A stretch of DNA of 61,808 nucleotides, taken from Macrostomum lignano. Taxonomy: Eukaryota. The stretch's first letter is position 1, and each line of letters begins with the position of its first letter. Shown in pieces: positions 1-61,808 of this stretch. The notes below the pieces were generated by a model, which did no database searches, was not told where the DNA came from, and saw only the letters and a program-made list of their open reading frames with translations. The stretch covers positions 1-61,808 of the forward strand of contig NIVC01002855.1 in NCBI GenBank assembly GCA_002269645.1. The letters run 5' to 3'. The translations under genes were made by a program, and so were the position numbers.

Positions 1-190
1 AGTGCGACCCTCCCTTTTTTCTGATTCTGTCAGGGATAATGGATGGATTTAGGTGGATTATGGAGGAGTTTTGTGAGCGAGTGCGACCTCCCTTTTTTTC
101 TGATTCTGTCAGGGACAATATAGATGGATTTAATGGGATTATGGAGGAGGTGAAAAATTTTGTCCCAGAAGCCCCCTCATGCATTCTACT
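1..190. mobile_element. Polinton/Maverick right terminal repeat remnant (copy 0), ends ...CCCCCTCATGCATTCTACT
   Basis: Near-identical to 31960-32130 and 52090-52281, which close the two Polinton genomes. Reverse complement starts AGTAGA, the AG(T)-type Polinton terminus. Confidence 0.78.
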
Positions 191-605
191 GGCTTTTGAG
201 AGTTTTGCTTCCCTGCGCATTAAATCCAGTTTGGTTCTAACGCATTGTGTTTTTTCATGTCGGCTGTCTATTTTTGGGAGTTTTTGTTCTGTTTTTTGTG
301 TTTGTTTTCTGTTTTTGTGTTTTTTCTGTTTTTTTGTTTTTTGGCGTTTGTTGCGAAGAGGTTTTGCATACTCTGTTCGGTTAGTTTTCCCATTTTTAGC
401 GTTTATCCCCTTTGCTCATTTCATCGCACTGTACGCTACGTTTCAGGTTCGATCCGCGTTTGCTAATCCAGTTCGAATATTTATCGCATCCCCGTGATTC
501 GTTTACTAACCTAATTGTTTGATCCTATTTTCGGGCTCCGCTTTTTGGGCTCCGCTTATATTAGGCTACACGGGCTCCGCTTTATGAGCTTAAGTTGACA
601 GGCCC

Positions 606-2447
606 TTTTGGAAAACGAAATTGCACTACAGAAATAGGTACATGTCTTAAATATTAAAAACTTCACTTCCACTTTCGATAAAGTCCACTTCATATCAACA
701 GTCTATGAACTTCTGAAACAACAGTCTGAAACTTCGATTCACTCTCGTCAAAGTGAAGTCCAATTTAGACAGTCAACATGCACTTTAGACAGGCCAGTTT
801 GGATGCTGTTTATTGTGGAGATGAATAAAATTGAAGCAATCTCCGCGGGACTTTATCTGTAGTCCTGTAGACAAAGAAGAACGAAATAATTAACTAGAAA
901 CAAGAAATATTCAGGTCCAATTTTAAATTTCACACGTGAATCCAATCAGCAATTCTCTCAAATTCAAATTAACCATTGATGGGCTGAGATGCCAAGCACT
1001 GTGGCAGATATCTGCCGCAGTGACCGAACCACCGAGCAACCTTCTCTGCTGTGATGCAATCCAGTGGCGTCCACTTCTCTCATCAGAATGTCCCATCGGT
1101 ACGCAGCCATACTACGACCAGCGATCTGTTCCTGCGTTGGGCGAATGAACTCGTCTTGCATCCTTGACAAGCGTCGCTTCAGTGCCGCTTCCAGCATGAG
1201 ATCGCGTTCTCAACAGACGTTAGAAAAGGGCTGTAGGGGGGGGGCAGTCTCTTGATCTCGGCGACGCCAGCGATCTCATAAACTTCAGCGTCCTATGGCT
1301 GCTAACGTTGTGGATTACAACGTTTATGCGACTGTCAGAAAACACGCTACTGAAGTTGGCGATCGCAATCGTGAGAAACTTCCCGAACCGTTCCTTCGTC
1401 ATGCCACGGTCGTATGTTGCATAGTGAACAACTCCAGCAGCCGGACTCAGCAACACAGACCGTGATCCGCTGACCCTTCTGTCCAGCAACCTGGCGGTAC
1501 GCTCGCTGTCCACGTGTCGATCTTCCATACGAACGGTGCATCCATGCATTAAACCCGAACTCGTCAATAAAGATGCTTTCCTTGTCCGCAGTCTCGGGTG
1601 AGCACAGCCGTTCAACGAAGCCAACTCTGGCCATTAGCACTTCGGGTGAGTTTCGCTGAGCTGGAAGGTCGCGTACCAGCTTCGTGGTGAACAGTGCGCC
1701 GTCCAGTTTGATACTCAGCGTTTTCTCGGTGACAAAAGGTTTCTGAGCAGGAAACTCCTGTCTCAGCATTGTGTTCATTTCCACCAGTGTCAACATGGGG
1801 TTCTGCTCGACAATGTCGCACAGAAACTGCTGTAACTCGGCATCCCATTTGATTTTCGTAGCCCCGCCACAAGGACGCTTCTCCACTCTGCCTGTCTTGA
1901 TGATCGAGTACGCTGTTGTCCTTTTGATGCCCAGCTTAGATGCGAGTCCTCATCCTCATCCTTCTGATGGGCAGCTAATAGACGTGACCGGTCGCGTTCA
2001 CTCACTTGGTGTCGTCATGTCACTGGAGCCTCGCCGCTGACGTGACTGTTCACAGAATCATTGTCCTCCTCTCCAGGTTCCTCGTACAATGAGGGTTCGA
2101 TGTCTCCCATAGCTCAGAATCGCAGAGTTTGTGGTGCAGAAATAGACGGAAAATTGTGCACGGAGGGATTGAAAGGTTTTTAGATTAAGCGCATAGTCTC
2201 CTGATGAAAATCTTTGTGCACAAAATATTTGTATGGCTTTATGCTGACTATGACATAAAATCTTGTCCCTGTCTAAAGTGCATGTTGACTGTCTAAATTG
2301 GACGTCACTTTGACGAGAGTGAATCGAAGTTTCAGTAGGTCTGGAACCATAGACTGTTGATATGAAGTGGACTTTATTGAAAGTGGAAGTGAAGTTTTTA
2401 ATATTTTAGACGTGTCTATCTCTGTAGTGCAATTTCGTTTTTCAAAA
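606..2447 (-). mobile_element. IS630/Tc1-like DNA transposon with ~185-bp TIRs
   Basis: 606-792 is the inverted copy of 2269-2447 (TTTTGGAAAACGAAATTGCACTACAG... / ...CTGTAGTGCAATTTCGTTTTTCAAAA). It encloses a transposase pseudogene. Confidence 0.85.
964..2020 (-). pseudogene. DDE transposase (IS630/Tc1 type), frameshifted
   Basis: HTH-like LGIKRTTAYSII, IFIDEFGFN, VI(H)NVSSH and LPPYSPFLTSVE motifs are spread over several frames. Confidence 0.85.
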
Positions 2448-3178
2448 TTTCCGTTTGCTTTGGTACGAAGCTATCCGTACAGAAAAGGAGATTCTGATCG
2501 TACACTGCTTTAATGAACAACTGTAAGAATTTGGTACAAATTTGACCACAGGGAAACATTTTCTTGAGGTTAGAATTGATGTTCACTTTCAGTTGTCGAT
2601 AATGAAAGGGAGTTTGTCTGAAGTGGATGTTGTTTCAGAGATGCTAAGCTTGAAGTGTCGAAGATGAAGTTCCCATTGTCGAAAGAGAAACTGAGTTTGA
2701 ATAAAATGCAGATAAAATGATGTAGCGATAAGAGAGATGATGCCTTGCCCATATTTTCAGCTCTAGCAACCCAAATCGAACAGCAGCAGCTGGCATGCCC
2801 CGAGCGATTAGGTTATGTTACCGACAAAGCCCTTTGTCTGCTTTACCTATGTTTAACTAACCCGGTCTGCATGCATTGTTGCCTTCCGGTATGGCTCTTT
2901 TTTAAGTCACAGGTTTCTTTAAATTTGATGTACAGCATCCAAGTTTGTTCAAGTTCAGCTTTCCTTATATCGTTTACGTAATCATTTAAGCCGACTTCTT
3001 TCAGTTTTCTTTAAAAAATACAATGCGCTCCAACAACCTCCAGACCCAGAAAAAGTGAACATGTAGCTATAGACGATTTCTTTCTCTCAAAACGCACTCT
3101 GTTGATTATAAGATCTATGCATGGTTTGAACTAATTAGTCCCTCTAGCAGTTGACTTAATATTCCAGAGTGGTAGAAC

Positions 3179-3456
3179 CAAGGACAACTAAATCAACGTA
3201 TATACAGGACGCGACACTCAAAATCTATGGAAAATGTTTTGAAGGCAACTTTTCGCCGAAAAATACACTATAAGAAAGGCACAACATGTCAAAAGATGAA
3301 CATTGGGTCTGCCTCCTATCGAAAGGAATAACAATTTTTGTGCTTAAAAATTAAAACTAATTCCTATCTCCGTAGTGTATTTTTCGGGGAAAAGTTGCCT
3401 TCAAAACATTTTCCATAGATTTCGAGTGTTGCGTCCTTCTACTTATGTAGTCCTTG
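3179..3456. mobile_element. P-superfamily-like MITE
   Basis: TIRs begin CAAGG and extend ~90 bp imperfectly. Perfect 8-bp TSD GGTAGAAC at 3171-3178 and 3457-3464. Confidence 0.82.
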
Positions 3457-4150
3457 GGTAGAACGCTGGACTCAAGGTAGCCGATCCCAGGTTCCCAATC
3501 CAGACTAAGGTCCAGATCCGCACTCCAGAGTGAGATCCCAGATCTTAATTCAGCAGAACAGCAAATCAAGCTTGCCGAGAACTGCATCAATGTCTTACTT
3601 CTGGTGAGGGAGCTGCATGCTCATGAGAACTGTTACTTCGCCCTTTTTAAGGTAGTAATGCGTCAGTAAAATAAAAATTTACTTTCATTTATAACCGAGA
3701 TTCATTGGGGTTTAACTTCCATTCCTGTACAGTACAGTAAAACCATAAGCTTAATCGATTCACCTGCGTTTTGTTGGTTAATATACTATAATGAACGCAC
3801 TTTTTAAATCCATTTGACGCGTCTTAGTTAAAATTCAGCCAATTAGACCAATTCTTGTATACTTTTTCTTTCCATACAGTATTTTTTTTCAACTTGGGTC
3901 GTTTTGAACAAGTGAAGTAAGCCAATAAAAATGTTCAGGAGCCGAGCACCAATAGCGACTACGACGCTGTGACAGGTTTTGGTTTAATTTTTATATGATA
4001 AAATTCCATTTCCCCAGTGATATTTGTACTGACCAAAATAATCAAAATGTATATTATAGATCTAATCGGATTAGGTTTTCAGCAGCAGCCTTCAAAGAAC
4101 ACGATGACATTCCTAATATGCGTGCGCATGCGGTTTTTGGTTAAGCGGGC

Positions 4151-6967
4151 TTATCCACGGACCACGGCTGCGCCAACTGATGGTTCATCAATCAGTATTT
4201 GGTTAGCTCTTTGTCGCTTCAGATCAGACCGAATGAGGGCTGCAAAGAGATTTTTGGTCGCAGGTTTAAAGTCAGCAGAGTGCCAAGTGAAGGATGAGGC
4301 ACTGTGCTGCAGTGATACTTAATCAAAAATGCGTCTTTTATGAATAAAAGGAGTGTAAAGTCAAAAGCGATTCAGAGAACTGACTACAAAATCATGGCCG
4401 ACTGTAACAACGAAGAAATATCTCAACCGCAGTAAAACTGCGGCGCATACCTGTTAGGACGGTGCCCACCAGCAGGAGGCCACAGAAGATGAAGTTCGCA
4501 GCGAGAGTGCTCACAGCATCTATAACTGCACGGACGAAGATGGTGCAGGATATGCCGAGAATCTTAAGGGAGGGCCGTATTGTTGAGGGAAGTATTGTTT
4601 GAAAATATGCGGTTGTGTATAGCAATTGTGTATAGCTGTATAGCAAAACAGGCATTATAAAACAGCAGCTAATTTCAGTATTTCAATATGTACGCCATAA
4701 ATACAAGAGAATGTCTGCTCATATGAACTTTAGTCCGCTTTGCAAAAAGCCACCAATGACCTCCAGCTTTATGACGTCAGCTAGATGGTAGCCTGGGTGG
4801 GCACAGTTGTCTGCATTTTTGCCTAAGCTTAAGCAGATAGCTAGTCATATTGGGGCAAGTGACTCGCACGATTTGGGGGGGGGGCGACGAATAACTGTGC
4901 AGGCAAGGACGTGTGAGCAGCTTTTGGGTGGGTCAGCAGTTGGCAAAATACCGATCATGGACGAATGCACCCTCACTTTCATTTTATGCACCAACCTGAG
5001 CAGAAGCATTAAGAATGCCGGAAGACAGGCCTTCGTTCTCCGGGTAGGTGATCTCGGCCGCATATTCGAACCCAACTGGCAGGTAGCCAGTCATGAAGAA
5101 GCCTAGCACGGCCATCGAGACAAACACCAGCCAGAGTTGAGCCAGTGGCAGTGTGGCCGTGAACAGGGCAGTGCCGATCAAGGACAACGAATAGCACGAC
5201 AGAGTCGTCAGTCTGATGAGTATAGAAATGATTTAAAAAATTGATTTACTCGTAGATCCCCATTCGCTACTAGCAATACAACTTAATTAACCATTTGAAA
5301 GGTAAACGTGTCTTGTCTAGCGTTGTCGAGCATTCTCGTAATTACTGTTATTTTATCTCAATTAATCCTGCTTTAAGTCTTTTTTGGCTCTACAGTTGTT
5401 GAGGACTATTGAATTACAAAATTTGTATGAGTGAAAACAATGTGACGCTTTTAAAGGTTATAACAAAGCGTGCTAAAGAGTATTCAAACAAAAACCTTAC
5501 TTAAAGGCTCGCGTCCTGTCGAGAACAATTCCATAGATGACGGCCCCAAGGACGCCCGCAGCGATGAGCGTGAAGCCAGCCCACCCGACCTGCTGCTCTA
5601 TAGCGTCCACGGAAGTGGAATTTATTTCGATTTTCTGAAGAAACATCAAATAAAAATTATTCTCTCTGGGAAAAGTGGAGCGATCTATCTTGCAAAAATC
5701 ATCATCAGTTCAGCAGCTACCTTGAACTCTGGTACGACAATTGGATTGAGCAGCGTTGACAAAGCGTAGTATACCCCAGTATTGAGACCTTAAATAGTAG
5801 ATTTAGTAGTGTAAGACCAAAGAAGGGTAATTGTTTGCGTTTGCGTTGTTTGTACAAAGTTTGCGTTGTAAACATGGCTTAGAAAAAAGTACTCTGAAAT
5901 TAACAGAACAGTCTGCTCATCAAAAACTGACCGTAGGAGATTGTCAGCAAGACAAATGCCGGGCACGTCAGAAGCCGTCTCAAGGAGGCTGCGTACATTT
6001 TTCCAGTCGTCTTCGTCTCGCCTTCCTGGTTGTGGGAATTTCTGCGAACAGTCAACTGCCCAAGCGACGGTGGCAGCGGCGGTCTGTCGCAGAAGAAGAG
6101 CAGCACTAATAGAAACAGAGCTCCGGTGACGCAGGCGCCTCCGATGAACATCCATAACAGCTGCTGTTGCATACCGTCGCCTTTGCTGATGAACAGCGGC
6201 GGCAGCACAAAGCCAACGGCTACGCCGATCTGGGTGCCGAAAACTCCTAAGGCCGTAGCTGTTGAGAGCTCATTAATGCCAAACCAAGCAGCTGCTAGCG
6301 GTGCAGGTATGCCCAAGATGAAGCTCTGCGCCGTTGCACACACCTTCAGGAAGTAAATTACGAGTACAAGAGAAAGTTCTTAAATTTCAAACTCTAGACT
6401 TGTTGACGTCCTTTGGTCCTAAGGAATACTTTGCAGAATAATGCAGAATTCTTTTCCTATTGATTAATTTTTTTAACTAGTTTATCATATTTACTATTTT
6501 ATTCCCTTGGATTGTCAGGTTCTGGGCCCCCAGAAGTAAGTAGGGTCATATCAGTCAAAGAAACTAACCGTCTGCCCAGCAAACAGCAGCCAGAATCTGT
6601 TTGAGTCTGTGGCGAAGCACTTCATCAGAGCGCCGATAAAGTTAAGCGACGTAGCGCAGATGCTGGTGACACGCAGGCCGTATCTATCGAGCACCCATGC
6701 GGCGGGCAGTATGAGCAGCGCATAGGCCAGCATGTAAACCATGGATAGCCAGTCAATCGCTAGGTTGGCCTGTGATGGCTCACTTGGCAAGGAGGCATTG
6801 TAGTTGGCCAAGATGACGTCAAACACAATATTGAGGTGGATCCACTGGTAGGCGTTGGAGAGGGAGTAGGCGCAGAACAACAGCAACGTCAGCCACCTGC
6901 GCCGGTACACGCGAGTCAGTTCATCCCCTTTTGTGTGCACTTCCTCTGGTTCTACTCGCTTATTCAT
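4151..6967 (-). CDS. FLVCR: FLVCR/SLC49-family MFS transporter, 7 exons (6967-6569, 6343-5932, 5788-5721, ~5595-5501, 5212-4996, 4562-4451, 4239-4151)
   Basis: GT-AG joins keep the frame (exon 4 acceptor approximate). Family motifs [55 protein letters not shown] and [10 protein letters not shown]. Confidence 0.93.
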
Positions 6968-7250
6968 GACTGAAAGGCGGTCATAATGCCATGTTACCCT
7001 CGTACTTATAGAAACGTATATTCAGCTATTCTGTCAATCTGTCAATGAGATCCTAAATTCCAAATTCTAATCAAAAGTTTTTATCGAAAATTTTTTTTTC
7101 TATTTTACGCGGCTAATTGTTTTATTTTTCTTTCAATTTGTGAGCGTCTGCGGAACGGAAGATTGAGGTAGTCGACCCTGAATACCCTGCTATGACCATG
7201 CAGATCAGAAGAGGTCAGAGTTGAATATAATTGGCTGACTTTCATTTCGC

Positions 7251-9155
7251 CAGTGCTGGGCGTTAACTAGTTAATTGTTTAACTAGTTAATTAACTAGTT
7301 AAATTTTTTTAAAAATCGTTAAATTTTCGTTAAATTTTTTATGTATTAACTAGTTAACAAAAATCGTTAATTTTTTTCTGTAAGTTAAAGTTAAATGACA
7401 AAAGTTAATAATTCCGGGAAATAGAGTTCCCCGGGTTCAAAATCCGCGGGTTTCAACAGCTTGTATGCCATTAAAAAGTAAAATTAATACATACATAAAA
7501 TAACTTCGCCTTTCTAAGCATTATTTAACGCGTCACAAACTATTACATGTATATAATTTCAGTTACAAGTTATAATGTATTGAATATTCCGGAAGATTCT
7601 GGAATCTTCAACTATTATCTATTGATATTCTACCCAAGGACTACTAGAAGTTATCGTTGTACATAGGGATGTCGATTCCCCGGGGAATTTTCTTATCGGG
7701 GACCCGAGTAATTTACTGTCATTCCCCGGGGACCCCGGGGACTCCGGGGAAAAAATAAGTAAAAAACGGCGGACAACTTAGATCTTAAGTCACTAAGTGG
7801 CATTTCTTAAACTTTGATTAAAGCTTTGGATGGACTACATGTTCAAGGCGCAAGGGTAAAAACTTAAGGCAATGTTTGTTTAAAACTGTATTTGACAACG
7901 TGGCATCACCAAATCGTGCGCGCACCTTTATCAGAAAGGGTCCAGACTCCGGAGGCGGAAAATGCATACTCAGCAGCTGCACTCGTGGGAGGATAATTAA
8001 TGAATGAGACTGTTTTTATAATCGGAATTTTAATTTCTTGCAGATACATGTAAATCACAATTTTGTCCTGTCTAATAGGGAGTATTTTGTTATTGTATGA
8101 CACCCCCCTATGCGTCAGTGACTGACGCAGGATATAGCGCTGTGCCTGCGTCAAATGCGTCAAGCCGTCAACGCAGACCAACACAATAGTCAGTAAGGCT
8201 TCTTTTTCCTGACGGCTTTCTACGCTCGTACGTTCAATTTGCTTGATTGAAAGACTCATAGTGAAAAAAACATTCAAACGGGTCGCTTTCACAAGACCGA
8301 AATTTCACAACACCGAAAAGCACCACCCTTCACAAGACCGAAACCCCACAAGACCGAAATTTCACAACGCCGAAAATTCTGCATGCAATACAATCCTTAT
8401 TGTAAGGTTTTCTACGATGTGAAATTTCGATCTTATGAAGTTTCGGTCTTGTGAAGTATGGTGTTTCGGCGTTGTGAAATTTCGGTCTTATGAACCCCCC
8501 CCCCATTCAAACGTGTGTTGTGTTTGAAATAATACATTGAAATAAGCAGTTTTGCGGTAAAAAAAGCATAGACAGAGTTTCAATCAGCTTTCTGTGAATG
8601 ATTTTCTTATTTAAATGGCAAAAATTTAGTTAAAAATGATTTTTTTCTCCCCGGGGTCCCCGGTCTAATTCCCCGGGGAGTATTCCCCGACAAGCTCCCC
8701 GGGGCCCCGGGGAGCCCTCCCGGGTCGACATCCCTAGTTGTATACATGTAGTTGTAATTCTGCCTTCCCTGCTGCGCTGCTCCGCGTCGCGCTGCATAGA
8801 TATTTCCTTGTCGCGTTGCACCATTCTGCGCCATGTCGCGCCGCCGCGCGACTTCCCGCGCCGCCGAACGACCTCCTGCGCTGCGTCGCGCCACCGCGGC
8901 GCGCCGCGCCGCACCGCGACCTGGCCACAGCCGCGCCGCGCCGACCTGAAATTTAAAAAACGCGCCGGACGCATGTCCGGGAAAATGTCACTTTTTCCGT
9001 TAGAGAATTATTAACTTTAACTTTTAACTTTTCAGAAGTTAAATTTTGGGCAAAAGTTAAATAATTAACTAGTTACAGTTAATTTTTTTGGAGCAATTAA
9101 ATTAACTTTTTAACTTTTAACGAGTTAAAAAAATTGATTAACTTGCCCAGCACTG
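7251..9155. mobile_element. Non-autonomous hAT element
   Basis: TIR CAGTGCTGGG/CCCAGCACTG. Perfect 8-bp TSD CATTTCGC (7243-7250, 9156-9163). Subterminal TTAACTAG and CCGGGG repeats. Confidence 0.9.
8280..8503. mobile_element. Mutator-like MITE nested in the hAT element
   Basis: GGG...CCC termini and inverted CACAAGACCGAAATTTCAC repeats. 9-bp TSD CATTCAAAC (8271-8279, 8504-8512). Confidence 0.85.
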
Positions 9156-11420
9156 CATTTCGCCTCTTCTGAAGCGCATGAAATTATAGCCAGCTTCAGG
9201 AGGATCCAGCTGGCACCTTTACCGCGGCTAAAAACACCTGATGGCCAAATTCTCTCGACCTTGATAGTACTACTTAAAGGACAAGAAAAATAAAATGGCG
9301 CCAGTTTTTTAGACGGGGGCTTTAAGTTTTAACAGGTCTTAGCCTAAAACTAATTTTGAGTAACGAGGTTGCTGGAGTTTGGGTCAATCTATCTCACTTT
9401 TAAGCATCCAATAATCGGCCCTGCTTATTGCTGTCCGCTTACGTACATTGTGGCGGCGTCATCTTAGTGAGCATAAATAGCGTAGACTTTTGAAGATGAC
9501 GCATGAATGCGGTCACAAACTCGACTAAAGATGAATATAATAAATACCAAGCTATTTATAATCTGACCACTCTGGAGGTCCTAAGAGGCATTGAATTTTT
9601 GTCATACATGTAAGTTTGTACGTAATTAATCCCTCAATATTGATGCATGCTCACTAGACAGCAGTGTGGTGACTGGTGCTACCCTACCTAATGCAAAAAT
9701 ACCGCTAGACTTAATAGGACACCAAAATTCTAGTCTATTAGTCCATCACTGGACGTTAGACTAAACTATAGTCGATAGAAAACTCCGTATCAAGTACTAC
9801 TAATTAATTAAAGATCTCGGTTCCACCTGCACGACAATCCGACCCGGTAACCCAGATTTTAATAGCCCACCGATATGTACGAGTACATAGCTCGCTTCTT
9901 ATCGTGCATTTAATGAATGTATTCGAATTGCATACCATCTTAAACTGTATCCTGTAACCCCCATTCAATATGTGATAATATACCTTGACAATGTTAGCCA
10001 TCACTAGAAACCTTGGTCTTCGTCCTTGCCTTAAAGCACAGAAAAATTTTAAAACATTTTAAGCCAGAGATTTATGTTTTACGACGTAGTGCTCTTAGTG
10101 CTCTTTGTAAACGCCTGCACATGCACAAACAGTAGTACCCTTTGAATTTGAAATAATCAATTATCAGCAAACCATTGCTAAAGAATTTATTGGAACTTTA
10201 AATTCCAATTTTCGAAGGCAAAAATATGGTAGACCAGTCGAAAAGAAAAAGATACCTGCAAAAATGCACCCAACAACCAGGGCTAATTAATCCGACAAGC
10301 CTATGCTGCTTTGCATGGCTTGGATTGGTTAAATTAGGTGGTGCTCTGGGATTAGTACTCTTCGGTGGCTGCTCTCCTTAGCATAGTTTGCTGAGATATT
10401 GATGAACGAAAATCAATAAATATAATTACCGGTATAAGTAGCTATATTTGTTCTGTCTACAGCTAACAAAAGACAAAGTTCTTCGAAGTTCCAGCTTGAT
10501 AAATAAAGCGCTTGTTTCAAACCAGCAAAAACTGAGCAATTTCTGCGCAAACGATCATACTCGTAGATGTACGCGGCCTCCAAAATGGATGGCGACATGC
10601 CCTATTCGTTTTGTGAACCATTCAAGTAAATTTATTGATTTTTGGTTCATCAACACCTATCCTCCTTGATATACAACCCTTGTTTGTATAGGCCAAAGAA
10701 GTGAGCACCATCTATAGTTCTCGTTAAAATAACATTTACCAAAGGTGTGTAGCTAGTCAAACGAAAGATGCAATCTTCTGCTTTCCAATGACTCCAAACT
10801 TGTTGAATTACACACATGCATTAAAATCTATAGGCAAAAGTATCACTACTTATGGGGATGGGAACCCTTGGTGGCTACGAATAAAATTTCCGTTTCGAGA
10901 ACTTTCAACAACAGAACCTATATATGCTTCTTATAATACAGTAACGGCTACAATAATTCTTATAATATATAATATCTTATAATTCAATATAAGTTAAACA
11001 ATTATTATACTTCAAAACCTATACATAACTCATTGTGTTTAGTGGCGAAAAACAAACTGAAAAATAAGACTGTGTGAACACTACAGCTACACGCTCGAAA
11101 GATCACCTTTACGCATCAGCATTTCCTACCGTAACTCCGGCATTTTGATAGCTCGCAGCTACTCTACACTTTTCAGTTTAGTACTGTGCATAGACAATTG
11201 ATTCTTCTAATAATTATTACCAGGATCTATGAAATTTTATGTACTAAGGCTAATAATTACATTTAATTCTAAATTTGTCTCATGTAAATCATGCAGTGTA
11301 CACGTATAAACATGTACAGATACGCTCGTACATTGATGGTTCTCTTAATCAATTCTCTTAAGCCAATCGCTATAAATTTGCGACAAAAAACTACAGTGTA
11401 TGCTGTATGCTTATAAATAC

Positions 11421-12140
11421 CAAGGACAACTCAAGTAGGACGAGAAACAACGTTTTTGTCAAATTTTTGGAGGCAGGTTTACCAAAAAATACAGTACGAA
11501 GATTTTAATTCTTTCAGCATAAAAATTGTTATTGCTTTTGATAGAAAGCAGACACAATGTTCATCTTTTGATATGACTTGCCTTTCTTATAGGTCTATTG
11601 ATATTCAAAAAGCTTTTCGTTTATGAAATAAGGATTATAAGGTAATGTAATTTTAGATCCCACGTACATGTCCTATGCCTATAAAGCATAAAAATGGCAC
11701 AACTCGATTAATATGGCTTTATGAATCTATTTTATTTTGTTACACAGTCGGCTAAGAATTATGAAATAGATTCATAAAGCCAGAGTCAAACTGTTCCCTT
11801 TTATGATTTTTAGGCAACAGTACATTACATGTATGAATATAAGGCTGCGGTTTGCGCTAGGCTTGCCTTGAGCAAACCGGCTTTAGTGCCCAAGCGATCT
11901 GCGTCTGTGCACCCACCGCCGCGTGTGTACGTTCTGTGTTGTTTAGGTGGGCGCCCACCCCTCCGCCGGCGGTGGGGGTATTTATTCCAGCGGCGCTGCT
12001 GAGGTGCCAACATCGCGTATTCGTGTTTTGCTTTGGGGCACTAAAGTTATAAGAAAGGCAAGACATCAAAAAATGAACATCGAGTCTACCTCCTATCAAA
12101 AGCAATAACAAATTTCTGCTGAAAATGATAATCTTCTATC
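11421..12140. repeat. Fragments of the MITE family at 3179-3456 (11421-11590 and an inverted piece at ~12047-12140)
   Basis: Share the CCAAGGACAACT start and the internal TATAAGAAAGGCA...GATGAACATT...CCTATC segment. Confidence 0.55.
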
Positions 12141-13182
12141 CCCGTAATGCCTTCAGTAAAATCTACCTGGTACCTCCTAAAATTTTCCTAAACGTAGTTT
12201 TCCGTCTTTAAGTAGTTCTTGATAATAATCGTAGTAAAAATTCTTTTTTAAACATTTGGTATCAAGATTAAACCGCAGCTCAATCAATGAAAGGTTCATT
12301 GATGATGAAGAAGAGCTGCAAGCCCGTAGACTCCATATAGTATGTAATTTGGAACAATTTGGAACGCGGCAATGCATAACGACTGCGATAATTATTATCT
12401 AATATAATTTCAGCTTATCTATGAAATTAACAGCCAAATTAATCACGGACTTGACTATCTACATTACAATTCTGGGAACGGCGATAATTGAATCAACATC
12501 GAATTATTCAGTAGGGCTTGGACACGCTTGGATGCGAAGACGGTCTTTTGCTGCGTTGCAGACTTTTGCACTTTGCAGAACGCTGGTCAATCCGATTCTG
12601 ATTGTTAGCACAACGAAGATCTTAGCATTAATCGCTGCAGCAATTAAATATAGAAATCAGACAATTCGTGCTTTAAATCAATGCTTAAAATGTGATTAAT
12701 TCAGTTAATCTTAAAAAACAGAATCACCAGTTGGCTGACAGACAGCGTAAGGTAGTATTAGAAAATTTATTTTTACAATGAAAGGAGATTCTTTCTTTGA
12801 GGCGCAAAGTCAATGCAGCAGAAGAAACGATGAATTAGACAAACAAACAGCTTCGCGTTCCTTTATTTTACTACGGTCTGCGACGTAATTCAAGCATTAA
12901 ACTTTTGGCAAATAAAGCATTTCTGAAACGGAAGGGCTTCAAAGATAACCTGGAAATTTCCATTTTTGCCAGAGCCAAGGACAAAGCTAATGCAAACGAA
13001 GTTATAAATATGTACAATAATAGCAGCAAAATATGCTTGAGCACAGAAAACGAAATTATCTTCGGTATAAATATGCACAAGGTCACAAGTATAACAAGTG
13101 CTATCATCGCAAGGGATGCAGATTCTGTGGGCTTAGAATTTTATGCATAGTTTTTGACTACTTAGACGATCATTAGAGGCCG

Positions 13183-16100
13183 CTACCGCACACCACTGGA
13201 ATCTACACTGGACAAGGGAGAGCAGAACTTATCCTGCAGACGACTGAGAAGGCGCAAAGTCGAATCTGAGCAGCGAGCTGCGGCGAGCCCGTCGGCGAGC
13301 TGCCTGACGGTGGGCGGAGCCGGCAACAGCCGCAGCGAATCCATGGCGGCGTCGGCCTCGAGCCGGCCGTCCTTCCGGGCCGCCAGCGCTGCATCGTTCA
13401 CGGCCTGCTCAGGGGCACCAAGGGCGCTTAGGAGCTCCGGCCACGTGTTGCGCAACGGCCCTGACCGGAAAATTGCCTGCAGAAGCTGAATCGGCGCAGG
13501 CTTCCCGGTGAAACGGCGCTGTTGCGGCTGCTGCGCCTCTGCCCTATCAAGGGGAGGAGCATCCACATCGAAGACCTTGCCCTGCACTAAGCCAACACGC
13601 AAGGCGGTGCCGAGCTGGTGCCGGAACTCGCTTGGCATGGCCGACGCCATACCGGAGTCACCGGGGTGTAGGCTGCTGCGAATGGTACCCGTAGTCCTAG
13701 TGATTGCATCGCCGTTGGTTGCCGCACAGCCACTGGCGATGTCTGCTTCAGCAGCTGGAGCTGCCGCACCCGCACTGTCACTCTCATCGGACTGCAACAG
13801 GGCGTACGCCAAGTCCTTCTCGCGACTGACGCCCTCACTCTGTGGAAGACCGAGCTCTTCGAGCTGCTGACACAGCCTGCTAAAGGGTGGGCGGAGGTTG
13901 GGCTCGCTTGCCAGACAGGACTGCATGATGTTAGTGACAGCAGAGTGCAGGCACTCGAATTCCTCGGCAGGCTGGCGAAGGCGCTGCGGGTAGGCGTTGA
14001 AGCAGTCTCGATCCAGGGCTTCGGTCAACGATTTCACGTGACGACCTTCGATCAGCATGTCTCGAAACTCGGCCACACTGTCACCGATGCGGTGCCTTAG
14101 CGAACTGCAGGTGAGGGCCTCAAATAAGCAGATGCCGAACAGGTATCGGTCAATAAATTCATCGGGACGGCGGAGGGGGTCGAGCAGCAGTTCTGGGGGG
14201 CGGCGCTCGATGCCAACCAGGTTCTCGAAGTGCAGCGTGTCTTGGCCAAGTGAGTCCTGCAAACTGCGGGACAGGCCGAAGTCCCCCAACTGTAAGGCAT
14301 TGGGGGGCATGATGATGATTTGCAGCATTAAAGTGAGAAGCCGAAATATTCAGCACAGGGACACTATTGGTAAGATTTAACACAAGAAATTTATTTGAAT
14401 TTATTTCTACGCTCGTAGGCTCGATTTTGTTTAAAACGCATTATTAAAAAGAAATAAATTCTATTAGTTAGAAATAAATTGGTACTTAGTAGTATCTCAC
14501 CTTCTGCACCTTCAATTTGCATATAACGCTAGTCTGTACAAGCAGCTCTGTAACAATCTAACTAACAATCCAGAAAAGGCATCTATCTACGAGGGATGTC
14601 CAAAAAGTAGTGATACTTTTAACCGTAGCTCTTGTTCTATAGCTTCCTGTGATTTAAAATTTTATGAATTGATAGCGGCAAATCTCTTCTACAGACTGCT
14701 TTTTGAATTTTTAAAATTGATACCAGAGAACAAAAGTTATACCCACAAAAGTAACAGTACCTGTACCATAGAGTTACACAAATTATAGGCTGAGCTTCAC
14801 GAGTTCCATGTCGAGTAAGCTTGGATGAATTGTTGATTTTGGCTTGTCCAACCTGTTAGCGATCTCTCTAATGGTCATTCGGGAGTCCTCGTCAAGAAGA
14901 TTCAGAATGGAGTCCGCCAGTACATCAGGTCAATGAACGCATGGCCGCCCCGTCCGATGCTGATCTGCCAAGTCAGCCTTCCCTCGCTGAACTGCTCCAT
15001 CCATCGATAAACTGTCATTTTGCTGACCACAGAGGATCCATGCGCAGAGCAAAGTTTTGCGTGAATTTCTGAGGCACTATGGCTAGCACCCCAAAGAGTG
15101 AAGATAGTACTTTGCTGAGCAACAACTGAGTGCACATCCATGAGTGTTGTCGAGTATGGGCAATGAAATCAATTGCAAAATGCAAGCTCCTCTGTTTGCA
15201 AGTAAAGTAATGAATTTAATGCTTTATTTTTCTGCGCATGATTCTGTGCATAGACAAATTTCAGTCAGTCACAGTGAGCATAATTTTGAAATTGGGCTTT
15301 GGTATTGCTTAAACAAGACATTTATCGATGCTTTCTTAATGAATAAGTGCAGAAGTCGACTATCATAAATTTTGATATAATTTGTGTAACTCTATGGTAC
15401 AGGTACTGTTACTTTTGTGGGTATAACTTTTGTTCTCTGGTATCAATTTTAAAAATTCAAAAAGCAGTCTGTAGAAGAGATTTGCCGCTATCAATTCATA
15501 AAATTTTAAATCACAGGAAGCTATAGAACGAGAGCTACGGTTAAAAGTATCACTACTTTTTGGACACCCCTCGTATATTGTTCACTTTTGTCTATGACCA
15601 AAATCATAACACAGACGAAACATCTGCGTCAGCCATAGACAGTTTTCTACTCCGGCAACAAGCATTGTACCATGATTTTTTTGCCTGGCGGGTACTCAAT
15701 CAATTTCTTTAATACCACAGACTACATTTAAGCCCGCATAAATCGAACAAGTCTGTCAAAACTTTAATATAATGCCCGCAAAATTGTTGGTTCAATCTCT
15801 TTGATACTGTACTGCAACTTGTTTCTAAACTGAAGTGCTGCATGAAAAGCTTCGTTTCATTAAATGAAATGTGTATGGTCGAAATGTGAGGCTTCGCCAT
15901 CACACCCACAGCGACCCACACTTTCCCCCCACTCTTTCATTCTTTCTCTCACTGCAGCGCCTTGCTGAGGCAAAAATGCCTATGATACAGTACCAGTGAT
16001 ACCCATGCTTTTTGGGCGTAAATTTGCTTTGCGGCGCCCTCAAATTCTCCATTCAAGCCCTAAGCCTTAGGGCATGGGTATTAACATACAATAGCTTTTT

Positions 16101-18905
16101 GTAGTCAGTTTGAGCTTAGGGATCAGCTGACCTAATCCAGAGTAGCAGAGCGCTACACTCAAGACAACTGCTGCCCCTAGTCTATGGCTAAAAATGTAAC
16201 TGGTGAGCAAAGACCTTATCTTTGGAGCATTCAACTTAGTCCTCTCATTGCTGCTAAAGGATTACTCTAACCTTCTCTAAGCTCTCTCTAACCTACAAAT
16301 CAGCAACAATATGAGCTGGGAAGCACGTTTGAAGCCCGTTTTTAAACCCAGTCGAAGAGGCACACGTATGCCCGAAGGCAGTAATTAAGTGCACGCTGGC
16401 ACTGCCCGGGTCGCAGCGGGAACTGGACAGCCCACCCCACTGATGCCGCTGTACCAATGGCGCATCTTAATCATGCAGAGGATCGCCGAAAGTAGAGGTT
16501 ACGGCTGCGAAGTGCGTGGACGGGCGGCCGTCAGTCATTGTGCCATCTTCCAGCCTGCATTGCCGGCCAGCCAATTTTGTGATAAGTTGCAGAGTCTGAC
16601 GAACATTAACACTACACCTCTTCACGTTCAATTTTGATCAAGTCCATTTCTAAAAAAAACTAGCGGAAATTCAATTCAGACAATTCAGACTGGAGCAACG
16701 CTTACGGAAAATCAAGAAAAAACCCCAGTTCAAAAGATTTTGCCACCGAAGCAAGGTTTAGCTATAGACAAAATTGTCCCCAGTCTGAATTGAATTTCCA
16801 CTAGTTTTTTAGAACTGGACTTTGATCAAAATTGAAGGTGAAAAGGTGTATTATAAACTTCTCGCGCTTACGTTTTAAATTACTGTTAGTTTCCTATGTT
16901 CTATCCAGAGAATATTGAGCATACATAGAATATCATTTTTTTATTAGAGGCAGGGGGGTTGTGTGCACCCTGGCGCACTTTAAGCGACATAGGCACACAA
17001 CCGGCGAGAGGCATTACTGCCCATTCCGCCGACTCCCCTGAGCAGGCATTTAAGCGGGCACACACTCACACAGGAGTGTACAGCGGCCCTAACTTTATTT
17101 TACCGTTAGGCATGTACACTTCACTGCGCATTGGGGGGTTGGCTCTCAAGGCCGTTAATTGCACGAGCAGAGCCAAGCCGAGATTCCAATTCAGCCCCAA
17201 ATTAATGTGACTGCACTTGGAATCGAGCCTGGGTCGCTGGCACACCAGAGCAGCTGCGCTACCGCTGGGCTACAGCCCCCCTACACAGCTTTATCAACGT
17301 ATCAGTTCTTCTCATTCCCAAACGGCGCGATTTAAGCACTTGTACGAGTATATTTATCACAAATATATTTTAGCTCAAAACACTTTAGTCTATGGTCCAA
17401 AGCCAAACTCCAGGCGGAAAGCGAAAATCGGCTTCACTTTTTAAAGCTACGTTGGCATTCTATGTATCTCAATATTTTCTGGTTCCATTCTAAAATTTAG
17501 TTCGCTTTCATTGTACTGCACTGCTTTACGATAATAAGAATGAAATTAAGATCCTAAAAGAGGAAATGGACTAAGTTGAATGCTCAAGATTGTCTTTGCT
17601 TACCAGTCACACTTTTGGGCCATAGACTAGGGCCAGCAGTTGTCCTGAGTGTAGCGCTCTGTCACTCTGGATTGTACCATGACCTTTGTGCCCGCTGGGC
17701 ACTTATTCTTGCCTTTTAATGCCATAGACTACATTTAAGCCCGCTTGCAGGAAAAAAATAGCGAAATTAGCGGGCAGTTAATGACATTTAACGCCCGATT
17801 ATTCTGTCCCACTTTGTCAAGGACACAAATGTCTATGGCACAACATTTAAATGTCTATGGTACTATTAAGTCAACTGCTCCTAAGCTCAAACCGACTGCA
17901 AAAAGATACGAGCGTCGTATATTATAAGACGACGTGCAACTTTAACTGTTTTAAAGATATGGATTGCCAATGGATTGCAAGAAAATGGAACATGTATTTT
18001 AAAGTGAAATCGGGTCCATAAATCAATTCTGATTGATTCAAGTGTCAAGTTTTTTGCTACTCGCGGTCTATTTAGGAATTTAGGAAGTAATCATTTAACT
18101 CACCTTGGCCCGCAGATTCATGTCGACGAAGACATTATCCACTGCCACATCTCTGTGCATCAGGACTGGCTGCCGATTCTCTTGAAGGAAGCGCAGGCCT
18201 TCGGCCACCTGGTGCAGCAGGTGCACCGCCAACCAGGGAAAGTTTTGGCAGTCCAACCGCTGCAGAGGCAGGAATTTAAACTATGATAGCAACAAAACTT
18301 AACTACCGGTATGGCAAGTAACAGCCAGATTAGTGAATTAGGAAAACTCACAAAGCTCTTCATAGTGTTGAACACCGTCCGCAGATTGCCGAACTTGAAG
18401 TACTCCATCACGTATCCAACAACCTGTCCGTCATCGTCAGTGCAGCTGGAGTAAATTCTGACAAATGCGTCACACTCAGTGCTGACCTGATGAAGCAAAA
18501 GTATCTCTTTAACCAGCCTATTCCGGATCCTGCGTGTTAGTGACGGTTCCCGGAAAGTTATTAGACTTCCATAAGCCAGTAAGGCAAAATGAAGCGAGCT
18601 CACCATTCTGGTCGCACACTGGAATTGGCAAGATTCAGTTTCTTCAGCGCACAATGGCGGCCATTTAAGACGCACTTGTGCACTGAGCCGAAGGAGCCCC
18701 GACCTTTAGGAGTGGCAAGAATGAAAAATTCTAAATTGTGCTTAAAAAAACAACCCTTCTCTCATCTCTTGCTGAGGCTCTACGAACTACCTATACTATA
18801 ATCTGGACAGTAATTACAAATAAGAAACTAACCAATTTGCTTAACAACACGAAGTTCAGCCAGCCTGCATTGCCGCAGTTCAGCAAAAGGCTGCGAGGTT
18901 GCCAT
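13183..18905 (-). CDS. Protein kinase with C-terminal death-domain-like region (RIPK1-like architecture), 5 exons (18905-18833, 18703-18604, 18529-18352, 18259-18104, 14289-13183)
   Basis: Spliced frame gives IGRGSFGSVH...CALKK...VKEI...YVMEY...HRDVAVDNVFV...KLGDFGLSR. C-terminal WPELLSALG...PTVRQLADGL fits a death-fold pattern. Confidence 0.88.
14590..15573 (-). mobile_element. Internally deleted mariner element in kinase intron 4
   Basis: ~200-bp near-perfect TIRs, TA on both sides (14588-89, 15574-75). HTH remnant SASEIHAKLCSAHG...VSKMTVYRWMEQF. Confidence 0.92.
16615..16848. mobile_element. TA-flanked MITE (Tc1/mariner type)
   Basis: ~65-bp TIRs CACCTCTTCACGTTCAATTTTGATCAAGTCC..., with TA at both ends. 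Confidence 0.72.
16955..17280 (-). mobile_element. tRNA-derived SINE
   Basis: Minus-strand head GGGGGCTGTAGCCCAGCGG (A box) ... GGCTCGATTCC (B box). Second copy at 19375-19572. Confidence 0.7.
17671..17837. repeat. Dispersed repeat containing a CATAGAC...GTCTATG-ended MITE; inverted copy at 61113-61277
   Basis: ATTGTACCATGACCTTTGTGCCCGCTGG...CCATAGACTACATTTAAGCCCG is present in both, plus a diverged copy near 15665-15740. Confidence 0.7.
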
Positions 18906-19374
18906 AGTTTCACCTGCCACAACGGACGGCCAGGAAAAGGCCTTCAAGACTGAAATACCAAGAGGTCAGTGTTATGCTGAGATTCTGTCCTGTAGTTTGA
19001 GATTAGAACAGCGATAAAATTATTGCTATCCAGCTAGCCAAAAAATTATGTAGATTGTAGGGCCAAATAGCGCTAAACTCCAGCAAAGCAATGAATTTTC
19101 GATTTCGAATTGAAAGGAGCTGAATAAATAGACTAACTACTGAACTAGCTATGGAATTCCAAGGAAGAGTATCGTAGCGGGCTAAGTACACAAGAGTAGA
19201 AACGTACTCTGGGTGAATTCCTATTCCTGTGCCAGACTTTACTGTACAAACTGATTCAAAAGACTTAGCAGTATAAAAAATTGAAATGTGACATGGAAAT
19301 TCTATGAGATTTCTCTAAATTAACCTATTAAGCTATTGTTTTAGAATTAAGGGGCTGTATGAACCCTGGCACAC

Positions 19375-19572
19375 TTCTATTTAGAGGCCCTAACTTCTAT
19401 TTACTGTTAGGCATAAAAACTTCATAGTGCCTTTGGTATTGGCCCTCACTGGCGTTAATTCATCAGAACACCCAAACTGAGATTTCAATTTAGCCCCAAA
19501 TTAATGTGACAGTACTTGGAATTGAGCCTGAGCAGCTGACACATGAGAGCGCTAGACCATGTAGCTAGGGCC
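19375..19572 (-). mobile_element. Decayed copy of the SINE at 16955-17280
   Basis: Aligns by eye (TTAGGCAT...GCCCCAAATTAATGTGAC...CTTGGAAT), with several CG>TG changes. Confidence 0.65.
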
Positions 19573-22500
19573 CTATGAATAAAGCTTACAAAAGATTCAA
19601 CTGAATTTGATTGGCACAACTGACTCACTCAGATAAGCATCACAAGCTCTTGAGAACTTGTATATTTTCATGCCTTACATTTCTGAGAAACAATGTACAG
19701 CTGACAGTGAGAATTTGACTATCAACAAATTAGGGGCTAAAGTGGAAACAAAGAGGCAAGCAAAGGCAAAGGTCTTAACTATGAGTAGAACTGAATAGGC
19801 ATCTGTAAAATAAATTTTCTCCCTAGACTGTTCCAGAAAGTTTAAATAAAAGATACCAAGTTAATGTATGCAAGTCAACTAATAAGCAAAAATGATTTTT
19901 TAGTAGTATAATAGTAGTATTCAGATAAAGTTGCTCACTTTGAGAGTAGGATAAACAAGTACTCATAGAAATGCAATTAATTAACATTTGAAGACAGACA
20001 TTTTTTGAAAATTCAATTATTTTATAAAACAAATTTCATGTACCTAGATGCATTGTCAAGTAGATTATTAAGAGCAAAGAAAAAAGAAAAAAAACAAATA
20101 TATATGTTTTGTATTAAATTAAGAGTATAAATAAAATGTATATTAGATTGGTTGATAATAGACCATATGTCAAGTGCAAAAAACCAGGGACAGGTTGAGT
20201 TGAGTAGGCAGAATAGAGTATCTGCACATCTGAAAGCTTTGCACATTAAAGCTCAGTCTCCCACTTTTAATATGCAACTTCAACATAGTGGCACTGGCAA
20301 TGTTCTTTGTATTATTTAAACTGATTTTGAGAGTTAGCACTGGTATGACATTGCTTATCTGCTTAATTCAACCTGCCCTTGATTATTTGTACTTCAACCT
20401 ATGTTGTTCAAACTTTGTTCTTACTCTATTCTTTGATATAAAAAAAATATAACACAACAAATAGGCATGCAAAATGCATTATAATAAATATTTGAATTTG
20501 AATTTTTAATTAATTTCTTTATATGTTGATTATTGCATTTTATTAGTAGTATTTATTATCAATGGTTGGTTGTCAATCAATTTGTTAGCATTTGATAGTC
20601 AATAATTGCTTTAGACCTTCAAATATTTGTTGCTAACTTGAAGATGCACTTCTATGATAGTCAGACATATTTAAGCATTTAAAAATATTTTATTAGCAAG
20701 ATCAAGCAACTTGTACATGCCCAACACCCATCCAACCCATCCGAACCAGATAGGTGAAATGGCTGCCAACCAATGTAAGTTGCAAAATTGAAAACGCAAA
20801 AAAATGAAAAAATAGAAGAAAGAAAGAGGAAAAGAAGGGAAAAGAAATAAAGGAGAGGAGAGAAAAGGGAAAGAGAGAGAGAAAAAAGAGAAAAAGGCAA
20901 GAAAAGTTATATACAAAGTGAAAATTAAGTCGCAATCAGCAGGAACTAAGTCACAAATCTGGACAAAACTAAGTTGCACCAGATGGGTGAAATTTTGAGG
21001 TTGGGCATGTATGAAGCTACTCAAACATGCCACAAGCCTATAGCCCATATAATGTTGTGATTGGTCAAAAGCTATTGATAACTTTGTTCCTTAGATAAAA
21101 ATTGATAATTTTTTAAAATTTAATCTTTAAAATCATACTAGTTGGTGACTCTATTGGTGACAACTGGATTTGTTAAAGTTTGAATACTAAATAATACATG
21201 GGCAATCTCTAAAATTATACTAGTAATTAGTCACACTCACACTAGTTGTTCACACTAGCTTAGTTAGTGACAATTTAAATTTGACTCTCAAAATGCAAAT
21301 TGCAATGTATACTTTAAGTTCAAATTTGTCAAAACAAGAAAAAATTATCAAAAAGCAGTTCAATTATCTTTACCCTTGGTCTACCACAATATGAGGACTA
21401 TACCAACTAGATTAGCCAAGTTAGCTAGCAATTGAGCATGCTTATATCATGCTTGGGTGCCACCTAGGGATTCACTTGGCTGTTTCTATTGGTAACACTA
21501 CACATGTAAGTCACTATTGGACAGAATAGTAGTCATGTGACTGCTTTTAGCCAATAGTGACTTATATGTGTGTTGCTAGTAGAAATGGCCAAGTGATTCT
21601 CAAGGTTGTGCATGTATGATTCATACGTAGGGTCTAGGGATCAGGTTCATGATCACTCACAATTTTGTGAATTCATGACCATTTCTTCACAATTGTGATT
21701 TTCTTGAAACCTATTCATGAGGTTGTGAATTTTTGCTTACTTTTTTATTTAAATTATAACTTAAATTTAAGTTACTATATAACCTACATCACAATTACAA
21801 TCATGTCCAACTTTGAAAATTTTACAAAATTTCATGCCTGACCAAAATTTTCTGCTTGTCCAACCTCAACTTATATGATATATATATATATACATTGGAC
21901 TATCTAGACCTTGCCAAGTAGGATAAGAATAGGCCTGAATGGTAAAAGAACTGGTTAAAAGGGCAATAGATCAAAAAGGTGATAGTCAAAAGGGCAATAG
22001 CCAAAAGGCCTCAGTCACAACAATTACAGTTAAATGGAAAGTATACCATGACAAAACCAAAGAATGATTCTCTAGCAATTTTTTTTTCTTTACCTTTCTC
22101 GTCCTGATCCCTAGATATCTAAAGATATACAATAGCAGCTTTTTTGTGTGCAATGTGCATATGCATCTAGCATCTTAAATTTTGAAATTGCACCCTGAAG
22201 TTAAAAAAGTAAGTGCAGTTTAGGCGCAGTCTCATTACTTATTTTTCCTTTTAAGCCTCATTTGCACTGCTTTAACATAAGAATAAATAAAGAGAAATTG
22301 CACTTTGAGCCTTAAAATTGCACTTTAAAATTACACACCCTGTCTTGTCTTGCACCTTTCAAAAAAACCCTAGTAGAATAGTATATATATATATATACTA
22401 TTCTATTCTATACTATTCTATGCAAACAAATGCATGCTGCTCACAGCAGGAAGCACTTATAAAAATCGGACTTTTGTGGCATGAAAGCCAAAATAAGCCA

Positions 22501-22697
22501 CTAACTTTTAAGGCATATACTTTTTTCAACACACATTAATACTTGTGAAAGCAAGCAGTGTCAAAGTAGTGTCACTTTTATATATATGTTATATATTATG
22601 TTATATATATATATATATATATATACACAAGGGGTGTCCTGAAAGTAGTGTCACTTTTGCTTGCTATATTTTGCTTGCCCTTGTGTATATATATATA

Positions 22698-23139
22698 CAC
22701 AAGGGGTGTCCTGAAAGTAGTGTCACTTTTGCTTGCTTTCACAAGTATTAATGTGTGTTGAAAAAAGTATATGCCTTAAAAGTTAGTGGCTTATTTTGGC
22801 TTTCATGCCACAAAAGTCCGATTTTTATAAGTGCTTCCTGCTGTGAGCAGCATGCATTTGTTTGCATACCCTTGCCTTGGCCATAGAAATACACACCACA
22901 TAATGCTTCTATGCTCACTCAGAAGAAAGCCACAAGTAGAGCTGATCAAGCGCAGAGTTGCAAGACAGCAGCTTGCAATATTTGTTCCTGTCATGGACCC
23001 TAACATTCACTCTACAGAAGGGCAGAGACATGCAATTTTCACACTTTGGAATCTTGGTCAGAAATGCCCTGAAATTCACGAAAACCTGACCAGTATTCAT
23101 GGTCCCAATGCCATCAGTCAACGAACAGTTTGTGGGGCG
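22698..23139 (+). mobile_element. Mariner left end and transposase N-terminal HTH, truncated
   Basis: TIR AAGGGGTGTCCTGAAAGTAGTGTCACTTTT is related to the 14590 element. ORF from 22993 MDPNIHSTEGQRHAIFTLWNLGQKCPEIHENLTSIHGPNAISQRTV. Confidence 0.8.
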
Positions 23140-23784
23140 CGGTCATTTCGTCTGCCGCCTTTTCGTCTGCCGGCAATAAGTAGCAATAAGTAGCAAAATA
23201 AGTTTTATAAATGGCTGAAATTAATTTATAGTTTATTTTTAATAGTTAGAATTTACTAGTAATTTTCAGATTTAGAATAAGATGTAGTATTTGTATTTTT
23301 TATTTTGCTTATCGCAATGTTTCCAAGAATTACAATTATTCGTATATAGCTTTAATTGACTACGTAGTAAGCTGTGAATGGGATTTATAATTTGTGCGCG
23401 TGTAACTTTACTTATAATAAGTAAAATAATTCTAACTCGACTAATTGCTTTTGAGCTTTGAAGCTTTGAGACGGTTAAGAGATAGTATGGCGTCATGCCA
23501 TATCATGACGAAAAAAATGCATTGAATTCGTTAAATTGCGTAGTTTTTAAATATAAACAAAAATATTCAGAAATTACTCGTTTAAGTCATTACTACTAAG
23601 AAATGATCCGATATCTTAATCACTGTTATCTCAAATATCTCAAATCTCAAATAAATGACAACAACTGACATATATTACACTTATTAATAAAACTTTACTA
23701 TTCGTTGGCAGACGAAACGACTGTATCGTACTCTTGCAGACGAAAGCTGGGTGGCAGACGAACTGGCGGCAGACGAAACGACCG
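23140..23784. mobile_element. MITE with TIR CGGTC(A/G)TTTCGTCTGCCGCC
   Basis: 23140-23159 inverted to 23765-23784, with repeated GGCAGACGAA subterminal motifs. No TSD found. Confidence 0.7.
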
Positions 23785-23897
23785 TCGTCTATTGGATCCA
23801 ATAGACGACGGTACTATAGTGGACTATTGGATCCACCTACAAACTGGGTTAGGTGGATCCAATAGTTTGAAGCTGGCAGAGCTAATCAGAGCTCTAC

Positions 23898-26800
23898 GTC
23901 AAGATGATCGAGATGACCATCTCGATTAATCGGTGAACTAGTCGAGATGAACACCCAACACCGAAGAAGACTCACTCGTATCTTCGTAATAGACCACACA
24001 TAAAGATACCGATTCCCATACGTTTGTTTACGTACGACGAGTGTCGTCCTTCGTGAATATTTTTAGACTGAAAGCACCGTACTTTCGATTTTATTCGCTG
24101 ATTGAAAAATTCGATATACTAAAAAAACTTGAGTAGGAGACTTTACTTGAATAGGAGCTAACGGGAACTTTGTATGGGATACTAACTACAATCGTGGGGA
24201 AATAGAAAATGAACGAAGAGGACATCGACGAAATCAAAAAAAGCGGACAAAGCGCGATTACGAGGTCATTAACGACTTTATTCAGGTGTACGTCGTGGGT
24301 GTCTCGGCTCGCCCTAACGCTAACCCCGACACTACTGACCGTTGCAACTCTGTCGACGTCGTCTAGGTCTATCTTGTCTGTGTCTAGGATCTTAGTATAA
24401 CGACATCAGCTTTTTAAATGTCACCGACAGTATCGCGAATTAAAAGAAACACAACACCTTTTATAAAAAAAGTTACAGTAGAGCGTAAAAAACTTAGAGG
24501 TAAGAGGTGGTTAGCTTTAACAACTCTCAATGTTCTTTACTGCCCCATCTCAAAAACAACGAGTACTCCGCGTGATCCACGACACCCACGTAAGCCTAGT
24601 ATTTCTCTTAAAACTCGTAGGTAAAAATCCCTTAAATTTTTTTTAGCTGTTGATCAAACACCACCAATCTAAAAAAAAATGAAAACTAACGAAGCAGACG
24701 TCACTGCCGTTGCGCCCAGAGAAGCTTAGACGGAGAAGTAACAGATACTCGAGGTAAGATGTGAACTAGAGCTTGTTTGGCCAACCGAGTGCTTTAAAAC
24801 CCAATCACTAGTTTGGCCAACCGAGTGCTTTAAACACCAGTCACCAGTTCAGCCAACCTAGTGAATAAAGGGAACACCAGACAACACGGAGTTAAGTCGC
24901 AGTTACAAAAACTCTAATACGTTCGCAAGTTCTGCTGACTAAGAAGAGTTGCTAAAGACGGTAAGCCATTTTTAATTTAGATTTTTCTGAAATTAACGTA
25001 GTTAAGAAAGAAACTAAGCTAGTACGTTGCGACAACTGACTTAACGACTTTATTCAGGTGTACGTCGTGGGTGTCTCGGCTCGCCCTAACGCTAACCCCG
25101 ACACTACTGACCGTTGCAACTCTGTCGACGTCGTCTAGGTCTATGGCCATCTTGTCTGTGTCTAGGATCTTAGTATAACGACATCAGCTTTTTAAATGTC
25201 ACCGACAATATCGCGAATTAAAAGAAACACAACACCTTTTACAAAAAAAGTTACAGTAGAGCGTAAAAACTTAGAGGTAGTTAGCTTTAACAACTCTCAA
25301 TGTTCATTACTGCCCCATTTCAGCCAGACTTATAAATGTCATCCACGTAAGTCTAAGCCACGTAGGTCCGAACCACGGTCCAAAACACACAAGCTTAAGC
25401 CACGGTAACCACGACAGCCATAAAATCCAAGTCGCATAACTCTGACTAGCATATCTCTTAAAACAACCCGGTAAAAAAAAGGGATCTTTTTATTTTTTTA
25501 ATATTTTGATAGGCCAAACTTCTAGACAAAAGAGAAACGAGAACTAAAAACAGTAAAGTAGACATCTTTACTGGCCTGCTCGTCATCTAAGACGAAGTTG
25601 TCATAGTTATAGTCCTTCTAACACATGAGGGAGTTCTGCTGACTAAGAAGAGTGGCTAAAGACGGTAAGCCATTTTTGATTTAGATTTTTCTGACATAAA
25701 CGTCATTAAGAATGAAACTAAACTAGTACGTTGCGACAACTGACTTAGTACTTGAGAAGATTTAAGGAGTGAAACGGACACAACCAACGCTGCAAAAGAG
25801 ATTAAGATAGTACGTTGCGACAACTGACTCAGTACTTGAGAAGATTTAAGGAGTGAAATGGACACAACCAACGCTGCAAAAGAGATTAAGATAGTACGTT
25901 GCGACAACTAACTCAGTATTTGAGAAGATTTAATGAGTGAAATTGACACAAACACTTTTGAGGAAGAAGTTCTTATGCGTAGGCGGATAGTCACCTTAAA
26001 GGTCTTCTAATGGACAGCTACAATTGGATAACTAAACGCTCTGACGGCTTCAATAAAGACTGGATTCAAGTAATCAACGCACACGTTTGACGCGTATTTC
26101 GAATAGTGAAAGTTTGAAGACGGACCGGTGAAAATACGCCTCTAGAAGATACAAATAGACATCGTCTACGGAACTAGCGAGATTAACAAAGTCAGACAAA
26201 AATAAGTCAAACTAGAGATCCTAGAAAAGCAGCGACAACTATATAACGGACAGATCCTACCTATAGACTCGACTACATTCTCACGACAACGGTCTTTACC
26301 TAAGTGGACGTTTTAATTATCTGTAGAAAATTATCGTTTAAAATTTAATGTCAAGAAAAAAGGAACAACTAGTACTGTTTGACTATACCAACCAAGGTGA
26401 AAAGCGTCGTCTCCAATTGTTTAAGAAGAACACTTTAAAAAGACAAACTCAAAAAACAACCTAAATACTTTATCCGACCGCGTTACTGGAGTAACATTTT
26501 AGAAAAATCGGATAGGACACCTTACCAACCTTTGTCTTCTTAGTCTAACGTCAAGGGTGCTTAACAAAACAAGCCCTCGAGCTTGGTCAAGACACGTTAT
26601 ATTTAATGTAATGTTAACAATACAGCAGGAGAACATTTTATCAAAAGATAGACGAAGACACCCGGTCAGTATGTTAGTAGTTTCTGCTAGTTTACGAAAG
26701 AGGGGAAAAGATCGAGTAGACCAACCCCATCTTCAAACCAGAAACCTAGGTGGACGCCTAGAGGTATCCACTTGTAAATTACAAGACGGTAAAAAGCAAC

Positions 26801-27465
26801 AGAAATTCCACGAAACGTATAAGTCGTCGATGTTAAAGACCCAATGACCCTTCCAAAACAACCAATAATTTTGTAACTTATTACAGGAGAAACAAGTCAA
26901 ACAAAACTTCGGGACGTTAGTTGTAAAATATGAGTAGAACTATGTCACACCCTCTCATCTACACGTCTCACAGTATCAGCTATTTCGGTCCAGATTCTTC
27001 GTACAATTTCTGATTTACAAAATGGACTTGGACTACTTGGTTGTTGTTACGTAGACTTCACTGAGCCCTAACTGAGCACTACTCTTTTGAATTAGACTAA
27101 TGCGCAGGTCACTCCTAACTTCAGCAAACTTTTCAGGTAAAAAAGATACTACTTTTTTTACACATAACAGGAAATAACAAGTAAGCATAGGTACCAATAA
27201 AACAGCGCCGCTCCGATCAAAGACATTAAAGTTTACCTCTTACAGACTACGGCATTCGACGGCTTTATCCTGCGTTTTTCCGGCTTAAACTTGCGTTTTC
27301 AACGGGTCACAGATACCGAGTCAACAAACCTGACGTGTGATCGGGAGCGCGGCTTTAACTTGCGTTTTTGCTGCTTTAACTAACGTTTTTCAATATTATT
27401 CAGTAAATCTTCTACACAGTAAAACCCTGAACCTACACAGTAAAACCCTGAACCTACACAGTAAA
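23898..27465. other. 3568-bp block that is the in-place complement (not reverse complement) of mariner + Polinton sequence
   Basis: Complementing base by base without reversal reproduces, in the same order, the sequence of 46060-48200 and the reverse complement of 22770-22950. Both edges fall back into register with the flanks. Confidence 0.95.
26342..27139. pseudogene. A32-like packaging ATPase, readable only by reading the + strand backwards
   Basis: Backward reading from 27139: MDFSNDFNPHWTRNQIKFSHHESIPSHFRCIVVGSSGSGKT ... LIVFDD ... FTRGRHNNCNVIYIAQNWFELPNKTIRGNCN. Several frameshifts. Confidence 0.9.
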
Positions 27466-27557
27466 CGGGACTTAGATGTGTCATTTCGGGACTTAAATAT
27501 GTCATTTCTGGACTTAAATCTGTCATTTCCTGACTTAAATGTGTCATTTCGGGACTT
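27412..27557. repeat. 21-bp tandem repeat x7 (GATGTGTCATTT(T/C)GGGACTTA) between ATPase and core gene; shorter array at 48180-48263
   Basis: Period 21 is kept across the complement/normal boundary at 27465/27466. Confidence 0.85.
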
Positions 27558-27582
27558 GTCTTGTACCCTCGGAAAGTACCCT

Positions 27583-27969
27583 TTAGTCAAATTTAAAACC
27601 ACTTCCTTTTTTAATGCTAGCTCTCATCTTCTCATAGACTGCAGGGTCCACACTGTCTGGATTTGGGGCCAGCGGAGCCAGCGGGGCCAGCGGCTGAATC
27701 TCCTGTTTAGGTGTTACAGTATCCTTTATCTTTTTGGCTGCTGTGGCTACACTGCCAGCCGCTTCGGCAACGTTCTTGATGTTCTCTTTGTTCTCTCCAA
27801 TGACCTTAAAAATCTTGGCCCCCTGAGCGATCAAATCGGCAAGGCCATTCCCAGAGCGTTCTTTTCTTGGATAGTGGCCTGCAGGGAAAAGGCAAGATCC
27901 GCGTTTAATGAGATTAAGTTCCTCTTTGTCATAGTATTTGTCAATGTCTTTTTCGAAAATAAGAGGCAT
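27583..27969 (-). CDS. Polinton small basic/amphipathic virion (core/membrane-active) protein
   Basis: MPLIFEKDID...KRGSCLFPAG...GNGLADLIAQGAKIFKVIG...KKGSGFKF. Conserved in copy 2. Gly motifs resemble adenain cleavage sites (inference). Confidence 0.6.
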   Translation of the reverse strand: MPLIFEKDIDKYYDKEELNLIKRGSCLFPAGHYPRKERSGNGLADLIAQGAKIFKVIGENKENIKNVAEAAGSVATAAKKIKDTVTPKQEIQPLAPLAPLAPNPDSVDPAVYEKMRASIKKGSGFKFD

Positions 27970-27985
27970 TTTTACTTGAAATAAA

Positions 27986-28315
27986 TTATTTTTTGTTGAA
28001 CCGCGAAAGCAGAAGCTCTCTCGCCCTCTTATCGATGTATTTTCTCTCAAGCATTTTGTCCAGGATGTTGACAAATTCTTTTCTATTCTCGTCTTTCATT
28101 CCGGTCTTTGCCGCTCCTAGAAGAACCACTACTCGCTTGTAGATTTCAGTTATTCCTTTTCCAGATTTGGGCGGTTGGTTTTGGGGTTGTGGAGTTGGTT
28201 GGGTTTGAAGCTGCTGGGGAGGTGATGAAAAAGACCGCTCACTTTCAGAGATGGAACTGTCATGTGGTGCCTGTCTTTGTTGAGGTGTGAAAACTCTTTG
28301 ATTGATTCTATTCAT
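27986..28315 (-). CDS. Polinton conserved hypothetical protein
   Basis: C-terminal EIYKRVxVLLGAAKTGMKDENRKEFVNILDKMLERKYID is shared with 48691-48969. Confidence 0.55.
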   Translation of the reverse strand: MNRINQRVFTPQQRQAPHDSSISESERSFSSPPQQLQTQPTPQPQNQPPKSGKGITEIYKRVVVLLGAAKTGMKDENRKEFVNILDKMLERKYIDKRARELLLSRFNKK

Positions 28316-28560
28316 TCGATCTGGGGAGTGTTGTTCTAAGCGTTGCCAGGCATCTGGGTGATCATTTTTATATTTAGCTACTTAATTTTGAGTCGGATCT
28401 GCATTTTCCAGTTGCCTGAGTACTTCTGTAAAATGTTGCTGCTGTTGTGGTGGTTGCTGTTGTTGTTGTGGTTGTGGTTGTTGTTGTTGCTGTTGTTGTT
28501 GTTGTTGTTCTAGATTTCATGACTTCCCCCTGATCTGGCAAACCAAACCATTGTTTAAAG

Positions 28561-29270
28561 CTAGTGCTTGTACTTTTTTAATTTAGTCAGGTTGACACCG
28601 CCATCGTACATATGTTTCAGAACTTCTGGGACCATTAGTATTTCTATATCTCTAGCAAGAGAAAAAGTCACTAGATCTCTGTAGTTCTTTAGCTGCTTGT
28701 CCGAGATTCTCTCTTGGTTCTTGGTCATAAAAGTCAGTAAGGCGTCTGTGATAGGAATTTTCATAGTTTCTGAGCCTTTGACAACAGAAATATTTTCCTT
28801 ATTTATGTTGATATAATATTTCACTGGTTCATTATAAATGTTTTTCTCCACATACTTATTCCAAATACATATTTCCCATCATGTTCTACACGCTCTACTG
28901 GTCCAAAAATGTTATCTGTCACTTTTAGTTGTAATTGACGTGGTTGTGGTTGTTGTGGTTGCGGCTGTATCTGTGGTTGTGGTTGTTGTGGTTGCGGTTG
29001 TATCTGTGGTGCTTCTGGAATTTTGCCCAAAACCTTTTGCACCAGGGTTTCCTGCTGTATGTCGTCGATAGTTTCTTTGACCTAATCAGTATTTTTCTTA
29101 GCTTCTCCATACCCAGGTTTATGAAACTCTGTGGCTGCTTGGACAAACTCATTGTAGGATTGTTGCTCCTTATTTATTAGCCCGGTAACTCGTTTCTGTG
29201 CTTGTGCTAGCTTCTCCAATTCAGATATCTGCTGTGTACTTTTTCGCTTCATTTCTTATTTTATTTTATT
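28561..29270 (-). pseudogene. Disrupted Polinton hypothetical gene with Gln/Pro repeats
   Basis: Fragmented ORFs homologous to 49076-49936 (LEKLAQAQKRVTGLIN / LKKLAQAEKRVTGLIN). Confidence 0.5.
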
Positions 29271-29282
29271 TTTAGTTAAAAA

Positions 29283-30577
29283 ATGAACGACCCACTGACA
29301 CCAGTTTTCTACAAAATTAACAAGCCTATTTTGAGTGATGATAGCACAATCAAAGCGACTCAGGTAAGAGTTCCCAGTCAGGAAAATCAGAATGAAACTA
29401 ATTTGGGTCCAGGTCAAACGCTGACATTCACATATAATGGATGTTCGTCTTTGGTCAGTGTCCACAGTCTAAGGAGCGGCTTCTATATGACGTTTCAATT
29501 CAAAACTAAAGGAGGCGCAGACGCCGCTCATGCTAATGATGATCTACACAATGCGGATGTCGCACTAACCAGTAATTTCTGGGCTTATATGTTCAAAGAG
29601 TTTAATGTGTCCAATGGAAGTACAGAGTTGGAAAGAATAGCAAACTTTGGTGTGGTCTATGATACCCACTGCTTGATTGAGAACCCGGATTTTATTCAGA
29701 TGGGGAGCGGTGCTGGATTCATCCCCAATGAACAGACAGGAGATGAGAATGACCCTGGTTACAAAAAGAGAAAGGAGAGATACAACTATGCTCTTGCTGG
29801 TGAGAACGATGCTGCTAAGAATCCGCTGTTTAGGTCTGTAGATATTTTTGTACCTTTGAGGTTTATGAGTGGTTTCTGTAATAGCTTTAATCGGTTGACA
29901 AGCAACTTCAGCTACACATTTAGACTGACTAGAGATGATCGGAACAGAGGAATTTGGTCGGGGGTCAATCATACATCGATGGAGATTAAGCTAACTAGCG
30001 TGGAGCTGTACTTAGAAATTATTGAGCCCAAGACTGCACTCAAAGCTGAATACTTGAAGGCGAGTGAGAAAGACATTGATGTTGCTTATACAGCTTATAT
30101 GTGCAGAGATGAGCGGAATGACGCAAGACACAATATTTGCATTAAAAAAGGCTCCTGTAGCAATCAAGGTACATTATCGTCACTATGAGGAGTACGACTA
30201 ATGTAGGTAGATATCTACATGGAAACGTTCGATCGATTCAACATGAGATCAGTGACAATTTATACCCTGCATTGCCACAAAATGGGAATTTCTCGGAGAA
30301 CAAGATTAGTAAGTTTTACAATGAACTGTCGGACCTGGCTGTCAAAGAGAATAACGGTATTGTTTTGACAACCTTGCAGTATAAAAAACTATAGCCAATA
30401 TTTGGTGTTGATGTGACTGCTAGACAAATGCCTACAGACAATAGCCCTGTTAACATTGTGACTAATATCGAGCGGAAAGAATTTGGTGCCGCAACGGCTG
30501 TTGATCTGTTTATTATCTATGCATTTGAGAGGAAAATCAAGGTCAATATGATCAATAACTCGTCTAGTAAAGTTTGA
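29283..30577 (+). pseudogene. Major capsid protein (double jelly-roll type), frameshift near 30150-30180 and TAG at 30392
   Basis: Begins ILSDDSTIKATQVRV...NLGPGQTLTF; contains DIFVPLRFMSGFC and, after the stop, PIFGVDVT...FIIYAFERKIKVNM. Position upstream of the penton fits. Confidence 0.8.
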
Positions 30578-30599
30578 ATAATTTTTTTTCAATAAAAAA

Positions 30600-31457
30600 A
30601 TGGAAGCCATAGCCGAAAGACTAAACAACATTGTTTCACACTCTAAGGAGAGCATTCCAATCACTGTAGCGGGTCGCATTACTGACTCAAACGGAATCTT
30701 CATTCAAAAATTGGAGCAACCACTTCGTTTGGATCCCGAGGCGAATTACCACGTCTATCTCAATGATTTCACTGGGTGGTCAAATGTTCCCAATGTGACA
30801 GCGGAAAATAACAAGTTTTATTACAAATGGAAGCGTACTACAACAGAGGTTGTGATATTTCCTGTCAGCACACAGAGCGTGGATACTTATAATTACTTCT
30901 TGGAGAACGTCTTCACTAAACGAAAGCATTTTGAGATACCGGATGAAAGCAAACCAGAAAATAAACTGTTCCCTGTTAGATTAACTTATGATCTAACTGT
31001 CATGAGAGTTGTCTTGCAAGTTCATAAGGACGCAGAGGTAGAGTTTAAAGATGGCACTTGGTATCGCGAGTTGGGATTTGAAAAGAGAGTTTATGGTGGC
31101 ACCACAGACCAAAGCCCGCCGCAGGCGCCTGGCACTGTTGCTGTGTCCCGGCTAATATCCGGTATGTACTTGGCGCCAAATATCGCTGACATTGTCAAAG
31201 GTTTGAATATATTAATTCGCAGCAATCTGAGCCATGATTGGATATTCAAGGGCAAACGAACCAACATACTTTTTAACATTTCAAACTCTGTTGCTGGTGG
31301 CAAAATGCTTGTGCAAAAGCCAAACCCCGTGAAAAGAGTGATTCTGAGTAAAAGAGAGATACATGAAATCGTTCTGCAGTTTGAAACAGAGGATGGAGTT
31401 GGTGTCGATTTTAACGGGGAAGAGTTTGTGCTAACAATTATTATTGAGAGAATGTGA
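30600..31457 (+). CDS. Minor capsid (penton) protein, intact ORF of 285 aa
   Basis: PLRLDPEANYHVYLNDFTGWSNVPNVTAENNKFYY ... IHEIVLQFETEDGVGVDFNGEEFVLTIIIE is the typical Polinton/adintovirus penton pattern. Confidence 0.8.
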   Translation: MEAIAERLNNIVSHSKESIPITVAGRITDSNGIFIQKLEQPLRLDPEANYHVYLNDFTGWSNVPNVTAENNKFYYKWKRTTTEVVIFPVSTQSVDTYNYFLENVFTKRKHFEIPDESKPENKLFPVRLTYDLTVMRVVLQVHKDAEVEFKDGTWYRELGFEKRVYGGTTDQSPPQAPGTVAVSRLISGMYLAPNIADIVKGLNILIRSNLSHDWIFKGKRTNILFNISNSVAGGKMLVQKPNPVKRVILSKREIHEIVLQFETEDGVGVDFNGEEFVLTIIIERM

Positions 31458-31574
31458 GTCGCCTTCAGACTTGTAAAATTAAGATATAAGCCGCCAGGCA
31501 CAACCTTGTAGTTGGCTACTACAACTGCCTTATAACTTCAGCAAAGTTATAATAGCTGTCAAAATCGTTAATGA

Positions 31575-31829
31575 CTACTCCGTGTTTTCAAACCAGTGAG
31601 ATTTAAGTGCTTGATTAATATTAACGACATTGATATCAAACTCAGGCCAATATTTTCTCATGTACTCGCTGCATTCAAGTTTGCATCGGTACTTACTCTT
31701 GTAATTAGGCTCGTGCACTTTGTAATAGGAACCTGAAGAGACAACTGGAAACATTTTTATTGAGAATTTTTTTTTCAAAGGGTGAGGACCCTGCGCTGAT
31801 GATTTAAAGTCTTTGGGATCTGGTAGCAC
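31575..31829 (-). CDS. Small Polinton ORF next to the terminal repeat
   Basis: SYYKxHEPNYKSKYRCKLECSEYMRKYWP is conserved in copy 2 (51617-51853). Confidence 0.45.
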   Translation of the reverse strand: MLPDPKDFKSSAQGPHPLKKKFSIKMFPVVSSGSYYKVHEPNYKSKYRCKLECSEYMRKYWPEFDINVVNINQALKSHWFENTE

Positions 31830-32269
31830 GTTGCGAATTGAATGTGGGGAGAAGAATGCAGATTATTTTCTGATTGTTTCGAAGATGCTATAGGTGGATG
31901 TCAGTGGATTTTGTCAGTGTCAGTGAGCATAACAGGTGTCAATGGACACTTGTTATGCTCTGATTCTGTCAGGGATAATATGGATGGATTTAATAGGATA
32001 TGTTCTAAGTTTTCGGAGCAAGTGCGACCCCCATTTTTTCTGATTCTGTCAGAGATAATGTAGATGGATTTAATGGGATTATGGAGGAGGTGAAAGAATT
32101 TGTCCCAAAAGCCCCCTCATGCCTTCTACTAATCTGAGGTGTGAATTAAGTGAATCAGTGAGAAGGTTAAATCTGACAGTTATTTTTGTCAGTTTTATTC
32201 CTTTGTTCGCCGATGGCTCAGATGAGTAGCTAAGCTAGTAGGCGCCGGTCGCAGTGGACCAATGGCAAG

Positions 32270-32635
32270 CAGGGGCGTCGCCATGAATTTAATGGTGGGG
32301 ACAAAGCCAAGAATTCGACATGTACATGTACATGACTAAATTTTGGTACTCATGCATTTTAGTGCCACAGGCACTCATTTTAGCGCCGCAGGCACTCATT
32401 TTAGCGCCGAAGACACTCATTTTAGCGCCACAGGCACTCATTTTAGCGCCACAGGCACTCATTTTAGCACCGCAGACAGTCATTTGGGCGCCGAAGGCGC
32501 TACAATTTGGCGCCCTGTAGAAAAATTACTGATTACCACAAGGTGGGGTGGAGGGGACAAAGCATTGGCATGTCCCCCCCAGAGCTTTTACTGGGGGGAC
32601 ATGTCCCCCCTGTCCCCCCGGTGGCGACGCGCCTG
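32270..32635. mobile_element. hAT-type MITE with internal 21-bp tandem repeat (~7x TTTTAGCGCCACAGGCACTCA)
   Basis: TIR CAGGGGCGTCGCCA/TGGCGACGCGCCTG. 8-bp TSD ATGGCAAG (32262-32269, 32636-32643). Confidence 0.88.
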
Positions 32636-33396
32636 ATGGCAAGGCAGTTCTCAGTCGATCAAACTATCAAATCAGTTAGCAAAATTGCCAATAGTGCAAA
32701 ATCGGCGCTAGAGATGTACTTTGTGCACTCTAGATTCGCCAAGCGGCTCGGGTGATGAATCATGCGGTCTCTGATATTCGAGTTAGCCTATCATCAGCGC
32801 TACGAGAGGCTAGTTGGCGCGTTGAAGGCCAAAAGTAAAATTCCTCGTATTTAGCAATGTAATAGTACATGTAGCTACCCCATAGTCTCGCCACTGCAAG
32901 AATCCCTTGCACAAGTCCCCTCTGTACCTGCATGGCCAATGCGATCAAGTCCCAGCAGTGTCCCTTGTCATCGGCTATGACTTCGAGATTGACAGCGAAA
33001 AGACACTATAGTTGGCAGGTACGTGCTAAGCCCCCTCTAGTCGGAAGCCCGATTTCGAAAGTCCCGGTTTGGTGAGCCAGGACGCACGGGCTGGTGGCAG
33101 CGGGTTAGTTAATCTGCGGATTAGCTGATCTCTACCTTCAAAATTCTCCCTGCTTGTCTCTCGCTGTCCCTCTCTTAGCTATAGGACCTAGACTGCTTGC
33201 CACAAGATCAAGCTACCATGGGCTGACCATCTGACAGGATGACAGGAGTGGGGGGCCAGGGCTCTAATTGATTTATTTCTGAGACCTGAGGCCCGAAGGC
33301 TTCCCGAAAGGGGCCGAAAAGGCCGAACCCCATCAGTAATTATTATATAGCTTTTTGCAGCCCATTAGGGCCTACGCGCATTGAATTTAATCCAAC

Positions 33397-33880
33397 AAGA
33401 TACGTTTGCCAATGAACGGAACTTCTCTAATGGTAGCAAGGCTGGCACACCGGCATTTAATTTGGTCCATAAAGCATCAATTTGATCCAAACGCTCGTGA
33501 ACCATTTGGAAAATTCTTGCCCCCTCGTAACCGTCTTCGGTTGTTGCGTACCGTTGGAATATCAGCGTGTCTACCAACAATTTTCTGTCGTTTTTCCAGA
33601 GCTCTAGCTAGCTCTAGTCCAAATCTGATAACCAACTGGAATTTCAGGTAAATTTGCTCGCTTGGCAAGTGAAAGATGAATAGAAAGGCGAAAATCACCA
33701 TTAAATTAATTTAACGACGCGTTTCGCACGATACTGTGCATCTGTGGGGCTGATCTTGCGCCTCCACAGCAGTAGCAAATGAAGCTATATGGACCAAATT
33801 GATGCTTGTTGGACCAAATTACATGCAAGTGCCGCTGTGCCAGCCTTGCTACCATAGACAAAAGTTCCGTTACATTTGCA
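33397..33880. repeat. Inverted repeat pair (~95 bp arms), probable MITE
   Basis: 33397-33490 matches the reverse complement of 33790-33880 (ATGGTAGCAAGGCTGGCACA...ATTTGGTCCA...GCATCAATTTG). Confidence 0.55.
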
Positions 33881-34109
33881 AACCCATGGAGAGGAAACAA
33901 TAAAATTAGAGGAAATAATAGAGTGTGCTAATCTAAGCCAGTTATTTTTGTCTCGCTCGATCTTCACTTTTACGAGCATAGCATCCCTTTCCCCCGTTCC
34001 TTCCTATTGGCTCGCGATTGCCATAGACAAAGTCGTTTTCGTCTCGTTTTTTTGTTTTCGCCCCCCCTCTGAAAGGTATGTCCCTTTCCTGCAGAAAGGT
34101 ATATCTGCA

Positions 34110-34400
34110 GGATGCTTGCTATCTGGGTGGATGCTTCAACATCTGGGGGATGCTTGCTATCTGCAGAATGGTTGCTATCTGGGTGGATGCTTCTATCTGG
34201 CGGATGCTTGCTATCTGGGGTGATGCTTGCTATCTGGGGTGATGCTTGCTATCTGGGGTGATGCTTGCTATCTGGGGGATGCTTGCTATCTGCAGATGCT
34301 TGCTATCTGGGGTGATGCTTGCTATGAGCATTAGGGGATGCTTGCTATCTGCGGTTGCTTACTTTTGGAGGGGGGTGCTTGCTATCTAGGGGGATGCTTG
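34110..34400 (+). repeat. ~19-bp minisatellite GATGCTTGCTATCTGGGGT
   Basis: About a dozen direct degenerate units. Confidence 0.9.
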
Positions 34401-34809
34401 CTGTCTTGGGAATATTTTGTATTTAGCGGGAATGTCTGTTATCTTTGTGAAAATTATATTTTGTTGTCTTCTGTTAATTTTAGAAAAAAGAGATTCATAG
34501 CAAATATCATAGTCCGTGTCAAATTTACACTGAATGTGATTTTTAAAAGTGAAGAAGGAATTGGTCTTTAAGAAAATTTGCTTTTTTAATTGTTTTCCAT
34601 GAACTATTTTTGCTTCTTGCTTATTGGGCGCCCCGAAGGGGGGCCGCACTAGATTGCTTGTATAGAGCTATATTTCCTATGTCTGCGAAATTGGATTCAG
34701 ACAGCAAATTTCGGTTATCCGCTAGTAATGATTGGATACCGTAAACCAATCCGATGTAAAACATTCAAGGAATTAGCACTTTCAAGCGCTGCTTTGATCA
34801 TCTTGAAGG

Positions 34810-35010
34810 ACATTATTCTCTTCTGAAAGGTGTGTAAGCCCTGCAGCTACAGTAATTCCCAGCAGCCAGGACATTCCCAGGACATTATTCTCTTCTAAAG
34901 GGTGTGTAAGCCATGCAGCTACAGTAATTCCCAGCAGCCAGGACATTCCCAGGACATTATTCTCTTCTAAAGGGTGTGTAAGCCATGCAGCTACAGTAAT
35001 TCCCAGCAGC
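34810..35010 (+). repeat. 72-bp tandem repeat, ~3 copies
   Basis: CATTATTCTCTTCT...CTACAGTAATTCCCAGCAGC repeated; 24-aa periodicity in the ORF track. Confidence 0.88.
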
Positions 35011-35851
35011 AGTGTATCCCAGCTGTGAACTGTTTTTAAACTGTACAATAAACAAGTTTTTGCTAAGAAAATGTCTATGCACAACACAATTTTGCTAAAT
35101 GAATTTATATAAGTAGTAGCCCTGAAATCTGTATTTATGTAGGTTAAATAAAAAGTTTAATGCATTCGCTTTATCTCAAGTAGCTCCTACGCTCGTACGA
35201 GTGTACCGCAAGCTATGAGTAGGCTACAGTTCTGTTCACGACAGGGAAACTGTTTTGAATAGAGGCTAGCTCTTTCGCAGCTCATAGGCCAAAGCCTTCT
35301 ATAATCATGAACACGTTTTCCGGCCTCGTGCTTTGCTTTTTGTTTACTGTATCTTCACGAAATAATACACATCTACCTTAATTAGCTGAAGAAGAGCAAT
35401 ATTTGCGCTGCAGAAAACACCCTGTGATATCACAGCATCTGTAGAAGTGTAGCAATAACACAAAGAAATATATTTATATAATTCCTTTGCACAATCGTAA
35501 GTTTAATATGCAAAATTATATGCAGCTAAGAATAATTCAGAAATTTAAACTTGAGTGGCACCTTTCAAAGTGCGGGTGCTAAACTCGCGGGTAAAATTAG
35601 CAGGATACGATACACTGTTGGTTGATTTTCGTTAGTAATTTAGCAGGAGGGCACTGCCGTAATCAAGGCGACAGACGGATACGTACGCAGGCACCCGCTC
35701 CCACAAGGTGTACTGCGGTTATGACTTTCGCATCGTCATCAGGCATGCATTAAAACCTCGGCAACTGCATTTAGCTACCGAGGTACATAAACTACATGTG
35801 CGAGCTACGAGTTTAAAGACTTAGCAAATACACACTGTATGTTTTTAGCCT

Positions 35852-36040
35852 AGGGAGTTGCAGCCAAATGGTTAGTCCGTCGGACTCACGACTGAAAGGT
35901 CGGGGGTTCGATTCGAGACTCACTCAGAGCAATCTGTGTCCTTGAGCAAACACTTAACTCTGCATTGCTTCAGCCAGCTGTAAAATGGGTGCCAGTATCC
36001 CTGGGGTAACTGAGGGTGTGTTTGGCGACCCCCCAGTCCT
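35852..36040 (+). mobile_element. tRNA-derived SINE with CORE-like domain
   Basis: A box CAGCCAAATGG and B box GGTTCGATTC, followed by GTGTCCTTGAGCAAACACTTAAC...CTGTAAAATGGG (MIR/CORE-like). Confidence 0.72.
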
Positions 36041-36715
36041 TGGTTCTTTAGTCTTTCGTTCCAACGTTGCTTGCATGTGACACAATTTCGCATGTTATTT
36101 GCGAATGCAAATGAACCATAGGACTACAGCTCTTCATATTGAAGCTTTTGAAATTTCTTTTCCCAGACTCGCATTCACCCTCCTTGGCTTCAACTCACGA
36201 CTTATTTGGGGCTCCCAATAAAATAAATTTTGTGCCCAATTTTGTGCGGCGCGTAAGAAAACCAGCACTGTCCAGAGCGCTGGAGGACTTCCTGAAGAGA
36301 CAGGAAATGGTGTGGGCCATCACCCGCTTCCATCATGCAGGCTCAAGAAGATCAAGACAGACGAAACGCAATGAGTAGGTGGCACAGCTCGACCATGTGC
36401 TTGTACGCTTTGGTGAGCATCGCCGGGCCGTCAACTGCCGTGCTAGCATGACGCTGGCTCTGCGGCCCGGCCCGATCATTGACTACTCGTTTGCGACCTT
36501 TGTCTTCAGTTATTGTAGCGACGAGTTTCGGCCTGGTGGTCAACACGCAGGAAACCGTTGTGCTCTTCTTTCTGGACGCCAGCATTGAGGCGCTAACGGA
36601 CAGGCGATGGAACTTCCGCGATGGCAGCAGTTTGTCTGCATCTTGTTCTGGGCTGCCTTTTGTTATATGAGGGCAGTCCTGTAGACTGAAACCCTGGCTG
36701 GGACTCAAAAATGTA

Positions 36716-37740
36716 GGGGTGCTTATTAAGTTCCCGAAAAATGCAGCTTAAAAATTGTGCACATCAAACAAAACTTAATCAGCATTTAGATCTCGCTTTT
36801 CTACGTTCGCTTGTAAGATTTCAACCCAAATCGGTCGCAAAGATGCGCCGCACTAGCCAAAGTTTGGCTGAAAACATGCCCCCTGCCACAGCTGACAGCA
36901 CTGTCCGCGATAGGCGAGTGGCGATCCTGGTCCAGTTTCGGCTGGGCAGCTCTGCGGCCGCCAGCCTCCAGACGCTGCGTGAGGCTCTACAGGATCAAGC
37001 ACCATCCCAGTCGATGATGTACGAGTACGAGTAGTTTCCCTTGCGGCTCGGCCACTCTGGACGTCGATACTCGCGAGGGGCGGCCGAGTTTGGCCGTCTC
37101 CGACGGAGTCGTTGCTGCTGTTCGACGCCATGTGCTATTGAGATCGGCGATTGACGATTCGCTGATTGGAGCAGCTCGTCGGAGTGTTGGATTAAATCAT
37201 CATTAAGATCCTGCACTAGCACTTTGGCATGAGAAAGCTGTCCGCTCGCGTTGCACGCAATGCGAGCCCGCGTTGAGTTTGCCGACCTCGTGGCGGCCAG
37301 GTTTGACGGAGGCTGCTCAAAGTTAGTGGATAACATTTTCGTTGGCGACGAAACCTGACTCTATTATTACGACCCAGAGACCAAGGAGCAGAGTCAGCGG
37401 TGGGTCACCAACAAAGAAGATGCTCTCCTTAAATTTTGTCGCGAGTGCAGCGTCAGCAAAGTGATGGCAACCAAGTTTTTTTCAGTCTTTTTGTCGTTTC
37501 AGCAAGGCACAGTGACGGCAGAATGATACAGCACCGTCTGCTTGTCTCAGGTTCTGCAGGCGCTCGCATAGCAGCGGCCGAAGACGCTTGAGAAAGGTAT
37601 CTTCCTCCACCAGGACAACTCTCTCGTGCACCGGGCACGAGTGACCCAGGTGTTTCTTCAGGCGACCCAGCTGGCAGACCACATCATCCGCGCCGAATGG
37701 TACTGCCCATAGCCGGTGCAGGAGGTGCTCTTACTGATGT
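36716..37740 (+). pseudogene. Mariner element, degraded transposase, right end not found
   Basis: TA then GGGGTGCTTATTAAGTTCCC. Motifs FVGDETxLYYYDPETKEQSQRW and IFLHQDNSLVH, with multiple stops. Confidence 0.82.
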
Positions 37741-38864
37741 TTCAGGCACACTGGGTTTCATCGACTCCCCCCTGCTGGCTGACGCTGGCGCCCCGAGATG
37801 TGGCCTATTTCACGCCAAAGCTTTGAGGCGCGCTCTGTGACACGGTTATGATTATCTACACATATATGACAGGGAATTTCGCTGTCTTTTTCCTTGTTGT
37901 CTGATAAGGAAGCTCTAAACTTTTCACATCTTTGGGAATACGGTAATTCATCCACCCAAATTGAGCTATGTATGATTATTCCGCAGTGATAAACAATGCA
38001 TTGGTTTGGGTGAACCAATATCCGCTGTTGACAGTAAATTAAATATGACTTAATACAGAAAAAATAATTAAAACTAATTGTAGTGAGTATCACGGTAAAT
38101 TTTTATAGATATGATCAAAAACCTGTGCATGCGGCTCAGGTCTTGACTGAGTCCAATTTACTTAAGGTTACTGTCGTGACTACATATACGAGCATAGATA
38201 CGAGACGAATACGATAGATACGTATACGAGAGTGGTAGGGTGCAGTGTGCTAACTAGATGGAAGTGGAAATACTGCTGCGCCAGAATGCTAGAAACGTGC
38301 ACACGCTATTGCACACACTGCTATTCTATGTATGCTGCAGATTAGTTTAAAAATGCAAACTAGGGCAAAACGCTTCTTTGTGAGCAAAATTACGCTCGCC
38401 AAGTATTTGCAGCGAGGTTGCCACCGCGGCTCGTGGCAGTGACAATTGCAAGCTGCACACACTTGAGGGTGGATTGGCTAGTTGTAGGGAGCAGCACTCT
38501 ACAGGGCGCGAGTAAAGCAAAAATGCATTTCTGGAGCTTTTCAAAGGCCATTGTTTCTGCTAAACTAATACGAGCTACCTATAGCTGCTTTAGGCAGAAA
38601 ATCTAAGCGTCCAGCAGACAATGAACCAAGCGTTTCCAAGCTAATTTTTGGGGGTTAGCTGACCGTGACAAACTGGTTAATAAATTCGTGGTTAAGAGAA
38701 GAGAATGAAACGAGCGCAATAGCGCTTGAACCCAGCTGCCTTGACCCCCTCTTTCTATATTTTCAGCAGCAATACTTAAAGCAACCAAGCAGCTTTTGCT
38801 CCTTACATCTCGTGCTTCTCCTACTTTGCGCTGCAAGAAATCTGTTCGCTCGTTTCTGCAGTTT

Positions 38865-40723
38865 ATGATGAATTCGAATCCTATTTTGGCAATGCGCTGG
38901 TGAGTGAGAAACTTTTTTACCAAGGATTGTGATCTGTTTTATTTCACTTGCTAATTGTTTCTGATCCATCAGCTAATTCAAAAACATGTGCACAATAATT
39001 TAGGAGCTCCTCAATTGAAAAAGACTCAGATTCTGGAAGCCTGAAAGACCCAGCGACAAAGAAGATGAAACCGTCCAGGGTAGGTTTTTTCGTAATGGAT
39101 TACATGAATTCAAGTGAATTCAATTCAAGTGAGTTTAATTGAATTATAAGATAAGCATTGTACTACTTATAGGACCCGCAGTCGCACAGGGTTATTGAAA
39201 AGCGGCGCCGCGACCGCATGAACCAGTCTTTGAGCGATCTGAGCCGCCTCATTCCGGCCGCTTATTTAAAAAAGGTATCGAAAGTGCAACTTTTGCCCAG
39301 CCTATCGCATTCACAATTTTGACCCCAAAAACGCCATGGGTTTAACTTTCAGGGCCAGAGTCGAGTCGAAAAGGCTGAGATAATTGAACTTGCGACACAA
39401 CATCTCGTGGCTCTGTCAGCACAGCTGAAAAAATGTGAAGGTAAACGCATAGCACTTATTCAATGCCTTTATTTACTCCCATATTTTAGCGAAATCAAAT
39501 AAAAATGTTTAACAATCATTTCAGCTTCGATGGGTACCGACTTTCCTCGCTCCGAAAGTTCCTGCTGCGTCGGAAAGTTTTTTTTGGGATTCCGAGAAGC
39601 CAGCAAGTCTGCAGTGACCTTTCTCAATGAGCAAGAGGGGCTCAGCAGCAACGACCCTCTGTGCTGCAAACTAAGGGCTCACCTGCAGACTCTGTCTCAG
39701 CGAGTGTTGCCTGGTTAGAAATGAATCTAACAATCTGAATTTTTATTCCTAAGCGTTTATTAACTTTTGTCGTTACTACGATCGCATTGTAACTGCAAGC
39801 ATATGGTTTCACATTATTAAAAAACTTTAAAGCTAAAATTTAGTCTTTTTTTAAGTTACACACACTTGAAAACATCCGCCAAAGTTTCTGGTACTTTATT
39901 TGCAACACAAACAGATGAAGCCACGCCACAACCGACGGCTCCAGCCTCCGAGGCAAAGTCAGGGCCGTCCGAGGAGGCCCAACAATCGTTGCCGGCGCAC
40001 TCCGCTTCCTGCTGCTCCACTGATGAGGCTCACAGTGACGCATCTTTTGATGCGGGTTGTGGCCCCTCCGTCGATGACATCAAAAAAAGCAGGCGTGACC
40101 CAAAAAGAAACTTTAGGGAAAGATTTGAGGTAAGCCAAAGCACTTTTCAAGGCTGGTGCAACCTTTACACAAAATTCATGGCAAAGTAAAGGGGCCTTCA
40201 AACTAGCTCGTAATTTTTTACTTTTAGGATTAATAATTTCCAGTAAGTACATTCAAATAGAAAGTAAATTTTAATTAATATACAATTTCATGGCACTGAA
40301 TGCACCAAAATTGGATTCTGCTTAGAATAAACCACAACACACGAATGTAAAGCACTAGTTCTGAAATTCCTGCAGGCTGAGGTGGCGAAGAGCCGAGAGG
40401 GTCGGAAGCGCCAAGCGGCATCCCCCCTTCCTGAGGCGGGCGAGCGAAGTCCCGACTATCGCGACCGTGTCCGCTTGCTTGGTGGCCTCGGTGAGACTGT
40501 CGAGGAAGCAAACAGGACTGCGAAGCTTCAGGTGGCCGAACTCCTTCTGCCAGGTTTTGTGCTGCATGAGTCGGGCACTTTCTACGAGCCTATGGTGGTG
40601 TCTCAGTCCAGCCTGGGGGTGGAACGGCTGAGCCGATGTGGGAAACCTCTTCACCCCGTTTCCATTCCTGTTAATTTCCGCACAACTAGATTTGTTCGCT
40701 GTCACCTGCCGCCAGATGCTTGA
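38865..40723 (+). CDS. cwo: Clockwork orange-like bHLH-Orange repressor, 7 exons (38865-38899, 39004-39079, 39173-39274, 39353-39440, 39525-39713, 39915-40129, 40376-40723)
   Basis: [42 protein letters not shown]. Orange domain [15 protein letters not shown]...[11 protein letters not shown]. cwo-type C-terminal [15 protein letters not shown]...[13 protein letters not shown] introns in frame. Confidence 0.88.
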
Positions 40724-41413
40724 TATGCTTTGCTGGCCCCGACCGACGAGTTGACTGCGATGTCATACAACTGTAAAGCACAGCTTCGGGTTCCGTTTTA
40801 TTAACCGACCTTATGTTACACTATGTTACATTCTTATGAATTTTTGGCCTATGTTTCAGATCTGTATCATTCTATTTGACAAACAGCAGACAAGCACAAT
40901 ACTGCATGGCGTATGCTTACTCAAATTCCTACTACTGTACAGCAGTGATAAAAAAGCGATTCATAAGAAAAGTGATTCACAAATTTCTTCACGTGAGCCG
41001 AAACAGTTTAAATTTATTAGAAATAGAGAAAGAAGAAAAGTTTACTTTTTTCATACAAATAACTGAAAACGCGCAGCGCATTAGAATCTTCGTTTTTAAG
41101 ATAAAATACAGGTCTTGCTGCTTATGAGATAACTGAAAAAAGCAAAAATATTTCATAAAAACTCAGATTACAAATGCTCTTTTTGTCTGAGCTTGTCTGA
41201 GCTAAAATTGCTCATTTAGGTGCTTGTAAAACGCTGCTGGGTCAGGATACTGGGTGAGGATCTCAGCCAACTAAAAGCGACTGCTTTGAGCGTTAACTTA
41301 ACTGAGTTTAACTACGAGTAATACTGTAGACAAAAATTCTGACGCTCTATAAAACAAACTTGGCCTAGCGAATCTACGAGTACATTTATAAATACAGTAG
41401 TAGTGGGTTGGGC

Positions 41414-43545
41414 CATAGATACTAAATAACCTATAGATGGATGGTTCACTCGTAGCAAAACTCTCTGTTCGGTAGTACGAGTATGAGCATAAAAAGCAAC
41501 ATTTATTTATTCAACTAGCTGTGACTACTTTGGCTAGACCACAAATAAATCGTATGCTTTCTTTCTTTTCTAAATTTCAGTTTAATAATGTTTGCATTAA
41601 TTCATTTAATTGCATTAATAAACTGAAATCTTTCGAATGCGCAAAAGTTAGACACACTGAAAAATTGAAATTATCGACCGTAACCGCAGCGTATAAATTG
41701 TCTTCGCTTGGGGCGGTGTACCTTAAGCAGCTAAAGCCCACCATGAACATCCAACTTAGTGTTAGAGGAGCGAGTGTCCATTTAAGGATTTCTGACCTAT
41801 GTGCTTGCCTCTCAAACTTTGCCATCTAATTTTGCTGCCCATACCTTCTTTATTGCATCATATTGGCTTATTAGAATTCAAAAAATTTATCATCTTTCTG
41901 TGTAACTGCCTAAAGATTCCGATGGTTCGGCGAAAAATGTTGCGCAAACATTAATAAACTGAAACTTGATACAATTAAAGAAAGAAAACATGCAAATGGT
42001 TGGTTTTGCATTCATTCTCCTAACTTTCCTTAAACACTGTAACCTTACCTCCACAAATAATTCCCGTTGTCTACATAATCTTAAGTTAGGCTGTTAATGC
42101 CACTGGTATACTTAGTGATGAATATTTTATTCATTTAGCAAACATTCAAGCAATATTTTTGTTTACTGTAAGTGAGAAAAAAGAACATAAAAACGGGCAA
42201 ATGTTTTTAATACAGTGAAATTATCTTTACCGCAGAGTAAAAGAAAATTAGGTTCTTAAGTTATACTAGTCTGACAAAGTCAGTTGAACTTGATCATCTT
42301 ACGCATGGTCTTCTTTTTCTGAGCTACGAGCAGACAGGTTAGTGCTTCTAATTGTGCCCGGAGGTGTTCCACAAACCGAGCTTCCACACGTGGCTGGATA
42401 TGAAGCTTGGGGGCTATAAACGCGGCCTCCAGCAGTGTCAGGGCTATAAACGCGGCCTCCATCTTCATAAATGCATACGGGATGCAGGTGAGTAGGTTTT
42501 GTGATGGATGTGAGCCTCTGAAGGTGCGGATGTTGTAAGCAGAGAGTTGCACAGCTGACAGTGAAGAACTCGACTTTGCTTTAAGCACATGCCCATCAAC
42601 GTACTCAGCACCGGACCGGACGGACGGCCTATCGGACTCCTTTGAGACATCCTCCGGAGTGCTTCAGGGAGATACGCTGGCGCCGTTCCTGTTCGTCCTG
42701 GTGCTTGACTGGGTGCTGCGGACTGCTCTTCCTACCGACGACGACGGCTTTCTGCTGCGGCGACGTGTGGGTCGACGTCAACCGGAGAAGCGGCTCAGCG
42801 TGCTTGGCTACGCCGACGACCTCGCCCTGCTGTCCTCGACCGTCGAGGGCGCCCAACCCAAGCCCAAGCCATGAAGCGCGCCCTGTGACGCTGACTTTTG
42901 CCATCCTGACAGCGTATTTTGTTGTTATTGTTGTGTACTCAGCAGCTTTCAGCGAGGCATTGCCTGAACCCTGCAAGGAGTCCAGGGTGCTCCAGCTATT
43001 CTTGGAGCAGCTGCAGCTGCTATGATGCCTGCCTGACGTGCTAAATTTCTTAAGTTTGATGGACCCGCTTTGGTAGTCATGCAGTCTTCGGCACAAGAGG
43101 GCAGGCTGCTGTGACGGCAGCCTCGCAGCTGTCATCTTTGCAGTGACTACCAAAGCCTGCCGGACGTCGAGTCAGACTGGACCAGGCCACTGGCAGCCAC
43201 AGACTGCATGGCACCTACGAAGGAGCTGAGCTCTGATCTGTCGTTACAACCGCTGTGCCCGCGGATGGTGCAGAAAGGGTTCTGAAGAGGAGAATCGTGC
43301 GATGCCCTTTGTTTTCTCAATGCAAATTCATACGCATTGCTGCATGGCAAAGAGTCAGTCAAGTTACGTATTAGAGACAGCTGCACCAAGAGCTAGATTG
43401 AAATATCTCAATATTTTTAGGGGAATATAGTCTCACTTTTAATCGATTTTGTGAACTTACCTCTGAGTGAGTCGGCGAGTACACACGTACGCTCGTAGTC
43501 AAAGCGGTAGTCTCGAATGAGAGCAGTGCACAAGTATTGAGCCAT
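41414..43545 (-). mobile_element. P-element/THAP9-like transposon, 5'-truncated, transposase pseudogene 43545-42280
   Basis: FDY..TRR(L)TQ | NPFCTIRGHSGCNDR (intron-split), YAVRMAK and SHPSQNLL motifs. End CATAGATACTAAATA at 41414. Confidence 0.7.
42600..42860 (+). mobile_element. LINE reverse transcriptase fragment inserted in the P-like element
   Basis: SGVLQGDTLAPFLFVLVLDWVLR...LGYADDLALL. Confidence 0.85.
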
Positions 43546-44343
43546 TCTGTTGCAACAAGTGGCATCAGAACTTTGGTCTATCGTGTGATCAGAGGATGTG
43601 TTGCAGACATTTGAATTCGCAAAGCGTCTGAATGACACTTTCGACCTGCTGAACTCTGCGCATCTGTATGGCAAAGGCTTCCATCAGCCGATTCACTGCG
43701 ATAGTCTATATCGGCGCAGATCGACCGCGTCTGACACAGGCTGAAGACGGTGCGGAGCTGGTGCTTTCTCCCACTAAATGGGCACGCTGGTAGCCTACGA
43801 TGGCTTTCAAAGAAGGGTGTGGCTCCTCTTTCTTTCTGCTACCAAACAGCTGTGTGCACTGAGCTCATTCGGGACCACCGCTTTGACTAGGTGTGTACTC
43901 GCCGATTCACTCAAGAACACGTTGAGGTTAGTTCACAAAAGCTATTATAAAAGCGAGACTATACTTTCACAATTTAATATTGAGATATTTCAACCTAACT
44001 CGTTGTGCAGCTGTCTCGAATACGTAACTTCACTCAATTGGTCATGCAGCAATGTGTATGTATTTGCATCGAAAAAACACAGGGCATCGCACGATTCTCC
44101 TCTTCTGAACCCTTTCTGCATTATCCGCGGGCACAATGGTTTTAACGACAGGCCAGAGCTCAGCTAGCTCCTTCGTAGGTACTTACAATTGTGTAGACAA
44201 CGTAAATTATTTGTGCTTTAGCCTAAGTAGTCACAGCTAGTTGAATAAATAAATGTTGCTTTTTACACTCATACTACCGAAGAATAGTTTTGCTAAATAT
44301 ACGAAGTAGTTAAGTGAACCATCTATGGTATTTAGTATCTGTG
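43546..44343 (+). mobile_element. Second P-element/THAP9-like fragment, opposite orientation
   Basis: EFAKRLNDTFDLLNS and RFTQEHVE | NPFCIIRGHNGFNDRP. 44228-44343 is an inverted homologue of 41414-41527. Confidence 0.7.
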
Positions 44344-44929
44344 ATCTGGCTAGATATGTAAAAGGGGTTTTAATAAAATTGACTAAATTTCGGCTGCCAT
44401 AAGATCGCTCCACATCAAGCGATTAACTTCAAAGTTGACACAATTAATTAATTAATCATTGACTCATTCTCTGTCTAAATGTTAAAAGTCTCAACCCTGT
44501 AACTCAATCAGAACAGAAACTGTAAGCATGCGAAGTTTGTCTGCTTTTTCTGGTGTTGGGCCGTTCTCACTTACTCATTCCCACCAGAACAGAGGGTAGG
44601 CCAGTGTCGAAAAAATGTAGCAAAAATAGCAATGTACACAGTGATTTGGAATTTTACTTCGACTTTATTTTACGCCCCAGTCTCCAGTGGTCCAAAAAGC
44701 TTGGTTAGAATTTCTCACCAAACTGTTCTAAGGTTGACCGACTAGCTAGCAGTTTACGAACTAACAGTTTAACACTGGCCGGATGAGCAAGACAGAATCA
44801 ATAAGGCGGCCATGGATTGTACAAGCTAAAAGCGAAAAATCTATGAAATAGTAATACAGTACTACTTTAAGTCATGCAAAATGAAAATTATAACACTGAG
44901 CTTTAAAGGCTCCTAAATTGGCTCCTAGA

Positions 44930-45185
44930 GGGGAAAGAAAGGAGAGAAGGGGGAGAGAAGAGGGCAAAGATGAGAGAAGAGGGCAAAGATGAGAGAAGAG
45001 GGAAGAGAGAAGAGAGGGGAGTAAGAGAAGGAGAGAGAAAAAAGAGGAGAGATCGGAGAGAGGAGAGAGGAGAGAGAAGAGGAGGAGAGATAGAATAGAA
45101 AGAAGAGAGGAGAGAGGAAAGATAAGAAAGCAGAGAGAAGAGAGGAGAGAGAATAGAGCAGAGTAGAGATGAGAAAAGAAAGTAG
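44930..45185 (+). repeat. Polypurine (GA-rich) low-complexity tract at the left break of Polinton copy 2
   Basis: Almost only A/G. Confidence 0.9.
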
Positions 45186-45227
45186 AGCTGTCTGTCATTC
45201 CATTCCTCGTGGCACTCCAACCAATGA

Positions 45228-45416
45228 GATCAATGCTTGCACAAAAAGACATCACATGAGTTCTCAAAGCTACAATCTAAAAACCATATTATTCACACAA
45301 TTCAACAAAAGAAGATTGGACTGTCAGGTGCAGATAACAAAAGATTCATTTTTGATGACAATATCAACAGTCTACCGTTTGGGCACTGGAGGTTAGGTTT
45401 AGGAGGTGGATATTAG
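45228..45416 (+). pseudogene. C-terminal remnant of protein-primed DNA polymerase B (not in ORF track)
   Basis: DQCLHKKTSHEFSKLQSKNHIIHTIQQKKIGLSGADNKRFIFDDNINSLPFGHW matches the pPolB terminal K.GLS..D.KR....D....LP.GH motif. Confidence 0.82.
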
Positions 45417-45440
45417 GCTTAGGAGGTTGGGTTTAGGAGG

Positions 45441-45872
45441 TTGAGATTGGGTTTAGGTTTAAGAGAAAGTTTAATAAACCTCATAAAAATTACGACAAAT
45501 AACTTTCTTGAAGATTTGGCTAACGAACTGGAAATCCCAAACTTTAGAGGAATATTTATGAGGGACACTCTGCCTGATTTTCCTCTAAGAAAAGAATGCG
45601 GCATTATGAACTTTGACACCACCGATAAACCAGGATCTCATTGGGTTTGCTGGGTGATTGATCCCGATCGCAAGCACAAGTGTTATTACTTCGATAGCTA
45701 TGGGACGGCAGTACCAGAAGAGCTAAGAAATTATATGAAGCGAAAAAATAATAAAAAAATTTATCGCTCAGATTTTATTCTCCAAGGTCTTAGCAGTGAT
45801 ATTTGCGGTGAGCTGTGCATGACTGTTTTGTATGCAATGACTAAAACACGAAAGACCTACAAGGAAATTTAG
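45441..45872 (+). CDS. Adenain-like (C5) cysteine protease; start uncertain
   Basis: NFRGIFMRDTLP, GSHWVCW (His), YYFDSYG (Asp) and QGLSSDICGELC (Gln/Cys). Confidence 0.88.
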   Translation: MRLGLGLRESLINLIKITTNNFLEDLANELEIPNFRGIFMRDTLPDFPLRKECGIMNFDTTDKPGSHWVCWVIDPDRKHKCYYFDSYGTAVPEELRNYMKRKNNKKIYRSDFILQGLSSDICGELCMTVLYAMTKTRKTYKEI

Positions 45873-45897
45873 ATTCTTACCTGTGCTTCATAAGGGT

Positions 45898-46449
45898 TCA
45901 TTGTGCATATTTCATCGTCCTTCTTGCCGAATTTTTTGCCGAATTTCTTTCCGCATAATGTTGAAGAAAGTTATCGAGTTCATTTCTCAACTGACTCATG
46001 TCATCAGTACCGACCATGTTCAAGTTCATTCGAATTGATTGGTCATAAAGATCCTTAATGGTTTTGAACTCATCCTCTGAAATGAACTTATCCTCAGTTG
46101 CCCTTGAAACGTACCCTGTGATTGAAGTGTGCACCCCTTTCTCTTTTACTTGCTTCTCCTGTAGCTGTTTTAGTTTTTTTCGCCTGCTCCGCGCTAATGC
46201 TCCAGTAATTGCTGAAATAAGTCCACATGCAGCACCCACAGAGCCGAGCGGGATTGCGATTGGGGCTGTGATGACTGGCAACGTTGAGACAGCCGCAGCA
46301 GATCCAGATACCGGTAGAACAGACACAGATCCTAGAATCATATTGCTGTAGTCGAAAAATTTACAGTGGCTGTTATAGCGCTTAATTTTCTTTGTGTTGT
46401 GGAAAATGTTTTTTTCAATGTCATCTCGCATTTTTTGAATCTCCATCAA
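45898..46449 (-). CDS. Polinton hypothetical protein with hydrophobic hairpin and basic patch
   Basis: 183-aa ORF; two hydrophobic stretches followed by RSRRKKLK; homologues inside the complemented block. Confidence 0.6.
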   Translation of the reverse strand: MMEIQKMRDDIEKNIFHNTKKIKRYNSHCKFFDYSNMILGSVSVLPVSGSAAAVSTLPVITAPIAIPLGSVGAACGLISAITGALARSRRKKLKQLQEKQVKEKGVHTSITGYVSRATEDKFISEDEFKTIKDLYDQSIRMNLNMVGTDDMSQLRNELDNFLQHYAERNSAKNSARRTMKYAQ

Positions 46450-46679
46450 TCGAAATTGTTGAGAGTTACAAGTAATGACGGGGTAAAGTCGGTCTGAATA
46501 TTTACAGTAGGTGCATTCAGATTCGGTGCATCCAGGCTTGGTGCCAGGTTTTGTGTGTTCGAATTCGGTGCCATTGAGTTTGGTGCTGTCGGTATTTTAG
46601 GTTCAGCGTATTGAGACTGATCGTATAGAGAATTTTGTTGGGCCATTTTTTTCCCTAGAAAAATAAAAAAATTATAAAA

Positions 46680-47342
46680 CTATCCGGTTTGAAGATCTGT
46701 TTTCTCTTTGCTCTTGATTTTTGTCATTTCATCTGTAGAAATGACCGGACGAGCAGTAGATTCTGCTTCAACAGTATCAATATCAGGAAGATTGTGTACT
46801 CCCTCAAGACGACTGATTCTTCTCACCGATTTCTGCCATTCGGTAAAAACTAAATCTAAAAAGACTTTATTTGCAGTAATTCTTACTTTGATTTGATCAT
46901 GCAACGCTGTTGACTGAGTCATGAACTCTTCTAAATTACTCACTTTATCTGTGTTTGTGAAAACTCCTTCTTCAAGAATACGCATCCGTCTATCAGTGAA
47001 ATTTCTCAGAAGATTAATTGTCGATGTTAAACTTGTTTTTAAGCCGTTGATTTGCGAGACTGCCGAAGTTATTTCTGACCTAAGTTCATTAGTTGCGTGT
47101 GCAAACTGCGCATAAAGCTTATCACTTTCAAACTTCTGCCTGGCCACTTTTATGCGGAGATCTTCTATGTTTATCTGTAGCTGGTGCATGGAGCGCTCTA
47201 ATTGTTTCAGTCTGTTTTTATTCAGTTTGATCTCTAGGATCTTTTCGTCGCTGTTGATATATTGCCTGTCTAGGATGGATATTTGAGCTGATGTAAGAGT
47301 GCTGTTGCCAGAAATGGATTCACCTGCAAAATTAATAGACAT
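46680..47342 (-). CDS. Polinton coiled-coil protein
   Basis: 220-aa heptad-rich ORF; homologue in the complemented block. Confidence 0.55.
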   Translation of the reverse strand: MSINFAGESISGNSTLTSAQISILDRQYINSDEKILEIKLNKNRLKQLERSMHQLQINIEDLRIKVARQKFESDKLYAQFAHATNELRSEITSAVSQINGLKTSLTSTINLLRNFTDRRMRILEEGVFTNTDKVSNLEEFMTQSTALHDQIKVRITANKVFLDLVFTEWQKSVRRISRLEGVHNLPDIDTVEAESTARPVISTDEMTKIKSKEKTDLQTG

Positions 47343-47358
47343 CTTTTAATAGCAAATT

Positions 47359-48138
47359 TTAAATTACAGTTCTTTTTTCCTTGTTGATCATGACAAACTG
47401 ATAGGGTTGGTTCCACTTTTCGCAGCAGAGGTTAACAAATTCTTCTTGTGAAATCTTTCTGCTTGAGTTTTTTGTTGGATTTATAAAATAGGCAGGCGCA
47501 ATGACCTCATTGTAAAATCTTTTTAGCCTGTCCTGTGGAATTGTTGGAAACAGGAGAATCAGATTGCAGTTCCCATGAATTGTTTTGTTCTGGAGCTCGA
47601 ACATTTTTACAAATTGTTATGTCGCCCTCTTGTAAAATAGTTTTCTATCTGCTTCTGTGGGCCAGTCATACAATCATCAAAGACGATCAAATGCTTTCTC
47701 CCTTTTTCTAGCTCATCTGGTTGGGGTAGAAGTTTGGTTTTTGGATCAGCCTGTGGATCTCCATAGGTGAACACTTTGATGTTCTGCCATTTTTCATTGT
47801 CTTTGAGGTGCTTTGCATATTCAGCAGCTACAATTTCTGGGTTACTGTGAAGGTTTTGTTGGTTATTAAAACATTGAATAATGTCCTCTTTGTTCAGTTT
47901 GTTTTGCAATCCAGAAATCAACATTTTATACTCATCTTGATACAGTGTGGGAGAGTAGATGTGCAGAGTGTCATAGTTGATAAAGCCAGGTCTAAGAAGC
48001 ATGTTAAAGACTAAATGTTTTACCTGAACCTGATGAACCAACAACAATGCATCTGAAGTGACTCGGGATTGACTCGTGATGAGAAAACTTAATCTGATTA
48101 CGCGTCCAGTGAGGATTGAAGTCGTTTGAAAAGTCCAT
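47359..48138 (-). pseudogene. A32-like packaging ATPase, frameshifted after Walker A and with a deletion after RGRHNN
   Basis: GSSGSGKT, then a frame change to HLVFNML...LIVFDDCM...FTRGRHNN, then FELQNKTIHGNCN in a separate ORF. Confidence 0.88.
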
Positions 48139-48288
48139 TTTTCCTATGATGAAAAAAATTAAATAATAAATCATTTAGAAGATGTGTCATTTTGGGTCGT
48201 AGATGTGTCATTTCGGGACTTAAATGTGTCGTTTCTGGACTTAAATGTGTCCTTTCGGGACTTGTCTTGTACCCTCGGAAAGTACCCT

Positions 48289-48969
48289 TTAGTCAAATTT
48301 GAAACCACTTCCTTTTTTAATGCTAGCTCTCATCTTCTCATAGACTGCAGGGTCCACACTGTCTGGATTTGGGGCCAGTGGAGCCAGCGGGGCCAGCGGC
48401 TGAATCTCTTGTTTAGGTGTTACAGTATCCTTTATCTTTTTGGCTGCTGTGGCTACACTGCCAGCCGCTTCGGCAACGTTCTTGATGTTCTCTTTGTTCT
48501 CTCCAATGACCTTAAAAATCTTGGCCCCCTGAGCGATCAAATCGGCAAGGCCATTCCCTGAGCGTTCTTTTCTTGGATAGTGGCCTGCAGGGAAAAGGCA
48601 AGATCCGCGTTTAATGAGATTAAGTTCCTCTTTGTCATAGTATTTGTCAATGTCTTTTTGAAAATAAGAGGCATTTTTACTTGAAATAAATTATTTTTTG
48701 TTGAACCGCGAAAGCAAAAGCTTTCTCGCCCTCTTATCGATGTATTTTCTCTCAAGCATTTTGTCCAGGATGTTGACAAATTCTTTTCTATTCTCATCTT
48801 TCATTCCGGTCTTTGCCGCTCCTAGAAGAACCGGCACTCGCTTGTAGATTTCAGCTATTCCTTTTACGGAAGAGCTTGGCGGTGATTCGAATGATAGGTC
48901 AGGGGTGGATGTTCCTGGTGAGGGTTGCTGTAGCCTAGGTGTGAATACTCTGTCATTGATTCGCTTCAT
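48289..48969 (-). pseudogene. Copy-2 homologues of the 27583 and 27986 genes (first one frameshifted)
   Basis: Near-identical sequence to 27583-28130. Confidence 0.6.
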
Positions 48970-49964
48970 TCGCTCTGAGGAGAACTGCTCTAATTGTCGC
49001 CAAGCATCAGGGTATGTATCTTTGTACTGCGAAACATAAATCGGTTCTGCAGCGTCAAGTTGATCAAGTACTTGTTCAACCAGGATTTTTTGTTGCTGTG
49101 GAGGCGGAGGTTGCTGTGGTTGATGCTGTAGCTGTGGTTGTGGTTGTTGTTGTTGCTGTTGTTGTGGTTGTTACTGCTGTTATGGTTGCTGTTGTGGTTG
49201 CTGCTGTTGTGGTTGCTGCTGTTGTGGTTGCTGCTGTGGTTGTGGTTGTTGTCTTATGACAGTATTTGTATTTACTAAACCTGTTCAAGACAATCCCGTT
49301 TTCATGTAAAATTTTCAAAACACCGTTGTTCTTGAGCATAATTATGTCCCTATCGAGAGCAAAGGTAACAAGATCTTTGTAATTTTCGAGCTGCTTTTTA
49401 GACGTTTTCTCTAGATTTTTAGTCATGCAATCAAGTAAAGTTTTAGTGAACTGGATTCTTTTAGTTTTTGCGCCTTTATTGATTGAAATATTTTCCTTTG
49501 TCACTTCAATGTTGTAATCCGCCGGTTGCCCGGTAATATTTTTTCACCAGGCGCTAATTCCAAAAATATATTTTCCATCATCCACTACGGGGCCAAAAAA
49601 GTTATCCGTCACTTTCATCTGCACCGGTTGTGCTTCTGGTTGTCCTGGTTGCTGAGCCTGTGGTTGTCCTGGTTGCTGAGCCTGTGGTTGTCCCGGTGAA
49701 GATGGAATTTTACCCAATGTGTTTTACAAGTGGCTCTCTTCAATATCATCAACTGTTTCCTTCACAGTGTCGATGTTTTTCTTCGCTTCTGTGTATCCGG
49801 GTTTGTGAAATTCGGTGGCTGCTTGGACGAATTCATTGTAAGATTGTTGTTCTTTGTTGATTAGTCCGGTAACTCGTTTCTCTGCCTGCGCCAGCTTTTT
49901 TAGTTCAGAGATATGATATGAACTTTTCCGCTTCATTTTTAAATATTCTTTCTTTTGTTGAAAA

Positions 49965-51257
49965 ATGAACCATCCCCTGACACCGGTTTTCTATAAGATT
50001 AACAAACCCATTTTGAGTGATGACAGCACTATTAAAGCGACTCAGGTAAGAGTTCCCAGTCAGGAAAATCAGAATGAAACTAATTTGGGTCCAGGTCAAA
50101 CGCTGACATTTACATACAATGGATGTTCGTCTTTGGTCAGTGTCCACAGTCTAAGGAGCGGCTTCTATATGACGTTTCAATTCAAAACTAAAGGAGGCGC
50201 AGACGCCGCTCATGCTAATGATGATCTATACAATGCGGATGTCGCACTAACCAGTAATTTCTGGGCTTATATGTTCAAAGAGTTTAATGTGTCCAATGGA
50301 AGTACATAGTTGGAAAGAATAGCAAACTTTGGTGTGGTCTATGATACCCAGTGCTTGATTGAGAACCCGGATTTTATTCAGATGGGGAGCGGTGCTGGAT
50401 TCATCCCCAATGAACAGACAGGAGATGAGAATGACCCTGGTTACAAAAAGAGAAAGGAGAGATACAACTATGCTCTTGCTGGTGAGAACGATGCTGCTAA
50501 GAATCCGCTGTTTAGGTCTGTAGATATTTTTGTACCTTTGAGGTTTATAAGTGGTTTCTGTAATAGTTTCAATCGGTTGACAAGCAACTTTAGCTACACA
50601 TTTAGACTGACTAGAGATGATCGGAACAGAGGAATTTGGTCGGGGGCCAATCATACATCGATGGAGATTAAGCTAACTAGCGTGGAGCTGTACTTAGAAA
50701 TTATTGAGCCCAAGACTGCACTCAAAGCTGAATACTTGAAGGCGATTGAGAAAGACATTGATGTTGCTTATACAGCTTATATGTGCAGAGATGAGCGGAA
50801 TGACGCAAGACACAATATTTGCATTAAAAAGGCTCCTGTAGCAATCCAAGGTACAAGGCTCGTACATTATTGTCACTATGAGGAGTACGACTAATGTAGG
50901 TAGATATCTACATGGAAACGTTCGATCGATTCAACATGAGATCAGTGACAATTTATACCCTGCATTGCCACAAAATGGGAATTTCTCGGAGAACAAGATT
51001 AGTAAGTTTTACAATGAACTGTCGGACCTGGCTGTCAAAGAGAATTACGGTATTTTTTTGACAACCTTGCAGTATTAAAACTATATCCAATATTTGATGT
51101 TGATGTGACTGCTACAGACAATAGCCCTGTTAACATTGCGACTAATGTCGAGCGGAAAGAATTTGGTGCCGCAACGGCTGTTGATCTGTTTATTATCTAT
51201 GCATTTGAGAGGAAAATCAAGGTTAATATGATCAATAACTCGTCTAGTAAAGTTTGA
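49965..51257 (+). pseudogene. Major capsid protein, copy 2, with TAG at 50307 and further lesions
   Basis: Almost identical to 29283-30577. Confidence 0.8.
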
Positions 51258-51278
51258 ATAATTTTTTTTCAATAAAAA

Positions 51279-51550
51279 ATGGAAGCCATAGCCGAAAGAC
51301 TAAACAACATTGTTTCACACTCTAAGGAGTGTGATTCCAATCACTGTAGCGGGTCGCATTACTGAGTCAAACGGAATCTTCATTCAAAAATTGGAGCAAC
51401 CACTTCGTTTGGATCCCGAGGCGAATTACCACGTCTATCTTAATGATTTCACTGGGTGGTCAAATGTTCCCAATGTGACAGCGGAAAATAACAAGTTTTA
51501 TTACAAATGGAAGCGTACTACAACAGAGGTTGTGATATTTCCTGTCAGCA
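51279..51550 (+). pseudogene. Penton, 5' fragment; internal deletion removes the rest
   Basis: Matches 30600-30870, then jumps to sequence matching 31465 onward. Confidence 0.8.
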
Positions 51551-52283
51551 CTTGTCAGCACTTCAGACTTGTAAAATTACGATATAAGCCGCCAGGTACA
51601 ACCTTGTAGTTGGCTACTACAACTGCCTTATAACTTCAGCAAAGTTATAATAGCTGTCAAAATCGTTAATGACTACTCCATGTTTTTCAAACCAGTGGCT
51701 TTGGAGAGCTAGATTAATATTAGGGACATTGATATCAACGTAGGGCCAATATTTTCTCATGTACTCGCTGCATTCAAGTTTGCATCGGTACTTGCTCTTG
51801 TAATTAGGCTCGTGCGTTTTGTAATAAGAACCTGGAGAGACGATTGGAAGCATTTTTAGAGAAAATTTAGATTTTTTTTCGGAGGATGAGCACCCTGCGC
51901 TGATAATTTAAAGTCTTTGGGATCTGATTTCACCGCTTCGGATTGAATGTGGGGAGAAGAATGCAGATTATTTTCTGATTGTTTCGAAGATGCTATGGGT
52001 GGATGTCAGTGGATTATGTCAGTGTCAGTGAGCATAACAGGTGTTAATGGACACCTGTTATGCTCTGATTCTGTCAGGGATAATGCTCTGATTCTGTCAG
52101 GGATAATGCTCTGATTCTGTCAGGGATAATATGGATGGATTTAACAGGATTATGGAGGAGGTTTGTGAGCGAGTGCGGCCCCCTTTTTTTCTGATTCTGT
52201 CAGGGATAATATGAATGGATTTAATGGGATTGTGGAGGACATAAAAAATTTTGTCCCAAAAGCCCCCTCATGCCTTCTACTCT

Positions 52284-52379
52284 GAGGTGCAAATCTGTGA
52301 CGATATGGGCAAGCTAATGGATCGGATTCTTCGAGGCAAAACTGTTTTATCGATCAACATTCGTGAAATTAAGCTATAA
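52284..52379 (+). pseudogene. Probable penton C-terminus of a second Polinton lineage
   Basis: EVQICDDMGKLMDRILRGKTVLSINIREIKL resembles the I.DD.G....F..GK....L..R penton end. Short, so tentative. Confidence 0.45.
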
Positions 52380-52423
52380 ATAAAGAAGTTTTCTCGAATA
52401 AAAGACCGCAACTGATCAGCAAT

Positions 52424-52819
52424 ATGCCTTTAATCTTGATCGGTGGAGCTTTACCGGTATTTTCCGGTGCACAGCGTGGCAACGGCCTGTTTGGCAGCAT
52501 TGCCCGATTTGCCCTGCCACTTTTAAAGAGTTTTGGCAAAAATATTCTTCGCCACGGAACACGAGCCCTAGCTACAACAGTTAGCGACACACTCGATCAA
52601 GGCGGGAACTTGAAGGAAGCAGCATTGCGCAACTCTGTCCGGGCAGCTAAAGATGCTTTCAAAGACACAGTCACACAACGAGGTAGCGGCGGTGGTCAAA
52701 GGCGTAGAAAGAAGACTAACAAAAAAACGAGAAAAAGACTCCAGCATTCTGATATTTTGGACTCTATAAATAAAAAACCCGTGTCAATAATCGATCTGCC
52801 TATTAGAGCACCACACTAA
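52424..52819 (+). CDS. Polinton small virion protein (PX / amphipathic-basic type)
   Basis: QRGNGLFGSIARFALPLLKSFGK ... QRGSGGGQRRRKK: two (Q)RGxG protease-site-like motifs, an amphipathic helix and a basic tail. Confidence 0.72.
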   Translation: MPLILIGGALPVFSGAQRGNGLFGSIARFALPLLKSFGKNILRHGTRALATTVSDTLDQGGNLKEAALRNSVRAAKDAFKDTVTQRGSGGGQRRRKKTNKKTRKRLQHSDILDSINKKPVSIIDLPIRAPH

Positions 52820-52837
52820 GCCGCTGTTGAAAGAAAA

Positions 52838-53275
52838 ATGACTGAGTGCCTGTGTACAAAGTCGGAATTCGAGCTATTTGCTCCTCGAGCACACCTATTT
52901 GCTGCAATTAACGCCACCACTGAAGAAGTTCATCCTGTTGCCAGTGTTAAAAATGCCAGCGTGGTCGAATTTATGATTGTTGGTGGTGAGACGTTTATCG
53001 ATCTTAACGACATTGACCTCGAGATTAAGGCCCGCGTTAGGCAATGTAATGGCACAAATCTTGCTGCTGATTCGAATGTTGCGCCGGTCAATTACGTCCT
53101 TGAAAGCATGTTTAAAAACGTCACGTTGACAATCAACGGGACCCACGTAGAGTCGAGCAATAACAACCACGCTTACAAGGCCTATATTCGCACGTGTTTG
53201 AATTACGGACACGATTCAAAAACCAACCAACTGAGAATGATGGGCTACTACAACGGCTCCATTACTGCTAACGCT
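52838..53275 (+). pseudogene. Major capsid protein N-terminus of the second Polinton lineage, truncated
   Basis: CTKSEFELF...HPVASV...VEFMIVGGETFIDLNDIDLEIKARV...PVNYVLESMFKNVTLTING...HAYKAYIRTCLNYG is the classical Polinton PY/MCP start. Confidence 0.85.
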
Positions 53276-53364
53276 TTACCTATTCTAATTCTTACCTACT
53301 CGATACCTTCTTAACTAATGATGCTGCACCATTTATGACGAGGTGACAACAAACAATGAAATTC

Positions 53365-53558
53365 AATCTGAAACGTGCGAAATTTAACAGTCCCAGACTT
53401 CTATTGTTCCTATAAAATTTGAAACAGCGGGACAAGGCCTCCTGCAGAGCAGCCCATAGAAATCTGAAACGTGCGAAATTTAACAGTCCCAGACTTCTAT
53501 TGTTCCTATAAAATTTGAAACAGTGGGACAAGGCCTCCTGCAGAGCAGCCCATAGAAA
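53365..53558 (+). repeat. ~96-bp tandem duplication
   Basis: AATCTGAAACGTGCGAAATTTAACAGTCCC...GAGCAGCCCATAGAAAT occurs twice. Confidence 0.85.
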
Positions 53559-54519
53559 TTTTCTGATTCCCAAGCTAATATTGACTTTTAGGGATTAACG
53601 CATACCGCACAGGCCTAATTTTGCGCTCGATTCCTAAATTTTACACGTTGCTAATTGAGCGCAGGGCTACAACATAAAACTCAACATAATGGAAACGCGT
53701 GCTTAAATAAGCAAAAATCGGTATCCTACGGGGCAGCACGCGCAAAATTCGATACGCTAAGCGGGAGGGAATTAAGCAATCACGGTCAAATGGTCAATCC
53801 ACCACTCAGCGGGGGTTAAAAGGGAGACTGACTACTAGTAAATAGACCTTCTCGGTTCTGTAGTCTATGATTGCGTGAGTGCCAGCTAGAAAAGCGCTGC
53901 CCTAACCCTAACGGCCTAAGCCTCAACGCTAAGGGCATCAAAAACCGATCTCAGAGCCTAAAACCGTTTCCATATCCTCACGGGTAGTTGAGCATCGTTC
54001 AGGGCCTTATGAAAAAAACTTGCGAGCTCGAGGCCTCATGAAAAGCCTAGCGCACTCAGTGCCTTAGTAAAACCCTTGGGCGTGTGTCTAAGTCTATTAT
54101 TACCGAGCCTATCTTCTATATAACATCTTCTATGTAACTGAATCTCTATATAACTAAGTCTCTCTATGACTGAGTCTCTATAGACTTAGGGATAAACTTT
54201 GTAGAATTCTTTGGGAAGCTCTCCTATAGATATCTTCGACGCGATGATCTGGGTTTGACTTCTAGCAGAAAAAGAGAACAGAAGAGAACAGAAAAAGATA
54301 GACAAAAGCCAGACAAAAAGACAAACAGGTAAACGGCGGGATAGATAGATAAGCCTCAAGTACAGAGAGACATAGAGACCGTAAATTCCTGAAGCAAAGA
54401 GAGCGTGCCGCCCTCAGACTTTCTCATTCTGGGCTTGGGACCAGACAACGGCGTCTTTACGGCCCATTGTTTTGTTGCCTAGGTTGTCCCTCTTTTAATC
54501 AATCAAAGATAGTGAGAGA

Positions 54520-54627
54520 TTTATTGATTTGAATAAATCTCAATCTCAATCAAGGACTGATTAATTGAGTGATAATCAGTCAATCAGTTAACCAGTCAAT
54601 CAGTCAGTCAATCAATCAGTCAATCAG

Positions 54628-54694
<67 letters not shown>

Positions 54695-54740
54695 GTCAAT
54701 CAGTCAATCAGTCAATCAGTCAATCAGTCAATCAGTCAAT

Positions 54741-54794
<54 letters not shown>

Positions 54795-54870
54795 GTCAAT
54801 CAGTCAATCAGTCAATCAGTCAATCAGTCAATCAGTCAATCAGTCAATCAATCAATCAGTCAATCAATCG

Positions 54871-54902
<32 letters not shown>

Positions 54903-54935
54903 CTCAATCAATCAGTCAGTCAATCAATCAATCAA
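54520..54935 (+). repeat. (TCAA/TCAG)n microsatellite
   Basis: About 100 tetramer units. Confidence 0.97.
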
Positions 54936-55270
54936 TGTTTTGTTGCCTATGCTGTTCCTATTTTGTCCTTATTTACCCCCTATCTTGGGCCGCCCCCGTG
55001 GCCGACCCACGGGGCCCACCCCCCTACCCCGATTTTTTTCTCGAAAGAGTTAAAGTTTTGTTACAATTAAATTTACAGTTTACAATTACAATTACAGTTA
55101 ATTTTTTTGTAATTTCGATAGGTTATCTGCTAATTATTCGAAATCAATCAAATCGGTCACTTTCGCTTCAACGCACGCCTTGTTGGCATAGTTTTTTTAT
55201 AACAGTAGCAATGATAGCAATGTGCGTATTCGTGCCATTCGTGCTCGCGCTCGGCCGGTTGTAGCGCCTG

Positions 55271-55633
55271 CTTCTTCTTCTTCTTCTTCTTCTACGCAGC
55301 CCCCGCGTCGCCGCTGTCCGGCGGCTGGGGGGGAGGGCGACCTGCAGGCCGCCCCATCATCCTCAGATACCGGCAGATTCCGCCCGCGTCGTTGAGGTCG
55401 AGAGGGTGAGCAAGGCGGGCGGAGTCTCCGCGTGGACACTGCTGCAGGAGGTGCTCTTCTGTGTCTTCGTCTCCGCAGTCCGGACAGAGCGGAGTCTCGG
55501 TAAGGCCGATACGGTAGCGGGTGGCCGCGCAGGCTGTGCTGCAGCCGGCCCTCAATTGGCAAACCGCCACCGTCTCGCCACGAGTCAGGCCGCCGTAGCG
55601 CTTCCAGGGCGAGCTACGGTTCAAGAGCTTGAG
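55271..55633 (-). mobile_element. 5'-truncated LINE (3' end with CCHC knuckle and (AAG)n tail)
   Basis: QLRAGCS...CPDCGDEDTEEHLLQQCP; tail 55271-55293; 10-bp TSD GTAGCGCCTG (55261-55270, 55634-55643). Confidence 0.85.
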
Positions 55634-55722
55634 GTAGCGCCTGCTGCTGCTGCTGCTGCTCGCGCTCGGCCGGTTGTAGCGCCTGCTGCTGCTGCTGCTC
55701 GCGCTCGACCGGTTGTAGCGCC
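55634..55722 (-). repeat. (GCA)n-GGCGCTACAACCGG(T/C)CGAGCGCGA minisatellite; other blocks at 55241-55270, 59501-59611 and 60400-60542
   Basis: Same unit in all four blocks; source of the poly-A/S/Q ORFs in the track. Confidence 0.92.
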
Positions 55723-58700
55723 TCTCTCTCTCTCTCTCTCTCTCTCTGCACCGCACGTCTCGATGTCAGCTGGGCTGCAAGAGACGGGGGCGCTAGATGC
55801 GCCCCAGCCTGCGAAGAAGGTTGATGGTGAGGCTCGCGTCAACCAGGAGTGCGTCTTGTTCGCCGGGGCGGGCCGCGAACCCTCGTGGGCAGTCGAAAAG
55901 AATGTGCTGCTCGGTATCGCGAGCTCCGCAGTCCGGGCACACGTCGGAGTCGGACAGGCCGAGTCGGAGTCTAGTGGCGGCGGCAAGGTTGCTGCAGCCG
56001 GCGCGGAGCTGGTTGACCAGGACCTCAAATTTCCTCGCAAGGTTGGGAGTCTTGGCCATGGCGCCTTACGGCCCCAAAGCTCGAGGTCTAGATCACGTCT
56101 TTCCCGGCAGAGGTAAGCGCTGGCTGCCATGATGGGGACACCATGGTCGCTCTGATCTGCGGTCGCCAGTCTTGCCGCCCTATCTGCGCGTTCGTTCATG
56201 GGGATGCCGCAGTGAGCCGGTATCCAGGTGATGCGGATGGAGTGATCGCTACTCTGGTTCCAAATTTCGGAGACGATTCTGCTGTTGCTGCGCTGGCCCG
56301 CCATGATGTTGTAAATGGCCGCCTGGGAGTCAGTGAAGATGTCGATACATTGATGCTCTCTGGTATTCTGGATGGCAAGCAGTATGGCTTGAAGTTCCGC
56401 CTGGGTGCTGCTGCAGATGTTCCCTGCAGCGCTGGTGACGACCCGACCCCAGCATGGGGTGATGATCACCGCTGCGCTGGTGCCGTCCGATGTGCCGCCG
56501 GCGGCCGAGCCGTCAGTCCAAACGCTGACCGGGTGGGAGCCGCGCTCCTCGAGGTACCTCAGTGCAGTATCGCTGCGGAGGCTCTGGGGCTGGCTGCGGC
56601 TGCACTGCGTAGCCAAACTGAGGTCGAAAGTGATCGCTTCGTGGCGCCGTCCACGGCGGCTGGAGCTGCGGAGCGGGCTCCCTGGTGGGGCCGTTGAGCA
56701 GCCCCTGTCTGTCGAGCTCTTGGCTAACGCGGCGCCAGCAACCACGGTGTTCTCGCTGGTAGTCGTGGAGGACGGTGACGATGTCCTTTGGGTCTCTCGT
56801 GTTCTCTGGTGGCTCTCAAAGGCTCGATTCTTCAGTCGTGGTCGGTGTCCATTTTGGCGACCTGAAGTGCTGGAGTGTCCTGCGGGAGACGTAGGATTCT
56901 TTCTCTGAGCGTCGCACTACGTTGTAGCACCAGATGGCTGAAGGGCGACAGGTTCGCCACCGCAAGCAGGTCCCGGATGTGAGTAAGTTGGAGGCACCCA
57001 GTGATGATCCGCGCACAGCTGTGCTGTTGGCGGTCGATCAGCAGCTTAGAGCTGGCTGCAGTGAAAGACCCCCAGACCCCGCACGCGTAGTCGGCAACAG
57101 AGCGAACGGTGGCGATGTAAGCCATGCGGAGGATCTGACTGTCCGCACCGGCCGATCTGGTAGCGAGGGCAGTGAGAGGTCTTCTGCGGGCGGCCATCTT
57201 TTTACGGATCTTTGATGCATGGTGGCTGAAACTTAGGCTGTCGTCAAGAGTGAGTCCCAGGAAGGTCGGTGTTGGATCGAAGGCAAGCTTGTCGCCGTTG
57301 ATCTGGAGGTTCACTCTCCGTTTGCCGTTGTTTTCATTTGCCGCTAGAGTGAAGGTGGAGTAGCAGCATTTCCCAGTGCTAATGGAGACTTTCCAATCTC
57401 GGCACCAGTCGGCCACTGCATCCAGGGCTGGTTGGAGTTCTCTGGCACAGATGTCGAGTGTGCGAGCGGTCGCCAGTAAGGCCGAGTCATCGGCGTAGAG
57501 ACTGAGGCTAACCAAAGGGTTCGCCTCGGCGACTGCTTGGGCTAAATCGTTGACATAGATATTCCACAGCGTGGGCGCTAGCACACTGCCCTGTGGCAGA
57601 CCTTCGCGGAAGACTCTGTTCCGGCTCGTGGCGTTAACCCAGCGGACTGCGTTGTGACGGTCCGACAGGAAGCCGCGGATCCAGCGGATGATGCGCTTGG
57701 GGATGCCCATGCGGTGCATTTTGGCATACAGGGCCAGGCGCCATACTCTGTCATACGCTCGCAGAAGTCGAGGAGGCAGAGGATGCTGCGTAGCGCCGGT
57801 AGACTCTCGAGGCCGTCAAAAATGGCTTGGCAGACTCGCGCGAGCTGTTCCTCGGTGCTACGACCGCGACGAAAACCAGCTTGAGTGGGTGAGGCCGCCA
57901 CGGCTCTCCAGGTCATAATTAAGACGAGCCAGAACCATGCGCTCCGCGCACTTGGCGATGCAGCTGGTAAGTGCGACGGGGCGGTAGTTATCCGGTGATG
58001 CGGCGTCTTTCCCTTTTTTCTGGATCGGTATAATGGTGCCAATTCGCCAGCTGGTCGGTGTTTTGCCCTCCGCCAGGTGCGGTTGATGAGGCTGAGTAAG
58101 GCTTTGTCAGCGGCCGGCGGGAGCGTTTAAGCATCTCGTTGGAGACACCGTCGGTTCCCACAGCCTTCCCTGATTTGAGACATCGGATAGCGGCGCGGAG
58201 CTCGTCGATCTCGAAAGGGGCGTCCGGGCCGTCTGTTTGGGGGTCACCCATAGGCGTGGTGGCCTCGTTCGCTTCGTATCTGATGGCCGAGTCATTTTTC
58301 CGTCTGGGGACTCGGCTAACTTCGGCGTAGAGTTGGCAAAAGAGTTCGGCCTTCTCTTTGTTAGTGCGCGCTCCGGCGAGTCTGGGGAGGCGGCCCTGAC
58401 GATGGCAGCCGGGTCCGGAGTTTTAAAACCATCGCCTCTCAGTGCGCGGAGTAAGCCAAAAATGTCCGAGTCCTGGCTGAAATTTGCCGCTTTATCGAAC
58501 AGGAAGGCTTTTTTTCTCCCTCCGGAGACAGCCTGAGGCGTTGTGGCGGGCTCTGTTTGCGGCAATAATATTTTCTGGTGTCGGTTCTTTTTCTGCGGAT
58601 TGTCTCGCGGAACGTGTAGCTTTGGAGGCCTCTTCGCAGGCGTCGTTCCAGAACGGCAGGCGTCTCGTCTCTTTCCCGGAGCTGCGCGTGATGGCAAGTC

Positions 58701-60087
58701 TTGCTGCGTTCAGGATGGCTTCGGCAAGGCGTGTGGCCTCTGTGTTTAAGGTGGTGTCGTTGCGTTCGGATTCTGCCCAGGTATTTAGCGACTCCCTGAA
58801 GCTCCCCAGTCTGCCTTCTTATAGATCCAGCGTTTTTGCCCGCAGTGACGGGTCTTTTCCGGTGTTAGAGGCTGGGAGGCCGAAAGCGATCGGCAGGTGA
58901 TCGCTTCCCCAGTCTGGTAGCGTCTTCCAGGAGTCCGTGATGGATCCGGCAATGGTGCTACTACAGATGGTCACGTCTGGGCTACTGAGGCGGCCAGTAC
59001 TGGGCAGGTGCGTGTGTGGCAGGTGGTATTGCAGATGACGAGCCCATTGCGGGCGACCCACTCGTCGACGGTCTGGCCTCTGAGATCTTCATCAATGTGG
59101 CGGTCCCAGCTTCCGTGTGCGTTGTAGTCGCCTCCGAGGATGACTCTACCGGTAGTCGGAGATTGGTGAAGCTGGTTGCCAGGTGTTATCGGGACGTTGG
59201 CAGCTGGATGGTGGTGCATAGATAGATGCTATCACGATCGGCTGCTGTCCTTTGAGGCGGATGCGGCAGGTGGCAACGTCCAGGAGGTCGTGTTCTCTAT
59301 CGACTTTGAGTCTGTCGTACTGGACGTCATCGCGGACGAGCACCATAGTACCTCCCCGTCCTGTAATTTTTTTGTTGGTTTTGGATAGTGGACTGGGCTG
59401 GCGGTGGCGTGCTGGTGATTTCTCGTCCGGATGCACTGGTTGAACAGATTGGTTGTCTGCGCCATGCCATGGTGTGAAACGGACGCTGCAGGCGGTACGG
59501 CCTGCTGCTGCTGCTGCTCGCGCTCGACCGGTTGTAGCGCCTGCTGCTGCTGCTGCTCGCGCTCGACCGGTTGTAGCGCCTGCTGCTGCTGCTGCTGCTG
59601 CTGCTGCTCGGCTTGGTGCCACGTTGCAGGATGCGGTGACAGTGGTCGGCCATGAATAATCTCTGTGCGGCCACAGCTAGATAGGCTTGTGCGTACTCAC
59701 GTGCCTGCAATTGGTGCTCCTGCCCTTTATGGCTTTCCCTTATGCTCATTGAGCTCCGGGTGGTGGCTTCTGTAGTGCGAGCGGAGCTGCACGCACGCCT
59801 CTCTACACACACAGCACATGCCGTGACCAGCAGTAACAAATCGCTCGAAGGTCGCAAACCATAAAATATCCTCGACGCGATGATCTGGGTGTTGACTTCT
59901 AGCATGGCGTGCCAAGTTGTCTTTACGCATTTCCGCATCGCAGATGACGCAGTTTACATTGATTGATGGCATTATCACGCTGTTTGTTGAGGGTAAAAGC
60001 TTTCGCACAAATTATTTCGCAGTCATTCTACGGCACTCTTCTATTCTATGACACTCAAAAAACGTAGGAAGGGCCATAAACATTTTA
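55723..60087 (-). mobile_element. Near full-length LINE, I/Ingi-like group: C2H2 fingers - APE - RT - RNase H - CCHC, (AG)n tail, multiple frameshifts
   Basis: CVICD..LARHARSQH and CCVC..LRSHYRSHH; GGDYNAH and WGSDHLPI (APE); PQGSVLAP and YADD (RT); WTDGS, AELQAI, FTDSQAA and WIPAHCGI (RNase H); CPDCGARDTEQHILFDC. Flanked by GTAGCGCCT(G) on both sides. Confidence 0.88.
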
Positions 60088-61808
60088 GTAGCGCCTGTAG
60101 CGCCTGTCAATGCAGCGGAATTCCTATCAGCTCTATTTAAAACCACACACATAACAGCGGTCTCTTATAGCTGAGTAGCAAATTTCTGTCTATGGCCGTT
60201 ACTTAAGTGCCGGACTAGAAGCGAATAAAGCTAAGTAGCCCTAAGTAGCATTATAACCCATAGTTAATGCAAACCCTTAGTTCATTCATTCTTTCGTTCG
60301 TGACTCCAGGTCACTACAGCTTGGCAGTAGAAAAAGAGGCGCTGCTTACAATTATTTTTTATTTTACTTTCTTAGAAACAAGAAATCTATGTTTTGCTCG
60401 CTGCTCGCGCTCGGCGGTTGTAGCGCCTGCTGCTGCTGCTGCTGCTGCTGCTGCTCGGGCTCGGCCGCTTGTAGCGCCTGCTGCTGCTGCTGCTCGCGCT
60501 CTGCTGCTTGTAGCGCCTGCTGCTGCTGCGCTGCTGCTCGCGCTATTTGCAAAGCAGAAACCCCACAAATTCTGATGAAGATGAGGGCCGGTTTGAAGAT
60601 GGGGCTTCTATGGGGCTATGCACACCTTTGAGAGGTGCCTCGCACGCTTGTAGATGGGGCTTTTAGGAGGGGAATCGCACGCTTTTAAGAGGGTCTTTGT
60701 ACACCTTTGTTGAGGGGCCTCGCACGAGATGCCAATGCTTACGGGGGAATCACTTAAATATTATCAATAGTAGGCTCACGGTGGCATCGCTTATAGATAG
60801 ATAGATATCAAAATTTTTACTTGTACTTTCTTTAAAAAACGGCCATGACGCATTTAGACACTTATATTGCTTCTTGCGGTAGCGAAAATGCATGTCAATC
60901 TTTTCAGTGGGGTGAGATTTACTTAAATTTTAACTTGCGAAAAATGAGCCGATATGTAAAAGGTGACAAAGCAGGGATAGGAGTGGGTATAACAGTGTGG
61001 ACAGCAGCGATTTACAGCGGCTGACTCATCATGCGCGCGCGGGGGCCGCCAATCTTGTGGAGGGTCTCATTAACTCATTAACGCCCGCAAAGTATGGGTA
61101 TTACTATTATTTGCATAGACATTTGTGTCCTTGACAAAGACGTGGAACAAAATTAGCATTAACTGCCCGCTAATTTGCATTAAAGTAAGTTTGACTCCTG
61201 CAAGCCGGGCTTAAATGTAGTCTATGGCATTAAAAGGCAAGAATAAGTGCCAGCGGGCACAAAGGTCATGGTACAATTATGGGGTGGGTGGGCGCGCGTT
61301 ACTTCTGCCCAATTTTGGTATATGGACAGTTAATATGTACAGCTAATTCTGCGTACACCAATGCATTGAAACTTGGGGGCTGGGCGCTTATGCGTACAAC
61401 AACGGCTACGGTGAAGCGCTAATTATGCGTACTATATTGTACTGGCATATCGCTTCTGTACGACACAGTGCACACTGATTACATTTATAATTAGATTTAC
61501 ATGAGAGTTACATGCATGAATATCTCACATAATGACTTACATGAATCGAGGGTCTGGACCAATTAGAAGAGGTCTAGTGCATTTAGATAGGCGTTGAATT
61601 TGCATTTGCTCTGACACCCACCTCACCTCCAAAATCAACACTTATCTGCACGTTACGTAGTGGCTGTAGCCTTGGCTTGGCAGAGTCCCTGATGAGGGTA
61701 ATGGAGCCATGGTGGTGAGCTTGTGCCACCAAAGGCAGATGAGACAGTTTTTTGGACCCAGTAGTCCACTGACTGCTCTTCCAACTTGGGCCACCATTTC
61801 CTTTGGTT

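What the first reader, a model, noticed from the sequence alone, without database searches (positions are those of the whole stretch)
23898..27465. 3.57-kb block written as the complement, not the reverse complement, of its expected sequence
Seen directly. 24128 TTGAGTAGGAGACTTTACTTGAATAGGAG complements base for base, in the same direction, to AACTCATCCTCTGAAATGAACTTATCCTC, as at 46068. The match runs colinearly through the TM, coiled-coil and ATPase genes to the 21-bp repeats. The genes read out only when the + strand is read 3'->5' (GSSGSGKT, FTRGRHNNCNVIYIAQNWF). Right edge: the repeat GATGTGTCATTT|CGGGACTTA switches from complemented to normal at 27465/27466 with no phase change. Left edge: complementing from 23898 restores AGCTCTAC|CAG, the exact reverse complement of restored 23915-23925, and makes CTGGCAGAGCTAAT (23873) a 13/14 match to restored 23915-23928. 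The block is not a copy of the 46-48 kb region: it has synonymous differences and keeps the ATPase segment deleted there. Established knowledge: inversion, transposition and template switching give reverse complements, and no known polymerase makes a kilobase parallel complement. Inference: two scar-free edges point to an in-silico step (reverse without complement, or the converse). If raw reads confirmed it, it would imply an unknown polarity-reversing copying process.
Basis: partly seen in the sequence, partly recalled or inferred. Interest (0 to 1): 0.92.

Follow-up and report, generated by a model that had tools for sequence, protein, structure and literature searches.

The report
Complement-only assembly error in flatworm contig
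A 3,568-base stretch of a public Macrostomum lignano (flatworm) genome contig is written as the base-for-base complement of the real sequence without being reversed; a second contig of the same assembly carries the same locus correctly, so this is a software error in the record and not a biological feature.

Summary
Window 23898-27465 matches its paralogue at 46062-48234 only when complemented base for base without reversal (93-98% identity). From 27466 onward the same duplication continues in normal polarity.

The window is the whole GenBank contig NIVC01002855.1 (Macrostomum lignano assembly Mlig_3_7, GCA_002269645.1). The copy of that record held by the tools contains the block as written, so the block was not planted in the window.

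A sister contig of the same assembly, NIVC01003271.1, carries the same locus. It is identical up to 23897 and from 27466. Between those points it equals the block only when read backwards without complementing: 3561 matches, 0 substitutions, 7 small length differences. The sister version has normal dinucleotide polarity and readable genes.

The underlying DNA is ordinary. It is the end of a mariner-like remnant plus three genes (membrane protein, coiled-coil protein, A32-type packaging ATPase) of a decayed, partial Maverick/Polinton-like element.

The block carries an excess of private small length differences. This suggests the error arose before short-read polishing. The software step responsible is not identified.

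There is no biological novelty. The value is for assembly quality control.

The parts
23898..27465 (.). Block written as the complement, not the reverse complement, of the real sequence (3,568 bases).
   Evidence: Complement-only BLAST to 46062-48234. Equals sister contig L007 1766-5336 only when that segment is read backwards without complementing: 3561 matches, 0 substitutions, 7 length differences. Dinucleotide polarity is swapped.
22754..24134 (+). Mariner-like element remnant. Its right-hand terminal region (23935-24134) lies inside the block in complemented form. It contains the Mos1-type HTH at 22993-23139 and a MITE-like insert at 23140-23784.
   Evidence: Pfam HTH_48, 25.1 bits against a cut-off of 24.1. 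23935-24134 matches the reverse complement of 22754-22950 only after complementing (87.8%). 32-nt terminal inverted repeats of the insert, 91% complementary.
24119..24502 (.). Membrane-protein gene of Maverick-like copy 1. It is readable only 3'->5' on the + strand and is truncated at its C-terminal end where it meets the mariner-like remnant. One truncation, no frameshift, no stop.
   Evidence: Aligns to residues 2-131 of the 183-aa copy-2 ORF with 121/128 identical.
24805..25268 (.). Second, partial copies of the coiled-coil gene (24805-25040) and the membrane-protein gene (25008-25268), from an internal duplication of about 770 bp that copy 2 lacks.
   Evidence: Self-matches 24269-24552 = 25041-25322 and 24928-25043 = 25632-25747. 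Second placements. Also present in the sister contig, since the block is identical to it.
25511..26325 (.). Coiled-coil protein gene of copy 1, containing an 84-bp tandem repeat at 25724-25951. It is readable only 3'->5' and has one frameshift in this contig, none in the sister contig.
   Evidence: 202/220 identical to the copy-2 ORF. Tandem Repeats Finder row.
26363..27130 (.). A32-type packaging ATPase gene of copy 1 (Walker A GSSGSGKT), readable only 3'->5'. Two frameshifts here, one in the sister contig, two in copy 2.
   Evidence: Aligns to residues 2-242 of the 264-aa ATPase of relative L002. That relative hits Pfam Pox_A32 at 32.7 bits against a cut-off of 22.8.
27161..27382 (.). Stretch between the ATPase gene and the 21-bp repeats that has no counterpart in copy 2.
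   Evidence: Gap between the complement-only matches ending at 27160 and starting at 27383. It lies outside the ATPase homology bounds.
27412..27557 (.). One 21-bp tandem repeat array cut by the right edge of the block. 27412-27465 is in complemented form and 27466-27557 in normal form, in phase.
   Evidence: Tandem Repeats Finder reports two arrays meeting at 27465/27466, with consensus units that are base-for-base complements of each other. Period-21 matches peak at 27465 only (109 of 125). Copy 2 has the array at 48182-48263.
27466..32141 (+). Remainder of Maverick-like copy 1 in normal polarity:
- small ORFs 27583-28074 (-), 27986-28315 (-) and 28561-28851 (-)
- double-jelly-roll major capsid gene 29283-30574 (+): one frameshift, one in-frame stop
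- penton-like gene 30600-31457 (+): intact
   Evidence: Direct matches to copy 2. tblastn bounds from relatives. Break counts. The relatives of the capsid ORF carry PF21738.
45441..52289 (+). Maverick-like copy 2, all in normal polarity:
- adenain-like protease 45441-45872 (+)
- membrane protein 45898-46449 (-)
- coiled-coil 46680-47342 (-)
- ATPase 47380-48132 (-): two frameshifts
- 21-bp repeats 48182-48263
- 163-aa-gene homologue: one frameshift
- capsid gene 49965-51254 (+): three frameshifts, one stop
- penton-like gene 51279-51549 (+): one frameshift, truncated
   Evidence: Pfam Peptidase_C5, 21.6 bits against a cut-off of 21.3. tblastn with relatives. Break counts.

Best explanation
The block is a software artefact in the public assembly Mlig_3_7 of Macrostomum lignano (contig NIVC01002855.1, which is this whole window). 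At some step a 3,568-base substring was complemented base by base without being reversed. An equivalent route is that a reverse-strand piece was reversed but not complemented. Length and position were unchanged, so the sequence stays colinear with its surroundings and the junctions carry no scar.

The real DNA at this place is ordinary. It consists of 237 bases of the end of a mariner-like remnant, followed by the membrane-protein, coiled-coil and packaging-ATPase genes of a decayed, partial Maverick/Polinton-like element. That element is duplicated about 22 kb downstream.

Shown:
- the complement-only relation
- the exact edges
- presence of the block in the held copy of the public record
- existence of the same locus in normal polarity in a sister contig

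Inferred:
- The error arose before the short-read polishing step. No read can map to a complement-only stretch, so the block kept private small length errors.
- The program responsible is not identified.

The confidence of 0.96 is for 'artefact of the record, not biology'. The sub-claim that it arose before polishing I hold at about 0.6.
For: 1. Source. The kinase ORF is 100% identical to BOX15_Mlig009921g1 of M. lignano, on a contig of 61808 bases, which is the window length. Record NIVC01002855.1:3183-28923 is identical to the window at all 25741 positions, including the block.

2. Sister contig NIVC01003271.1 (L007).
- Ordinary identity covers window 29230-27466 (100% over 1765 bases) and 23897-22686.
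- The 3571 bases between have no ordinary match to the block, but they match copy 2 normally.
- Block against L007 segment: read backwards without complementing gives 3561 matches, 0 substitutions and 7 gap events. The other three orientations give 61-65%, which is background.
- Ordinary identity continues 0 bases into the block from either side. Complement identity starts at the first base.

3. Reference-free polarity. Observed/expected CG/GC is 1.20/0.76 in the block, against 0.67/1.11 in the paralogue. TA/AT, CA/AC and TG/GT are swapped likewise. The log-likelihood ratio is -0.026 per base in the block and +0.028 in the sister segment.

4. Coding. Genes read only 3'->5'.

5. Edges at arbitrary places. 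One edge is inside a 21-bp repeat array and the other inside a transposon end.

6. Timing.
- Five of the seven length differences are private to the block when copy 2 is used as outgroup.
- The block has one more frameshift than the sister contig in the ATPase gene and one more in the coiled-coil gene.
- The pipeline was Canu 1.4, then Pilon 1.20 with Illumina and RNA-seq reads, then SSPACE 3.0 (PMC5730564).

7. Near-identical duplicate loci are expected. The assembly has about 180 Mb of duplicated sequence and the species is a neopolyploid (PMC5730564; PMC10733133).
Against: - No reads could be examined, so absence of read support for the block as written is inferred and not shown.
- I checked only the copy of GCA_002269645.1 held by the tools, not the live GenBank entry.
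- None of the three named programs is known to me to produce complement-only output, and no report of this class of error was found.
- The timing argument is statistically modest. It rests on 5 against 1 polarised length differences, and on 7 gap events in 3.6 kb against 18 in about 21 kb of flanks.
Confidence: 0.96

Rival explanations
1. The change was introduced after the assembly was published. It could have arisen in the copy of the assembly used by this scan and its tools, or been planted as a test.
For: I could not consult the live GenBank record. Only one such block was found in the 86 kb of this assembly that I could examine.
Against: The record fetched independently through the gene look-up is identical to the window. 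The block shows an excess of private small length differences and extra frameshifts relative to the sister contig. That is expected if the block was already unmappable at polishing. It is not expected if a finished, polished sequence was altered later.
Confidence: 0.03
2. The block is physically real in one of the homoeologous chromosome copies. It would be a parallel (non-antiparallel) complement made by an unknown polarity-reversing copying process.
For: The two contigs are distinct haplotypes or homoeologues (22 substitutions and two large insertions or deletions over about 18 kb). So a difference between them could in principle be real.
Against: - There are 0 substitutions between the block and the sister segment.
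- All three genes are unreadable on either strand.
- The dinucleotide signature is exactly mirrored.
- The edges fall at arbitrary positions.
- From established knowledge, all known template-directed polymerases make antiparallel complements.
Confidence: 0.002
3. It is an ordinary inversion or misoriented segment (reverse complement), either real or a misassembly.
For: None beyond the general frequency of such events.
Against: The reverse complement of the sister segment aligns to the block at 61%, which is background. The reverse-only reading gives 100%. Ordinary two-strand BLAST of the block finds nothing at 46-48 kb.
Confidence: 0.001
4. It is a chance or low-complexity resemblance, such as mirror repeats.
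For: Short complement-only hits do occur at low-complexity mirror repeats in the window (282-343, 28433-28518, 44936-45187).
Against: There are about 2.5 kb of complex coding sequence at 93-98%. Identity to the sister contig is 100%. The polarity score is 103 against a simulated maximum of 10.6.
Confidence: 0.001

Closest known systems
Misoriented segments and inversion misassemblies in draft genomes
   Same: A block inside a contig has the wrong orientation relative to its true neighbours, breaks genes, and would be flagged by read mapping.
   Different: Those are reverse complements. They still align with ordinary two-strand tools and remain readable on the other strand. This block is complemented without reversal, so it matches nothing on either strand and has mirrored dinucleotide statistics.
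Palindromic chimeras of long reads (missed hairpin adapter). This comparison rests on my own knowledge, not on a tool result.
   Same: An artefact of long-read data or processing that produces an abnormal strand relation inside one sequence.
   Different: Those give a forward copy followed by its reverse complement, that is, an extra inverted duplication. Here nothing is duplicated and the relation is complement-only.
Maverick/Polinton virus-like elements (defined in PMC4028283 and PMC5499653)
   Same: The underlying DNA encodes an adenain-like protease, a double-jelly-roll capsid protein, a penton-like protein and an A32-type ATPase. Relatives at 46-78% capsid identity also carry protein-primed polymerase B and rve integrase.
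   Different: Neither window copy has a detectable polymerase or integrase. Most genes carry frameshifts or stops. They are decayed partial copies.
Parallel-stranded DNA (my own knowledge; known from in-vitro oligonucleotide work)
   Same: It has the formal strand relation that the block would imply if it were physical.
   Different: No polymerase is known to copy kilobases in parallel. Nothing here calls for it, because the normal version of the locus exists in the same assembly.

Membership tests
In-silico complement-without-reverse artefact | The block matches its homologues only after base-for-base complementing, in the same direction. | tested here: met
   Identity to the sister contig is 100% in that relation and 61-65% in the other three.
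In-silico complement-without-reverse artefact | Position and length are unchanged and the junctions carry no scar (no duplication, deletion or filler at either edge). | tested here: met
   The flanks are identical to the sister contig up to 23897 and from 27466, and complement identity starts at the next base. The 21-bp repeat phase is kept.
In-silico complement-without-reverse artefact | Polarity-sensitive statistics are mirrored (frequency of dinucleotide XY takes the value normal for YX). | tested here: met
In-silico complement-without-reverse artefact | The true sequence of the locus is available in normal polarity from an independent source. | tested here: met
   Sister contig NIVC01003271.1.
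In-silico complement-without-reverse artefact | No sequencing reads support the block or its junctions as written. | not testable with these tools
Indirect hint only: private length errors consistent with no polishing.
Biological inversion | The block is the reverse complement of the reference arrangement. | tested here: not met
   61% identity, which is background.
Maverick/Polinton element (underlying DNA) | Double-jelly-roll major capsid protein and penton-like minor capsid protein. | tested here: met
   The capsid ORF has relatives at up to 78% identity that carry PF21738. Its own hit is below the cut-off (18.8 bits). The penton-like gene is homologous to the neighbour of the capsid gene in relatives but has no family hit.
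Maverick/Polinton element (underlying DNA) | A32/FtsK-type packaging ATPase. | tested here: met
   Copy 2 and the block (read 3'->5') align to the ATPase of relative L002, which passes Pfam Pox_A32. Walker A motif is present.
Maverick/Polinton element (underlying DNA) | Adenain-like cysteine protease. | tested here: met
   Peptidase_C5, 21.6 bits against a cut-off of 21.3, in copy 2 only.
Maverick/Polinton element (underlying DNA) | [quoted passage not shown] | tested here: not met
   The polymerase (DNA_pol_B_2) and integrase (rve) of relative L001 give no tblastn hit anywhere in the window. The copies are therefore partial remnants and not complete members.
Maverick/Polinton element (underlying DNA) | Terminal inverted repeats and target-site duplication. 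| not tested
   The element ends were not defined. Copy 1 is cut by the mariner-like remnant.
Tc1/mariner element (left part of the block) | Mos1-type HTH of the transposase and inverted terminal regions. | tested here: met
   HTH_48 above the cut-off. The terminal regions 22754-22950 and 23935-24134 pair as inverted repeats only once the block's complementing is taken into account. No catalytic domain was seen, so this is an internally deleted remnant.

The most novel reading that the evidence does not exclude
The block exists physically in one homoeologous chromosome copy of line DV1 as a parallel complement of the normal sequence, made by an unknown polarity-reversing copying process. The evidence does not strictly exclude this, because no reads were seen and the two contigs are distinct haplotypes.
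Probability: 0.002. Interest if true: 0.98.

Novelty: not a real feature. Interest (0 to 1): 0.15.

Why it matters
Biologically it does not matter. The locus is a decayed virus-like element remnant next to a transposon remnant.

It matters for data quality. A widely used reference assembly holds a 3.6-kb stretch that aligns to nothing, hides three genes and cannot attract reads. This class of error is invisible to ordinary two-strand alignment and dot plots.

The reference-free polarity score used here separated the block cleanly from the background. The score is the log-likelihood of forward against backward reading under a low-order Markov model. Combined with complement-only self-alignment, it could be run over whole assemblies to find further cases. 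That would show whether a particular program version produces them.

Tried and rejected
- Exact-product look-ups of two window ORFs found nothing on record.
- A homologue search with the coiled-coil ORF found nothing.
- Rfam and tRNA scans of the window were empty.
- Left edge from the sequence alone: the palindrome and direct-repeat statistic peaks at 23898, but a mock-edge control gives peaks of that size in about 5% of trials. I therefore did not rely on it. The sister contig settled the edge.
- The second-best 'reversed polarity' segment, 7261-7800 (score 15.8), was examined. It is the TTAA-rich end of a 1.9-kb insertion absent from the sister contig. It has no complement-only match and no ORF asymmetry, so I rejected it as a second block.
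- Literature searches for this class of error in assemblies or databases found nothing relevant. The phrase 'reversed but not complemented' occurs in a few papers on other topics, which I did not read.
- Two Pfam calls failed on a coordinate slip.
- I could not name the program step that produced the block.
- Disclosure: before I knew the region was a virus-like element, a complemented copy of the block and of the window was written to a scratch file as a BLAST query. Both files were deleted. All later comparisons were made in memory and printed statistics only.
Full report

Yes. An ordinary two-strand BLAST of 23898-27465 against the window finds only the block itself and its internal repeats. 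The base-for-base complement, not reversed, matches 46062-48234 colinearly in pieces of 435, 753 and 1296 columns at 93.3%, 98.0% and 93.75%. A further 85 columns match in the 21-bp repeats.

From 27474 the same duplication continues in ordinary direct orientation (27474-28160 = 48180-48865 at 96.7%; 28645-30871 = 49343-51551 at 88%; 31463-32141 = 51561-52289). One duplicated segment of about 6-8 kb therefore changes polarity part-way along.

A complement-only self-comparison of the whole window finds nothing else except short low-complexity mirror repeats.

**2. Independent, reference-free evidence**

Complementing without reversing turns every dinucleotide XY into the statistical equivalent of YX. 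The block shows this. Observed/expected CG/GC is 1.20/0.76, against 0.67/1.11 in the paralogue and 0.84/1.29 in the rest of the window. TA/AT, CA/AC and TG/GT are swapped in the same way.

I trained a low-order Markov model outside the block and scored forward against backward reading.
- The best 'backward' segment is 23527-27600, with score about 103.
- The next best segment scores 15.8.
- Forty simulated sequences give at most 10.6.

**3. Coding**

The three copy-2 proteins are the membrane protein (45898-46449), the coiled-coil protein (46680-47342) and the ATPase pieces (47359-48047), all on the minus strand. They are recovered from the block only when the + strand is read 3'->5' (scores 414-586 against 33-53 otherwise).

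An external protein behaves the same way. This is the 264-aa ATPase of a metagenomic relative (L002), which passes Pfam Pox_A32. The Walker A motif GSSGSGKT appears only in that reading.

**4. Where the window comes from**

A kinase ORF at 13183-14328 is 100% identical to BOX15_Mlig009921g1 of Macrostomum lignano, on a contig of 61808 bases, which is the window's length.

The record NIVC01002855.1 (assembly Mlig_3_7, GCA_002269645.1) was fetched for 3183-28923. It is identical to the window at all 25741 positions, block included. The anomaly is therefore in the copy of the public assembly held by the tools, not planted in the window.

**5. The decisive comparison**

The kinase has a near-identical paralogue (g2) on contig NIVC01003271.1. 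That contig (L007) carries the whole locus in the opposite orientation.
- It matches window 29230-27466 at 100% over 1765 bases.
- It matches 23897-22686 and onward at 98.8-99.8%.
- The 3571 bases between have no ordinary match to the block, but they match copy 2 normally.

When the block is aligned to that segment read backwards without complementing, there are 3561 matches, 0 substitutions and 7 small length differences (five of 1 base, two of 6). The other three orientations give 61-65%. Ordinary identity stops exactly at 23897 and 27466. Complement identity begins at 23898 and 27465 and runs 68 and 690 bases before the first length difference.

The sister segment has normal polarity statistics (+0.028 per base against -0.026 in the block).

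Duplicate, near-identical loci are expected. The assembly paper reports about 180 Mb of duplicated sequence, and the species is a neopolyploid (PMC5730564; PMC10733133).

**6. What the underlying DNA is**

*Left part of the block.* The left 237 bases (23898-24134) belong to the right end of a mariner-like remnant at 22754-24134.
- It has a Mos1-type HTH at 22993-23139.
- It holds a MITE-like insert at 23140-23784 with 32-nt inverted ends.
- Its two terminal regions pair as inverted repeats only once the complementing is taken into account.

*Rest of the block.* The remainder is the left part of copy 1 of a Maverick/Polinton-like element:
- membrane-protein gene 24119-24502, truncated by the mariner-like remnant
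- an internal duplication of about 770 bp, with partial second copies at 24805-25268
- coiled-coil gene 25511-26325, with an 84-bp tandem repeat
- ATPase gene 26363-27130
- a 222-base stretch that copy 2 lacks (27161-27382)
- the 21-bp repeat array

*Copy 1 beyond the block.* It continues in normal polarity with three small minus-strand ORFs, the capsid gene (29283-30574) and a penton-like gene (30600-31457).

*Copy 2.* Copy 2 (45441-52289) also has the adenain-like protease.

*Relatives.* Metagenomic relatives at 46-78% capsid identity carry, next to these genes, a protein-primed polymerase B and an rve integrase. Neither gene is detectable anywhere in the window.

*Break counts*:

| Gene | Copy 1 (this contig) | Sister contig | Copy 2 |
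|---|---|---|---|
| ATPase | 2 frameshifts | 1 frameshift | 2 frameshifts |
| Coiled-coil | 1 frameshift | 0 | reference ORF |
| Membrane protein | 1 truncation | 1 truncation | reference ORF |
| Capsid | 1 frameshift, 1 stop | not compared | 3 frameshifts, 1 stop |
| Penton-like | intact | not compared | 1 frameshift, truncated |
| 163-aa gene | intact | not compared | 1 frameshift |

These are dead, partial copies.

**7. How the block most likely arose**

*Shown.* A substring was complemented in place with no shift and no scar. Its edges fall inside a tandem repeat array and inside a transposon end, which are arbitrary places biologically.

*Inferred.* The step preceded short-read polishing. 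The pipeline was Canu 1.4, then Pilon 1.20 with Illumina and RNA-seq reads, then SSPACE 3.0. A complement-only stretch cannot attract reads, so it would stay unpolished. Three results are consistent with this.
- The block differs from the sister contig only by length differences: 7 in 3.6 kb, against 18 in about 21 kb of flanks, which also carry 22 substitutions.
- Five of the seven are private to the block when copy 2 is used as outgroup, against one private to the sister.
- The private differences account for one extra frameshift each in two genes.

The support is modest.

A half-executed reverse-complement would give exactly this result. Reversing a reverse-strand piece without complementing it yields the colinear complement. 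I could not identify the program responsible, and I found no published description of this class of error.

**8. Rivals**

- A real parallel complement is not strictly excluded without reads. It would need an unknown enzymology and an event so recent that no substitution separates it from the sister copy. It would also leave three genes unreadable on either strand.
- An ordinary inversion is refuted.
- Chance is refuted.
- A change introduced downstream of GenBank is unlikely, given the identical record and the unpolished look of the block.

**9.

The stretch that copy 2 lacks is not ATPase coding sequence by the alignment to the relative. Both copies cover residues 2-242 of 264, and the ATPase homology ends at 27130.

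**10. Verdict**

This is not a biological feature. Interest is low, apart from its use as a quality-control case for genome assemblies.

Noticed in passing
window 7252-9155: A 1.9-kb stretch absent from the sister contig, with a 9-base overlap at the join. Its TTAA-rich left end (7261-7800) is the second-best 'backward polarity' segment (15.8 against a simulated maximum of 10.6). It has no complement-only match and no ORF asymmetry. It is probably a transposon insertion with unusual end composition.
   Followed up: partly
window 14590-15573: About 985 bases absent from the sister contig, bounded by a 214-nt inverted repeat (14574-14787 / 15376-15589, 96.7%), inside the span of the kinase gene (13183-18923). 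It could be a foldback insertion or a long-read palindrome artefact.
   Followed up: no
window 22419-22557 and 22730-22868: A perfect 139-nt inverted repeat with a 172-nt spacer that contains two 52-nt direct repeats. It is related to the terminal region of the mariner-like remnant.
   Followed up: no
window 23140-23784: A MITE-like insert with 32-nt terminal inverted repeats (91% complementary), interrupting the mariner-like transposase remnant just after its HTH domain.
   Followed up: partly
window 55292-59938: A GC-rich (about 0.6) retroelement remnant on the minus strand, with reverse transcriptase (56832-57719) and RNase H (55621-56745) ORFs.
   Followed up: no
window 20-190, 31959-32130, 52110-52281: Three direct copies (87-90%) of a stretch of about 170 bases at the right-hand end of the duplicated Maverick-like segment. 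One lies at the very start of the contig. It may be an element terminus or a separate repeat.
   Followed up: no
window 1347-1886 (-): An ORF with weak DDE_3 and HTH_32 hits, probably a Tc1/mariner-type transposase remnant.
   Followed up: no
L001 (ERZ21818093 NODE_9039) and L002: Metagenomic relatives carry the full Maverick/Polinton gene set on one strand (A32 ATPase, capsid, integrase, polymerase B) plus a collagen-repeat protein (L001 4172-5044). In the flatworm copies the ATPase block is on the strand opposite to the capsid genes.
   Followed up: partly

Follow-up and report, generated by a model that had tools for sequence, protein, structure and literature searches.

Two 5′-truncated LINEs interrupt an array of a 39-bp minisatellite of Macrostomum lignano, the unit of which reads (CAG)5-GCGCTACAACCGGYCGAGCGCGAG on the minus strand. 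The short and the long LINE represent distinct but related families within a single RNase H-bearing (I-group) lineage: no similarity exists between them at the nucleotide level, the last 60–80 residues are 50–58% identical in amino acid (aa) sequence, and the tails differ, which bears out the original prediction of two different RNase H-class elements. This one locus hints at a preferred landing site, and we tentatively explain it, with confidence somewhat short of even, by two independent TPRT insertions of I-group families into one minisatellite with a moderate target preference.

The minisatellite array and its interruptions

Within the window, by which we mean the whole stretch of DNA analyzed (61.8 kb), the minisatellite occupies four blocks, M1 to M4 (Table 1), and the original array comprised approximately ten 39-bp units, (CAG)5-6 GCGCTACAACCGGYCGAGCGCGAG. 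The host assignment is supported by 99% identity to FLVCR-like proteins from M. lignano. Exact copies of CAGGCGCTAC occur 10 times in the window, all on the minus strand within 55261-60519, and 15 matches were found against 2.2 expected when one mismatch was allowed. The sequence at two of the one-mismatch matches, at 32494 and 49548, is unrelated. When a metagenome collection was scanned twice for the minisatellite, the first scan yielded 0 hits and the second 7 single 19-mers, attributable to chance and located in unrelated, mostly bacterial-looking contigs.

The array is in phase on either side of each insert and the T and C variants of the unit are ordered T,T / T,C / C, thereby indicating that the motif is part of the target and not of the elements. 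Across the long LINE, M2 and M3 are in phase, are 98.8–100% identical and have the T variant in common. Since (C)AGGCGCTACAACCGG follows the tail in both LINEs, the motif or the minisatellite might be regarded as belonging to the elements, either as a terminal repeat of the 3′ end or through 3′ transduction, a check that the original prediction had itself proposed. However, the same array lies, in phase, also ahead of both truncated 5′ ends, the overlap at the short LINE is a genuine 10-bp target-site duplication (TSD), and relatives of the two LINEs end at microsatellite tails with no such sequence beyond, so that an origin of the motif within the elements is hardly credible. Nothing was found in support of the idea that the LINEs caused the spread of the repeat.

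Table 1. Features of the interrupted minisatellite array, in window coordinates
Feature	Position	Strand	Remarks
Minisatellite block M4	55241-55270	−	last, partial unit; 3′ edge of the array; contains the downstream TSD copy CAGGCGCTAC (55261-55270)
Short LINE, whole insert	55271-55633	−	ORF2 C-terminus and tail only
Short LINE tail, (AAG)7	55271-55291	−	direct sequence reading
Short LINE body, 5′-truncated	55292-55633	−	last 114 codons of ORF2 (...CPDCGDEDTEEHLLQQCPRG...), frame intact
Minisatellite block M3	55634-55723	−	2.3 units; contains the upstream TSD copy CAGGCGCTAC (55634-55643)
Segment of M3	55715-55723	−	3′ flank of the long LINE, (A)GGCGCTAC
Long LINE tail, (AG)n	55724-55747	−	TRF: (CT)13 at 55722-55747
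Long LINE body, 5′-truncated, decayed	55748-59499	−	Pfam matches and homology to relatives
Long LINE 3′ UTR	55748-55792	−	short
Long LINE Cys-His C-terminus	55793-56059	−	
Long LINE RNase H	about 56090-56640	−	RNase_H 1.7e-17 (Pfam)
Long LINE RT	about 56835-58221	−	RVT_1 2.2e-34 (Pfam)
Long LINE partial APE	about 58806-59498	−	Exo_endo_phos_2 1.3e-12, Exo_endo_phos 1.8e-06 (Pfam)
Minisatellite block M2	59500-59611	−	2.9 units; copies match 100%; edge against the long LINE 5′ end ...(CAG)5GC, GGC microhomology at 59500-59502
Block Z	59612-60087	−	476 bp; unrelated to both LINEs; not LINE ORF1
Tandem 10-mer, CAGGCGCTA CAGGCGCTA C	60088-60106	−	matches the TSD 10-mer of the short LINE exactly; non-array flanks
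Block U1	60107-60394	−	AT-rich; between M1 and the tandem 10-mer; single-copy within the window
Minisatellite block M1	60395-60545	−	~3.8 units; more diverged, ~92% identity to M2/M3

Structure of the short and the long LINE

The stop codon of the short LINE, TAG (55292-55294), adjoins the (AAG)7 tail without a gap. The 5′ flank ends in CAGGCGCTAC and the same 10-mer follows TAG(AAG)7; when the insert is taken out together with one of these copies a perfect unit is restored, indicating a TSD of 10 bp as predicted (12 bp counting the ambiguous AG), which in a tandem array is formally indistinguishable from a 29-bp target deletion. The C-terminus shares 36–45% identity with the C-termini of the relatives (tblastn). 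The short LINE has no APE region as a result of truncation, and the RNase H region is also absent from the fragment; the motif CPDCG...H...C was found in both the short and the long LINE.

In the long LINE an APE lies N-terminal to a non-LTR RT, which is followed by RNase H and then Cys-His. The coding region changes frame at least seven times and is interrupted by several in-frame stops, and its zf-RVT match (Pfam) is weak. The RT gave its best PDB matches to the L1 ORF2p and R2 RTs, and the only PDB matches of the APE were to the TRAS1 and R1Bm endonucleases, both weak (E 0.003–0.016). A protein search with the RT and RNase H returned 207 LINE-like homologues, but no copies of the same family were present in the protein collection, the best match having 42% identity. 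Protein searches with the short LINE C-terminus and with the ORF of block Z found nothing, and exact look-ups of the window ORFs in a contig index gave no match.

At the 3′ end of the long LINE, (AG)13 (55722-55747) is followed by (AG)GCGCTAC, and since the first CT is common to the tail and the array, a 2-nt ambiguity remains in the placement of the junction. Four junctions had been proposed at this locus; three of them are real, but the fourth, the 5′ end of the long LINE at 60088, had been misplaced by about 590 bp. The Exo_endo_phos profile is matched at positions 67–225 of 225 only, and the first coded residues of the long LINE, GRTACSVRF, align to an internal GRRACTDKR of the relatives. 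LINE-coded sequence thus begins at 59499-59502, inside the APE, where it adjoins 2.9 perfect minisatellite units with a GGC microhomology. Since homology to the relatives and to Pfam stops within the APE, the true 5′ junction is located behind CAGGC, whereas the short LINE uses a position five bases further on, and the segment 59499-60087 is not LINE sequence. A common phase of the four junctions, as originally claimed, therefore has to be given up; the putative first-strand nicks do coincide within 1–3 nt, but they are not identical and the 5′ junctions differ. As a whole, the hallmarks of TPRT, namely a 3′ tail, 5′ truncation and a target-site duplication, were found at the locus.

In six relatives (38–42% identity) the 3′ end is formed by (AAG)n or (AG)n, located some tens of nt past the stop codon. 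Their flanks are unrelated and have no motif in common, indicating that the lineage as a whole is not site-specific; one relative, L013, is nested inside another LINE. Where both flanks are visible, a purine-rich target/tail microhomology (AAGAA, GG or AG) lies just 5′ of a TSD of 11–19 bp. The N-termini of the relatives consist of a 2A-like peptide (LLLRAGDVETNPGP), then a PHD-like finger and then the APE, and these N-termini, together with the domain architecture, point toward the Ingi/Nimb/I clade as the putative affiliation of the two families. The 61.8-kb window contains no copies of the lineage other than the short and the long LINE and no other (AAG)n or (AG)n tails. It is crowded with other mobile elements.

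Block Z, the tandem 10-mer and block U1

Between the array units that adjoin the long LINE and the more diverged block M1 lie block Z, two tandem 10-mers and block U1. Block Z contains a 93-aa ORF (59727-60008) with two C2H2-like fingers, which matches only generic C2H2-finger sequences, and its final 12 nt, CACCAAGCCGAG, resemble CAACCGGCCGAG of the array (9/12). We considered whether 59612-60087 could represent ORF1 or the 5′ part of the LINE, but it has no similarity to the ORF1 or to the 2A/PHD/APE N-terminal region of the relatives. In the window, no further LINE copies, tails or copies of Z and U1 were found, one short match excepted: the sole Z-related repeat is a 39-bp segment with a 95% match (59866-59904 versus 54230-54267). 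A SINE or tRNA origin was looked for in U1 and none was found.

The motif predicted at 60088-60106 is present, CAGGCGCTA occurring twice in tandem. Its position between unrelated sequences may reflect up to three additional uses of the breakpoints ^CAGGCGCTAC^, the tandem copies then being remnants of repeated breakage at both positions. Alternatively, they could represent the TSD of a 5′-transduced unit. According to this alternative, everything between CAGGCGCTAC (60088-60097) and AGGCGCTAC (55715-55723) would have been retrotransposed as one piece, from a transcript of another locus that read through Z and array units into a previously truncated LINE, with a TSD of 9–10 bp identical to that of the short LINE. 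A 9–10-bp direct repeat does surround 55724-60087, a TSD of this length fits the range of the lineage (10–19 bp) better than one of 0–4 bp, and one copy of the isolated 10-mer would be accounted for. However, a second, unseen locus is required, Z is not LINE sequence, a second tandem 9-mer is left over, and the near-identity, common T variant and shared phase of M2 and M3 are explained more simply by one continuous array. We therefore consider 5′ transduction an improbable origin of the long insert.

Possible target preference and comparison with known systems

In the explanation that we tentatively favor, RNAs of two related I-group (APE-RT-RNase H-CysHis) families, ending in (AAG)n and (AG)n, would have produced the two 5′-truncated inserts, and the first (bottom-strand) nick would have been made where the CAG run meets GCGC in both events. 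On the plus strand of the window, this nick would read 5′-...GTAGCGCCTG(CT)^GCTG for the short LINE and 5′-...GTAGCGC(CT)^GCTG for the long LINE; the nick positions are those that we infer, because 2-nt ambiguities remain. Each nick would leave a ...CT-3′ primer end, which may pair with AG of the tail. In the short LINE a second nick 10 nt downstream, after CTAC, would generate the TSD CAGGCGCTAC, and the truncated cDNA of the long LINE would have been joined after CAGGC via the GGC microhomology, yielding a TSD of 0–4 bp. The preference would consist of a nick preference of the endonuclease and of tail/primer pairing at the AG-containing boundary. Such a preference is plausible and, if real, probably moderate; we do not claim that the families are dedicated to the 10-bp motif. 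This explanation is favored by the confinement of both copies to so little of the window, by the purine-rich target/tail microhomology of the relatives, and by the tandem TSD-like 10-mer at 60088-60106, which reuses both break positions. Against it stands the TSD of the long LINE, which at 0–4 bp is short compared with the 10–19 bp of the short LINE and the relatives. Nested inserts also pile up in TE-rich regions without any specificity, which likewise counts against it.

The weight of the coincidence was estimated from two events at one locus, chosen after the fact. The 3′ junctions of the two LINEs, each family being represented by one copy, lie 1–3 nt apart in the unit (with 2-nt ambiguities), and two junctions would fall within 3 nt of each other in a 39-nt unit with a probability of ~0.18. 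Both copies of the lineage lie in ~234 bp of array (0.4% of the window), for which uniform insertion gives P ~1.4e-5, and the probability of being near each other and in phase is ~0.008 × 0.18. Since each unit contains, within (CTG)n, more than one equivalent CT^G site, the phase agreement is weak evidence for recognition of GCGCTAC. Ordinary non-specific LINEs might have nested by chance in one small array of a repeat-rich genome, their phase being due to chance or to the abundance of CT^G sites in the CTG run. The phase agreement at P ~0.18, the selection of the finding after reading, the diverse flanks of the relatives, with L013 nested in another LINE, and the abundance of other mobile elements in the window are all consistent with coincidence. 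However, the only two copies in 61.8 kb both lie within 234 bp, the TSD-like 10-mer appears again at 60088-60106, and both nicks map to the single CAG-run/GCGC boundary instead of being scattered over the run, which makes pure coincidence quite unlikely.

At the other extreme, both families could be dedicated to the minisatellite as R1- and Tx1-type elements are to their targets, with most genomic copies located there and with bottom-strand cuts immediately 5′ and top-strand cuts immediately 3′ of CAGGCGCTAC. The TSD of the short LINE is exactly CAGGCGCTAC, the 3′ flank of the long LINE begins 1–3 nt away, both copies in the window share 0.4% of its length, and the only (weak) PDB matches of the APE are site-specific endonucleases. 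Moreover, the 10-mer stands in tandem at 60088-60106 with unrelated sequence on either side, and this specific 10-mer is expected by chance in 783 bp with a probability of ~0.001. But the true 5′ junction of the long LINE is not at CTAC^, the flanks of the six relatives that have the same tails are unrelated, the tandem 10-mer may have arisen in some other way, and the case is based on two copies in the window; strict specificity is therefore unlikely. Equally, we are rather doubtful of its fuller form, in which two Ingi/Nimb-like, RNase H-bearing families of a free-living flatworm would have evolved true specificity for ^CAGGCGCTAC^ with a 10-nt staggered cut, the array would be a repeatedly hit safe harbor, and the 10-mer at 60088-60106 and the 9–10-bp repeat around 55724-60087 would be further footprints.

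If the preference is real, target specificity would have arisen independently in an I-group lineage other than R1, with a minisatellite serving as safe harbor, and the fragmentation of the array would be accounted for; in addition, an endonuclease and a target with a defined stagger of 10 nt would become available for tractable study in a flatworm that is amenable to transgenesis. If it is not, the locus consists of nested dead LINE fragments of an ordinary kind, and its value lies in the corrected anatomy, that is, the true 5′ end of the long LINE and the exclusion of 59499-60087 from it.

Among known systems, the trypanosomatid ingi/RIME and L1Tc/NARTc elements are similar in being APE-type, RNase H-bearing members of the I group with a 2A-like peptide, which is found here in the relatives. 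In the trypanosomatid Ingi-clade elements, this NPGP peptide precedes the APE (PMC3708506). Elements of this clade show relative site specificity, with a conserved insertion-adjacent motif attributed to the endonuclease of the element (PMC3820030), so that confining site-specific APE-type elements mainly to R1 and Tx1, as in the original prediction, is slightly too narrow. The Ingi-clade elements differ in that their tails are of the poly(A) type and their motif is degenerate and lies in unique protist DNA, whereas the present LINEs have (AAG)n and (AG)n tails, a flatworm host and a minisatellite target, and their relatives carry a PHD-like finger between the 2A-like peptide and the APE.

The R1 clade (R1, TRAS/SART) shares with these LINEs the APE-type I-group organization and a C-terminal Cys-His motif. 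Its precise 3′ junctions in repeated targets and its safe-harbor logic may have a counterpart here, and TRAS1 and R1Bm are the proteins matched, weakly, by the long LINE APE. Two members of this clade, Waldo and Mino, are reportedly microsatellite-specific (Kojima and Fujiwara 2004). The R1 clade has a gag-like ORF1 with CCHC knuckles, in contrast to the 2A and PHD N-termini of the relatives. Specificity in the clade is proven by biochemical work on the endonucleases and by copies numbering in the hundreds (PMC1919474), compared with two copies here.

In the Tx1 clade, sequence specificity has likewise been stated (PMC4640811). In this clade, as may be the case here, a LINE lands at a fixed point within the unit of a short tandem repeat, and it is the closest precedent for minisatellite specificity; it differs in belonging to the L1 group and in lacking RNase H and the C-terminal architecture of the LINEs described here. 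Tx1L is found within PTR-1, a tandem repeat of the Tx1D transposon, and Kibi and Koshi lie in (TC)n/(TTC)n. Finally, 5′ truncation, the GGC microhomology at the 5′ junction, the variable TSD and a possible carry-over of host sequence from upstream are shared with ordinary 5′-truncated LINEs and with L1-type 5′ transduction; these are general traits and do not define a family, and ordinary TPRT behavior suffices for the anatomy of the locus.

Two LINE fragments within one minisatellite array

Two LINE (non-LTR retrotransposon) fragments, the short and the long element, are nested in an array of a 39-bp minisatellite, whose minus-strand unit reads (CAG)5-6 GCGCTACAACCGG(T/C)CGAGCGCGAG. The array and LINE region forms a GC-rich island (57-61% GC vs ~40% in the background), and the limits of its four minisatellite blocks, M1-M4, were drawn from pattern searches. 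The window contains CAGGCGCTAC without mismatch 10 times, always in the array region and on the minus strand; allowing one mismatch gives 15 matches vs 2.2 expected. The array phase is unbroken across both LINE inserts, the T/C variants run T,T (M2), T,C (M3) and C (M4), and identity between M2 and M3 is 98.8-100%, as expected of a once-continuous array that received two later insertions. The phase and the variant order also rule out that the elements' own termini supply the motif.

Features of the array region and other features of the window
Feature	Position	Strand	Description
Tc1/mariner-like fragment	1220-1886	minus	weak DDE_3 and HTH_32 matches
FLVCR-like MFS transporter exons	5900-6967	minus	99% identical to Macrostomum lignano proteins
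Protein kinase C-lobe	13183-14328	minus	381-aa ORF, GC-rich exon
Maverick/Polinton-like virus-type genes	29283-31457, 45441-48047, 50310-53314		single-ORF scans
Twister ribozyme-like sequence, type P1	54407-54463	minus	41.5 bits, E 4e-08 to 1e-06
Microsatellite (AATCAATC/AATCAGTC)n	54574-54936		45 copies, 8-bp unit, 92% matches
M4	55241-55270		partial unit
Short element	55271-55633	minus	ORF2 C-terminus and (AAG)7 tail
M3	55634-55723		minisatellite block
39-bp repeat	55644-55723		Tandem Repeats Finder, 97% matches
Long element	55724 to ~59499	minus	5'-truncated LINE
M2	59500-59611		minisatellite block
39-bp repeat	59500-59596		Tandem Repeats Finder, 100% matches
Z	59612-60087		93-aa ORF with two C2H2-like fingers
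U1	60107-60394		AT-rich, single copy within the window
M1	60395-60545		minisatellite block
39-bp repeat	60439-60529		Tandem Repeats Finder, 94% matches

The short element retains 114 uninterrupted codons of the ORF2 C-terminus, including the motif CPDCGDEDTEEHLLQQCPRG, and its TAG stop codon is followed directly by the tail. Its 5' flank is ...(CAG)6 GCGCTAC and its 3' flank begins CAGGCGCTACAACCGGCCGAG..., so that a perfect unit results when the element is taken out together with a single CAGGCGCTAC copy. The element is flanked by a 10-bp target-site duplication (TSD; 12 bp counting the AG common to tail and target), which in a perfect tandem array looks the same as a deletion of 29 bp of target. 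The long element matches RVT_1 (2e-34), RNase_H (2e-17), Exo_endo_phos_2 (1e-12) and, weakly, zf-RVT in Pfam. Its ORF ends at 55793, followed by ~45 nt of 3' UTR, (AG)13 and the 3' flank (AG)GCGCTACAACCGGTCGAG...; this copy is dead, having at least seven frame changes in alignment to relatives and several in-frame stops. The two 3' junctions lie 1-3 nt apart, the offset being set by how the ambiguous AG is assigned.

Several features lie outside the array. The FLVCR-like exons indicate that the window comes from M. lignano, a free-living flatworm, or from a species very close to it. The microsatellite is 300 bp from the array. The twister-like sequence scores below the Rfam gathering score of 67.2; its core (UAA, GGUCCCAAGCCC, AAAG, GAGGG) and outer stems are present and one internal hairpin is absent. 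Among the Maverick/Polinton-like genes are a cysteine protease of the adenovirus type, whose Peptidase_C5 match lies at threshold, and an ORF for a double-jelly-roll-like capsid; near-duplicate ORF sets (29283-30188 vs 50310-50894) suggest two partial copies.

The start of the long element

The original prediction placed the 5' end of the long element at 60088, in the same repeat phase as the other three junctions. This placement was not upheld. The match to APE, the endonuclease domain N-terminal to RT, starts only at position 67 of the profile and runs to its end at 225. The first coded residues, GRTACSVRFTP, align with an internal GRRACTDKRPP of relatives (GRGGTMVLVRDD follows 42 residues later), and no match to the relatives' APE N-terminus or 2A/PHD region was found in 59499-60394. 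Thus, the long element lacks all of ORF1 and ~130 ORF2 codons. LINE sequence abuts ...(CAG)5GC of M2 at 59499-59502 with GGC microhomology, which places the predicted local 5' junction after CAGGC, with a TSD of just 0-4 bp. The three other junctions, the distinctness of the two families and a real TSD all stand. A near-palindrome, CAGGC(G)GTAC(G)GCCTG, spans this junction (59489-59504); half of it is target (GCCTG) and half LINE coding sequence (GRTAC), it creates a one-mismatch inverted motif copy on the + strand, and it probably reflects microhomology joining.

Z and U1 separate M2 from M1. Z showed no relation to the LINEs, the sole relatives of its ORF being generic multi-finger proteins. 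A 39-bp stretch of this ORF (59866-59904) recurs 5.6 kb away at 54230-54267 (95% identity, same orientation), with no further similarity around the pair. Between Z and U1 stands CAGGCGCTA CAGGCGCTA C, two tandem copies of exactly the short element's TSD 10-mer, at whose edges the array match stops; this particular 10-mer would turn up in 783 bp by chance with a probability of ~0.001. The last 12 nt of Z (CACCAAGCCGAG) match the array's CAACCGGCCGAG at 9/12 and the transition from M1 to U1 falls inside a CAG run, suggesting that array phase is roughly kept over U1 and Z as well.

The stretch was probably shaped by two insertions into one array, with the 10-mer left behind by additional breaks at the two positions already used; if so, this relic would speak for a site-specific endonuclease. 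Alternatively, Z, M2 and an already truncated LINE may have arrived as one retrotransposed piece from a different locus (5' transduction). The TSD around 55724-60087 would then be 9-10 bp, (C)AGGCGCTAC, a length that fits the lineage better than 0-4 bp, but this account requires a source locus not seen, and under it the continuity of M2 and M3 would be coincidental unless the element has site specificity; we consider it somewhat doubtful. Under either account, 59499-60087 is not LINE-coded.

Relatives and target preference

The two elements show no detectable nucleotide similarity, are 50-58% identical over their last 60-80 residues and differ in their tails; the 61.8-kb window contains no further copy of either and no further (AAG)n or (AG)n tail. 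Their best database relatives, found in ENA assemblies (marine and other), in a barnacle and in an acoel, share just 38-42% identity. In all six relatives viewed in context the element terminates, a few tens of nt past the stop, with (AAG)n or (AG)n, indicating that these tail types are a lineage trait. Their 3' flanks (ATAACG..., TGGCCG..., TACAGC..., GCTCTG..., TAAAAT... and GACCGC...) are unlike one another and unlike CAGGCGCTAC, which shows that the lineage as a whole is not site-specific. The GACCGC... flank belongs to a copy nested in another LINE. The relative at L013 4373-5543, whose tail is (AG)9, interrupts the RNase H region of a different LINE copy, showing that LINEs also nest in LINEs in that genome. 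TSDs are ~11-19 bp in relatives with a matchable 5' flank.

In relatives with a matchable 5' flank, the target has purine-rich microhomology to the tail just upstream (AAGAA in L001, AG in L003, GG in L011), and both primer ends in the window would be ...CT-3' on the + strand, capable of pairing with AG of the tails. These features support the view that tail/primer pairing at an AG-containing site may help to fix the insertion point. Since CT^G occurs at several equivalent places in the CTG run, the phase agreement says little about recognition of GCGCTAC. The probabilities of two 3' junctions falling no more than 3 nt apart in a unit of 39 nt (~0.18), of two random insertions both in a 234-bp array (~1.4e-5) and of a second insertion at most 240 bp from the first (~0.008) are post hoc and ignore mobile-element clustering; the window is full of mobile elements. 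As a whole, a moderate target preference is quite possible, strict site specificity is unlikely, and coincidence slightly more so; the predicted minisatellite-specific LINE family is plausible but unproven.

Comparison with known elements

The relatives unite 2A, PHD, APE, RT and RNase H. In the full-length L002 and L003, the order is a 2A-like NPGP peptide (LLLRAGDVETNPGP / LIMRAGDIETNPGP, upstream of the called ORF2), a PHD-like finger, an APE N-terminal segment (LxxLQLNCNxL...LLQETRL), a ~130-aa Pro-rich insert that splits the APE and holds a Cys cluster and ...GCxGRRxCTDxR..., and GGxxxLVR. L003 carries two PHD repeats, one 2A-less and one 2A-bearing. The Ingi-clade elements of trypanosomatids encode a 2A-like peptide in front of the APE, and other clades are known to have the 2A-PHD-APE layout (PMC3708506). 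Target-specific non-LTR elements occur mostly in early-branching RLE clades, Tx1 and R1 (PMC4640811), and the relative site specificity of trypanosomatid Ingi-clade elements has been ascribed to their endonuclease (PMC3820030). The sole PDB matches of the long element's APE, both weak, are the R1-clade endonucleases of TRAS1 and R1Bm. Among known elements, Tx1L, which sits in the tandemly arrayed PTR-1 repeats of Tx1D, comes nearest to a LINE that targets a single position in a short tandem repeat.
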